Position numbers and translations under genes: made by a program | IMG/VR virus record: IMGVR_UViG_2923323785_000003 | Strand: one strand, 5' to 3' | Source of the DNA: a virus | Lineage: Duplodnaviria; Heunggongvirae; Uroviricota; Caudoviricetes | DNA: 14,772 nt | Shown: one piece after another, positions 1 to 14,772 of the stretch | Layout: every line of letters begins with the position of its first letter | Numbering within the stretch: the first letter of the stretch is position 1 | The notes under the pieces: model-generated | The model's input: the letters and a program-made list of their open reading frames with translations, nothing else | Database searches by the model: none | What the model was told of the DNA's origin: nothing

Positions 1-19
1 CTACTTGATAAATATTAAA

Positions 20-1315
20 TTAATTTTTCATTGCTTCGTTATGGGGCATGGTTGGGGCAAACTCGCTTAACTGTGTATTTAACAAAGCTACCTGTGCATT
101 ATTGTTTTCAGACATCCATTTTCCGTATACCTGAAATACCATTTGCGCATCTGCATGGCCCATCTGGTTTGCTATAAATGCCGGGTTAGCACCAGCTGTC
201 AGCGACCAGCAGGCATAAGTATGTCTCGACTGATATGATTTTCGATGGCGGAGTCCGGCACGTTTTATCGCTGCGTCCCACATCTGCCTTATTGAGTCAA
301 CGGTAAAATGGTCACCATAATTTTTTACTCTCGCTGACACTTCAGGTTGAAAAACAAAGGTGCATTTTTGTTTTTCTGTTCTGCCATACTCTCTGAGGTG
401 AACATCAATGATATGCTCTTTGCTCAGTCTCGTTAATGTCATCTGACTCCGGAGAGCGTCGATTGCTGGCTTAATAAGATGAATGACCCGATTGGTTCCC
501 GCCTGTGTTTTTGGTACCGTGAAACGGTCTTTTGCTAAATTTCTCCTGATCATCATTGTTCCATTTTTCAGATCTATGTCCTCCCATCCAAGTGCACACA
601 GCTCACCAGGGCGAACGCCAGTATAAACAGAAACACACCATAAATTTTTTGCTTGCTGATTTCTGCACGCATCGATAAGACGGATAAATTCTTCCCGCGA
701 AAGAGGATCCGGAATGGTTCTTGATTCCTTTAATGGCGAGATCCCCTTAAACGGATTATCTGCCAGGTAACCGTTATCAACACCAAACTGGAACACGGCG
801 TTAAGATTTGTCATGTAATTATTTACAGTTACAGCCGATCTCCCTAGTTGTGTAACAATATAGTTACTTTTGGGGATCTGGTATCCAGTCAGTAGCTCTT
901 TACGAACCTCCAGTAATTTTTCTTTATTAATCGATGAGGCAAGATTTTTTTCACCGATTATGCTCAGGATATTTTTGATGACGGCACGGTATGTGTTGAG
1001 TGATGTTTTGGCGACTTCAGTTTCTTTCAGTGCCAGAAATTTTTCAGCCAGTTCTTTTATGGTTAAATCTTGTCGGGCCTCACCAAATTTTTCCAGATTG
1101 CGTGAGGAGGGAAACTGTTTTGCATAGTCGAAAACACCAGTTTTTATTGCGTAACAAACAGAGGAGCGTAGTTCACCTGCAACGCGCCTGTTTTTTGCTG
1201 TGTCAGGAACCCCCAGATTTTCCCTGACTCTTACGCCTTTATAAACAAACCAGATACGTAATTTCCCTCCATGGTTTTCCACGCCTGTCGGATATTTCAT
1301 TTCAACTTCTCTCAT
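20..1315 (-). CDS. int: Tyrosine-type phage integrase; probable true start at the second Met (coordinate 1300)
   Basis: 431-aa ORF. N-terminal KYPTGVE...RIWF motif like lambdoid prophage integrases; C-terminal region carries tyrosine-recombinase catalytic signatures (GVRPGEL Arg, SRHTYA His-x-x-Arg, VYGKW Tyr). Lies at the element end, next to an excisionase-like gene. Purine-rich stretch upstream of the Met at 1300. Confidence 0.9.
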   Translation of the reverse strand: MREVEMKYPTGVENHGGKLRIWFVYKGVRVRENLGVPDTAKNRRVAGELRSSVCYAIKTGVFDYAKQFPSSRNLEKFGEARQDLTIKELAEKFLALKETEVAKTSLNTYRAVIKNILSIIGEKNLASSINKEKLLEVRKELLTGYQIPKSNYIVTQLGRSAVTVNNYMTNLNAVFQFGVDNGYLADNPFKGISPLKESRTIPDPLSREEFIRLIDACRNQQAKNLWCVSVYTGVRPGELCALGWEDIDLKNGTMMIRRNLAKDRFTVPKTQAGTNRVIHLIKPAIDALRSQMTLTRLSKEHIIDVHLREYGRTEKQKCTFVFQPEVSARVKNYGDHFTVDSIRQMWDAAIKRAGLRHRKSYQSRHTYACWSLTAGANPAFIANQMGHADAQMVFQVYGKWMSENNNAQVALLNTQLSEFAPTMPHNEAMKN

Positions 1316-1334
1316 TAGTTAGTGTGGCTTTTAG

Positions 1335-1586
1335 TCAAGTAAGATGACGTCTTGGTCTCGCTGATGCCTGGCGCTCAATCCAGCGATCAATTTCTTCCAG
1401 GTTGTAAAAGCATGGACTGTTATCCCATGGCATACCGTCATGAGCGACATGCTTATATTCCCTTCCTTCCATAAACGATTTTTCCCGGGCCTTTTTTAAC
1501 GTACCTTTTTTTATTCCTTTCAGCGCAATTAACTGCTCTTCGGATACCCATTTGCCGGGAGAGACAATCATGATTACTTCGCTCAT
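1335..1586 (-). CDS. Excisionase-like small DNA-binding protein (Xis / YdaQ-type)
   Basis: 83-aa ORF directly upstream of int on the same strand; contains a GREY..H motif recalled from Rac/P22-type excisionases; position is canonical for xis. Start codon choice (1586 or 1571) is uncertain. Confidence 0.6.
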   Translation of the reverse strand: MSEVIMIVSPGKWVSEEQLIALKGIKKGTLKKAREKSFMEGREYKHVAHDGMPWDNSPCFYNLEEIDRWIERQASARPRRHLT

Positions 1587-1658
1587 CGATTTCTTTATCT
1601 CTTACATCAGACGAGCGCCGGTTGCAGAATACCAGTCACAACCGGCGACAGTTGAACA

Positions 1659-4136
1659 TTAAGAATCAGCCTGACTCGGGATCAGTTTTTGCCAGATAAC
1701 TGAAACGTATTTTGCCTGGTAACGGGCGTCATCAAGTGCATTATGGCGCTCACCTTCGAATGGAATAGCCGTTCTGGGATCGAAGTCTATGGCTTTCCCC
1801 AGCTCAACGATTGTGCGTACATCGCGATCGTTGTAGTAACGCCACGGGCAGGGGATCCCCTGCCGTTCGTATGAACGGCGCAAAATCGTGTTGTCGAAGT
1901 TGGCTCCATTTCCCCAGACCTGAACAAAAAATTCACCGGAGTTTTCGTCGATAAATTCCCGCAATTGTAACAGTGCATCATCTAACGGGATTTCATCGGT
2001 CATAATGGCAGATTGCGCTTCGCGTGATTGCTTAAGCCACCATTTAATGGTGTCCCGATCAATGACTCCGCCAGCAGTTTCCAGATCGATAGTCTTACTA
2101 AATTCCGGTCCCATATCTCCGGTTTGCGGATCGAAAAATATTGCACCTATTGAGATGATCGGGGCATCAGGATTTTTTCCCATGGTTTCAAGGTCGATCA
2201 TTAGATGGTCACACGTCCTGCTGGTGGATGTGATTTCGTGATGACCGTTCACCTTAATTGAGTGATCTGCCGTCTCGCCAGTTTCATTATCGCTATTGTG
2301 ATGCTGATTGCCGCCAGTGTTCTCCTTGTGTGGATGTTCAGCGCCTTCCATTTCCTCCGGATCATCTTCCTGAACTTCAACCTGATACTCTTCATCGAAT
2401 GTTTCTTGGTATGTTGCGTCGCCCATCACCGCGCCACAATCAGGGCAGTTGCCGCCGCCGGTCTGACCGCAGGCGGTGCAGACTTTTTCCACTTCCTGTT
2501 GCGCCACTGGTTCAGGCTGTTTCGTTTCTGGCTCGTTTTGTAACGCATTTGGGCTGTTTTGTTCCGCTTTTTGGTAGTTCCGTTCCGATTCATGCTGGTT
2601 CTGGTTCACAGAATCGCGGGTCTGGATCCCCTTAACCCATTTCGGATCATTCGGGTCACTAATCCCTTCAACAAATTCACCACGTGATGCAGCAAGCAAC
2701 TTATCGGCGTCAGGCTGGCTGATATTGGCTGCCTGCATAATTTTGTTTACTTCGTCAGCGGTAACTTTTATCGGCTCTGGTTGTTCTGAATCTTCAGCGG
2801 TATCTACATTTTGCGGTAAGCCCGTGTATGTGCCATTTTTTCGGGCAAAATATTCTTCTTTTGTGATTTCAGTGGCGCCAGCAGCCAGTGCCTTATCCAG
2901 ACCAGAAAGTTTGTTTGCGCGACCGTATTTTTCTCCGTCCTTATCTGCGAAGAGGAAATAGAACGGCCCCTCACGCTCTACAGATGGTTCAGCTTCCGGC
3001 GCGGTTTCATTTTTTGGGATATCAGATACCTCAGTTTCCACTGCATCAGTTTGTGTTTCTGATGACTGGAGAACATCAACAGTGCCCAGGTCTGTTTCTT
3101 CATTCTCAAACACGCCCTTTGTCGTCAGGTATTCGCAGATATATTTGTTCAGTGCTACGGGATCTTTGTGAATGTCGATCGGACGCTCACGGACAAGGCC
3201 AAAAATAGTTTGGCGGTCGTAGCGAAGGGCATCAGGCTGTTTGCGCATTGATGCCGAGATACGCTTCCAGTCTTCGCGGTCGTTGTCGATAACTTCTTTT
3301 TTTGCCCAGCGATGGATGCTGCCGTCAATGTTTCCGGCATCCACATCACCAGGCCAGAGAGCGTAGGCCAGTTCGTCATCCAGTGTTTTCCATGTCTGCT
3401 TGTATTCGCGATGAATGGCAGCAATGACCGGGCTGATTTTTCCTGTTGAATTTTCAGTGTACTGTTGATTGGCTCTGGCTCTGGCGCGGGCGAGATCAAC
3501 AACAGACGTGTATTTTCCGGTTTCCTTGCGTTCACCTTCGCGACGTTTTTTCCAGATGCGCATCTCTGTCTGAATTTCGGGCCATTTAGCACCAGGAATA
3601 CATTTATGCTTAACCCACCCAATGGCGTGCAACTTAAGCTCCGGATACATGGCGTTAACTTCTGGCATTTTCATCAACGCTTCAACGATATGTCCGTCGA
3701 ATGTTGCCATGTCTTCCTGCAACAATTCCTGTGCGCTAATAACCATATCAACGGTGATGTTTTCACATGTGTCGAACTTAACCATGACAGCGTTCTGTAC
3801 TTCAGGGGCCAGCTTGTCAAAAGTGACGTTCATCGGATCGGATTCAGTCTCAACCGGGACAAAAGAAGCAGACTCCTCATCCCAGCGGTTTTCCTGCATA
3901 TATTCAGCATCCCATGAATCGAGGGCAGGGCGGGGTATGCCAGGTTTATCCTCGCAGATAATAAATTTATAAGCGCAGTCCTGAGCAGCCGGATAATGTT
4001 CCAGGAACTGCCAGTGAAATTTTGCTCGAGCACGGCGTTCGTCGCCAGCTTCAATGGCTGTGGCTACAGCCACCGCGCCTTCTCCCCTTGTTGCCAGTTC
4101 GTCAGGAATAGCGGCGCAAATAAAGACTTTACTCAT
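1659..4136 (-). CDS. Prophage exonuclease (RecE-like, often annotated exodeoxyribonuclease VIII) with C-terminal DEDDh (DnaQ-like) 3'-5' exonuclease domain
   Basis: 825-aa ORF. Last ~180 aa (nt ~1700-2210) carry DEDDh motifs: DLETMG (Exo I), NGANFD (Exo II), HNALDDARY (Exo III). Central Cys4 cluster CTAC...CPDC (nt ~2436-2480) followed by an acidic low-complexity linker. Segment LLAASRGEFVEGISDPNDPKWVKGIQTRD matches my recollection of Rac RecE. Lies between xis and the dicB-type operon. Confidence 0.85.
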   Translation of the reverse strand: MSKVFICAAIPDELATRGEGAVAVATAIEAGDERRARAKFHWQFLEHYPAAQDCAYKFIICEDKPGIPRPALDSWDAEYMQENRWDEESASFVPVETESDPMNVTFDKLAPEVQNAVMVKFDTCENITVDMVISAQELLQEDMATFDGHIVEALMKMPEVNAMYPELKLHAIGWVKHKCIPGAKWPEIQTEMRIWKKRREGERKETGKYTSVVDLARARARANQQYTENSTGKISPVIAAIHREYKQTWKTLDDELAYALWPGDVDAGNIDGSIHRWAKKEVIDNDREDWKRISASMRKQPDALRYDRQTIFGLVRERPIDIHKDPVALNKYICEYLTTKGVFENEETDLGTVDVLQSSETQTDAVETEVSDIPKNETAPEAEPSVEREGPFYFLFADKDGEKYGRANKLSGLDKALAAGATEITKEEYFARKNGTYTGLPQNVDTAEDSEQPEPIKVTADEVNKIMQAANISQPDADKLLAASRGEFVEGISDPNDPKWVKGIQTRDSVNQNQHESERNYQKAEQNSPNALQNEPETKQPEPVAQQEVEKVCTACGQTGGGNCPDCGAVMGDATYQETFDEEYQVEVQEDDPEEMEGAEHPHKENTGGNQHHNSDNETGETADHSIKVNGHHEITSTSRTCDHLMIDLETMGKNPDAPIISIGAIFFDPQTGDMGPEFSKTIDLETAGGVIDRDTIKWWLKQSREAQSAIMTDEIPLDDALLQLREFIDENSGEFFVQVWGNGANFDNTILRRSYERQGIPCPWRYYNDRDVRTIVELGKAIDFDPRTAIPFEGERHNALDDARYQAKYVSVIWQKLIPSQADS

Positions 4137-4229
4137 TTTGTTTGAACCTCATGACAGATTTAAGGATGAACAAATCCCTGCCATTGCTGGCATATAAGAA
4201 TGAAACCGGATATTTATTACGGAACTGTT

Positions 4230-4421
4230 TTAAAGACCTGCCGGGATTTCGATATTATCCTGGTGAATAACTTTATCGACCGGGTAACAGTTACCGGGAA
4301 TTTTCTGTTCGGTTGCTGCAGTCATACACTCCTGCATTGTCCTGTGAACACTGACTGCAATATCAACTGGCTCTCCGGAAACAAGAAAAACTGTCAGAAC
4401 AAGCGCAAATGCTGAATTCAT
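4230..4421 (-). CDS. ydfD: Small membrane protein, YdfD-like (63 aa; N-terminal hydrophobic helix)
   Basis: Internal Met of the 81-aa ORF with an AAGGA Shine-Dalgarno about 8 nt upstream. Its ATG overlaps the stop of the upstream gene (ATGA), suggesting translational coupling. N-terminus MNSAFALVLTVFLVSG is hydrophobic. Length and sequence match recalled Qin YdfD. Confidence 0.6.
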   Translation of the reverse strand: MNSAFALVLTVFLVSGEPVDIAVSVHRTMQECMTAATEQKIPGNCYPVDKVIHQDNIEIPAGL

Positions 4422-4606
4422 TGTGCACATCCTTTTGGCATCAGACGTAAACGAGCCAGCATTGAAACAATGCATATTTTATTTAATAGCTCCCGTTCTT
4501 GTTTTCTCTTGTTAATGGCATCTTCAGTAAATACAGGGTTACTGATAGTGACACCAATTTCAAAACAACCTTCAGACGTATTAACGTTTGGTAATAACGT
4601 TTTCAT
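4418..4606 (-). CDS. dicB: Cell-division inhibitor DicB (62 aa)
   Basis: Internal Met of the 97-aa ORF with a GAGGA Shine-Dalgarno 7 nt upstream. Sequence MKTLLPNVNTSEGCFEIGVTISNPVF... matches recalled E. coli DicB. Lies immediately downstream of the DicF sRNA, as in the Qin dicB operon. Confidence 0.75.
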   Translation of the reverse strand: MKTLLPNVNTSEGCFEIGVTISNPVFTEDAINKRKQERELLNKICIVSMLARLRLMPKGCAQ

Positions 4607-4780
4607 TATCGCGTCCTCAACAATGAATTTTGTGATGCAGTGCCTGGTGCCTCCAGGTGACGTTAACCAGTTAACAATTAACGCCGGATACAGAGAATCC
4701 ACCCATAACACTGTTTTTGGTTTTAACTGTTCCGCGTGCGCTTCGCCGCATTCACCGCATCACAAGATTCACTTTAAAAA

Positions 4781-4833
4781 CGGCGGCAGAGCAGTCACGG
4801 AGTAAAACTGATACCGCCAAACGTCACCAGAAA
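4781..4833 (-). ncRNA. dicF: DicF small regulatory RNA (ftsZ-targeting sRNA of the dicB operon)
   Basis: Reverse complement of 4781-4833 reads TTTCTGGTGACGTTTGGCGGTATCAGTTTTACTCCGTGACTGCTCTGCCGCCG followed by a T5 run, which matches my recollection of the 53-nt DicF sequence and its terminator. Sits just upstream of dicB on the same strand. Confidence 0.75.
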
Positions 4834-5092
4834 ATTGATAACAGAGGGCGTTGCAGCGGGGTTGTCACTTAAGCGTATGGTCAACCTGACAACTCGGTGT
4901 CCTCAACGGGGAAGGAATAACCCCGCCATACTTACCGCCGCGCCATTTCGCGGATTGCCACAACCGGAAGCGCACGGTCGAATTAAATTTACCGACACCG
5001 TACAGTTAGACGAATTTCGCCGTGCGCTTTCGTGTTGTGTGCCTGCTTTTAACCACGTCAGGCGAGGTGGTATCCTTAAAATCACCACAGTT

Positions 5093-5668
5093 TTAAGGAT
5101 TCATTAAGCAATGTCGCAACCACCAATAAATCCGCTTAAGAACATGAAAATTGATTACTGGTATAAAGAGCTTACAGTTGTTGGCGCTGCGTTGTTTGTC
5201 TTTAATGGAACGTCTTTTTTTGACAGATATCCCGTTGTTCCATTGGGTTTTTTGTCCTCCGGCATCTTTTTTATTGGTTTGGGGGAGTGGATTAATCACC
5301 CTCTCAAAGTGAGATTTATTGGTCCTGGGGTTTGGACTCGTGGATATAATCGTTCTTCGTGCGCACTCGGCATCATCTTCGACATACTTGGTTGTTTCCT
5401 GATTATTACAGGAGTCGTCAAGTTCTTCTGATGTAAAACCGCAAATGGGGCACGTAACGGGAATTTTGAAAAGCGTTTCTCCGGGTTCCAGAACAAAATT
5501 TTCTGCGGTCTGATTTTGCTTCTCATATTTGTGCTCCGCGTCATTGTGAGAGCACATTCTTATTCTGAGTGCCTGTTTAAACTCACTGAAGCTGAGAGCT
5601 TCTTCGCCTTCGGCAAGGCCTTCGAAGTATTCTTCGTAAGCCTTTTCCATGATTGTGTCGAAATCCAT
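5093..5668 (-). CDS. Acidic small protein with CxxC zinc-ribbon-like motif (YdfB-like N-terminus); C-terminal extent uncertain
   Basis: Start MDFDTIMEKAYEEYF at 5668 with a GGTGA Shine-Dalgarno-like sequence; one nt after the stop of the upstream gene. First ~85 aa look protein-like (acidic, CPICGF motif). The remaining ~105 aa are low-complexity and lie exactly antisense to a plus-strand membrane-like ORF, so they may be an antisense shadow. Confidence 0.45.
   Translation of the reverse strand: MDFDTIMEKAYEEYFEGLAEGEEALSFSEFKQALRIRMCSHNDAEHKYEKQNQTAENFVLEPGETLFKIPVTCPICGFTSEELDDSCNNQETTKYVEDDAECARRTIISTSPNPRTNKSHFERVINPLPQTNKKDAGGQKTQWNNGISVKKRRSIKDKQRSANNCKLFIPVINFHVLKRIYWWLRHCLMNP
5111..5431 (+). 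CDS. Putative small inner-membrane protein (3 predicted TM helices), encoded antisense within the leftward operon; alternative to the 3' half of the 5093-5668 ORF
   Basis: 106-aa ORF with three hydrophobic segments (LTVVGAALFVF, VVPLGFLSSGIFFIGLG, CALGIIFDILGCFLIITGVV). Weak ribosome-binding site. Position and opposite orientation resemble sieB in the Rac prophage. Confidence 0.3.
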   Translation: MSQPPINPLKNMKIDYWYKELTVVGAALFVFNGTSFFDRYPVVPLGFLSSGIFFIGLGEWINHPLKVRFIGPGVWTRGYNRSSCALGIIFDILGCFLIITGVVKFF

Positions 5669-5669
5669 A

Positions 5670-5825
5670 TCACTCACCTGAGTTTCTTTCCAGCCAGCGA
5701 CGGGCACCATTTTCGGTTTTAAACGTTTTGCTTTTGGTATACGTCATCGCGGTGAACGTGCCGTCCTGGTTGGGGAACACGCCACATACCAGAGATTCGC
5801 TGTTGCCAAGATCGATAGTATCCAT
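5670..5825 (-). CDS. ydfA: Small protein YdfA-like (51 aa), first gene of the leftward operon
   Basis: Internal Met of the 69-aa ORF with a GAGGT Shine-Dalgarno 5 nt upstream. The 51-aa length and position right downstream of the repressor gene match YdfA (Qin) and YdaF (Rac). Confidence 0.6.
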   Translation of the reverse strand: MDTIDLGNSESLVCGVFPNQDGTFTAMTYTKSKTFKTENGARRWLERNSGE

Positions 5826-5905
5826 GCTGACCTCATTTCCCCTTAACGCCGGGGTAGCGGAACTGTTTGCTGAGAACACCGTGCGGTGTCTTGATGGAAA
5901 TTAAT

Positions 5906-5955
5906 TTAGAATAATCTAACATGATAGGCAAGTGTTTTTTGTTAGGTTAGTCTAA
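5906..5955. promoter_or_regulatory. Left operator/promoter region: two TTAG-N6-CTAA inverted-repeat operator-like sites (5906-5919, 5942-5955) upstream of the leftward dicB-type operon
   Basis: Sequences TTAGaataatCTAAC and TTAGgttagtCTAAC, each a 4-bp inverted repeat with a 6-bp spacer, in the intergenic region between the repressor gene and ydfA-like. The same motif recurs twice in the dicA-dicC intergenic region. A candidate leftward sigma70 promoter (TTGCCT, 17 nt, TAAATT on the minus strand) overlaps site 1. Confidence 0.5.
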
Positions 5956-5993
5956 CAAAAAGAGTGAGCGCAACTAATCACTTGAAAAGAATG

Positions 5994-6401
5994 TTATTTT
6001 ATTGATTTATTTTTACGCGCTTTAAGCATTTCTTCGAAGAGTTTGTTGAAGTTTTCTACTCTTGCGCGCATTTCAGACAGCAAGGCTTCCTGCTCGGAAG
6101 ATGGAAGAGCATCGAATAATTCGATCAATTCTTTGTGGTTGGGAGTTAGCTCTGTTTCCACATGAAGTTCTTGTGCAGGCACTGGTGCCTTGTCTTCATC
6201 ACCAAACATTAGCCATGTAGGTGAGCACTTCAGAGCATCCGCTAAAGCAAACAATCGTTTTCCGACTGGCTGGGTTTCGTCTCTTTCCCATTGTGAAATT
6301 GTGACGTGAGCAACTCCAGCGAGGCGCGCAGCTTCTCGTTGTGTTAAGCGTAATTCTTTTCGTCGCGCCAGAACTCGCTGGCCTAGGGTTCTTGTATCCA
6401 T
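5994..6401 (-). CDS. dicA: DicA-like HTH (XRE-family) prophage repressor, cI analogue without a peptidase domain
   Basis: 135-aa ORF with an N-terminal helix-turn-helix (LTQREAARLAGVAHVTISQWERDE). C-terminal ...SPTWLMFGDEDK...ELIELFDALPSSEQ...EMRARVENFNKLFEEMLKAR closely matches recalled DicA, which is also 135 aa. Divergent from a DicC-like gene. Confidence 0.9.
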   Translation of the reverse strand: MDTRTLGQRVLARRKELRLTQREAARLAGVAHVTISQWERDETQPVGKRLFALADALKCSPTWLMFGDEDKAPVPAQELHVETELTPNHKELIELFDALPSSEQEALLSEMRARVENFNKLFEEMLKARKNKSIK

Positions 6402-6403
6402 AG

Positions 6404-6466
6404 TTAGGTAATTCTAATTTTTCTTGACTTAGGTATCCCGCGCACAATAATGTTAGAAAAGTCTAA
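6404..6466. promoter_or_regulatory. Right operator/promoter region between divergent dicA-like and dicC-like genes: two TTAG-N6-CTAA sites (6404-6417, 6453-6466) flanking a rightward sigma70 promoter (-35 TTGACT 6424-6429, -10 AATAAT 6446-6451)
   Basis: Same inverted-repeat motif as the left operators (TTAGgtaattCTAA, TTAGaaaagtCTAAC). Promoter hexamers are near consensus with a 16-nt spacer. DicC start at 6479 is preceded by GAGGGGG. Confidence 0.55.
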
Positions 6467-6478
6467 CAAGAGGGGGCT

Positions 6479-6709
6479 TTGATGCTTAAAGTTGACGCAA
6501 TTACTTTTTTTGGCAGCAAAACAAAGCTTGCCAATGCCGCAGGAGTGAGACTGGCAAGTGTTGCTGCTTGGGGGATACTGGTTCCTGAAGGTCGCGCGAT
6601 GCGTCTACAGGAGGCATCTGGCGGGGAGCTTCAGTATGATCCCAAAGTTTATGACGAATATCGTAAGACGAAGCGGACGGGGCGGTTGAACAATGAAAAT
6701 CACTCCTGA
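6479..6709 (+). CDS. dicC: DicC-like transcriptional regulator (Cro analogue)
   Basis: 76-aa ORF divergent from the repressor gene. Segment VPEGRAMRLQEASGGELQYDPKVYDEYRKTKR matches recalled DicC; same length as DicC. Confidence 0.8.
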   Translation: MMLKVDAITFFGSKTKLANAAGVRLASVAAWGILVPEGRAMRLQEASGGELQYDPKVYDEYRKTKRTGRLNNENHS

Positions 6710-6986
6710 ACAGGCTCGTGAGGCTCTGGATGCCTGGATATGTCGACCAGGAATGACACAGGAGCAGGCGACGATATTAATCACTGAAGCATTCTGGGCT
6801 TTGAAAGAGCGCCCGAACATCGATGTTCAGCGTGTCACATATGAAGGTGGCGCGGTTGATCAGCGAGCGCTTAGCGTTAATCGAGTGAAGATATTCGAAC
6901 GCTGGAAGGCTATCGACACCAGGGATAAGCGTGAAAAGTTCACAGCGCTAGTGCCTGCAATTATGGAGGCTACCGTCACTGGATAA
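6693..6986 (+). CDS. Hypothetical early-region protein (YdfX-like position)
   Basis: 97-aa ORF overlapping the dicC stop by 17 nt (operon-like), with protein-like composition. No recognised catalytic motif. Confidence 0.55.
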   Translation: MKITPEQAREALDAWICRPGMTQEQATILITEAFWALKERPNIDVQRVTYEGGAVDQRALSVNRVKIFERWKAIDTRDKREKFTALVPAIMEATVTG

Positions 6987-7061
6987 TCTCAGTCAGATTG
7001 CCTTACTCCGAACGCCCACCGCGTCCGTCCCGTACATTCCAGCAACGCATCTGGAGGTAAC

Positions 7062-7541
7062 GTGCGGGTATTACTTCGACCTGTTCTGGTACCGGAACTC
7101 GGGCTGGTGGTCGTTAAGCCGGGCCGTGAATCCATGCCGGTATTCCACAATACCCGGGTACTGGTGGAGCCGGAACCGAAAAGCATGCGTAATCTGCCGT
7201 CCGGGATCGTTCCTGCCGTTCGCCAGCCGCTGGTGGAAGACAAAACATTGCTGCCGTTTTTCAGTAATGCACGGGTAATTCGTGCTGCTGGTGGTGCTGG
7301 TGCATTGTCTGACTGGCTGTTGCGCCATATTAAATCCTGCCAGTGGCCACACGGCGATTATCATCACAGCGAAACCGTTATTCACCGTTATGGTACCGGC
7401 GCAATGGTGTTGTGCTGGCACTGCGACAACCAGCTGCGTGACCAGACATCCGAATCACTCGAGCAACTTGCTCATCAAAACCTGTCAGCATGGATGATTG
7501 ACGTCATCGGTCACGCAATAATCTTTCATGAAACGACCTAA
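7062..7541 (+). CDS. Hypothetical protein, possibly the C-terminal part of a DUF968/YdfU-like protein (GTG start)
   Basis: 159-aa ORF starting at a GTG with a GGAGG Shine-Dalgarno at 7054-7058. Preceded by a 75-bp non-coding gap where replication genes would be expected. Family assignment is tentative. Confidence 0.45.
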   Translation: MRVLLRPVLVPELGLVVVKPGRESMPVFHNTRVLVEPEPKSMRNLPSGIVPAVRQPLVEDKTLLPFFSNARVIRAAGGAGALSDWLLRHIKSCQWPHGDYHHSETVIHRYGTGAMVLCWHCDNQLRDQTSESLEQLAHQNLSAWMIDVIGHAIIFHETT

Positions 7542-7818
7542 ACGTCGCCGCTGGGTTAACGAGAAATACACTCGCTGGGTGAAGACACAGCCGTGTGCGT
7601 GTTGTGGTAAGCCAGCCGACGATCCCCATCACCTGATTGGTCATGGTCAGGGCGGAATGGGGACAAAATCTCACGATATTTTCACGCTACCGCTGTGTCG
7701 GGAGCATCACAACGAGCTTCATGCGGATCCGCTGGCGTTCGAAGAAAAGCATGGTTCTCAGGTTGATTTAATTTTTCGTTTTCTTGATCACGCCTTTGCA
7801 ACTGGCGTGCTTGGGTAA
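7528..7818 (+). CDS. Small Cys/His-rich putative zinc-binding HNH-like protein
   Basis: 96-aa ORF with CACCG...HH...LCREHHNELH motif pattern. Its start overlaps the stop region of the upstream ORF in a different frame. Confidence 0.55.
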   Translation: MKRPKRRRWVNEKYTRWVKTQPCACCGKPADDPHHLIGHGQGGMGTKSHDIFTLPLCREHHNELHADPLAFEEKHGSQVDLIFRFLDHAFATGVLG

Positions 7819-7830
7819 AAGAGGTGACTG

Positions 7831-8205
7831 ATGCTCATAGATTTGGTTTTACCTTACCCGCCGACGGTGAACACTTACTGGCGACGCCGTGGCAGCACAT
7901 ATTTTATCTCGGAGGAGGGAAAGCGTTATCGCCGGGCTGTGGCGCTTATTGTTCGCCAGCAGCGGCTGAAATTAAGCCTGTCCGGAAGGCTGGCGATAAA
8001 GGTGATTGCAGAGCCACCGGATAAGCGTCGTCGCGACCTGGACAATATCCTGAAAGCACCGCTGGATGCGCTGACGCATGCGGGAGTGTTAATGGACGAT
8101 GAGCAGTTTGATGAAATCAATATCGTTCGTGGTCAGCCAGTATCTGGTGGACGTCTGGGGGTGAAGATTTACCCCATAATGCATGAAGAGCAGGTCAAAA
8201 AATGA
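7831..8205 (+). CDS. rusA: RusA-family Holliday-junction resolvase
   Basis: 124-aa ORF with LPYPPTVNTYWR N-terminus and the RRRDLDNILKAPLDALTHAGVLMDDEQ motif typical of RusA (recalled E. coli RusA has RRRDLDN...KA.FDALTKAG...DD). GAGGTG Shine-Dalgarno upstream. Position before Q is typical. Confidence 0.85.
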   Translation: MLIDLVLPYPPTVNTYWRRRGSTYFISEEGKRYRRAVALIVRQQRLKLSLSGRLAIKVIAEPPDKRRRDLDNILKAPLDALTHAGVLMDDEQFDEINIVRGQPVSGGRLGVKIYPIMHEEQVKK

Positions 8206-9023
8206 AACTGGAAGATTTACCGAAATACTACTCCCCAAAATCCCCTTGCCTGACCGATGCATCGGCCTCAACGTCAAAAGATGCGCTGAGTATCACTGAT
8301 GTGATGGCCGCGCAGGGCATGACACAGAATCGGGCTGAGATGGGGTTTTCTGCGTTCCTGGGGAAAATGGGCATCAGTATGAATGACAGGGCGCGGGCAA
8401 CAGAATTACTGGCAGATTATGCACTCAGTCGGTGCGATCGTGTGGCGGCGTTGAGAAAACTTCCGGCAGAAATAAAACCGGTAGTGATGCGCATTATGGC
8501 TTCGTACGCTTTTGAGGATTATGCCCGCAGCGCAGCGAGTAAAAAGCAGTGCCCTTGTTGCTATGGGGAAAAATTTATTGAAAGCGTAGTTTTTACAAAC
8601 AAGGTCCAGTATCCGGATGGTAAGCCGCCGGTATGGGCAAAGTGTACGAAAGGTGTGTATCCGTCTTACTGGGAAGAATGGAAAAAAGTCAGGGAGGTGG
8701 TAAAAGTTGCCTGTCCGGAGTGTGGCGGAAAGGGTGAGGTTTCCACCGCCTGTAAGGATTGCCGTGGGCGTGGTGTCGCCATTCACCGTGAAGAGTCGGT
8801 AAAACGTGGTATGCCTGTTATCAGAGACTGCCAGCGTTGTGGTGGTCGTGGCTATGAAAGACTACCATCAACGGAGGCATTTAATGCTATATGCGAGGTG
8901 ACAAACCAGATAACACGCGCGTCATGGGAAAAAACAGTTAAGAAATTCTATGATGCGCTGGTGACCCGGTTTGATATTGAAGAAGCATGGGCTGAGCGGC
9001 AGTTAAAAAAGGTAACTAGGTAA
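8202..9023 (+). CDS. Late-gene antiterminator Q (QuuQ-like, with Cys-rich zinc-finger repeats)
   Basis: 273-aa ORF whose ATG overlaps the rusA stop (ATGA). Repeated CxxCxGxG-type motifs (CPECGGKG, CKDCRGRG, CQRCGGRG). Immediately followed by a candidate late promoter and intrinsic terminator, then tRNAs and lysis genes. Confidence 0.7.
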   Translation: MKLEDLPKYYSPKSPCLTDASASTSKDALSITDVMAAQGMTQNRAEMGFSAFLGKMGISMNDRARATELLADYALSRCDRVAALRKLPAEIKPVVMRIMASYAFEDYARSAASKKQCPCCYGEKFIESVVFTNKVQYPDGKPPVWAKCTKGVYPSYWEEWKKVREVVKVACPECGGKGEVSTACKDCRGRGVAIHREESVKRGMPVIRDCQRCGGRGYERLPSTEAFNAICEVTNQITRASWEKTVKKFYDALVTRFDIEEAWAERQLKKVTR

Positions 9024-9028
9024 CAAGG

Positions 9029-9056
9029 TTGATTTTTCCGGAATCTGTGGTAAATT
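9029..9056 (+). promoter_or_regulatory. Candidate late promoter (pR'-like) downstream of Q
   Basis: -35 TTGATT (9029-9034), 16-nt spacer, -10 TAAATT (9051-9056), followed about 50 nt later by an intrinsic terminator, as in lambda pR'/tR'. Confidence 0.4.
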
Positions 9057-9104
9057 CGTCATAACGATGGGCTTTTTATGCCTGACGTTAGAAGAGTTTC
9101 TACA

Positions 9105-9129
9105 ACCCGCCGCCGAGCGGGTTTTTTAT
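9105..9129 (+). terminator. Intrinsic terminator (tR'-like) read through under Q antitermination
   Basis: Stem ACCCGC / GCGGGT with 6-nt loop, followed by TTTTTTATT. Confidence 0.6.
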
Positions 9130-9166
9130 TGCGGAATTAATTACGGACCGTTATTATTCTGCTCAC

Positions 9167-9242
9167 GGCCCTTTAGCTCAGTGGTGAGAGCGAGCGACTC
9201 ATAATCGCCAGGTCGCTGGTTCAAATCCAGCAAGGGCCACCA
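9167..9242 (+). tRNA. tRNA with CAU anticodon, Ile2-type (ileX/ileZ-like; tRNA-Met cannot be excluded)
   Basis: 76 nt. 7-bp acceptor stem GGCCCTT/AAGGGCC, D-arm GCTCAGTGGTGAGAGC, anticodon loop CTCATAA, T-arm GCTGGTTCAAATCCAGC, 3' ACCA. Close to recalled E. coli ileX. Confidence 0.85.
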
Positions 9243-9342
9243 TCACAAACCGCCATTAGCTTATCAGGAAGAGCAGACGACGCGATAACAGGGTTGTTGG
9301 TGCGGGGGCGGGTCCCCGATGGCGGTCCATTATCGGTATTCA

Positions 9343-9419
9343 GCGTTGTTAGCTCAGCCGGACAGAGCAATTGCCTTCTAAGCAATCGGTCACTGGTTCG
9401 AATCCAGTACAGCGCGCCA
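9343..9419 (+). tRNA. tRNA-Arg (anticodon UCU, reads AGA/AGG)
   Basis: 77 nt. Acceptor stem GCGTTGT/ACAGCGC (one G-U pair), D-arm GCTCAGCCGGACAGAGC, anticodon stem ATTGC/GCAAT with loop CTTCTAA, T-arm ACTGGTTCGAATCCAGT, 3' GCCA. Confidence 0.85.
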
Positions 9420-9529
9420 TATTCATTCTTCCAGATTCCTTCCGGCAGAGCCTTATACTGAAATATACCTGGCTCAGGATCTTGTTGAAAATATTATATG
9501 TTTGTCAAAAATAAAAGTTCTGTCAAGTA

Positions 9530-9883
9530 TTGATTGAGTGTTTGTTATACCGTCTAATGGTTTTTTCAGCATTAAATATTTATCATTCATATGGTGTGGG
9601 TAGAGTGAATATTGATGAGGCGTCGGGGTGTTTCATCCTTAGGCAGCGTATTGATATAGTCAATGCAGCACGAGCAAAGGCCTTCAGCCGTTTGACAGTT
9701 TTGTTTTGTACTCCTGATCGTCTTTCGGGAAGAGACGTTATTATTCTGAATAGTGATGCTATACAGAGGGTTTGCGATGAGTTCATGGTTGCTAATTCAG
9801 AATTATTTGCTCTTGTTCAGGAGTACAACAGAATAGCCAGGACCTGTGGTATGGATGAACTTCGGATTACTCATCTGGGGTAG
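9530..9883 (+). CDS. Hypothetical protein (cargo ORF downstream of the tRNAs); start uncertain (TTG at 9530 or ATG at 9557)
   Basis: 117-aa ORF. C-terminal half looks protein-like; no convincing Shine-Dalgarno; no family recognised. Confidence 0.3.
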   Translation: MIECLLYRLMVFSALNIYHSYGVGRVNIDEASGCFILRQRIDIVNAARAKAFSRLTVLFCTPDRLSGRDVIILNSDAIQRVCDEFMVANSELFALVQEYNRIARTCGMDELRITHLG

Positions 9884-10357
9884 ATACATATCTGGATTAT
9901 CACCTGTTACGGTAAAAAGTTATTGCTTACTGTTTTTGTGAATGGCATTGCAGCAGCCGGATAATGTCAGTGCTGGCTGACGGTGTGCTGGTGGCGGGTG
10001 TGGTGGTTATTGCTTTCCCGTTGCTGAAAAAGAAAACGCCGGACTGTTAGCCGGGTATCAGTTAGCGGGAGAAATTTTTAAATACTTCACAATTCAGGCG
10101 GTTGACTGTTGTCTGGTTTGCGGGGAGTTTGTTAAAAGAAACTGGCATGGTGAATCCCCCTGTGCGGAGGGGCAATCAGCGAGTAGGTATATGGGATAAT
10201 CGCGGATTCAGGTGCTGGTACTGAATTCACCGGGAGGCACCCGGCACCATGCACTTCAATAGATTCTCTCCACATTATGGATATTCTTTCAGAATATCCC
10301 ACGCAGACTTTGTGTAAATGTTAACAAATGTGCGTTTTATTTGATCTGATTCGCTGT

Positions 10358-10387
10358 TTGAGCGTCCAAAACAACGGTATATATAAT
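10358..10387 (+). promoter_or_regulatory. Candidate sigma70 promoter for the first lipoprotein gene
   Basis: -35 TTGAGC (10358-10363), 17-18 nt spacer, -10 TATAAT (10382-10387), about 30 nt upstream of the start at 10417. Confidence 0.4.
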
Positions 10388-10416
10388 CCTTTACTATATG
10401 ACATATGTGAGGAAAA

Positions 10417-10845
10417 ATGGGTTTTCGTAGCGCATCAATTCTTACGTTGATTATTAGTGGGATTATTATCGGGTGCACTGATGCTGTATCGACAAATTAT
10501 CATGACCGTACATCATATTACTCCGATAAAGCAATAGAGACACAGTATGTGAGTTCATCTGAACGTACTTCTGATGTTAGTGAGGATATCCGTCTGTATG
10601 CCCATCAAATCAAGAGCGCCATCGAAAAACAGTTCGGGGATGCGAGTAAGTATTCAGGAAAAGAGTGTACACTGAGAATGCATATGGCCCCGAATGGCCT
10701 TCTACTGGAGGTTAAAAGAGAAAGTGGAGACCTCGATTTATGTCGTGAAGCGATGAATGCGATAAAGAATGCTGATATACCTGCCCCCCCTTCGCCGGAA
10801 GTATATAAAGTATTTCAAAATGGGGTGCTGGATTTTAAACCCTGA
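10417..10845 (+). CDS. Lipoprotein with C-terminal TolA domain-III-like domain
   Basis: 142-aa ORF with GAGGA Shine-Dalgarno. Lipoprotein signal peptide with lipobox IIGC. C-terminal ~87 aa (IRLYAHQIKSAIEKQFGDASKYSGKECTLRMHMAPNGLLLEVK...LCREAMNAIKNADIPAPPSPEVYKVFQNGVLDFKP) align with my recollection of the E. coli TolA C-terminus (...YAGQIKSAIESKFYDASSYAGKTCTLRIKLAPDGMLLDIK...LCQAALAAAKLAKIPKPPSQAVYEVFKNAPLDFKP). Confidence 0.85.
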   Translation: MGFRSASILTLIISGIIIGCTDAVSTNYHDRTSYYSDKAIETQYVSSSERTSDVSEDIRLYAHQIKSAIEKQFGDASKYSGKECTLRMHMAPNGLLLEVKRESGDLDLCREAMNAIKNADIPAPPSPEVYKVFQNGVLDFKP

Positions 10846-10995
10846 TATTTATTGTTTTGTAATAAACGGTTTCGGCTTAGGTTTGTTCTGACACAACTAC
10901 GGCACTGAGCTAAATTTAGCGGATAGTCAGCTCTGAGCCAGTGGCGGACGTAACAACTACTATTGCTGAGATTTTAATGGATTGAGGAGCAAGAA

Positions 10996-11391
10996 GTGGG
11001 ATTAAAGAAAATCGTTATGTTGACTTTTTGGGTCGGTTTTGTTGCGGGATGCACACCTTTACACCCTTCAGATTGCCACAAAACTACTGCTACAGGTAGT
11101 TGCAGTTCAGGACGCTGGGATGATCAGGATGAATGGGGGGCGCAAGCGCGGGGAATCAGAGCTGCAATTAATGCCAAACTTGATGAGCCGCATAACTGGA
11201 AAGGGAAAAAATGCAGGTTGCATATGGAATTCTCTCAGGATGGCACGGCGTTAAAAATATCTACCAGTAACGGTGATAAAGCCTATTGCGAAGCGATAAA
11301 GTCCGCAGCTCATAAAGCCAAATTTCCGGCCTTCAACAATCCGGAAGTCTACAGAGATTTTCAGAAATCTGGCTTTGACATGCGAGGTTAG
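10996..11391 (+). CDS. Second lipoprotein, diverged paralogue with TolA domain-III-like C-terminus (GTG start)
   Basis: 131-aa ORF starting at GTG with a GAGGAG Shine-Dalgarno 6 nt upstream. Signal peptide with lipobox VAGC. C-terminal region (KGKKCRLHMEFSQDGTALKI...YCEAIKSAAHKAKFPAFNNPEVYRDFQKSGFD) shares the two-Cys spacing and PEVY..FQ motif with the upstream paralogue. Confidence 0.8.
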   Translation: MGLKKIVMLTFWVGFVAGCTPLHPSDCHKTTATGSCSSGRWDDQDEWGAQARGIRAAINAKLDEPHNWKGKKCRLHMEFSQDGTALKISTSNGDKAYCEAIKSAAHKAKFPAFNNPEVYRDFQKSGFDMRG

Positions 11392-11516
11392 CTCTTCAAT
11401 TACTATATCTCATTCATAGCAAACTGACAGATTTGATGATGTTCTATATACGAAACCTGTGATGTCAAGTCTGAGCTAATACAAATAAACATAATATCAG
11501 AGAAATACATTTTATT

Positions 11517-11543
11517 AGCTCGCTACGGCGAGCTTTTTATATT
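11517..11543 (+). terminator. Intrinsic terminator closing the lipoprotein transcription unit
   Basis: Stem AGCTCGC / GCGAGCT with loop TACG, followed by TTTTTATATT. Confidence 0.65.
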
Positions 11544-11642
11544 GCATCGTCTCCAGCATATATATCAATTATGGCTCTGATTGATGTGTCTGGAAGCCTA
11601 CACATAATAACTATGCCATCCGTTCCGTGCGGAGGTGAGGCT

Positions 11643-11858
11643 ATGAAATCCATGGACAAAATTTCAACAGGCATTGCCTACGGCACCTCCGCAGGCAGTG
11701 CTGGCTACTGGTTTTTACAGCTGCTCGATAAAGTCACGCCCTCACAGTGGGCAGCAATAGGTGTGCTGGGTAGCCTGGTATTTGGCCTGCTGACGTACCT
11801 GACAAACCTTTATTTCAAGATTAAAGAAGACAAGCGTAAGGCTGCACGGGGAGAGTAA
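11643..11858 (+). CDS. Class II holin / pinholin of the S21 / EssQ / EssD type, with dual-start motif (MKSM)
   Basis: 71 aa from the ATG at 11643, preceded by GGAGGTGAGG. Sequence [71 protein letters not shown] closely matches recalled phage 21 S21 and E. coli EssD/EssQ holins. Confidence 0.85.
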
Positions 11859-11862
11859 TTCA

Positions 11863-12177
11863 ATGACTCAAAAATATGAACTGATTGTGAAAGGGATCCG
11901 CAATTTTGAGAATAAAGTTACGGTAACTTTAGCGTTACGGGACAAAAAACGCTTTGACGGTGAAATTTTTGACCTGGACATCTCGCTGGACCGTGTTGAA
12001 GGTGCCGCGCTGGAGTTTTATGAGTCAGCAGCCAGAAGGAGCATCAGACAGGTCTTCCTGGATGTTGCTGCCGGGTTATGTGAAGGGGACGAGCTGTTGC
12101 CAGAAACGCGCCCCTGTTCAGAGGCGCGGTATACCATAAAAATTAACAGTTCTGATAACTCGATTACGGGTTGTTAG
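11863..12177 (+). CDS. YdfR-like small protein (DUF1327-type) that follows the holin in Qin-like prophages
   Basis: 104-aa ORF 4 nt after the holin stop. Length and position match ydfR, which lies between essQ and the endolysin in Qin. Sequence identity is not confirmed. Confidence 0.55.
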   Translation: MTQKYELIVKGIRNFENKVTVTLALRDKKRFDGEIFDLDISLDRVEGAALEFYESAARRSIRQVFLDVAAGLCEGDELLPETRPCSEARYTIKINSSDNSITGC

Positions 12178-12232
12178 CTTTTTGCAGTTGGCTTTCCGGT
12201 ATCTTTCATTGGTAGCATCCTGATAAATATCC

Positions 12233-13174
12233 ATGAGCGCAAAAATCAAATACGCCCTGTCAGCTGCTGTTCTGGCGCTGATTGCTGCAGGCGCGTCTGC
12301 TCCTCAGATACTTGACCAGTTTCTGGACGAAAAAGAGGGTACCGGAGTCGGAAGTTGCCGGACCTTGCAGATGAAGGCGCATTACAGAAATGGTGGTCTG
12401 TTCTACCGTTCTTCAAGAGACGGTTATGGTTTTGAGGAAGACTGGGCAGAAGTTTATACCTCGAAAAATCTTCCACCAGAAAGCTACCCAGTCGGCGCAC
12501 CAATCCCGTGGCCATCAGATACCGTTCCGTCTGGTTATGCCCTGATGCAGGGGCAGACTTTTGACAAATCTGCCTACCCGAAACTTGCAGCCGCTTATCC
12601 GTCAGGCGTGATCCCTGATATGCGTGGCTGGACGATTAAGGGCAAGCCCGCCAGTGGTCGTGCCGTATTGTCTCAGGAACAGGACGGCATAAAATCGCAT
12701 ACCCACAGCGCCAGCGCATCCAGTACTGATTTGGGGACGAAAACCACATCGTCGTTTGATTACGGCACTAAATCCACGAATAACACTGGTGCGCATACCC
12801 ATAGTTTAAGTGGCAGCACGAATGCAGCTGGTAATCACAGCCATAGAGATGGCCGTCGATTTAACCCCAGTGTTTTTAAAGATACTTATCAATATGGTTA
12901 TACAAGCTCAGGTCAAAATACCTGGGGTGTGCAAGGCTCAGTAGGTATGTCTACGGGGGCGTTAGCTAATACCAGTACAGATGGTAACCATAGCCACTCA
13001 CTGTCCGGCACAGCAGCATCTGCAGGTGCACACGCACATACTGTCGGTATTGGTGCACACACGCACTCCGTTGCGATTGGTTCACATGGACACACCATCA
13101 CCGTTAACGCTGCTGGTAACGCGGAAAACACCGTCAAAAACATCGCATTTAACTATATTGTGAGGCTTGCATAA
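12233..13174 (+). CDS. stf: Side tail fibre protein, C-terminal receptor-binding portion (lambda orf-314 / StfQ-like; N-terminally truncated relative to full-length Stf)
   Basis: 313-aa ORF with [50 protein letters not shown] and repeated HxH motifs (HTHS, NHSH, HAHT, HGHT) typical of lambda/T4-type fibre tips. Stop overlaps the tfa start (TAATG). No Shine-Dalgarno, and it sits directly after ydfR-like, consistent with a deletion remnant. Confidence 0.8.
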
Positions 13175-13755
13175 TGGCATTCAGAATGAGTGAACAACCA
13201 CGGACCATAAAAATTTATAATCTGCTGGCCGGAACTAATGAATTTATTGGTGAAGGTGACGCATATATTCCGCCTCATACAGGTCTGCCAGCAAACAGTA
13301 CCGATATTGCACCGCCAGATATTCCGGCTGGCTTTGTGGCTGTTTTCAACAGTGATGAGGCATCGTGGCATCTCGTTGAAGATCATCGGGGAAAAACCGT
13401 CTATGACGTGGCTTCCGCCGACGCGTTATTTATTTCTGAACTTGGCTCGTTACCGGAAAATGTCACCTGGTTATCGCCGGAAGGAGAATATCAGAAGTGG
13501 AACGGCACAGCCTGGGTGAAGGATACGGAAGCAGAAAAACTATTCCGGATCCGGGAGGCGGAAGAAACAAAAAACAGCCTGATGCAGGCAGCGAATGAGC
13601 ATATTGCGCCACTTCAGGATGCTGTAGATCTGGAAATCGCAACGGAGGAAGAAAACTCGTTGCTGGAAGCCTGGAAAAAGTATCGGGTGTTGCTGAACCG
13701 TGTTAATACAACAACTGCACCGGATATTGAATGGCCAGTAGCACCTATAGGGTAA
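13174..13755 (+). CDS. tfa: Tail fibre assembly protein Tfa (lambda Tfa / TfaQ-like)
   Basis: 193-aa ORF. N-terminus [39 protein letters not shown] and C-terminus [24 protein letters not shown] closely match recalled lambda Tfa. Confidence 0.92.
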
Positions 13756-13840
13756 ATTCGTAATGATTACCTAAATACGTTATTCTTTTGTTCAAAAAGT
13801 GATTTTGCTATAGGTAGGGAGTATGTTCTTGGATTAAGAA

Positions 13841-13871
13841 TAAAAAATCGCCATGAAAGAGCTTCATGGCG
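13841..13871 (-). terminator. Intrinsic terminator oriented for minus-strand transcription, inside the AT-rich block
   Basis: Perfect 9-bp stem CGCCATGAA / TTCATGGCG with 5-nt loop. On the minus strand it is followed by ATTTTTTATTCTT; on the plus strand no U-tract follows. Confidence 0.5.
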
Positions 13872-14340
13872 AGTACATAAACGTACAAAATGTGATGAAA
13901 GTAGAGTGGCGTAAGCCACTATATTAAGATATGACAATAGCGAACAAAAGTAAATAACATTTTATGGACGTTTAATTGTTAATTATAAAAACTAGAGTGC
14001 CCGATATTGTTTATCTTGCTTTAAAATAATGTACTCAAACCAAATTTTTGAGCTAAAAGCTCAAATAATATAAATGCAATGATAATGTTTAATAAGACAA
14101 TTAGCTTGCTTTGTATTTTCATTTCGGAATACTGTTAAGTAACTTTGATGACCCTAACAATAGATCGGAATTTTCTTAGAGTCAATGGTCACTGTTTTTG
14201 TTTGCAAAGCAAATGTTTTGGTGGTTATAAGTTTTCCTAATATAGTCACCTATGCAACTTGTTCCGTGTGGAGATTAAAGGTTAAAATTTAATGCGAAGA
14301 TGGAATTATAATATATTTTTTTATAATTAATTTAACCTTA

Positions 14341-14440
14341 ACATCGTTGCTGGCGGCATGGAAGAAATATCGGGTCTTGCTGATATCGTGTTGGCACTTC
14401 CTTAGTGCGGTTATCGAATGGCCAGCTGTACCTGTGGGGT
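14341..14440 (+). pseudogene. Orphan 3' end of a second, diverged tfa allele
   Basis: Translates in frame as [30 protein letters not shown]-stop, paralleling the intact tfa C-terminus ([29 protein letters not shown]); about 80 percent nucleotide identity over the terminal ~90 nt. No upstream ORF. Confidence 0.6.
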
Positions 14441-14574
14441 AAAAACTTTATATGGATGCTATTTTTATAATAGCTGGTAAAAACTGGCCGAACTGAAATT
14501 CACTGTTGATAAAAAAGATGTGTTTGAGTGTATGTCATTGTTTTCTTAATGGAATCCACTAGAATGCAGCGAAT

Positions 14575-14772
14575 TTAAGAAGGTGGGTTTTTATTGGAAT
14601 ATAAACTACAATAATGCTCAACTCGTTCGTAGAATTGTTTTTTCTTATTTCTTGGAATGCTAACCATTATATGCATTATGGGGGCGATACTTCCTGATAA
14701 TTTACATGATGCATACATTGAAGCAATAAATTCAATATCATTGTCATCAAAGTTAAAGCTTTCTCCGTCCAT
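14575..14772 (-). CDS. Partial AT-rich ORF of unknown function running off the window edge
   Basis: 65-aa ORF whose first codon is the last 3 nt of the window, so the true start may lie beyond it. Low-GC codon usage unlike the prophage backbone. Confidence 0.3.
   Translation of the reverse strand: MDGESFNFDDNDIEFIASMYASCKLSGSIAPIMHIMVSIPRNKKKQFYERVEHYCSLYSNKNPPS

Follow-up and report, generated by a model that had tools for sequence, protein, structure and literature searches.

Two open reading frames occupy the same stretch of DNA on opposite strands in a Qin/DicB-type prophage of E. coli, and the question is which of them is the gene. The DNA analysed (hereafter the window: 14,772 nt, IMG/VR record IMGVR_UViG_2923323785_000003) carries a dicA-like gene, ydfA, the overlapping pair with its membrane-protein gene on the plus strand (hereafter the cassette), DicF and dicB, in this order, so that the strand conflict falls within the dicBF early operon (Table 1). 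The organization of this operon has been described (PMC5069750). An earlier note, made from the sequence alone, had read the segment either as an extended YdfB-like zinc-ribbon protein or as an embedded membrane gene of the superinfection-exclusion type. All the features it listed are present where it had placed them, including the exact antisense register of the two frames: the minus ORF (5093-5710, 205 aa) continues for 112 stop-free codons after its CPICGF motif, and both ORFs share one codon register (5111-5093 = 18). Therefore, plus codon positions 1, 2 and 3 correspond to minus positions 3, 2 and 1.

Table 1. Coordinates of the features at the overlap and in the surrounding early operon (positions of the window)
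Feature	Position	Strand	Basis
TM106 gene (our name), 106-aa three-helix membrane protein	5111..5431	+	Homologues, substitution pattern, AlphaFold2
Minus ORF tail, codon-for-codon antisense to TM106	5093..5431	-	Stop avoidance; no independent conservation as protein
'Head' of the minus ORF, outside the overlap	5432..5566	-	Protein-level conservation of core
YdfB-derived N-terminus of the minus ORF, 34 codons (MDFDTIM...KQAL) in frame with the head	5567..5668	-	Identity to K-12 YdfB residues 1-34
ydfA (DUF1391), upstream gene of the dicBF-type early operon	5670..5825	-	Pfam DUF1391, E = 2e-27; PGAP-annotated
Perfect 10-bp hairpin	5072..5100		Sequence; conserved with partly changed stems
Structured non-coding RNA between minus ORF stop and DicF	4955..5071	-	Fold z = -3.9; conservation
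DicF sRNA, same operon, downstream	4781..4832	-	Rfam RF00039, 72.5 bits

The protein encoded by the plus ORF does contain the three hydrophobic helices first noticed in its translation. Kyte-Doolittle segments (residues 21-37, 41-58 and 82-106) and the helices of an AlphaFold2 model (17-33, 42-62 and 85-105; pLDDT 72) agree on this number. Homologues with 86-35% identity retain the length of the protein and its motifs, namely D-x-W-Y-K-x-L, G-L-G-E-W-x-N-H-P and R81, as well as G87/D91/G94/G101 in helix 3; D15, E59 and H63 are likewise conserved residues. The family comprises 404 clusters at 50% identity, with homologues across many phyla. When the window is compared with the related locus L113, substitutions fall on plus codon positions 1/2/3 in a ratio of 12/8/34, and the comparison with L005 gives 37/23/56. 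Start contexts are good for the minus ORF but only moderate for the plus ORF, and a consensus scan detected no terminator just after the latter. Because homologues in many phyla carry the same motifs and third-position substitutions dominate, the plus ORF is, judging from these comparisons, a genuine conserved membrane-protein gene.

This leaves little room for the opposite explanation, in which the only real gene is the minus ORF, encoding an extended YdfB-like zinc-ribbon protein, with the membrane protein as its shadow. The preference of gene callers and phage annotators, who usually pick the longer minus ORF (1798 member sequences in P0025, compared with 141 in P0001), speaks for it. However, the coding signature lies in the plus frame in every comparison, and distant homologues that conserve the plus frame with its motifs have 5-17 stops in the minus frame. 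Stops are found in none of 80 E. coli copies of the plus frame, as opposed to 3 of 80 copies of the minus frame, and the second knuckle that a zinc ribbon would need is not conserved. The substitution pattern together with the stops in distant homologues refutes this explanation, and we give it next to no probability. Repeated interruption of one frame among homologues was the test proposed at the outset to decide between the strands, and its outcome is split: it disposes of the minus frame in the distant homologues, but neither frame is broken within the prophage clade.

At the junction between head and tail, the signature of selection changes from one frame to the other. In the head, substitutions are distributed 53/48/72 over minus positions 1/2/3, and related head types yield 479/369/600 and 12/7/28, with position 3 evolving fastest each time. 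In the overlap, the corresponding counts are 428/191/260 and 82/35/58, and here it is minus position 1 (that is, plus position 3) that evolves fastest. Identity over the overlap is always lower in the minus than in the plus frame, e.g. 0.61 versus 0.82. The 80 near-identical E. coli copies, with 8 variable sites at plus position 3 and 6 at position 1, are too sparse to separate the frames. As would be expected of antisense overlapping genes, both frames are open and kept in diverged homologues, each gene with a signature of its own. This indicates that both overlapping genes are kept by selection, and the pair would be a rare well-supported case of full antisense overlap. The choice between two alternatives posed in the earlier note is a false one, each alternative being right in part.

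The minus ORF is of composite origin. It begins at the ydfA stop, which its internal ATG at 5668 (the YdfB start) overlaps (GGTGAGTGATATG), preceded by the Shine-Dalgarno sequence GGTGAG. K-12 Qin contains a YdfB of 42 aa with the same first 34 residues and the same translational coupling to ydfA, but homology to K-12 Qin stops at about position 5567 of the window, where the cassette stands in place of the YdfB C-terminus (SSSAKSNG) and of ydfC, the next gene. Similarity to YdfB is accordingly confined to residues 1-34 and does not extend over its full length, and PGAP calls the copy in the window 'ydfB, incomplete, missing C-terminus' and flags it as a pseudogene. An extended YdfB-like protein is thus half of what is found: the first 34 codons are those of YdfB, but a different conserved domain follows in frame. 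Other lineages have other beginnings. In the Rac-like loci L112 and L113 the ORF starts with MGIQKQ... behind the leader that precedes ydfA in the window and has no YdfB part; this part is also missing from L116, where the ORF begins with MKMKANKQ.

The core of the head, F-V-L-E-P-G-E-T-L-F-K-I-P-V-T-C-P-I-C-G-F-T-S, is kept as protein in the window and in L113, L005/L116, L008 and L011, and ATG 5557 (M52) is a candidate start of its own for this part. The CPICGF codons lie at about 5432-5449, directly outside the plus ORF stop. The label of a zinc ribbon had to be dropped, since a single CPxCG knuckle is conserved (CP[IV]CG, CPxCGC), with no second Cys/His pair upstream or in the tail; heads of type 2 have no knuckle at all. 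The head is always co-inherited with the membrane gene. A tblastn search for stand-alone head genes, with two head types as queries against 50,697 phage genomes, returned only HannyBb and mEp390, both of them viable phages with the cassette, and no head-like convergent ORF was found next to the gene in distant homologues. Besides the three E. coli copies mentioned above, L112 also carries a nonsense mutation in the minus ORF. The minus ORF must therefore be dispensable in at least some resident prophages.

Long ORFs arise by chance most readily in the frame lying codon-for-codon antisense to a gene, and for a single gene the probability of an open antisense frame is 0.2-7%. The tail could thus be a shadow of the plus gene, which alone would be real, and the head a short independent peptide gene without a nearby stop. 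The low complexity and poor conservation of the tail, as well as the occasional nonsense alleles, would fit this explanation. Against it stands the persistence of the open frame: in 13 prophage lineages containing the head we counted 0 antisense stops versus 42.6 expected from shuffling of each gene's own third positions (Fisher p about 1e-13), where the lineages share <80% identity and are near saturation at synonymous sites, though phylogenetically not fully independent. The codons TTA, CTA and TCA are absent from the 167 Leu and 60 Ser codons of these lineages, while other rare codons ending in A (ATA, AGA, GGA) are in use. There is no codon bias typical of highly expressed genes (CTG makes up 26 of the 167 Leu codons), and even such a bias, as estimated from E. 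coli codon tables, would not yield 0/227. The controls fit chance. Sixteen distant homologues without the head ORF have 115 antisense stops versus 125.6 expected, and L205, a close relative without the head ORF, has 4 versus 5.1. Once the homologues are counted, the open antisense frame is by this test far above chance, which largely refutes the shadow ORF and makes it an improbable explanation. Because the tail stays free of stops in many lineages, the minus ORF is, on this comparative evidence, a real translated ORF and not noise.

We found the slot of the cassette to be constant: it lies antisense in the early lytic operon and adjoins the immunity genes, in the place held by sieB in Rac and by ydfC in K-12 Qin. 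It is located in the early-left operon beside the repressor in the window, L005-L011, L112, L113, L116 and L122, and between cro-like and cII-like genes in mEp390, L204, L208 and L213; in L206, L211, L214 and L235 a cro-like gene is followed by the minus ORF. The distance from the end of the minus ORF to the next gene is 17-30 nt in mEp390, L204 and L208. In the window, about 480 nt of untranslated but highly structured RNA lie between the minus ORF stop and dicB.

The comparison with sieB of Rac, made in the earlier note, holds for position and orientation. In K-12 Rac (racR, ydaG, ydaF, sieB(+), kilS, kilR), sieB is the sole plus-strand gene among ydaG, ydaF, kilS and kilR, and it sits between a DUF1391 gene and an sRNA (ydaF/kilS) as TM106 does between ydfA and DicF. 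The Rac-like loci L112 and L113 have TM106 instead of sieB. The slot and inverted orientation in the early-left operon are the same for the sieB genes of Rac, lambda and P22, and TM106 shares with the SieB family the arrangement of an inverted membrane-protein gene in the early-left operon by the repressor. SieB also has hydrophobic stretches in the N-terminal half of its translated sequence, as has TM106. However, SieB is 162 aa long, compared to 106 aa with three helices, and there is no sequence similarity between the two. TM106 gave no match in Pfam, PHROG, NCBIfam or PADLOC, and a Foldseek search with its model against viral structures gave nothing at E <= 0.001. The embedded membrane gene proposed earlier is thus a real conserved gene in the slot and orientation of sieB, but not a homologue of it. 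From its position, one would suspect that it is expressed in the lysogen and has a role in exclusion; by analogy with sieB, TM106 may be expressed from the prophage and act on incoming phages or on the cell envelope.

The region between the minus ORF and DicF contains further conserved elements. The hairpin spanning the minus stop could be confirmed in the sequence: ATCCTTAAAA (5072-5081) pairs perfectly with TTTTAAGGAT (5091-5100). Its second arm holds the stop codon TAA of the minus ORF (5093-5095), and the same arm, read on the plus strand, provides TM106 with its AAGGA Shine-Dalgarno sequence (5096-5100). The hairpin is kept in six lineages with partly altered stems and also forms when the minus-strand RNA is folded to minimum free energy. 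The stems of the adjacent structured RNA are ACCAC/GUGGU, GCCUG/CAGGC and a long one of about 25 bp. This element is conserved in L113, L112, L005, L008 and L011, the last of which shows a compensatory change, and is also found upstream of kilS in K-12 Rac; a search of positions 4700-5750 against Rfam at a permissive threshold returned only DicF. A conserved element at 5038-5076 was considered as coding sequence and rejected, since its indels are not multiples of three. A scan for promoter consensus sequences found none upstream of the plus ORF. On the plus strand, TTAACC (5049-5054) and TGgTATCCT (5068-5076), with a spacing of 16 nt, could possibly constitute an extended -10 promoter for TM106.

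We favor, with a probability of roughly 55%, the explanation that the two fully overlapping opposite-strand genes form a mobile cassette in which the minus ORF reads through the membrane gene as a translational cover. The reading draws on the conservation of both frames, the switch of the signal at the junction, the avoidance of stops and the constant genomic context, whereas we infer when each gene is expressed, what the cover is good for and what the membrane protein does. The plus gene would be the ancestral one, encoding a small inner-membrane protein under ordinary amino-acid-level selection; it is the lone inverted gene inside the early lytic operon, beside the immunity genes. The minus gene belongs to the early operon, with the order ydfA, ydfB'::head::tail and then structured RNA, DicF and dicB. 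Its head lies just past the 3' end of the membrane gene; from there the ORF runs through that entire gene, codon for codon in antisense, and ends a few codons beyond its start. Selection would act on the head as protein and on the tail merely for freedom from stops, with ribosomes crossing the whole antisense stretch. Such a cover would let early-operon transcription cross the convergent membrane gene, be it by coupling of ribosome and RNA polymerase, by avoidance of Rho-type polarity or by protection of the transcript from pairing with the mRNA of the membrane gene, and the crossing transcript would simultaneously be antisense to the membrane gene. Tentatively, and at somewhat less than even odds, what selection has preserved in at least 13 diverged lineages may be the translation of the frame as such, or simply its length, rather than the sequence it encodes. 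The conservation of the head suggests, in addition, a protein function outside the account given by the cover model. The untranslated stretch ahead of dicB and the nonsense alleles of the minus ORF also speak against this model.

Alternatively, the minus ORF could be a functional protein of two parts, with a small CPxCG or PGSV...GW head that needs a long, hydrophilic, basic and disordered tail, the sequence of which hardly matters. It could serve, for example, as the phage's antidote to, or regulator of, the membrane protein on induction, as Esc does against SieB in P22, and stops would be avoided because protein length matters, not translation as such. We consider this rather unlikely, but several observations are in line with it. 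The head is under protein-level selection and always inherited with the membrane gene, and all lineages with a head have a stop-free tail. Unlike TM106, sieB of K-12 Rac has 7 stops in the antisense register and no covering ORF; a translated cover is therefore no general requirement of the operon, which also weakens a simple anti-Rho version of the cover. Furthermore, P22 provides a precedent: sas acts there as an antisense RNA switch of sieB translation, and Esc offers a way around SieB exclusion (PMC12197685). What argues against a two-part protein is the tail itself. Its amino acid conservation does not exceed the constraint from the plus frame, as plus third positions in the tail differ at about 0.64 per site and minus third positions in the head at about 0.71. 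The hydrophilic tail is predicted to be disordered (AlphaFold2 pLDDT 45.7), and with head types varying among lineages, the absence of stops is the sole property that the tails have in common.

The translational cover has a partial parallel in the Pseudomonas phage Fc02, where gene 10 of the lytic operon overlaps the lysogenic gene olg1 in antisense. Both confer exclusion, and both proteins are expressed from plasmid constructs (PMC9936078). As proposed for the cassette, a gene transcribed in the lysogen overlaps a lytic-operon gene on the opposite strand in the lysis-lysogeny region, but the proteins and the type of phage (Mu-like) are unrelated. For Fc02, avoidance of stops was not reported from sequence comparisons, while the case for the cassette is built on evolution and not on experiment. 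Antisense overlapping genes of E. coli O157:H7 such as ano are, like the minus ORF, long ORFs embedded in antisense and proposed to be translated, based on RNA-seq and Ribo-seq in single strains (PMC5960689, PMC9927249). The ano ORF has 186 bp and lies in antisense frame -3, compared to a complete overlap of 106 codons in many diverged lineages, with an internal negative control, for the cassette.

Existing annotation captures the locus poorly. Scans of both ORFs with Pfam, PHROGs, NCBIfam and PADLOC revealed no informative family, and neither ORF matched a PADLOC defence-protein model. Matches were limited to the minus ORF itself, present as phrog_35040, and to its YdfB part, present as phrog_2061. 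Near-full-length copies occur in 787 E. coli genomes, and in all 30 of the copies listed neither ORF is annotated in RefSeq (PGAP). Phage records and PHROGs carry only the minus ORF (phrog_35040, the HannyBb record and mEp390_039). A GenBank note on the resemblance of the mEp390_039 protein to Bcep176 gp33 did not hold up (BLASTP E = 0.53); the similarity is on the opposite strand. This amounts to a systematic annotation error, in which a widespread membrane family in the slot of a classic exclusion gene escapes Pfam, PHROGs, NCBIfam and PADLOC alike.

In bacteria and phages, the existence of long antisense overlapping genes is contested, since most of the candidates are supported by expression data from one strain only. 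The evidence for the cassette is evolutionary and has a built-in negative control, as within one membrane-protein family stop-free antisense frames are confined to loci in which a conserved head ORF runs into the gene. If our interpretation is correct, the cassette would be among the strongest comparative cases of full-length antisense gene overlap in bacteria or phages. It would also represent a previously undescribed way to embed an inverted accessory gene in an essential lytic operon without breaking it. HannyBb and mEp390 provide a system for testing selection on translation itself, whether by anti-polarity, ribosome-assisted read-through or RNA shielding.

Judged by its pattern of conservation, the plus-strand ORF of 106 aa (TM106) is a real gene. 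Hydropathy and an AlphaFold2 model (H17-33, H42-62 and H85-105; pLDDT 72) both bear out the three hydrophobic helices proposed for it in the earlier note, and it lies, as claimed, codon for codon antisense to the minus-strand ORF, the codon register being common to both. Protein searches returned homologues of equal length at 86, 82, 58, 51, 50 and 39% identity, among which DxWYKxL and GLGEWxNHP are invariant. By tblastn we found matches in phage mEp390 and in Burkholderia phage Bcep176, where the gene is gp33, and a genome scan located it in Providencia, Pantoea, Herminiimonas, Arcobacter, Desulfobacteraceae, Nitrospirales and others. According to a profile search, the family comprises 404 clusters at 50% identity, usually of 100-115 aa. 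No model for the plus ORF was found in Pfam, PHROGs, NCBIfam or PADLOC. Third positions dominate the plus-frame substitutions (positions 1/2/3: 12/8/34 for the window vs locus L113, 37/23/56 for the window vs L005), identity is higher in the plus than in the minus frame in every pair (e.g. 0.82 vs 0.61), and none of 80 E. coli copies contains a plus-frame stop.

Codon 20 of the window copy (5169), within predicted helix H17-33, encodes Glu (WYKEL). This position is Ala in 79 of 80 other E. coli copies and in all other homologues of our alignments A1 and A2 except one; the change to Glu in this strain is uncommon and may impair the protein. Arcobacter sp. NZ_CP182343.1 harbors a TM106 homologue at three separate chromosomal places (L021, L022, L023), suggesting a repeated mobile element or multiple prophages.

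Features of the cassette (TM106 and the minus ORF covering it) and its surroundings in the window
Feature	Position	Strand	Remark
Integrase, excisionase, exonuclease, ydfD, dicB		-	
DicF RNA	4781-4832	-	Rfam, 72.5 bits
Conserved structured non-coding RNA region	4955-5100	-	between cassette and DicF
Hairpin	5072-5081/5091-5100		perfect, 10 bp; encloses minus ORF stop
TM106	5111-5431	+	three-helix membrane protein
Minus ORF	5093-5710	-	likely start ATG at 5668
ydfB fragment		-	PGAP label "ydfB, incomplete"
ydfA		-	DUF1391
DicA-like repressor		-	
cro-like gene		divergent	after DicA-like repressor

The ATG at 5668, the start that had been proposed for the minus ORF, is the likely one: it overlaps the stop codon of ydfA, with GGTGAG as its Shine-Dalgarno sequence. 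All open lineages have a minus ORF that starts 34-105 codons past the plus stop. The CPICGF motif is present as well, encoded just beyond the 3' end of the plus ORF in the head, i.e. the part outside the overlap (5432-5566). Three head types recur: type 1 (...PGE..F.IP..CP[IV]CGF.S; window, L113, L116 and L008, and in variant form Providencia), type 1b (...P L... CPxCGCDL) and type 2 (..FFE.L....PGSV.I......V.L.GW.L; mEp390, Pantoea and others). With only one conserved Cys knuckle, the zinc-ribbon label is unsupported. Since minus position 3 changes fastest in the heads (positions 1/2/3: 53/48/72, 12/7/28 and 479/369/600), the head is protein-coding in the minus frame. Just inside the overlap the pattern flips, and minus position 1 (plus position 3) changes fastest (82/35/58 and 428/191/260); the tail therefore evolves as the plus gene dictates, save for the absent stops. 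The minus protein is largely disordered in its AlphaFold2 model (pLDDT 45.7), for which the underlying alignment is shallow. Among the 80 E. coli copies, 3 have a minus ORF with a nonsense mutation (K148*, G77*). Furthermore, a GGA-to-TGA change in the Rac-like E. coli prophage L112 (3322-3330) converts the conserved CPVCGF to CPVC*F, which cuts the minus ORF exactly at the overlap edge and leaves the tail beyond still open. Because such alleles exist, selection on the minus ORF is weaker, or is relaxed in resident prophages. The earlier note had offered a choice between an extended YdfB-like protein and an embedded superinfection-exclusion-type membrane gene. This either/or reading is partly supported: both ORFs are real, and each is under a different kind of selection.

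In a codon-for-codon antisense frame, a stop arises only opposite a sense TTA, CTA or TCA. We gathered 266 loci, which clustered at <80% identity into 32 lineages. In the 13 open prophage lineages (window, L116, L122, L202, L204, L206, L208, L210, L211, L213, L214, L235 and L008), the 167 codons for Leu and the 60 for Ser include no TTA, CTA or TCA. Our main null, in which third positions are shuffled within each gene, gives an expectation of 2.0-4.5 antisense stops per gene and 42.6 in total, against the 0 observed; the probability of zero stops ranges from 0.0015 to 0.07 per gene (Fisher combined p = 1e-13). A null based on codon usage of the flanking ORFs gives probabilities of up to 0.12, with values <0.04 in all lineages but one. 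General codon optimisation is no explanation, because the rare A-ending codons ATA, AGA and GGA are used in these plus genes and CTG accounts for just 26 of the 167 Leu codons. The 16 other lineages, mostly distant non-enteric homologues, contain 115 antisense stops vs 125.6 expected (single control examples: 12 vs 12.2 and 17 vs 16.3), and L205, a close relative without the head ORF that lies directly after a repressor gene, has 4 vs 5.1 expected. As the controls match chance and the 13 lineages have no stops, the open antisense frame accompanies an ORF reading into it. By these codon statistics, the minus ORF is no ordinary shadow ORF.

PGAP places no gene in 4607-5567 of the window, and under the match, annotation in the 30 RefSeq genomes listed is likewise confined to ydfA, ydfB and the repressor. 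Prodigal-type callers favour the minus ORF. Its protein cluster (P0025) has 1798 member sequences and that of the plus protein (P0001) 141; phrog_35040 rests on the minus ORF, which alone is annotated in HannyBb and mEp390, and the plus one is annotated in Bcep176. mEp390_039 (L003 2956-3411) and Bcep176 gp33 (L004 2884-3348) are opposite strands of homologous DNA. The mEp390 record carries a note 'similar to gp33'; there is no protein match to Bcep176 gp33 (E = 0.53), since it is the opposite strand that is similar.

The minus-strand gene set of the window is the early operon dicBF found in Qin-type prophages, in which ydfA, ydfB and ydfC are followed by a long dicF-containing untranslated region and then by dicB and ydfD (PMC5069750). 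A prophage adjoining rspB in E. coli MB06101 is 100% identical to the window, and 787 of 5426 complete E. coli genomes contain at least 80% of its 4800-6000 segment. Compared with K-12 Qin, ydfC and the last 8 ydfB codons are replaced by the cassette, and homology stops at 5567; as an outcome, YdfB residues 1-34 are fused in frame with the minus ORF. The cassette occupies the early-left operon site, directly downstream of the repressor gene, in the window, L005-L011, L112, L113, L116 and L122; in L112 and L113, which are Rac-like, it takes the place of sieB between a racR-like repressor and kilR. In mEp390, L204, L208 and L213 it is found at the early-right operon site between cro-like and cII-like genes, and a cro-like gene immediately precedes the minus ORF in L206, L211, L214 and L235. 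The minus-ORF stop is 17-30 nt before the next gene in mEp390, L204 and L208, and in the window 4 nt ahead of a GTG-initiated ORF and the structured RNA. In Bcep176, gp33 is the sole inverted gene within a long leftward block.

The slot between ydfB and the DicF leader (window 5567 and 5040-5076; L275 2266-2760) is a module-exchange site, occupied by ydfC in K-12 Qin, by sieB in K-12 Rac and by the TM106 cassette in the window. Some prophages have ydfC after the cassette, with the minus ORF fused to YdfC (P0032). According to PGAP, genes in and around window 6693-7243 (L001 6894-8019) are frameshifted or partial, namely a ydfX/YdaT-like, a hypothetical and a DUF968 gene. The window element is probably cryptic, since this decay affects its replication and late-regulation side; the cassette is intact. 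Downstream of the antiterminator gene are Rfam matches IS009 and STnc100 and two tRNA genes (13517-13715, 10116-10306, 9167-9239, 9343-9416), the latter Ile and Arg in the RefSeq record.

The hairpin at the minus stop, also reported in the earlier note, is confirmed. It is kept in six lineages with partly changed stems, and on the minus-strand transcript a strongly folded stretch (171 nt, -61.2 kcal/mol, z = -3.9) begins with it. This stretch also includes a stem formed by ACCAC/GUGGU and, upstream of DicF, a long one of ~25 bp. The latter resembles an RNase III substrate; a GCCUG/CAGGC stem in the structured region shows a compensatory change in Providencia. No Rfam family matched this structured RNA. 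A related element is located ahead of the sRNA kilS in K-12 Rac (L276 3040-3130), where kilS occupies DicF's Qin place. On the plus strand, AAGGA in the 3' arm of the hairpin would be the Shine-Dalgarno sequence of TM106, and TGgTATCCT just upstream is a possible extended -10 promoter.

The membrane gene is thus conserved and inverted within an early lytic operon, the head ORF is co-inherited with it, the only constraint on the tail is that it stay open, and the junctions with neighbouring operon genes are tight. The main rival reading of such a tail, also compatible with the sequence data, is a head-plus-tail protein with a function of its own, for instance as antidote to the membrane protein, for which length but not sequence matters. 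The best explanation is a proposed 'translational cover', a need for ribosomes to run across the antisense of the membrane gene. This could keep ribosomes coupled to RNA polymerase through the convergent transcription unit, avoid Rho-type polarity across an otherwise untranslated RNA of ~450 nt, or keep the operon transcript from pairing with mRNA of the membrane gene. What speaks most strongly against polarity as a generic explanation is K-12 Rac sieB, a lone inverted gene between ydaF (DUF1391) and kilS, which sits in the same slot as the TM106 cassette, yet has 7 antisense-register stops. On induction, the same early-operon transcript would act as antisense RNA against the membrane gene. 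From its position and by analogy with sieB and Fc02 olg1/gene 10 (PMC9936078), TM106 may be an exclusion or abortive-infection factor. On the sequence evidence, the cassette, located in a prophage immunity region, is a new variant of the antisense overlapping gene pair and a well-supported one, with putative functions for its products.

Follow-up and report, generated by a model that had tools for sequence, protein, structure and literature searches.

A portable promoter-plus-tRNA cassette with exchangeable morons behind it at the probable late-gene control junction of a lambda-like prophage of Escherichia coli

The region described here, positions 9,029 to 9,419 of a 14,772-nucleotide stretch of phage DNA (the window), is very probably the junction where a lambda-like prophage controls its late genes; in this view a tRNA cassette belongs to the phage backbone and exchangeable morons lie behind it. 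The Q antiterminator gene, the late promoter pR', the terminator tR', tRNA-Ile2(CAU) and tRNA-Arg(UCU) reported by the initial annotation are all found where it had placed them (Table 1), and the likeness it had drawn to the order Q, pR', tR', tRNAs of Stx phages turns out to be homologous, not just analogous: positions 8200-9127 match the Q/pR'/tR' part of the Stx2a phage Stx2_EH1910 at 88.6% and positions 9127-9427 match its ileZ-argN-argO block at 88%. This arrangement of Q, tRNAs and morons is already known, having long been described in Stx and other lambdoid phages, and the antiterminator and both tRNAs of the locus already have RefSeq annotations. The analysis gives a clearer picture of the slot, with a self-contained promoter-plus-tRNA cassette shared by the majority of complete E. 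coli genomes, and its by-products may outweigh the main finding: a conserved gene that RefSeq lacks, a widespread decayed form of a tRNA gene and a pair of lipoproteins with TolA domains.

The window matches E. coli strain MB06101 at 100%, and the prophage, which lies beside rspB, derives from an mEp460-like phage by a deletion specific to the strain. The joint of the lysozyme/tail-fibre deletion occurs in one of 5,426 genomes, which speaks against the prophage being an old, fixed cryptic element. Because the late operon is truncated in this strain, little is left for the Q circuit to control.

Table 1. Features of the late-control junction and of the moron slot (positions in the window).
Feature	Position	Strand	Description and basis
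Q antiterminator gene	8202..9023	+	273 aa; Q-lambda family, Pfam PF03589 at 6.2e-55
Late promoter pR'	9029..9056	+	-35 TTGATT 9029-9034, 16-nt spacer, TGn-extended -10 TAAATT 9051-9056
Predicted start A9063 and -10-like sigma-70 pause-inducing element	9063..9071	+	AACGAT, then GGG; lambda identity
Intrinsic terminator tR'	9104..9129	+	Terminator scan; 7-bp GC-rich stem, 6-nt loop, hairpin 9104-9123, T run
Promoter-like element of the tRNA cassette	9129..9157	+	TTGCGG, 17 nt, TATTAT; ends 9 nt 5' of the tRNA-Ile gene
tRNA-Ile2 gene, ileZ orthologue	9167..9242	+	ARAGORN, Rfam; anticodon CAU
Decayed third tRNA, argN position	9250..9329	+	Alignment with intact tRNA-Arg(UCG) of relatives
tRNA-Arg(UCU) gene, argO orthologue	9343..9419	+	ARAGORN, Rfam 68 bits, RefSeq
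92-codon gene, GTG start	9605..9883	+	PHROG 2873 at 3.8e-70; without RefSeq annotation
Short DUF3927/TciB-like ORF	9964..10050	+	Pfam PF13064 at 8.6e-16, PHROG 1470, RefSeq CDS; 28 aa as annotated
STnc100-family sRNA block	10075..10306	+	Rfam RF02076, 114 bits (gathering score 47), hit 10116-10306
First cargo unit	10358..10845	+	Promoter-like site 10358-10387, GAGGA ribosome-binding site, lipoprotein gene 10417-10845 (142 aa)
Second cargo gene, 131-aa lipoprotein	10996..11391	+	Lipobox VAGC; Pfam TolA at 1.3e-14; RefSeq start 11017
Terminator-like hairpin and T run	11517..11540	+	Terminator scan; closes the cargo unit before the holin gene
Holin gene	11643-11858		Pfam PF04971

Besides its Pfam assignment, the Q protein matches the structure of Q-lambda in the PDB (7UBM_Q at 1.5e-40; 4MO1 also matched) and lambda Q itself in BLASTP (31% identity, E=2e-39, 68 gap positions). 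An insertion of about 66 amino acids brings its CXXC motifs to four, and the DnaJ_CXXCXGXG match in the protein (28.4 bits) falls under the curated cut-off of 32.7. Directly 3' of Q lies the promoter, of which direct reading of the sequence gives TGgTAAATT at 9048-9056. It shares with lambda pR' the -10 hexamer and the spacing downstream of it, and AACGATGGG (9063-9071) is the same as +1 to +9 of lambda pR', at the same distance of 6 nt from the -10 hexamer; the element is also conserved in Stx2_EH1910. Since pR' falls below the threshold of a generic consensus promoter scan, its assignment rests on homology. The spacer differs in sequence from that of lambda, where Q-lambda binds, as expected for a diverged Q. 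With an intrinsic terminator separating this promoter from the late genes, the locus possesses the Q homologue, the adjacent promoter with its pause element and the terminator that characterize a Q-lambda-type late antitermination unit.

The tR' hairpin appears in the RNA fold of the leader (minimum free energy of -20.6 kcal/mol, z=-2.3) and is conserved in Stx2_EH1910 and in O157 TT12A. An RNA of about 65 nt (9063-9129) is predicted to end at this terminator, and in 9000-10400 a permissive Rfam scan assigned the leader to no family, Trp_leader (25.4 bits) and isrK (18 bits) both staying below their gathering scores. The mechanism of Q, the pause, the length of the leader RNA and the expression and modification of the tRNAs are all predicted by analogy, the pausing at the AACGAT element in particular from the established biology of lambda. 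In this scenario pR' would be constitutively active: without Q, RNA polymerase would pause at AACGAT and terminate at tR', leaving the short RNA of about 65 nt; when present, Q would be loaded at the paused complex and would permit read-through of tR', of the tRNAs and of the cargo with its terminator, into the lysis genes. A constitutive pR' terminated at tR' has been described (PMC7547250).

Directly 3' of tR' there appears to be a portable cassette composed of a sigma-70-type promoter, tRNA-Ile2(CAU), a decayed tRNA-Arg(UCG) and tRNA-Arg(UCU). Both hexamers of the promoter-like element are kept in seven of eight loci, regardless of whether a terminator, a methylase gene or DNA of no common origin stands upstream; in S51, homology starts at the -35 hexamer, and the same promoter sequence is present in Sakai Sp5. 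In Sp5, a primary transcription start site (TSS) has been mapped between tR' and stx2AB, from which the tRNAs seem to be transcribed (PMC7547250). Here too the assignment rests on homology, because the element is under the threshold of the generic consensus scan. Having its own promoter, the cassette could be expressed not just at the time of late transcription but already in the lysogen. This promoter-like element and the decayed third tRNA had been missed by the initial annotation.

Both predicted tRNA genes hold in ARAGORN and in Rfam, the tRNA(CAU) gene with 72.5 bits for a gathering score of 29. In tRNA-Ile2, the CAU anticodon reads AUA once modified to lysidine. The gene of the window, labelled tRNA-Ile in RefSeq, is identical to ileZ of Stx2_EH1910, differs from K-12 ileY (tRNA-Ile2) at 6 of 76 positions and from the elongator metT at about 22, and has the acceptor stem of ileY, including the pairs C4-G69 and C5-G68; the CAU anticodon is therefore carried on an Ile2-type, not a Met-type, body. 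Modification of C34 to lysidine by TilS and charging with isoleucine are predicted for it from the sequence. The tRNA-Arg(UCU), which is one base from argO of Stx2_EH1910 and about 20 from host argU, decodes AGA and possibly AGG. The two tRNAs would duplicate the scarce host decoders of AUA and AGA/AGG.

The 100 nt that seem to form a spacer between the two tRNAs (9243-9342) are in fact a degraded argN, recognized by comparison with the intact tRNA-Arg(UCG) of Stx2_EH1910, Sakai, 611R1 and 30821_1. The remnant retains the acceptor stem and the CCA end and folds into a cloverleaf-like shape; its D loop has a 4-nt insertion, its anticodon arm is replaced and its T loop is damaged. Neither ARAGORN nor Rfam, even at E<=10, calls a tRNA in 9243-9342, and the alternative middle tRNA is uncalled by ARAGORN even with an intact T arm. 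Of the three intact tRNAs of the ileZ-argN-argO array of Stx phages, the window has ileZ and argO intact and argN as a remnant. This two-tRNA form is common, with 1,665 records that match the block with at least 95% identity, and the decayed argN is in itself a widespread tRNA allele.

What follows the cassette varies from one locus to the other. Behind it we found stx2AB, stx2e, a methylase, IraM, esterases, TerB, DUF6645 or no cargo, with at least eight different contents among the loci examined, which bears out the earlier description of the slot as a cargo hotspot. Homology blocks with Stx2_EH1910 break at 9127, 9427, 10087 and 10253, and in the slot a conserved block of the STnc100 family stands between two positions of variable content. 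This block is present in all the compared slots (directly 3' of stx2B in Stx2_EH1910), and its homology across slots covers 10075-10253 and always stops at 10253; it probably serves as a recombination anchor. Recombination would exchange the morons at such conserved anchors, namely the tRNA cassette, the STnc100 block and the holin gene; Stx phages carry stxAB and then iraM/nanS-p where the prophage carries a small gene with DUF3927 and then two TolA-domain lipoproteins. Presence or absence among related phages and a deviating composition, two marks of a moron, are both observed here: contents differ among loci sharing the same flanks, and the GC content of the cargo is 41-42%, against an average of 46% for the window.

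The stx-equivalent position (9420-10074) is occupied by the 92-codon gene and the DUF3927 ORF, in the place of stx2AB of Stx2 phages. The absence of toxin genes noted previously is consistent with tblastn searches of the window with Stx2A, Stx2B and Stx2eA, in which the best E value was 0.75; with no Stx homologue found and without stxA and stxB in its slot, the prophage is not a Stx-converting phage. The ORF 9530-9883, which is absent from RefSeq, could have been spurious, but this is contradicted by diverged homologues of the 92-codon gene (54-60% identity) and by a dN/dS of 0.29 with an excess of third-position changes.

The lipoprotein pair occupies the second variable position, not the stx-equivalent one. 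Both genes encode lipoproteins, as had been proposed. The first has the lipobox IIGC and a TolA C-terminal domain (Pfam TolA at 2.4e-23; 60% identity to E. coli TolA domain III) and matches PHROG 5772 over its full length; in RefSeq the gene is labelled a partial tolA pseudogene. The second, 29% identical to the first, has a more diverged TolA C-terminal domain (PDB 1S62 at 5e-9). The promoter-like site 10358-10387 scores 10/12 and a terminator-like site is called at 11517-11534, and the scan counts are similar to those of shuffled sequences (10 versus 6.1, and 4 versus 2.6 for terminator-like sites). PADLOC gave no model matching the cargo proteins, and literature searches on prophage TolA-domain lipoproteins, including wider searches on TolA, colicins and phages, found no study.

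The initial annotation had gone further and read the tRNAs and this particular cargo as co-adapted, the translation of the cargo needing the phage tRNAs and both travelling together, a reading that we find unlikely. Its codon counts are exact (3 AUA and 2 AGA in the 142 codons of the first lipoprotein gene; 2 AUA, 2 AGA and 1 AGG in the 131 codons of the second). Counting ATA, AGA and AGG together, the enrichment that it claimed stands in comparison with structural genes and host genes and fails in comparison with the phage backbone: the two lipoprotein genes, with 3.6-3.7% rare codons, exceed the structural genes (3.7% versus 1.1%, p=0.001) and the flanking host genes (0.4%), but do not differ from the backbone of the window (2.7%, p=0.22) or from the early genes of the intact relative mEp460_ev081 (p=0.36). 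They rank 11th and 13th of 48 genes, behind the integrase (4.9%) and other backbone genes, and their counts are near the expectation from GC content (5 observed versus 4.8 expected, and 5 versus 3.3).

In favor of co-adaptation, the 92-codon gene, the first one behind the tRNAs, has an unusual richness of matching codons, 8 out of 92 (P=0.007 given its GC content, uncorrected), and when it is included the cargo reaches 4.6%, against the 2.7% of the backbone (p=0.03); for stx2A, which fills that position in Stx2 phages, the figure is 7.2%. Against this, a homologue with 57% identity has 3 of 92, with one site common to both, and other cargos of the same slot (stx2B, TerB, esterases and DUF6645) have 0-1.3%. 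Any coupling of the 92-codon gene with the tRNAs would be weak and local. The distribution speaks against co-adaptation as well: the cassette is found in 3,060 of 5,426 complete E. coli genomes, at 7,597 places and up to 13 per genome, whereas the two-lipoprotein cargo is found in 775 genomes, which makes the cassette about ten times commoner, and it also sits directly 5' of holin genes without any cargo.

The richness in rare codons extends to the non-structural genes of the phage in general, and for that reason provides no evidence of a coupling between tRNAs and cargo. In mEp460_ev081, rare codons amount to 3.1% in early genes, 3.05% in lysis genes and 1.1% in structural genes; ATA and AGA are the third and fourth most over-used codons of non-structural versus structural genes, with 15.9 versus 4.4 per 1000 for ATA and 10.7 versus 3.0 for AGA, and 3.3 and 0.8 in the flanking host genes (a small sample of four genes). 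AUA and AGA/AGG are among the codons used several-fold more by non-structural (early, lysis and accessory) genes than by structural or host genes. Since the tRNAs match codons over-used across the non-structural genes, the cassette seems to serve the phage broadly, not one cargo, and it fits a codon-compensating tRNA set, with respect to the entire phage and not to the cargo in particular.

Equally improbable is a view of the tRNA genes as passengers without function or as scars of recombination, left for instance by tRNA-targeted integration, which persist only through their place between selected genes. The decay of the middle tRNA and the existence of truncated cassettes, with the Ile gene only or with argO cut as in 640R1, would agree with such an origin, and in a recent preprint the tRNA hits lying no more than 10 kb from Pas sRNA genes encoded by prophages are interpreted as leftovers of sites where prophages had inserted. 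However, the cassette is internal in intact phages (mEp460_ev081 and Stx2 phages), not at prophage ends or beside the integrase; it has a conserved promoter 5' of the tRNAs, with a TSS mapped in Sp5; and ileZ and argO are 99-100% conserved, against about 88% for the surrounding blocks. This difference, seen with Stx2_EH1910, suggests purifying selection, which is not absolute, given the decayed tRNA of the window and the truncation of other copies.

Certain phage tRNAs restore translation when host tRNAs have been cleaved, and colicin D is an anticodon nuclease which cuts tRNA-Arg. That the tRNAs of the window are mainly spare parts against such toxins or defences, and not a codon compensation, is very improbable: this background, the one anticodon-loop base by which Sakai argO2 differs from the window copy and the Lys, Thr and Gly tRNAs of related arrays, which are not rare-codon readers, would favor it, but the anticodon loop of the window tRNA-Arg (CUUCUAA) is that of host argU, with no escape change visible, the loop of tRNA-Ile2 is that of ileY, and the specificities of the tRNAs fit the codons over-used by the phage.

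It is the cargo and not the tRNAs which constitutes the unexplored part. A possible though doubtful proposal is that the two TolA-domain-III lipoproteins, anchored in the outer membrane, act as periplasmic decoys that bind the ligands of host TolA, with, as a weaker companion, a tuning of the gene 9605-9883 to the adjacent tRNAs. The ligands could be group A colicins, the g3p of filamentous phages or the N-terminus of TolB, all of which need host TolA, and if this were true the lysogen would be tolerant to colicins or to Ff-type phages.

Compared with known systems, the junction shares with the Q/pR'/6S RNA/tR' unit of lambda the homology of Q, the -10 TAAATT, the 6-nt spacing, the sequence AACGATGGG and a downstream intrinsic terminator. 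It differs by a leader of about 65 nt instead of 194 nt, by the insertion in Q that brings its CXXC motifs to four, by an unrelated promoter spacer and by its tRNA genes, which lambda does not have at the corresponding site. The predicted leader RNA has in principle the same origin as StxS, the pR'-to-tR' transcript of Stx1 and Stx2a phages (PMC7547250), that is, a short RNA made in the lysogen from a constitutive pR' and ended at tR', but the leader that yields StxS is 258 nt long and belongs to another type of Q/pR'. With positions 9029-9126 of the window, typical Stx2a phages have no DNA in common, and homology begins at 9127. Late-region morons of lambdoid phages (bor, lom, stx, nanS-p and iraM) likewise lie between Q and the lysis cassette, with a lower GC content and a variable occupancy; the moron of the window is a pair of TolA-domain-III lipoproteins, whose promoter- and terminator-like sites are consensus matches only.

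Also close is the ileZ-argN-argO array found 5' of stx in 933W, Sakai Sp5 and Stx2a, Stx2c and Stx2e phages. Its naming and history follow database annotations and general background on these phages; the names ileZ, argN and argO occur in Stx phage and Sakai database records, and literature searches on these names and on tRNA, rare codon and stx2 found nothing relevant. The array occupies the same place, after Q/pR'/tR' and before the moron slot, and the window agrees with it in ileZ, in argO to within a single base of the Stx2_EH1910 copy and in the promoter-like sequence upstream. It differs by the decayed argN, by the absence of stxAB after the cassette and by the position of the cassette, which abuts tR' in the window, whereas about 300 nt lie between them in Sp5 and a methylase module in Stx2_EH1910.

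The initial annotation had recognised a Q antiterminator gene, a late promoter, a terminator, tRNA-Ile2(CAU) and tRNA-Arg(UCU), in the order that precedes the toxin genes of Stx phages, and all five were located at the described places by ARAGORN, Rfam, Pfam and comparison with lambda. The feature is real and belongs to a known, already annotated kind of module; the proposed coupling of the tRNAs to the downstream cargo does not hold up.

Compared with lambda Q, the Q protein of the window carries an insertion of ~66 amino acids (residues ~114-181) rich in CXXC motifs, giving four such motifs in total, three of them CXXCXGXG. Whereas lambda Q has a single zinc finger, the window Q resembles the two-zinc central domain of DnaJ, although the Pfam DnaJ match itself lies under the curated cut-off. 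The late promoter pR' shares its -10 hexamer, its spacing and its start and pause element (AACGATGGG, beginning six bases after TGgTAAATT) with lambda pR' without a single mismatch. The predicted leader RNA has no sequence kinship with the regulatory sRNA StxS or with lambda 6S RNA and gave only sub-threshold matches in Rfam (Trp_leader, 25.4 bits; isrK, 18 bits). The data establish the sequence elements and their homology, the modular way in which they are distributed, and the codon statistics. By analogy with lambda and Stx phages, pR' would fire constitutively, the polymerase would make a sigma-dependent pause after the start, and termination at tR' would yield an RNA of ~65 nt, with Q-dependent read-through of tR' expected on induction; the tRNAs would be expressed in lysogens from their own promoter and the CAU tRNA would be modified to lysidine.

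Features of the late-region module and its cargo (positions in the window)
Feature	Position	Strand	Evidence and details
Q antiterminator gene	8202-9023	+	PF03589 at 6e-55; Q-lambda structure 7UBM at 1.5e-40; 31% identity to lambda Q
Late promoter pR'	-35 TTGATT 9029-9034, 16 nt, then TGgTAAATT	+	likeness to lambda pR'
Predicted pR'-to-tR' leader RNA	9063-9129	+	~65 nt; 3' end formed by hairpin and U run
Terminator tR'	9104-9129	+	7-bp GC-rich hairpin and T run
Promoter-like element of the cassette	TTGCGG 9129-9134, 17 nt, TATTAT 9152-9157	+	ends 9 nt before tRNA gene
tRNA(CAU)	9167-9242	+	ARAGORN; Rfam 72.5 bits (threshold 29)
Decayed third tRNA, argN position	remnant 9250-9329 in gap 9243-9342	+	aligns with tRNA-Arg(UCG), argN of Stx phages
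tRNA-Arg(UCU)	9343-9419	+	ARAGORN; Rfam 68 bits (threshold 29)
Gene after the tRNAs (core)	9605-9883	+	GTG start, 92 codons; without RefSeq annotation
STnc100-family sRNA match	10075-10306	+	Rfam 114 bits
First lipoprotein gene	10417-10845	+	GAGGA ribosome-binding site; upstream promoter-like site; lipobox IIGC
Second lipoprotein gene	10996-11391	+	lipobox; 29% identical to first; more distant from TolA
Terminator-like hairpin	11517-11534	+	closes lipoprotein unit

The tRNA cassette includes two elements that the initial annotation had missed, its own promoter-like element and a decayed third tRNA in the 100-nt gap. At every position the CAU tRNA agrees with ileZ of an Stx2a phage; it differs at 6 positions from K-12 ileY (tRNA-Ile2), with an identical acceptor stem, versus about 22 from elongator metT; RefSeq labels it tRNA-Ile. 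The UCU tRNA is one base off argO of Stx2_EH1910, the Stx2a phage used for comparison, and about 20 off host argU. The argN remnant, which neither ARAGORN nor Rfam called, keeps its acceptor stem and CCA end, has a 4-nt D-loop insertion and a swapped anticodon arm, and lacks TTCGA in the T loop; its RNA still folds into a cloverleaf-like shape. Across prophages this position has two alleles, the canonical tRNA-Arg(UCG) and one with the D-loop insertion and replaced anticodon arm. In an Stx2e prophage the second allele, labelled 'tRNA-OTHER' by RefSeq, has an intact T arm, whereas in the window the damage extends to the T loop. The decayed allele is widespread, and the two-tRNA form is common, with at least 95% identity to the block in 1,665 records.

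Both promoter-like hexamers are kept in seven of eight loci regardless of the upstream context, which may be a terminator, unrelated DNA or the gene of a methylase. The same promoter-like sequence occurs in the Sakai prophage Sp5, and homology with strain S51 starts at the -35 hexamer. Altogether the cassette was found in 3,060 genomes, at 7,597 places. In related prophages (loci L010, 2501-2811, and L011, 3532-3841) this site, immediately ahead of the lysis genes, is taken by other arrays of four tRNAs, Ile(CAU)-Arg(UCU)-Thr(UGU)-Gly(UCC) and Ile(CAU)-Lys(UUU)-Thr-Gly, and not every tRNA in them reads rare codons.

The window represents a lambda-like Escherichia coli prophage. Its bases 8200-11500 are matched in strain MB06101 (100%) and in strain 55989 (99.9%); the MB06101 copy adjoins rspB and extends from the integrase gene to tfaQ. 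The intact phage mEp460_ev081 has the same 3.7 kb (99.1% identity), whereas the window copy has lost the remainder of its lysis cassette, along with the structural genes, by a deletion that joined a truncated lysozyme gene to a tail-fibre gene fragment at 12340/12341. Of 5,426 complete E. coli genomes only MB06101 has this joint, which marks the deletion as recent and strain-specific. Rfam also identified DicF (4781-4832, minus strand, 72.5 bits) beside dicB/ydfD, and IS009 (13517-13715, plus strand, 212 bits) within the tail-fibre assembly gene tfaQ.

Comparison of twelve loci resolved the slot between the cassette and the holin gene into two positions of variable content on either side of a conserved block of ~180 bp (10075-10253), the 5' part of the STnc100-family match. 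The first position, after tRNA-Arg, holds stx2AB, stx2e, TerB with DUF3927, or nothing, and in the window the RefSeq-unannotated gene with a short DUF3927 ORF; the second, before the holin gene, holds iraM with an esterase, DUF6645, DUF1737, or nothing, and in the window two TolA-domain lipoproteins. Since the contents of both positions vary, the slot had rightly been called a cargo hotspot; morons are known to cluster in lambdoid late regions (PMC8065619). All slots compared contain the block itself, some loci in two copies, and it also lies immediately 3' of stx2B. The homology never extends past 10253, an end point suggesting that the block serves as a recombination anchor. On the opposite strand, RefSeq annotates a pseudogene fragment at 10135-10275.

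The ORF directly after the tRNAs is a real gene. It matches PHROG 2873 (4e-70), has homologues of 54-60% identity and is under purifying selection: against a 57%-identical homologue, dN/dS is 0.29 and changes are in excess at third positions. At the homologous locus L017, its counterpart adjoins an IS3-family element, an AraC-type regulator gene and another TolA-domain gene.

The genes at the second position encode two tandem outer-membrane-type lipoproteins built of the TolA C-terminal domain. The first shares 60% identity with E. coli TolA domain III over its C-terminal 86 residues; although marked by RefSeq as a partial tolA pseudogene, it has a full-length phage-family match, a ribosome-binding site and a lipobox. 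Copies of the second with 87% identity are carried by large plasmids (about 91-108 kb), among them those of O157:H7 strains. Because colicins A and N, phage g3p and TolB all target TolA domain III in the periplasm (PMC3365938, PMC4339652), the two proteins may plausibly serve as decoys against colicins or filamentous phage. We found no study of such prophage lipoproteins, and no PADLOC model matched the cargo proteins.

The initial annotation had proposed that this cargo is enriched in the rare codons read by the tRNAs and co-adapted with them. Its codon counts for the lipoprotein genes were exact, and both proteins have lipoboxes. Counting ATA, AGA and AGG, these genes reach 3.6% (10/275 codons) versus 2.7% in the window backbone (76/2,842; p=0.22), and per-amino-acid tests were also non-significant. 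In mEp460_ev081 they reach 3.7%, compared with 3.1% for early genes (p=0.36), 3.05% for lysis genes and 1.1% for structural genes (p=0.001); flanking host genes stand at 0.4%. Among the 48 genes of that phage they come 11th and 13th by rare-codon fraction, which falls as gene GC rises (r=-0.60), and a logistic fit on GC expects 4.8 and 3.3 rare codons where 5 and 5 are observed. Other cargos of the slot range from 0% (stx2B) through 0.7% (TerB) and about 1.2% (esterases and DUF6645) to 7.2% (stx2A), and the lipoprotein pair occurs in 775 genomes versus the 3,060 of the cassette. For the phage as a whole the tRNAs do suit the demand, ATA and AGA being the third and fourth most over-used codons of non-structural relative to structural genes. 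These codon and distribution comparisons therefore indicate that the cassette matches non-structural genes in general, not this cargo in particular.

One point favours the proposed co-adaptation: the unannotated gene has 8 matching codons of 92, versus 2.8 expected from GC (P=0.007 before correction for about 50 genes). With it added, the cargo reaches 4.6% (18/393), nominally above the window backbone (p=0.03) but not above early genes (p=0.085). Its diverged homologue has 3/92 matching codons, with one site in common only; there is no conserved dependence on them.

The comparison with Stx phages was correct, and the likeness is one of homology, not analogy. No Stx homologue was found in the window, in agreement with the reported absence of toxin genes. 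Stx2_EH1910 matches the Q, pR' and tR' region (8200-9127) at 88.6% and the cassette (9127-9427) at 88%, with a methylase module inserted exactly at the terminator end. Typical Stx2a phages with another Q type have DNA in common only from 9127 onward, which makes the cassette a module of its own, distinct from Q, pR' and tR'. Downstream, Stx2_EH1910 carries stx2AB in place of 9428-10086, with homology returning directly 3' of stx2B (10087-10253); the unannotated gene and DUF3927 thus stand where stx2AB stands in Stx2 phages.

Follow-up and report, generated by a model that had tools for sequence, protein, structure and literature searches.

The cassette and its setting

The stretch of DNA analysed here (the window, 14,772 nucleotides, IMG/VR record IMGVR_UViG_2923323785_000003) is an E. 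coli prophage, which carries two adjacent genes for small lipoproteins on the plus strand, gene A (10417–10845, 142 amino acids) and gene B (10996–11391, 131 amino acids). On the same strand they are preceded by the gene for the late antiterminator Q (8202–9023) and by two tRNA genes (9167–9419; one with a CAT anticodon, annotated as tRNA-Ile, and a tRNA-Arg with anticodon TCT), with a terminator (9104–9123) between Q and the tRNAs, and are followed immediately 3′ by a holin gene of the EssD type (11643–11858). The slot between Q and the holin is where stx sits in Stx phages; an earlier reading of this DNA, made from its sequence alone, had placed the pair at the toxin slot, and the gene order agrees. 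The content of the slot varies among relatives, and in phages that carry variants of A the order is Q, A, a nanS-type esterase, DUF1378, DUF826 and the holin. The GC content of the cassette is 41.5%, compared with 49.5% for Q and for the holin alike.

The cassette is closed before the holin by an intrinsic terminator (11517–11543, plus strand), in which a 7-bp GC-rich stem with a 4-nt loop (11517–11534; −13 kcal/mol, z = −4.4) is followed by the U tract UUUUUAUAUU, bearing out the strong terminator described in the sequence-only reading, while folding of the spacer between A and B revealed no internal terminator or structure (z = −0.4). The near-consensus promoter of that reading is present 5′ of gene A as a sigma-70 promoter-like site (10358–10387, plus strand; TTGAGC-18 nt-TATAAT), a pattern match only, which agrees with the consensus at 10/12 positions and is the top score within 8900–12300, in a region where sites with at least 9/12 matches are not rare (10 found compared to 6.8 expected); it is not conserved in the allelic variants of A, whose upstream regions are unrelated. 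Expression of the cassette in the lysogen is what we infer from this candidate site, and, by analogy with lambdoid biology, Q-modified transcripts would cross the cassette and reach the lysis genes.

Two lipoproteins with a TolA domain III

Translation of gene A begins at an ATG, with GAGGA as the ribosome-binding site. Its product begins with a signal peptide (residues 1–19, MGFRSASILTLIISGIIIG) followed by the lipid-bearing Cys20 (10474–10476) of the lipobox IIG/C, with Thr at +2, and its positively charged n-region, h-region (mean hydropathy 2.4) and lipobox are those of a lipoprotein. After a linker (residues 21–53) comes a domain (residues 54–142; 10576–10842, plus strand) that matches PF06519 in a Pfam profile search with 82.6 bits (E 2e-23; gathering threshold 25 bits) and, in a phmmer search against the PDB, aligns without a gap from residue 55 to 142 with residues 334–421 of E. 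coli TolA (E 5e-28; 52/88 residues or 59% identical). In the structure model the first 50 residues are disordered and the C-terminal domain has a pLDDT of about 90, and Foldseek superposes it on the solved TolA domain III (TolAIII) 2x9a_B with an rmsd of 0.6 Å and a TM score of 0.96. The β3 strand LDFKP is identical to L417, D418, F419, K420 and P421 of TolA; K368 of TolA, the partner of the essential residue Tyr58 of colicin A (ColA), is His in A.

Gene B starts with GTG behind a GAGGAG ribosome-binding site, and this start was accepted because orthologues on plasmids support the same start codon, having ATG there. The signal peptide (residues 1–18, MGLKKIVMLTFWVGFVAG) precedes the lipid-bearing Cys19 (11050–11052) of the lipobox VAG/C, again with Thr at +2 and, with a mean h-region hydropathy of 2.1, again of lipoprotein type. 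The domain of B (residues 46–131; 11131–11388, plus strand) has diverged further: PF06519 gives 54.6 bits (E 1.3e-14) against the same cut-off of 25 bits, phmmer finds solved TolAIII at E 5e-9, and 27/81 residues (33%) are identical to TolA. The model has 41 disordered N-terminal residues and a C-terminal domain with a pLDDT of about 90, which superposes on 3qdp with an rmsd of 1.1 Å and a TM score of 0.92 (Foldseek). Its β3 strand reads FDMRG, in which the Asp and a basic residue are kept at key positions and the rest is altered, and the residues of the ColA site are charge-reversed; thus both known ligand-binding edges differ from those of TolA.

Both proteins share with domain III of E. coli TolA (residues about 334–421; PDB 1TOL, 1S62, 2X9A, 3QDP/3QDR) the α-β-β-α-β fold and the disulfide, both cysteines of the pair C363–C388 being kept in A and in B. 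The sequence-only reading, which had described two neighbouring lipobox genes with a linker and a domain, the first of them like TolAIII over its whole length, and had proposed profile searches and superposition of both domains, is upheld in these points. A and B are nevertheless not genuine TolA: both lack domain I (the inner-membrane helix that couples TolA to TolQR) and the helical domain II, have a lipobox signal peptide and 30–35 disordered residues instead, and lie on mobile elements outside the tolQRA-tolB-pal operon. The full-length TolA model NF007065 (cut-off 213) scores A at 107.8 through the last ~95 of its 387 positions and B at 53.7 through the last ~80, while TIGR02794 (cut-off 59.45) gives 47.2 for B and 75.6 for A, the latter above the threshold via the C-terminal domain alone.

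A and B are 29% identical to each other and homologous, so that the description of B as a diverged paralogue of A stands as far as homology goes, not in the sense of a tandem duplicate. A tandem duplication was considered and rejected, B being 88% identical to plasmid copies and only 29% to A. The block of homology between B and its plasmid copies extends from some 30 nt 5′ of the start codon to the stop codon. Judged by these comparisons, A and B are two independently mobile lineages set side by side.

The N-terminal part of mature B (residues 20–48; 11053–11139, plus strand; TPLHPSDCHKTTATGSCSSGRWDDQDEWG) is a module of its own with two extra cysteines, near-invariant across genera and constrained as much as the domain (dN/dS 0.01–0.10), which a simple decoy model does not explain. 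It seems to resemble the TolB box of colicin E9 (ColE9), DGSGWSSENNPWG. One could thus imagine B as a bivalent trap for TolB, with the module (…GSCSSGRWDDQDEWG) bound as a TolB box to the TolB β-propeller and the TolAIII domain bound to the TolB N-terminus, blocking colicins E2–E9, A and K, while A would cover the direct ligands of TolA. The constraint on the module and the Asp and basic residue kept by B at the two β3 positions that matter would suit such a trap, but the spacing of the two Trp residues is off by one from that of ColE9, the module is modelled with low AF2 confidence, and a phmmer search of it against the PDB, run with the TolB box in mind, gave no significant match; we regard the trap as highly improbable.

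Distribution and selection

Of 5426 complete E. coli genomes, 775 (about one in seven) carry the cassette, and 785 E. coli records match it at 99% identity or more. A and B are 100% identical to those of the active phage mEp460_ev081, a phage that the literature names just as a BLAST label; among 50,697 phage genomes in the databases, one carries them. The prophage that houses them here is heavily decayed, with genes for replication, lysis and morphogenesis lost, yet both A and B are intact. Plasmids of the IncK/Z and pO157 types, about 600 in all and pO157 among them, carry copies of B with 88% identity, as do chromosomes of Enterobacter, Citrobacter and Serratia; on plasmids and chromosomes B stands alone, with no lysis genes nearby. 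Its place on conjugative plasmids is in the transfer region; in the three inspected, all IncI-type (MPF_I) and two of them typed IncK2/Z, B follows the relaxase gene at a distance of 68 nt. The chromosomal copy of Serratia adjoins GmrSD and HEPN genes. On a ColRNAI cloacin plasmid of Klebsiella, a TolAIII lipoprotein with the β3 strand LDFRP is encoded next to a Sec-exported TonB C-terminal domain, co-oriented and in one apparent operon; no SOS control of this operon was found, the sole LexA box belonging to the cloacin promoter. “TolA/TolB family proteins” are listed, with no further remark, for one cloacin plasmid in a survey of Klebsiella bacteriocins.

The dN/dS of B is 0.08–0.12 against the plasmid and chromosomal copies, and that of the domain of A is 0.24; by this estimate of about 0.1 the B lineage is strongly constrained as well as separately mobile. 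Of the 150 best representative clusters, 80 code for proteins of 100–170 amino acids, and at least 57 of these 80 have the lipobox-plus-domain build. These data bear on the simplest explanation of all, namely that the genes are debris, non-functional tolA fragments picked up by a phage, as one might gather from the present genome itself (strain B4103-1), where PGAP calls A “tolA, incomplete, missing N-terminus”. Two intact open reading frames, each with a ribosome-binding site and a canonical lipoprotein signal, strong purifying selection, the 785 near-identical E. coli records and the recurrent build all speak against this view, which we consider extremely improbable and have rejected on the grounds of selection and architecture.

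Databases of known functions contribute little to the question of what the proteins do. Both genes match PHROG 5772, whose function is unassigned in PHROG, and neither they nor the Klebsiella TolA-like lipoprotein match PADLOC-DB 2.0 at E up to 1; the plasmid TonB-like protein has one weak match there, to AbiEi (E 0.048). No TolAIII fold was found among the BFVD viral structures at E ≤ 0.001, and Pfam and PHROG give just TolA_C/TonB_C and PHROG 5772, with no similarity of A or B to the Llp, Cor, Bor, Lom or TraT families.

A proposed decoy of the import hub

TolA and TonB are the import hubs of group A and group B bacteriocins, respectively. Group A colicins, related bacteriocins and the tip protein g3p of filamentous phages need docking to TolAIII for their uptake by the TolQR motor. 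In line with the lipid-anchored decoy suggested in the sequence-only reading, we propose that A and B act as decoys, tethered to the outer membrane, for those portions of group A bacteriocins and of filamentous-phage g3p that bind TolA, a reading that we hold to be evenly balanced between right and wrong. Both proteins would be exported, lipid-modified and directed to the periplasmic side of the outer membrane, as predicted by the E. coli “+2 rule” since residue +2 is Thr and not Asp. The flexible tether of about 30 residues would keep a free TolAIII just below the porins and pilus entry sites, where a motorless copy could be the first to bind the TolA-docking segments of invaders and lock them in an unproductive complex, which would make the carrier cell broadly tolerant. 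A retains the docking strand for g3p, colicin N (ColN) and TolB unchanged, and B, with its changed edges and extra module, would probably have another range of ligands; the label of “tandem decoys” may suit A better than B, because B combines these changed edges with a constrained “linker”.

Several published observations make such a mechanism plausible. The β3 strand of TolA binds g3p-N1, ColN and TolB through β-strand addition, and TolAIII has an affinity of about 1 µM for the ligands of invaders compared to 40–200 µM for TolB (PMC4339652; PMC7391070), so that even moderate decoy levels could suffice to capture invaders while hardly disturbing Tol-Pal. Docking to TolAIII is known for at least the filamentous phages Ff and IF1 (PDB 1TOL, 2X9A). 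The decoy reading is strengthened by the genomic company of the genes: TolAIII lipoproteins sit on conjugative plasmids, the cloacin plasmid pairs one of them with a secreted TonB C-terminal domain, the Serratia copy adjoins defence genes, and both genes have stayed intact in a decayed prophage. Purifying selection on B and on the domain of A was likewise counted in its favour. Hosts with conjugative pili are the targets of filamentous phages.

Counted against the decoy were the promoter match without conservation, the lack of a PADLOC match and the unassigned PHROG 5772, as well as the charge-reversed ColA site and altered β3 of B and the change of K368 to His in A. The cassette also lies in a late operon, so that a high output at induction may have some other role.

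The main rival to the decoy is modulation of the Tol-Pal system of the host, in which tethered TolAIII would bind the N-terminus of TolB, or CpoB, at the outer membrane, compete with TolA and loosen the envelope, leading to vesicles or to breakdown of the outer membrane and release at lysis, with tolerance as a side effect. The strand of A that is identical to that of TolA is also the one that binds TolB, and the position in the Q-dependent late transcript directly 5′ of the holin leads one to expect strong expression at induction; furthermore, published TolA β3 proline mutants that do not bind TolB show the full tol phenotype, and a review of Tol-Pal raises the idea of TolB interactions as a control point for vesicle output (PMC7391070). 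On the other hand, the weak affinity between TolA and TolB (40–200 µM) would demand large amounts of protein, a terminator separates the cassette from the holin, B occurs on plasmids and chromosomes away from any lysis genes, and the cassette has been kept in a remnant that is unable to lyse; modulation of Tol-Pal thus seems to us unlikely.

Lambdoid morons near lysis genes include outer-membrane proteins with roles in virulence. This, together with the position of B within plasmid transfer regions, would fit some other moron function of benefit to the host that has nothing to do with Tol ligands, for example in serum resistance or adhesion (compare Bor and Lom) or in conjugation, where entry exclusion is one candidate; the TolA-like fold would then be a mere scaffold. 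That the proteins resemble none of Bor, Lom, Cor, Llp and TraT, and that the ligand-binding strand is exact in A and kept in the Klebsiella homologue, so that TolA binding appears to be the function retained, makes this distinctly unlikely.

Extending the decoy reading beyond this locus, we suggest, tentatively and leaning somewhat to doubt, that mobile elements of Enterobacterales carry widespread and unrecognised “import-hub decoys”: TolAIII and, on cloacin plasmids, the TonB C-terminal domain, lipid-tethered or secreted, which would catch bacteriocins and pilus-specific filamentous phages on their way through the periplasm, ahead of the energised Tol and Ton machinery. Here, two of them with different ligand ranges would be stacked in the stx slot.

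Relation to known systems

Engineering has reportedly produced a comparable situation: Levengood-Freyermuth, Click and Webster are said to have overproduced a soluble TolAIII fragment in the periplasm in 1993 (reportedly J Bacteriol 175:222) and to have found that its expression makes cells tolerant to colicins and, free in the periplasm, also leaky, so that leakiness is a possible cost of a decoy. In both cases the cell would hold an extra TolAIII uncoupled from the motor; A and B, however, are natural, diverged, lipid-tethered (to the outer membrane, by prediction) and, as genes of phages and plasmids, subject to selection. Exclusion mediated by g3p, in which periplasmic g3p-N1 sequesters TolA, renders cells resistant to colicin A and lowers phage uptake by 4 logs (PMC10424213), would block the same docking step of g3p or colicins on TolAIII by titration, as a mirror image: there the ligand of the invader saturates the hub of the host and causes tol phenotypes, whereas A and B would saturate the ligand of the invader and leave the TolA of the host free.

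Small outer-membrane lipoproteins that act against the entry of competitors are known from phages, namely Llp of T5 and the Cor proteins of phi80, N15 and HK022, which are moron-like and expressed from the prophage or early. The likeness to A and B is functional only, since they are unrelated in sequence or fold; Llp and Cor plug the receptor FhuA, whereas A and B would mimic a periplasmic co-receptor and not mask a surface receptor. With stxAB and nanS-p they share the slot between Q and the holin, late read-through with a possible promoter of their own, and tRNAs for rare codons upstream, but the proteins are unrelated, A and B being envelope lipoproteins and not a toxin. Colicin immunity proteins, to which there is no homology, would under the decoy model likewise protect the cell and can be plasmid-borne beside a bacteriocin operon; each of them neutralises one cognate toxin domain, while a hub decoy would act broadly and at the level of import.

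If the proposal is true, it adds a principle of entry exclusion, namely copying the periplasmic docking hub of the host as opposed to masking a receptor or neutralising a toxin, and a third route to tolerance, broader than one toxin, beside immunity proteins and receptor loss. Decoys of this kind would be a common and overlooked determinant of survival in the colicin and klebicin warfare of the gut, with close relatives on pO157, on IncI-type conjugative plasmids and on small cloacin plasmids of clinical Klebsiella, and would affect the use of engineered bacteriocins, colicin-lysin fusions and filamentous-phage vectors on natural isolates.

What is new here is the proposed function. The sequence-only reading knew of no characterised system of this type, and indeed we found no functional study of prophage or plasmid TolA-like lipoproteins in the literature, nor does a preprint on anti-defence genes in plasmid leading regions mention TolA; the homology itself, in contrast, is already annotated as a TolA domain in NCBI records. 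Annotation pipelines label the genes as “TolA” or as a tolA pseudogene, or start the open reading frame past the signal peptide, and their identity is hidden thereby.

A pair of lipoproteins with a TolA domain

Gene A (10417-10845, plus strand, 142 aa) and gene B (10996-11391, plus strand, GTG start, 131 aa) encode proteins whose N-termini combine a charged n-region and hydrophobic core with a lipobox, IIG|C with Cys20 in A and VAG|C with Cys19 in B, both with Thr at +2. These are the two adjacent lipobox genes that a sequence-only reading had described. That reading had also aligned the first protein with the C-terminal domain III of TolA (TolAIII), and the alignment stands: A residues 55-142 match E. 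coli TolA 334-421 without gaps (E 5e-28, 52/88 identical). B matches TolA 341-419 (E 5e-9), with 27/81 identical residues over 341-421. Profile search and structure prediction bear out the domain in both proteins: they score far above the Pfam TolA_C cut-off of 25 bits (A 82.6, B 54.6), and AlphaFold gives C-terminal domains at pLDDT ~90 behind disordered stretches of 50 (A) and 41 (B) residues. When compared with solved TolAIII structures, the predicted A domain superposes on 2x9a_B at 0.6 Å (TM 0.96) and that of B on 3qdp at 1.1 Å (TM 0.92). The proposal that B is a diverged paralogue is correct as to the domain, but a local duplication was rejected, as A is 59% identical to TolA and only 29% to B; B is a separate, widely travelled lineage.

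A and B share the C-terminal domain with TolA without being TolA: they have no domains I and II, are encoded outside the tol-pal operon to which tolA belongs and do not reach the equivalog cut-off of NF007065. Public annotation already records the homology, so what is new is the inferred function and the breadth of the family. PADLOC models gave no match to A or B, a BFVD search for the TolAIII fold returned none at E <= 0.001, and their PHROG, 5772, is listed as function unknown.

Docking surfaces and a proposed decoy mechanism

The g3p-N1 domain, colicin N and the TolB N-terminus each add a beta-strand to TolA beta3 (A415-K420), a binding mode that requires the backbone hydrogen bonds at D418 and K420; colicin A uses the opposite edge (L375-P380) and makes cation-pi contacts to K368, K379 and K396, and invader ligands bind TolAIII at ~1 uM versus 40-200 uM for TolB (PMC4339652, PMC3365938, PMC7391070). 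A matches TolA exactly at L417-D418-F419-K420-P421 and keeps most residues of the colicin A edge, with K368H and P380R changed. In B, beta3 is FDMRG, which keeps only the Asp and one basic residue, and the charges at the colicin A site are reversed. From this residue mapping we think that A is a close decoy for beta3-binding ligands, and that B probably differs in ligand range, to which its conserved N-terminal module possibly contributes.

The best explanation, at about even odds, is that the two proteins act as decoys, lipid-tethered copies of TolAIII that trap the TolA-binding parts of group A bacteriocins and of filamentous-phage g3p. The Thr at +2 predicts a tether under the outer membrane, where the decoy would meet translocation domains and g3p as they first emerge, ahead of TolA from the inner membrane; without TolQR coupling, the decoy-ligand complex would be a dead end. 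Periplasmic g3p-N1, which sequesters TolA, confers colicin A resistance and 4-log lower phage uptake (PMC10424213). This is the mirror experiment of the decoy. Periplasmic TolAIII itself reportedly gave colicin tolerance in the hands of Levengood-Freyermuth et al. in 1993. A and B would be entry exclusion or tolerance cargo, similar in proposed function to the Llp and Cor lipoproteins and to g3p-mediated exclusion; whereas Llp and Cor mask the receptor and g3p saturates the hub, A and B would copy a periplasmic co-receptor. A moron function unrelated to Tol ligands we consider unlikely.

TolA and TonB domains on a cloacin plasmid

The most informative context, and the key case, is a cloacin ColRNAI plasmid of 10,060 bp that is common in clinical Klebsiella (CP043367.1). 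Three adjacent co-oriented genes (5641-6893, minus strand), an apparent operon divergent from cloacin-immunity-lysis, encode a basic protein of 81 aa, a TolAIII lipoprotein with lipobox LTA|C, 49% identity to TolA and the docking strand LDFRP, and a TonB C-terminal domain exported by Sec. Bacteriocins of groups A and B enter cells by way of two hubs, Tol and Ton, and uncoupled docking domains of both on a bacteriocin plasmid are hard to explain other than by import interference. With A as query, tblastn found 660 Klebsiella plasmid records in all, small cloacin and larger conjugative plasmids among them.

Spread and selection

Found in 775 of 5426 complete E. coli genomes, the cassette formed by A and B is common, clinically placed and, on its inferred function, mechanistically distinctive. 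Among IMG/VR viral contigs, A is followed by B in 35, with the holin next wherever the contig reaches, while an A-variant stands alone in 23 and a B-variant in 18. One of the latter (L084, 2080-6116) lies at a prophage edge next to chromosomal btuE and adjoins an interrupted terminase, a resolvase fragment and umuD/umuC homologues.

About 600 plasmids of E. coli and Shigella carry B orthologues at 88% identity. In pO157 the orthologue comes after psiB-psiA-hok, and on each of the three conjugative plasmids of IncI type (MPF_I) that were inspected, of which two are typed IncK2/Z and one is a multi-replicon IncF plasmid, it lies 68 nt downstream of a nikB-type relaxase gene and may be co-transcribed with transfer genes; in the loci from these plasmids and pO157 it spans 5965-6396 (L099, L100), 6965-7396 (L013) and 5815-6246 (L003). 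Pilus-bearing hosts are the targets of filamentous phages. Ff and IF1, at least, dock on TolAIII (PDB 1TOL, 2X9A). For these reasons carriage on conjugative plasmids fits the decoy reading. Single chromosomal copies of B (78-89% identity) are found in Enterobacter, Citrobacter, Serratia, Raoultella and Klebsiella; that of Serratia marcescens (L008/L009, 8001-10736) stands directly upstream of GmrSD-family and HEPN-domain genes, in a defence-island-like neighbourhood. DNA homology among B copies runs from ~30 nt before the start codon to the stop codon, so what moves is no more than the gene and its ribosome-binding site.

Purifying selection on B is strong (dN/dS 0.08-0.12). The 29 residues after its lipid cysteine (20-48; 11053-11139) are as constrained as the folded domain (dN/dS 0.01-0.10) and hold a near-invariant CHKTTATGSCSSGRWDDQDEW motif across genera and two extra cysteines; AF2 gave no confident structure for them. 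This module may resemble a colicin TolB box, which would make B a bivalent TolB trap, but computation lent the likeness no support and we think the idea very unlikely. A evolves faster, at a dN/dS of 0.36 for the whole gene, 0.24 for the domain and 0.59 for the linker.

A full HMMER scan of 1.84 billion representative proteins gave 587 clusters at E <= 0.001; 80 of the best 150 are 100-170 aa long, at least 57 of these 80 with a lipobox and a few with a plain Sec signal instead, and the lipobox-TolAIII architecture is general. PGAP labels A in NZ_CP024245.1 as a pseudogene ('tolA, incomplete, missing N-terminus') and starts B at Met8, at the cost of its signal peptide, which in either case obscures that the product is a lipoprotein; other genomes call A 'cell envelope integrity protein TolA'. 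That the genes are debris, as the label for A would have it, is contradicted by selection and architecture and scarcely credible.

The cassette in its prophage

The window is identical in sequence to the decayed prophage that E. coli O27:H7 strain B4103-1 carries at its Qin site, between rspB and ydfZ, and the antisense sRNA DicF (4781-4832, minus strand) adjoining dicB marks a Qin-type prophage. Integrase, excisionase, exonuclease, dicB/DicF, repressor and cro are followed by rusA and antiterminator Q (8202-9023), a terminator (9104-9123) and two plus-strand tRNA genes, the first (9167-9242) called tRNA-Met (CAT) by ARAGORN and tRNA-Ile by PGAP, the second (9343-9419) a tRNA-Arg (TCT). They lie between Q and the cassette, just as Stx phages carry tRNA genes between Q and stx. 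Relatives with a 66%-identical A allele read Q, A, nanS-type esterase, DUF1378, DUF826, holin, lysozyme, Rz, which is the order of Stx phages with stxAB replaced by A, and the 'toxin slot' of the sequence-only reading is well founded. Its strong intrinsic terminator is convincing (11517-11534; -13 kcal/mol, z = -4.4, U tract). Its near-consensus promoter (TTGAGC-18-TATAAT, 10358-10387) is the region's best consensus match, as a pattern match only, but is absent upstream of allelic A variants.

Downstream of A and B, the holin and a DUF1327 gene precede a lysozyme stub that is fused to tail-fibre fragments. Decay is heavy at about 6700-7550 and 12233-13174, with ydaT truncated and the DUF968 gene frameshifted besides that fusion, and replication, lysis and head/morphogenesis genes are gone. 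Despite this A and B are intact and equal in sequence to active phage copies, the active temperate phage mEp460_ev081 matching 10300-11560 at 100% identity. That the cassette lies in the late operon, directly ahead of the holin, and that TolB binds the same beta3 strand would suit a modulation of Tol-Pal that loosens the envelope for more vesicles or aided release; yet TolB affinity is weak, B also travels outside phages and the cassette survives in a remnant unable to lyse, which leaves this rather unlikely, although it may coexist with a decoy function. The persistence of both genes in such a remnant fits the decoy reading.

Two Rfam matches lie on the plus strand: an STnc100-family sRNA (10116-10306; 114 bits, gathering score 47), ending ~50 nt before gene A's promoter-like site, and IS009 (13517-13715), within the tail-fibre assembly gene.

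Follow-up and report, generated by a model that had tools for sequence, protein, structure and literature searches.

An in-frame endolysin-tail fibre junction downstream of an intact pinholin-type holin gene in a defective Qin-like prophage of Escherichia coli

Gene content and lysis region of the prophage

The window, which is the whole stretch of 14,772 nucleotides analysed in this study, matched the chromosome of E. coli MB06101 (NZ_CM129890.1) with 99.99% identity and a single indel at position 14087. Its content is that of a short, defective Qin-like lambdoid prophage at rspB, and the insertion site in the E. coli chromosome is flanked by rspB on one side and by ydfJ/ydfI on the other; the host gene ydfI, beyond the right end of the prophage, is annotated as truncated by PGAP. 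The left part of the prophage contains int, xis, exo, ydfD, dicB, DicF, and a repressor/cro pair, the middle part contains remnants of ydaT and of a DUF968 gene followed by rusA and Q, and the right part contains two tRNAs, two genes with a TolA C-terminal domain, the holin gene, ydfR, a 313-codon ORF, and tfaQ. The Qin-like prophage of 55989 occupies the same rspB/ydfJ site and shares the order int-xis-exo-ydfD-dicB-DicF...rusA-Q-tRNA-TolA'-holin-ydfR with the window, and its essD-DUF1327-lysozyme-Rz...stf-tfaQ region is intact. The left part of the window showed 99.1-99.9% nucleotide identity with this same-site prophage as far as base 12341. Compared with 55989, a 4.4-kb deletion has removed the replication, hokD, and rem genes from the early region of the window, and 292 bp are deleted from the DUF968 gene.

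The holin gene (11643 to 11858, plus strand) comprises 71 codons and encodes an intact class II holin of the phage 21 S type (pinholin type). Holins of this family form small pinholes, by which the membrane is depolarised but through which a cytoplasmic endolysin does not escape. The deduced protein matched PF04971 (Bacteriophage P21 holin S) with 122.2 bits (cut-off 26) over profile positions 1 to 63 of 64, its PHROG matches were phrog_9876 and phrog_20, both holin, and it was 95.8% identical to the product of the S71/S68 gene of phage 434. The gene opens with a dual start, ATG AAA TCC ATG (11643 to 11654; Met1-Lys2-Ser3-Met4), which corresponds to a form of 71 amino acids from Met1, equivalent to the antiholin, and a form of 68 amino acids from Met4 (position 11652); the equivalent starts of phage 434 are annotated as antiholin S71 and class II holin S68. 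The Shine-Dalgarno region for both starts, GGAGGTGAGG (11631 to 11640, plus strand), was read from the sequence, has GGAGGT at 11631 to 11636, and is located six bases 5' of the holin start, and the phage 434 annotation has two ribosome-binding sites at the equivalent place, one for S71 and the other for S68. The MKSM dual start and the tandem Shine-Dalgarno arrangement are thus shared between the window holin and the phage 434 gene. The PF04971 match, the MKSM start, and the GGAGGT at 11631 to 11636 bear out the sequence-only reading of the locus, which had described an intact S21-type holin with a dual start and a strong Shine-Dalgarno sequence.

Two transmembrane domains (TMDs) were recognized in the holin translation, of which TMD1 is rich in small residues and weakly hydrophobic (SAR-like). 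TMD2 carries G40, S44, and G48, a face that we take to be the motif of S21. The aromatic patch reads YWFLQL in the window holin vs. YWFLQW in S21, and the loop between the TMDs reads LDKVTPSQ vs. LDQVSPSQ (bioRxiv 10.1101/2021.04.20.440580). Through the MKxM dual-start motif, an antiholin is made that is longer and has one more positive charge at its N-terminus (PMC9636201). The accession of the holin, WP_000839561.1, is identical to that in the apparently intact 55989 prophage, and exactly this sequence was found on at least 1000 contigs; in MB06101, two other places match the lysis region.

Downstream of the holin, an intact gene of the YdfR family (DUF1327) was found at 11863 to 12177 on the plus strand, in agreement with the YdfR-like ORF that had been proposed there. 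Its product matched PF07041 with an E-value of 1e-38 and 131.6 bits (cut-off 25), and its PHROG match was phrog_2735, a class of no assigned function. The protein (WP_000192454.1) is identical in the 55989 prophage. Unlike the cassette of phages 21 and 434, the window has ydfR between the holin and the endolysin, an arrangement also present in 55989, strain 53, CFSAN061769, and phage mEp460, and the related cassette of the K-12 Qin cryptic prophage is presumably essQ-ydfR-rrrQ-rzpQ. A sequence search of the PDB with YdfR gave no relative, and the NCBIfam search gave no match for the holin, YdfR, the product of the 313-codon ORF, or Tfa. The last of these is encoded by an intact tail fibre assembly gene, named tfaQ by PGAP, at 13174 to 13755 on the plus strand (PF02413, E 2e-43).

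The gene for the antiterminator Q (8202 to 9023, plus strand) is intact, encodes 273 amino acids (PF03589 Antiterm, E 6e-55; annotated by PGAP as 'antitermination protein'), and lies 2.6 kb 5' of the holin. A putative late promoter pR' was read from the sequence just after Q at 9029 to 9056 on the plus strand (TTGATT-16 nt-TAAATT); with 8 of 12 matching positions, its score is below the listing threshold of the promoter scan, and the assignment follows from lambdoid gene order. This is followed by a tR'-like, terminator-like hairpin and T-run (9104 to 9123, plus strand) with a 7-bp stem including 5 GC pairs and then TTTTATTG. A second terminator-like hairpin with a T-run (AGCTCGC-TACG-GCGAGCT; 11517 to 11539, plus strand) lies approximately 100 nt 5' of the holin start, and its RNA fold (hairpin at 11517 to 11534) was calculated at -13 kcal/mol (z = -3.3 vs. 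shuffles). The interval between Q and the holin, with the putative pR' and both hairpins, corresponds to a normal lambdoid late-operon layout, and therefore the holin would be made only on Q-dependent read-through, that is, by Q-modified RNA polymerase transcribing from pR' after derepression of the prophage.

A sigma-70 promoter for the holin itself had been suggested by the sequence-only reading. The hexamers TTGATG and CATAAT, separated by 16 nt, are indeed present at 11581 to 11608 on the plus strand, but they match at 9 of 12 positions, which is the minimum score in the scan, and sites of 9/12 or better occur at chance frequency (13 in 5 kb vs. 9.4 +/- 3.2 in shuffles). The nucleotide match to phage mEp460 begins at window position 11628 and that to PhiR47_1 at 11605, with the candidate promoter upstream, and the phage 434 sequence 5' of the holin differs from that of the window. 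As a chance-level match outside the region conserved with mEp460 and PhiR47_1, this site was rejected as a dedicated promoter.

The deletion junction and the chimeric ORF

The breakpoint was located by a three-way alignment of the window with its two parental arrangements. Window positions 7520 to 12341 are colinear with 55989 (L003, 15950 to 20771) at 99.86% identity, and positions 11571 to 12340 show 100% identity with 55989 and with many other genomes in which the full lysozyme gene comes next. On the other side, the window from 12340 to its end is colinear and gap-free, at 98.5% identity, with the stf-tfaQ-hypothetical region that CFSAN061769 carries in its Qin-site prophage, and the tail-fibre region of the window is 99.1% identical to stf and tfa of strain 602354. 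The lysozyme parent matches through 12341 and the tail-fibre parent from 12340, so that the junction (12340/12341) carries a 2-bp microhomology, TA, common to both parents.

The alignments place the breakpoint within the endolysin gene and not after ydfR. Positions 12178 to 12232 (plus strand) are the native intergenic spacer between ydfR and the endolysin gene, inside the uninterrupted match to 55989, and positions 12233 to 12340 (plus strand) hold codons 1 to 36 of the gene for a SAR endolysin, with the same sequence as the 5' end of the 55989 lysozyme gene. The sequence-only reading had placed the junction at 12178 to 12232, which is off by approximately 110-160 bp, and had taken the next gene for a truncated tail fibre without a ribosome-binding site; alignment to intact Qin-like cassettes gave a match that continued unbroken through 12341, and the ORF starts at the endolysin ATG with 36 endolysin codons fused in frame. 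A cassette cut directly after ydfR, with a tail fibre gene alone following, would be consistent with the ATG at 12233, which has no good Shine-Dalgarno sequence, and with the Pfam search, which sees tail-fibre domains alone in the 313-aa ORF. It was nevertheless ruled out by the identity with 55989 through 12340, as 12178 to 12340 are its intact spacer and endolysin start, residues 1 to 36 are the lysozyme N-terminus, residues 1 to 38 match phrog_6543, and PGAP labels the segment as a lysozyme fragment. Because the ATG at 12233 is the endolysin start, the weak ribosome-binding site before it is the native one of the endolysin.

The chimeric ORF (12233 to 13174, plus strand) encodes 313 amino acids, consisting of 36 endolysin codons and 277 tail-fibre codons in frame. 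The tail-fibre part (12341 to 13174, plus strand) represents the last 277 codons of a side tail fibre gene, with the collar and fibre repeats (PF07484 and PF03335); it also matched phrog_295, tail fibre. Intact stf homologues have approximately 1,130-1,180 residues, of which the last 277 are kept here; the N-terminal tail-attachment domain is absent, and the C-terminal collar and fibre repeats as well as the downstream tfa are present. In the PGAP annotation of MB06101, a 'lysozyme, missing C-terminus' and a 'tail fiber protein, missing N-terminus' abut at window position 12340/12341, and the pseudogene status of both halves has thus already been annotated (RefSeq/PGAP).

The parental cassette in 55989 comprises essD, DUF1327, a lysozyme of 177 amino acids (PF00959 over residues 33-167), and Rz (PF03245). 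This SAR lysozyme belongs to the RrrQ type, shares 32% identity with R21 of phage 21, and has the same E35/D44/T50 spacing as R21, these residues having been placed by aligning the 55989 lysozyme to R of phage 434. The first 36 endolysin codons remain in the window, and Rz/Rz1 are gone. The stump keeps the SAR domain and the catalytic Glu35, and Asp44, Thr50, and the remaining lysozyme fold have been lost; in the Pfam search, the chimera has no PF00959 lysozyme domain, which its 55989 parent has. The 55989 Rz gene (PF03245; L003, 21495 to 21959) is part of the stretch that the window lacks, and the PGAP annotation of the MB06101 locus contains no spanin. Judging from these sequences, the pinholin-SAR endolysin cassette is incomplete, with no cis endolysin that has the catalytic triad and no spanins. 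The earlier proposal that the endolysin and Rz/Rz1 were missing was right in that no working copies are present, but a 36-codon endolysin stump remains.

Estimated from coordinates, approximately 24.1 kb are missing compared with 55989 and approximately 24.2 kb compared with CFSAN061769. The segment of 55989 without counterpart begins at lysozyme codon 37, takes in the greater part of stf, and includes the lysozyme body, Rz/Rz1, the terminase, portal, and head genes, and the tail genes. The deletion thus took every gene for the virion.

Occurrence of the junction and comparison with other fusions

The junction was present in 1 of 5,426 complete E. coli genomes and in a few draft assemblies. 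Scans for the exact junction in the GTDB species representative genomes and in the JGI metagenomes gave no match. In independent assemblies, 8 contigs encode a chimeric protein identical to that of the window (ELG50012.1 in E. coli KTE101). KTE101 (GCA_000352505.1), GCA_002484635.1, and an ENA metagenome scaffold have the same genes around the junction; the scaffold, which is one of the 8 contigs, differs by 14 SNPs. In every junction-bearing assembly, the holin gene, ydfR, and the chimera are intact ORFs. The full lysis cassette, by contrast, was found to at least 80% of its length in 887 genomes, and intact holin-endolysin pairs are far commoner than the orphan holin.

A mis-join between repeated prophage sequences was considered as the source of the junction, as lysis and tail-fibre modules repeat within genomes, with five matching places in MB06101, and the MB06101 record is labelled as whole-genome shotgun. 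The two parents, however, share 2 bp and no repeat at the join, the window itself is one indel away from MB06101, and the same chimera occurs in the same context in KTE101, GCA_002484635.1, and the metagenome scaffold. An assembly artefact has therefore a negligible probability and was ruled out, and the occurrence of the same junction in independent assemblies identifies it as a genuine deletion of a small lineage.

A fusion like that of the window was found in a remnant at the Rac site in EC361 and 16 other complete genomes, where essD is directly followed by a gene for a 735-aa 'tail fiber protein'. It results from an independent deletion that joined the beginning of a SAR endolysin gene to a tail fibre gene in the same reading frame, and it also keeps the upstream holin and the downstream tfa. 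Unlike in the window, the endolysin is of the R21/RrrD type, is cut at approximately codon 55, and keeps the catalytic triad; the fusion contains approximately 680 tail-fibre residues, has no ydfR, and lies at a different chromosomal site, and its junction shows an imperfect microhomology of 10/14 vs. the 2 bp of the window. A third fusion was found in one draft genome, in which an RrrQ-type endolysin cut at codon 47 is joined to the last 44 tail-fibre residues, also between holin-ydfR and tfa, and all three fusions are in frame. This third fusion came out of a protein search with the endolysin N-terminus, whose listing covered proteins of 105 residues or fewer, and several frameshifted stumps were also among the matches listed.

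Origin of the locus and fate of the retained genes

The locus is very probably that of a decaying Qin-like prophage, in which a deletion of approximately 24 kb at a 2-bp microhomology left the holin and the chimera as neutral leftovers. A single illegitimate recombination at the TA microhomology would have joined endolysin codon 36 to the last 277 codons of stf, leaving Q, the leader region of the late operon, which includes the tRNAs and moron genes, and then the holin, ydfR, the chimera, and tfaQ. The chimera and the holin would then be remains of a fairly recent deletion and not a domesticated module. Decay statistics of prophages describe the same pattern, with the integrase and tail fibre kept and the lysin, terminase, portal, and head genes lost, and there is no essential difference between such generic defective prophages and the window (PMC7744054). 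Against the view of neutral leftovers, it can be noted that the holin gene, ydfR, and the chimera are still intact ORFs wherever the junction occurs.

Retention of the orphan pinholin as a membrane-depolarising toxin or abortive-infection effector, which would kill the cell without lysis upon infection or induction, was regarded as improbable. Such a role had been put forward in the sequence-only reading and found no support here, with no PADLOC match, a rare junction whose flanks are 98.5-99.9% identical to intact prophages, and an unchanged holin that still occupies its usual Q-dependent place in the late operon behind terminator-like hairpins. The search of PADLOC-DB 2.0 (E <= 0.01) with six proteins (the holin, YdfR, the chimera, Tfa, and the two TolA-like proteins) gave no match to any defence model, and a known defence system was rejected on this ground; in literature searches on ydfR/essQ and on holins, cryptic prophages, and abortive infection, nothing specific to orphan holins was found. 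The holin ORF with its dual start and Shine-Dalgarno sequence is intact, as is Q, and the holin is undamaged in the independent assemblies that bear the junction, all of which would suit an effector. [quoted passage not shown] If made in quantity, the window holin would likewise be expected to form pinholes and depolarise the membrane, and depolarisation or death without lysis is predicted since neither an endolysin nor a spanin is left in cis, an outcome that could be altered by the SAR endolysin of another prophage. The accession of the holin is the same as in the intact 55989 prophage, and therefore there is no sign of specialisation. The junction occurs only in a single complete genome and a few drafts that are nearly identical, which leaves selection little time to have acted or become visible. 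Neither a dedicated sensor nor a dedicated promoter accompanies the holin, the proposed promoter being at chance level, and the intact holin-endolysin pairs are, as described above, far commoner.

For the chimera, a function such as that of a membrane-tethered or periplasmic receptor-binding domain, in which the SAR anchor would carry the fibre tip and block receptors or superinfection, perhaps together with Tfa, appears very unlikely. The reading frame is kept, the native endolysin start and the whole SAR domain are present, two other independent endolysin'-'Stf fusions are in frame in the same holin...tfa context, and incomplete prophages are enriched for tail-fibre genes (PMC7744054). Chance alone, however, would put one third of such fusions in frame, and the third fusion was recognized through its protein sequence, which biases the set toward in-frame cases. 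The tail-fibre parts of 277, approximately 680, and 44 residues argue against a common function, and the fusions are rare, occurring in 1, 17, and 0 of the 5,426 complete genomes, respectively. Because tail fibres normally fold together with Tfa in the cytoplasm, export by Sec should prevent assembly of the fibre. Purifying selection was also considered for the chimera of the metagenome scaffold, in which all six differences are synonymous, and was dropped; the differences are clustered, as in gene conversion from a paralogous stf or mixing with one in the metagenome-assembled genome.

The two further in-frame endolysin'-'tail-fibre fusions could hint at more than chance, in a sample that is tiny and partly biased. 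On account of the one-in-three chance of keeping the frame, the recognition bias, the differing lengths, and the rarity, the three fusions are treated here as recurrent neutral decay. There is a slim chance that in-frame SAR-tail-fibre fusions with a pinholin upstream and tfa downstream are a recurrent and selected form of prophage domestication; the host would then gain a Q-triggered module for non-lytic suicide or depolarisation, a membrane-tethered anti-phage receptor-binding domain, or both.

In summary, the locus is an ordinary, already-annotated scar of prophage decay, and the main value of its analysis is a correction, as what had looked like a tail fibre gene with no ribosome-binding site is a pseudogene of chimeric origin that opens with the SAR domain of an endolysin, and the breakpoint is inside the endolysin gene. 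If orphan holins or SAR-tail-fibre chimeras were under selection, they would represent a new class of domesticated phage parts. As a decay scar, the locus provides an example, resolved to the base, of how a lambdoid prophage is disarmed, in which the leftover holin is predicted to be still capable of killing the cell.

Fusions at the endolysin 5' end

Besides the chimeric ORF of the window, two more independent fusions were found in which a SAR-endolysin N-terminus continues in frame into a tail-fibre C-terminus. One lies at the Rac site of E. coli EC361 (locus L002, positions 6459-8666), joins approximately 55 endolysin residues to approximately 680 tail-fibre residues, and is present in 17 of 5,426 complete genomes. 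The second fusion, from a single draft assembly (GCA_012845765.2; locus L015, positions 4001-4276), consists of 47 endolysin and 44 tail-fibre residues. Both resemble the window in that the holin is located 5' and tfa 3' of the fusion. Similarly, the proteins P0066, P0077, P0086, and P0159 are encoded by short ORFs that open with the same endolysin N-terminus as the window chimera, which is followed in this group by Rz1-like, TonB/TolA-like, or tail-protein-L sequence. Many distinct deletions across E. coli assemblies therefore have the 5' end of this gene as their left border.

The metagenome copy of the junction and the tfa region

The same junction in an ENA metagenome scaffold (L011) differed from the window by 14 SNPs, which were clustered in regions corresponding to window positions 12496-12727 and 13542-13595; all six SNPs within the chimeric ORF were synonymous and at the third codon position. 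These clusters look like gene conversion from a paralogous tail-fibre copy, or bin mixing with such a copy.

In the tfa region, a full-length Rfam match to IS009 (212 bits; 13517-13715, plus strand) fell wholly within the tfaQ coding sequence, and this 'RNA family' match coincides with a conserved protein-coding segment. Further downstream, a 31-codon ORF (14347-14442, plus strand) carries the Tfa C-terminal motif (…AWKKYRVLL…IEWP…P.G), to which 16 of its 31 residues are identical. It is probably what remains of an alternative, second copy of tfa, of the kind present in invertible tail-fibre segments.

Late-operon leader and TolA-domain genes

The putative pR' and its terminator are directly followed by two tRNA genes (9167-9242 and 9343-9419, plus strand), a tRNA-Arg (TCT) gene and one with anticodon CAT that was called Met by ARAGORN and Ile by PGAP, the latter being consistent with the lysidine-modified ileX type. 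The late-operon leader also contains a match to the Rfam STnc100 sRNA family (10116-10306, plus strand; 114 bits, gathering score 47), 5' of two paralogous genes with a TolA C-terminal domain (PF06519; phrog_5772, unknown function) at 10417-10845 and 10996-11391 on the plus strand. The first is a TolA fragment according to PGAP in the window locus and a full 142-aa gene in E. coli 55989. The N-terminus of the second is lipoprotein-like (…FVAGC). The pair occupies a moron position, flanked 5' by Q and the tRNAs and 3' by the holin. A PADLOC search with the TolA-like proteins returned no match. We speculate that they could counter TolA-dependent colicins or filamentous phages by serving as a periplasmic decoy that carries the TolA domain.

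Early-region deletions and potentially toxic functions

Comparison with E. coli 55989 revealed two additional deletion scars, at approximately 6970-6975 and 7520-7521. One corresponds to the loss of 4.4 kb comprising the ydaT C-terminus, replication genes, DUF977, DUF5677, hokD, and rem; the other, to the loss of 292 bp inside the DUF968 gene. With replication genes lost, the prophage is replication-defective as well.

On the minus strand, the DicF antisense sRNA (4781-4832; 72.5 bits) is grouped with dicB, encoding a cell-division inhibitor (4418-4606), and ydfD, annotated as 'lysis protein YdfD' (4230-4421). The remnant therefore retains additional early-operon functions that are potentially toxic independently of the holin.

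Follow-up and report, generated by a model that had tools for sequence, protein, structure and literature searches.

A probable layered tail-fibre mosaic at the end of a Qin-type prophage and an AT-rich, moron-like module with a conserved YncL-like 33-codon ORF

The tail-fibre end of a decayed Qin-type prophage

The DNA analysed here (the window; 14,772 nucleotides, IMG/VR virus record IMGVR_UViG_2923323785_000003) is 100% identical to E. coli MB06101 and contains int-xis-exo-dicB-DicF...stf'-tfaQ between rspB and ydfI/ydfJ. The window represents a cryptic lambdoid prophage of the Qin type inserted at rspB/ydfJ, heavily deleted and marked by a lysozyme-stf fusion and pseudogenes, and comparison with ECC-1470 and K-12 places attR in ydfJ only ~0.72 kb past the window. 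Positions 13756-14772 form the accessory end of this decayed prophage, the equivalent of the b region of lambda, and their features are listed below together with the tail fibre assembly gene that precedes them.

Features of the right end of the window (coordinates are positions in the window)
Feature	Position	Strand	Basis or remark
tfa (tfaQ-type tail fibre assembly gene, 193 aa)	13174..13755	+	Pfam Caudo_TAP 2.3e-43; PHROG 105 2.4e-98; RefSeq tfaQ
Block A, AT-rich moron-like module	13756..14343		29% GC; presence in genomes and phages; junction variants
Intrinsic terminator of the small gene	13838..13872	-	11-bp stem 13848-13872, 3-nt loop, U-tract 13838-13847
Conserved distal 3'UTR	13873..13920	-	6-bp hairpin 13905-13920, then U-rich single-stranded linker 13873-13904
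Unannotated 33-codon gene, product MKIQSKLIVLLNIIIAFILFELLAQKFGLSTLF, YncL-like single-pass membrane peptide	14021..14122	-	NCBIfam YncL match, selection, no indels
Putative sigma-70 promoter, TTGACT-17-TATTGT	14157..14185	-	9/12 consensus match; conservation
Relic 1, last ~100 nt of an older tfa	14344..14443	+	direct; GC island, 51%; two compensating frameshifts; same stop codon
Block B, second AT-rich module, 32% GC	14444..14772		continues ~330 bp past the window to the second tfa relic
65-aa orphan ORF, RefSeq hypothetical WP_001421370.1	14575..14772	-	E. coli relatives only

A preliminary description, made from the letters of the sequence, had called the DNA after tfa AT-rich and ORF-poor. 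The first of these properties is borne out at 32% GC against 47% for the backbone (0.322 for 13756-14772 versus 0.467 for 1-13755), the lowest-GC 1017-nt backbone window reaching 0.414, and positions 13756-14343 fall to 0.291 against 0.393 for the lowest 588-nt backbone window. ORFs of at least 60 aa are indeed absent from 13756-14574 on both strands, where the longest, with a TTG start, has 56 aa and extends across the terminator; the term ORF-poor nevertheless applies at the 60-aa threshold only, as a conserved 33-codon ORF lies below it on the minus strand.

The last ~100 nt of tfa recur downstream in the same orientation, as had been noticed from the letters: 14344-14443 (relic 1) aligns to 13657-13756 at ~80% identity, in two blocks of 81-85%. 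Two 1-nt indels compensate for each other, and the stop codon TAA is the same in both copies. PGAP calls the homologue of relic 1 in strain TUM12355 a frameshifted partial tfa, and a weak Rfam IS009 match also falls within the relic. A second, older tfa relic (relic 2) lies just beyond the window; as expected of a native tfa end, its homology to DLP12 tfaD does not break off at the stop codon but continues for another 54 nt. The elements follow one another as tfa, block A, relic 1, block B, the older relic, a 290-bp block (block C) that is common to K-12 Qin, and attR in ydfJ.

Together with the three right-hand neighbours of block A described below, relic 1 within the window and relic 2 past it uphold the proposed recombination scar at a hotspot of tail-fibre exchange. 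The region can be explained as a layered mosaic produced by successive replacements of the tail-fibre module, in which each replacement would have brought a new stf-tfa with its downstream cargo and each incoming module would have joined illegitimately ~100-125 nt upstream of the resident tfa stop codon. We infer the order of these recombination events, relic 2 being the older remnant, and the stacked tfa 3' relics would then let the repeated replacement of tail-fibre (host-range) modules be read off within a single prophage lineage.

Two right ends of K-12 prophages offer the closest comparison. That of Qin (tfaQ, pinQ, ydfK, ynfT, attR in ydfJ) shares the integration site, a tfaQ that is 94% identical, the last 290 bp before attR and a gene for a small hydrophobic protein, ynfT (37 aa), in the same orientation as the 33-aa ORF; it differs in that the whole interval from tfa to the last 290 bp has been replaced here, with no pin gene, and in that ynfT is not alignable to the 33-aa ORF. 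The right end of DLP12 (tfaD, ybcY' on the minus strand, a tfaX 3' fragment, appY) likewise combines a full tfa, a ~0.8-kb insert with a minus-strand ORF and a direct 3' fragment of another tfa, after which AT-rich cargo follows, and the relics of the present prophage align to tfaD and tfaX at 69-83%. The insert content and breakpoints are different, and DLP12 carries genuine cargo in appY, where the present prophage just stops.

The expectation of effector-type cargo behind the tail fibre genes did not hold, given that the prophage reaches attR in ydfJ ~0.72 kb past the window and has no effector before it. The interval between tfa and attR holds the 33-aa ORF and a 65-aa orphan but no gene recognisable as cargo, such as one for a type III effector; in contrast, nleA occupies this position in E2348/69 PP6. 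The 65-aa ORF lies in block B, which we found in 592 genomes, with at least 98% identity in nearly all of them. It had been taken for a partial ORF at the window edge and proves to be complete, its ATG being the last three bases of the window. A word-seeded search of 5.8 billion clusters, with limited distant reach, returned relatives of this ORF from E. coli only, at 88% identity or more, and it matches no Pfam or PHROG family. Several variants are frameshifted, comparison with variant L019 gives 2 synonymous and 6 non-synonymous changes in addition to a frameshift, and no terminator follows the ORF. We conclude that it probably evolves neutrally and is not a constrained gene; the lack of a family or of distant homologues, the neutral changes and the frameshifted variants led us to reject it as cargo.

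Block A and its 33-codon ORF

Block A is found in 830 of 5,426 complete E. coli genomes (about one in seven, ~15%) and in four phage records that represent three phages (mEp332, ev099 and PhiR70_1), and is thus carried by plaque-forming lambdoid phages as well as by dead prophages. No feature is annotated under it in any genome record listed among the matches. Across the 830 genomes and four phage records its left edge is always the tfa stop. Its right edge falls within 14300-14335 and adjoins three different neighbours in other genomes, namely relic 1 with block B, sitABCD, or an IS1/AraC-type region. K-12 Qin is missing block A and has pinQ-ydfK-ynfT in the same place, and the view that the AT-rich DNA is accessory cargo is supported. 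The preliminary description had named, as an outcome that would count against it, end-to-end alignment with ordinary intergenic DNA of related prophages, with no transcript and no cargo gene downstream; this came about by half: in 575 genomes the block can be aligned over its full length to intergenic DNA without annotation, and no cargo gene lies behind it.

These properties resemble those of phage morons (Juhala et al. 2000; Cumby et al. 2012, for example HK97 gp15; as cited in bioRxiv 10.1101/2024.10.15.618418). Like them, block A appears as a small autonomous unit of candidate promoter, gene and terminator beside the tail genes of a lambdoid phage, of deviant base composition (GC 0.291 versus 0.467) and present in some relatives but absent from others with sharp boundaries, as K-12 Qin without it, 830 of 5,426 genomes with it and three right junctions illustrate. 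It has its own terminator, with an 11-bp stem and U-tract (z = -6.35), and a promoter candidate, a consensus match, that is kept in most variants. It differs from typical morons in that its gene is far smaller, unannotated and convergent with the late operon, and its expression from the lysogen is presumed.

Eight variants of block A were compared, among them one visible recombinant (L015), and the 33-codon ORF is intact in all eight. Against a lineage ~80% identical to the window it has accumulated 12 synonymous and 7 non-synonymous changes, giving a pN/pS of 0.14 in the ORF frame versus 0.42 and 5.6 in the other frames (Fisher p = 3.6e-6), a test that rests on few substitutions and two well-diverged lineages. 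No indel falls inside the ORF, in contrast to eight events in its flanks, one of them right at the stop codon, and phage mEp332 encodes the identical 33-aa peptide. The ORF is under coding-type purifying selection. Two other short ORFs of block A, 14154-14249 on the minus strand (annotated in PhiR70_1) and 14185-14292 on the plus strand, are broken by indels in the diverged lineage and were set aside, as was a 25-nt imperfect inverted repeat that brackets the 33-codon gene, which we treated as chance because the terminator lies outside the repeat.

The only family matched by the 33-aa peptide is YncL (NCBIfam NF000537; 25 bits, E 1.3e-5, aligned over 1-28 of 30). Three natural variants score 25.0, 23.5 and 22.5 bits and miss the curated cut-off of 35 bits, and K-12 YncL itself scores 68.6 bits. 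BLASTP with composition adjustment aligns the peptide to K-12 YncL without gaps at 39% identity over 28 residues (E 2e-7), none of ten shuffled or reversed controls matches any family at E up to 10, and YnfT of K-12 Qin, tried both as a candidate homologue and as a control for the YncL similarity, gave no alignment. The similarity is therefore specific, non-compositional and extends over the whole peptide, with N12, L19, F20, F27 and G28 in common and a basic-F-G motif at 26-28. Like YncL (K-12 b4598), a 31-aa stress-induced inner-membrane protein, the peptide is ~30 residues long with a basic N-terminus and one hydrophobic, predicted transmembrane helix, the core at residues 7-24 (18-residue window) having a Kyte-Doolittle mean of 2.87 versus 2.31 in YncL.

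The two genes also differ in several respects. At 25 bits the 33-aa ORF stays below the curated 35, it is prophage-borne whereas K-12 yncL is chromosomal in the order patD-yncL-ortT, a synteny that the two do not share, and no DNA similarity is evident between the yncL locus and block A when the sequences are read side by side. yncL has AAAGGTGG as Shine-Dalgarno whereas no Shine-Dalgarno precedes the ATG of the 33-codon ORF, and the 33-codon gene has a long conserved 3'UTR, its function being assigned by analogy. Among 1.84 billion proteins, HMMER recovered the ORF's own cluster and one frameshift variant only, and did not recover YncL. Outside E. coli, a protein-pattern scan of genome contigs gave no confirmed locus for a homologue, and a DNA-pattern scan for the gene gave seven matches, about the chance number estimated by hand, none of them in enterobacterial genomes.

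Candidate promoter, terminator and 3'UTR of the small gene

The candidate promoter would leave a 5'UTR of ~28 nt. Its -35 hexamer is identical in seven of the eight variants and its -10 is kept or near-kept, with the promoter disrupted in one variant (L017). Because promoter-like sites in the block are not enriched over shuffles (4 found versus 6.1 expected), it is conservation only that points to this site.

At the other end of the unit, the proposal of a terminator acting on the minus strand alone is confirmed: the stem at 13848-13872 is followed by the tail TTTTTTATTC, and no T-run follows this hairpin on the plus strand. The last 93 nt of the predicted minus-strand transcript fold with z = -6.35, and the strength of the terminator is far above chance. 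Transcription on the minus strand would be halted here, 92 nt before running antisense into tfa. Pairing in the terminator is maintained in 95.5% of cells across four distinct haplotypes, including one G-U to A-U change.

In the distal 3'UTR, positions 13851-13910 are 97% identical in lineages whose flanking DNA agrees at 53-80%, and the 3'UTR is better conserved than the 33-codon ORF, a hint that the RNA may be of importance in its own right. The single stem change in the 3'UTR hairpin, C-G to U-G, keeps the pairing. Among the few variants at hand we found no compensatory double changes, and two one-sided changes that preserve pairs. An untranslated RNA ending at the terminator had been envisaged; most likely the terminator ends a small-protein mRNA, with an sRNA derived from its 3'UTR as a possibility.

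Interpretation of the region

The locus overall is an ordinary prophage mosaic and prophage end with one modestly new gene and no new mechanism. The explanation we consider probable is a layered tail-fibre mosaic with block A as a minus-strand moron that carries a YncL-like peptide gene. Block A would then be a self-contained unit of promoter, 33-codon ORF and 3'UTR hairpin with terminator, in which the sigma-70-type promoter near 14157-14185 would drive a ~310-nt transcript encoding a 33-residue single-pass membrane peptide related to YncL. As this transcript would end at the terminator at 13848-13872, no antisense transcription into tfa would result. Production of YncL depolarises the membrane and condenses the nucleoid (PMC12542507), and its induction by heat shock and minimal medium was described by Hemm et al. 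2010, as cited in PMC12542507. By analogy the 33-residue peptide may insert into the inner membrane and lower the membrane potential, and its expression from the lysogen would presumably serve conversion or a stress response. Recent work shows that peptides of the YncL type reduce the membrane potential and drive cells towards quiescence, which makes a phage-borne copy a plausible lysogenic-conversion or phage-exclusion factor. Seemingly empty AT-rich intergenic DNA holds a conserved small membrane-protein gene that is unannotated in the RefSeq records listed.

The duplicated tfa end might instead be the remnant of an invertible tail-fibre segment of the Pin/Gin type, as pin genes adjoin tfa in K-12 Qin, Rac and e14 and pinQ of K-12 Qin lies exactly here. 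We give this next to no chance, given that the two tfa ends are direct and not inverted, that no recombinase gene lies between tfa and attR and that no crossover site matches in the region, where a search prompted by the preliminary description found neither a pin-type recombinase nor invertase crossover sites; the single weak match, at 8574, is at chance level. A Pin-type inversion system was rejected on these grounds. The block could also be decaying junk and recombination debris of a dead prophage, with the ORF, promoter match and hairpins as by-products of AT-rich DNA. The heavy deletion of the prophage with its lysozyme-stf fusion and pseudogenes, the neutral 65-aa ORF, promoter-like sites at no more than chance frequency and the lack of an annotated gene in block A in any listed genome all agree with this; however, plaque-forming lambdoid phages carry block A, its ORF shows purifying selection and no indels against eight in the flanks, shuffled controls lose the YncL similarity and the terminator is far stronger than chance, leaving decay as a very unlikely account of the block.

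Two further readings accept that block A has a function and assign it differently. It may be a type I toxin-antitoxin locus, in which a 33-aa membrane toxin would be held off by a plus-strand cis-antisense RNA and would stabilise the prophage or abort infection. The small hydrophobic peptide with its basic N-terminus, the membrane depolarisation caused by YncL production (PMC12542507), a weak plus-strand promoter match at 13931-13960 pointing into the ORF and the absent Shine-Dalgarno, suggestive of restrained translation, would suit such a locus. Yet we found no plus-strand terminator, no conserved antisense unit and no evidence of a toxin-antitoxin family, the diverged lineage retains the plus-strand promoter match in part only and has a hairpin inside the ORF broken, and the predicted 5'UTR (~28 nt) is short and lacks a long folded leader like those of hok, tisB and ldr; we accord this reading very little credence. 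Alternatively, the functional product may be an untranslated regulatory RNA ending at the terminator, an Hfq-type sRNA of ~90-135 nt, 3'UTR-derived or independent, whose linker would pair with host or phage mRNAs while the ORF is incidental or secondary. The 97% identity of 13851-13910 amid 53-80% around it, stem changes that all keep pairing, an architecture of hairpin, U-rich linker, terminator and U-tail (z = -6.35) and a perfect TATAAT at 13982-13987 on the minus strand (TACAAT in the other lineage) are all consistent with an sRNA, as are a sub-threshold full-length resemblance to MicC (23 bits) and the precedent of Hfq-dependent Pas sRNAs inside the tail regions of lambdoid prophages (PMC8550237). 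Against it, no Rfam family reaches its gathering threshold (best scores MicC, 23.4 of 90, and Esr41, 15.6 of 102), compensatory double changes are absent, short islands of identity can also arise by recombination between lineages, of which L015 is a visible product, and codon-level selection with an indel-free ORF would go unexplained. We regard a solely regulatory RNA as unlikely.

The prophage Hfq-dependent sRNAs of EPEC/EHEC (PasA-D, Esr41, STnc100) resemble the block-A element as short, terminator-ended elements of lambdoid prophages, near tail genes and on the strand opposite the late operon. The element is nevertheless not PasB, which maps to E2348/69 PP6, between its tail genes I and J, and whose probe is absent from the window; it mismatches PasB in both probe and position, falls below Rfam thresholds and, in a further difference, has a selected ORF upstream of it. 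PasB has been linked to IS009-containing flanks in a 2026 preprint.

The sRNA and peptide readings are compatible, as the transcript could be a dual-function RNA. On such an account, which we think rather improbable, block A would be a moron that makes both a YncL-like depolarising peptide and a 3' end released as an Hfq-binding, host-regulating sRNA, with the tfa 3' ends as portable homology by which it hitch-hikes with tail-fibre swaps. If it were true, the depolarising peptide would serve superinfection exclusion, abortive infection or stress dormancy, and lambdoid phages would carry the unit into ~15% of E. coli strains.

An accessory prophage end and its cargo

The 14.8-kb window matches the E. 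coli MB06101 chromosome at 100% identity, and the RefSeq annotation of that strain describes a decayed Qin-type lambdoid prophage with rspB on one side and ydfI/ydfJ on the other. The annotated genes run from integrase, excisionase, exonuclease, ydfD and dicB through cI/cro-like regulators, rusA and an antiterminator to two tRNAs, a holin, a lysozyme stump fused in frame to a C-terminal side tail fibre segment, and tfaQ; Rfam matches in the window are DicF, STnc100 and both tRNAs. The fusion appears to reflect one deletion that took out the remaining lysis, packaging, head and tail genes, and for the STnc100 prophage sRNA family a common ancestry with PasD has been proposed (2026 preprint). 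Strain ECC-1470 has these 1,017 bases (13756-14772) downstream of a tail operon that is still intact (J, lom, a 3.5-kb stf and tfaQ), and a truncated ydfJ, which marks attR, lies only 0.72 kb further on; this makes the block the prophage's accessory end, equivalent to the b region of lambda. MB06101 carries an additional 2.2-kb deletion just beyond the prophage end, which takes away what is left of ydfJ together with the 5' portion of ydfI.

Features of the prophage end (window coordinates unless a locus is named)
Feature	Position	Strand	Remark
STnc100	10116-10306		full-length match, 114 bits
Fusion ORF	12233-13174		313 aa
Lysozyme N-terminus	12233-12340		PGAP
Side tail fibre part	12341-13174		Collar domain, fibre repeats
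IS009 (RF02111), within tfa coding sequence	13517-13715		full-length match, 211.8 bits
Terminator stem	13848-13872	minus	11 bp, 3-nt loop
3'UTR hairpin	13905-13920	minus	6 bp
Inverted repeat	13905-13929 / 14235-14259		25 nt, 76% complementary
TATAAT	13982-13987	minus	perfect
Small ORF	14021-14122	minus	33 codons
Putative promoter	14185-14157	minus	TTGACT-17-TATTGT, consensus match
IS009 (RF02111), in relic 1	14328-14403		weak match
Relic 1 (older tfa 3' end)	14344-14443	plus	aligns with 13657-13756
Edge ORF	14575-14772	minus	65 codons
Relic 2 (second tfa 3' end)	L003 (MB06101) ~23075-23198		~300-430 nt past window end, direct orientation
2.2-kb deletion	L003 23538 vs L001 17783-20023		
ynfT	L020 (K-12 Qin) 4891-5004		37 aa
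ssrA-like sequence	L002 (mEp332) 6860-6925		

The preliminary description of this block was largely right in its observations. GC content is 0.322 over the block and 0.291 over 13756-14343 versus 0.467 in the rest of the window, where the minimum over any 1,017 nt is 0.414, and no ORF of at least 60 aa lies between 13756 and 14574. Its reading as a recombination scar with foreign AT-rich cargo holds for the layered tfa relics and for the AT-rich module directly after tfa (block A, 13756 to ~14334), and fails for an effector or further downstream cargo: the prophage end comes first, and no effector and no invertase system are present there. Of 5,426 complete E. coli genomes, 830 carry block A, as do three temperate phages (mEp332, ev099 and PhiR70_1), directly 3' of tfa every time, and the right junction of block A falls within 14300-14335 next to one of three alternative neighbours, namely relic 1 with the following block B (592 genomes), the sitABCD iron/manganese transporter, or an IS1/AraC-regulator region. 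Block A thus behaves as a discrete module. In three variants sitABCD, a known fitness or virulence cargo, follows ~240 bp after block A, which places the small gene described below between tfa and such cargo. An ssrA (tmRNA) 3'-end-like sequence ~280 bp past block A in mEp332 is presumably the attP core, and the integration site therefore differs from that of the Qin-type prophage.

The edge ORF, previously taken as partial, is in fact complete, its ATG being the last triplet of the window, and is a hypothetical protein in RefSeq. It has no Pfam or PHROG family, and its sole NCBIfam match, GlgS, is insignificant (E 0.037, 14 bits versus a cut-off of 105). Among 5.8 billion clusters it matches only E. 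coli proteins at ≥88% identity, several of them frameshifted, and comparison with a 96.6%-identical contig gives 2 synonymous and 6 non-synonymous changes plus a frameshift, as expected under neutrality. No terminator follows it, and we do not count it as established cargo.

A YncL-like small-protein gene

The locus as a whole is an ordinary prophage end holding one new small-protein gene. At a 20-aa threshold, a 33-codon ORF encoding MKIQSKLIVLLNIIIAFILFELLAQKFGLSTLF is seen, with the terminator 150 nt further downstream and the promoter match 35 nt upstream. Its sole NCBIfam match is YncL (E 1.3e-5, residues 1-28 of a 30-position model), at 25 bits short of the curated cut-off of 35; two more natural variants likewise match YncL alone (23.5 and 22.5 bits; K-12 YncL, 68.6 bits), and none of the control peptides (nine shuffles plus the reversed sequence) matched any family at E up to 10. 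Pairwise BLASTP against K-12 YncL returned 39% identity and 64% positives over 28 ungapped residues (E 2e-7), and both peptides share a basic N-terminus, an 18-residue hydrophobic core, Asn12 and a basic-Phe-Gly motif. No Shine-Dalgarno sequence precedes the start, and protein- and DNA-pattern scans found no relatives outside E. coli. Judged by its sequence, the gene is a new, prophage-borne member of the YncL-like kind of small membrane protein.

A diverged copy of the tfa end, block A and relic, ~78-80% identical, resides in a Rac-site prophage of strain TUM12355. Across eight versions, including this lineage and five further variants, the small ORF is unbroken in all, and all eight indel events that separate the two lineages lie outside it. 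The 12 synonymous and 7 non-synonymous differences give pN/pS of 0.14 in frame versus 0.42 and 5.6 in the other two frames (Fisher p = 3.6e-6), a test resting on two deep lineages. We take the ORF as a gene because it is intact throughout, low in pN/pS and indel-free against the diverged lineage, and conclude that it is under coding-type selection. The other two short ORFs of block A, one of them annotated in PhiR70_1, are disrupted by inter-lineage indels.

The small gene is effectively unknown to databases: no listed genome has an annotated feature under block A, a set of 15 billion proteins contains the exact peptide in just two metagenomic gene calls, an HMMER search of 1.84 billion representatives recovered only that cluster and a frameshift variant, and a full-text literature search with the peptide string found no paper. 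In K-12 Qin the same interval carries, in the same orientation, another small hydrophobic protein gene, ynfT, whose product is not alignable with the 33-aa peptide; the tfa hotspot may repeatedly acquire genes for small membrane peptides.

Together these elements form a compact AT-rich unit convergent with the late operon, with a strong terminator 92 nt short of tfa. Morons are expressed in the lysogen, and this unit too would probably be transcribed there from its own putative promoter, for which conservation is the evidence. The product would be a single-pass inner-membrane peptide, and the terminator would shield tfa from antisense transcription; during lytic growth, Q-antiterminated late transcription, unstopped by the hairpin on the plus strand, would cross the unit antisense. 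YncL lowers membrane potential (PMC12542507), and by analogy only the peptide might do the same, with a stress, dormancy or exclusion benefit.

The terminator and the 3' untranslated region

The terminator is minus-strand-only, as originally described: the stem is followed by TTTTTTATTC, and the plus strand has no T-run. The preliminary description had suggested an untranslated RNA ending here; we assign the terminator to the overlooked small-protein gene, possibly with a non-coding RNA in addition. The terminal 93 nt of the predicted transcript fold at -27.1 kcal/mol (z = -6.35), and inter-lineage identity runs from 63-77% over promoter and 5'UTR and 73-87% over the ORF to 53-67% just past the stop, reaches 97% over 13851-13910, and drops to 53-77% past the terminator. 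This conserved island comprises the 6-bp hairpin, a U-rich single-stranded linker and the terminator, and its stem substitutions are only C-G to U-G and G-U to A-U, both pair-preserving; four distinct haplotypes provide no compensatory covariation. A regulatory role for the 3' end is possible. No Rfam family reached threshold on the block, the best being MicC-like (23 bits) and Esr41-like (16 bits). PasB, an Hfq-dependent prophage sRNA of EPEC with IS009 often in its flanks, was rejected as an identity: its position is between tail genes I and J, and the window does not contain the PasB probe.

The TATAAT in the 3'UTR (TACAAT in the diverged lineage) could start a separate ~135-nt RNA with the same terminator, although such a motif is weak evidence in AT-rich DNA. 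The inverted repeat, which encloses promoter and ORF and leaves the terminator outside, is probably due to chance.

Tail fibre relics and a probable layered history

The duplicated tfa end reported previously is confirmed: relic 1 aligns in two blocks (85% and 81% identity) separated by two compensating single-base indels, and the same TAA ends both copies. Block B extends ~330 bp past the window to relic 2, an older and more decayed tfa 3' end whose similarity to DLP12 tfaD extends 54 nt beyond the stop codon. Relic 2 directly borders the terminal 290 bp of the prophage, which are 97% identical to the K-12 Qin end; K-12 Qin has pinQ-ydfK-ynfT where this prophage has block A, relic 1, block B and relic 2. 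In the simplest history, whose order of events we infer, an original tfa adjoined the attachment-site flank and would have been overwritten twice from the left by an incoming stf-tfa with its own downstream cargo, each joined ~100-125 nt ahead of the old stop codon. Once formed, a cargo block between tfa ends could move by homologous recombination, which would be consistent with a relic and adjoining 120 bp that are nearly identical between lineages otherwise diverged. Precedents for this architecture are K-12 DLP12 (tfaD, ybcY', tfaX, appY) and EPEC PP6, where stacked tail-fibre fragments lie ahead of nleA.

Rfam IS009, a family typed as a gene, seems to represent the 3' half conserved among tfa genes and not an independent sRNA. 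A perfect hairpin within the 290-bp prophage end, CCGCAGAACGTT / AACGTTCTGCGG, might be a sib/tI-like element.
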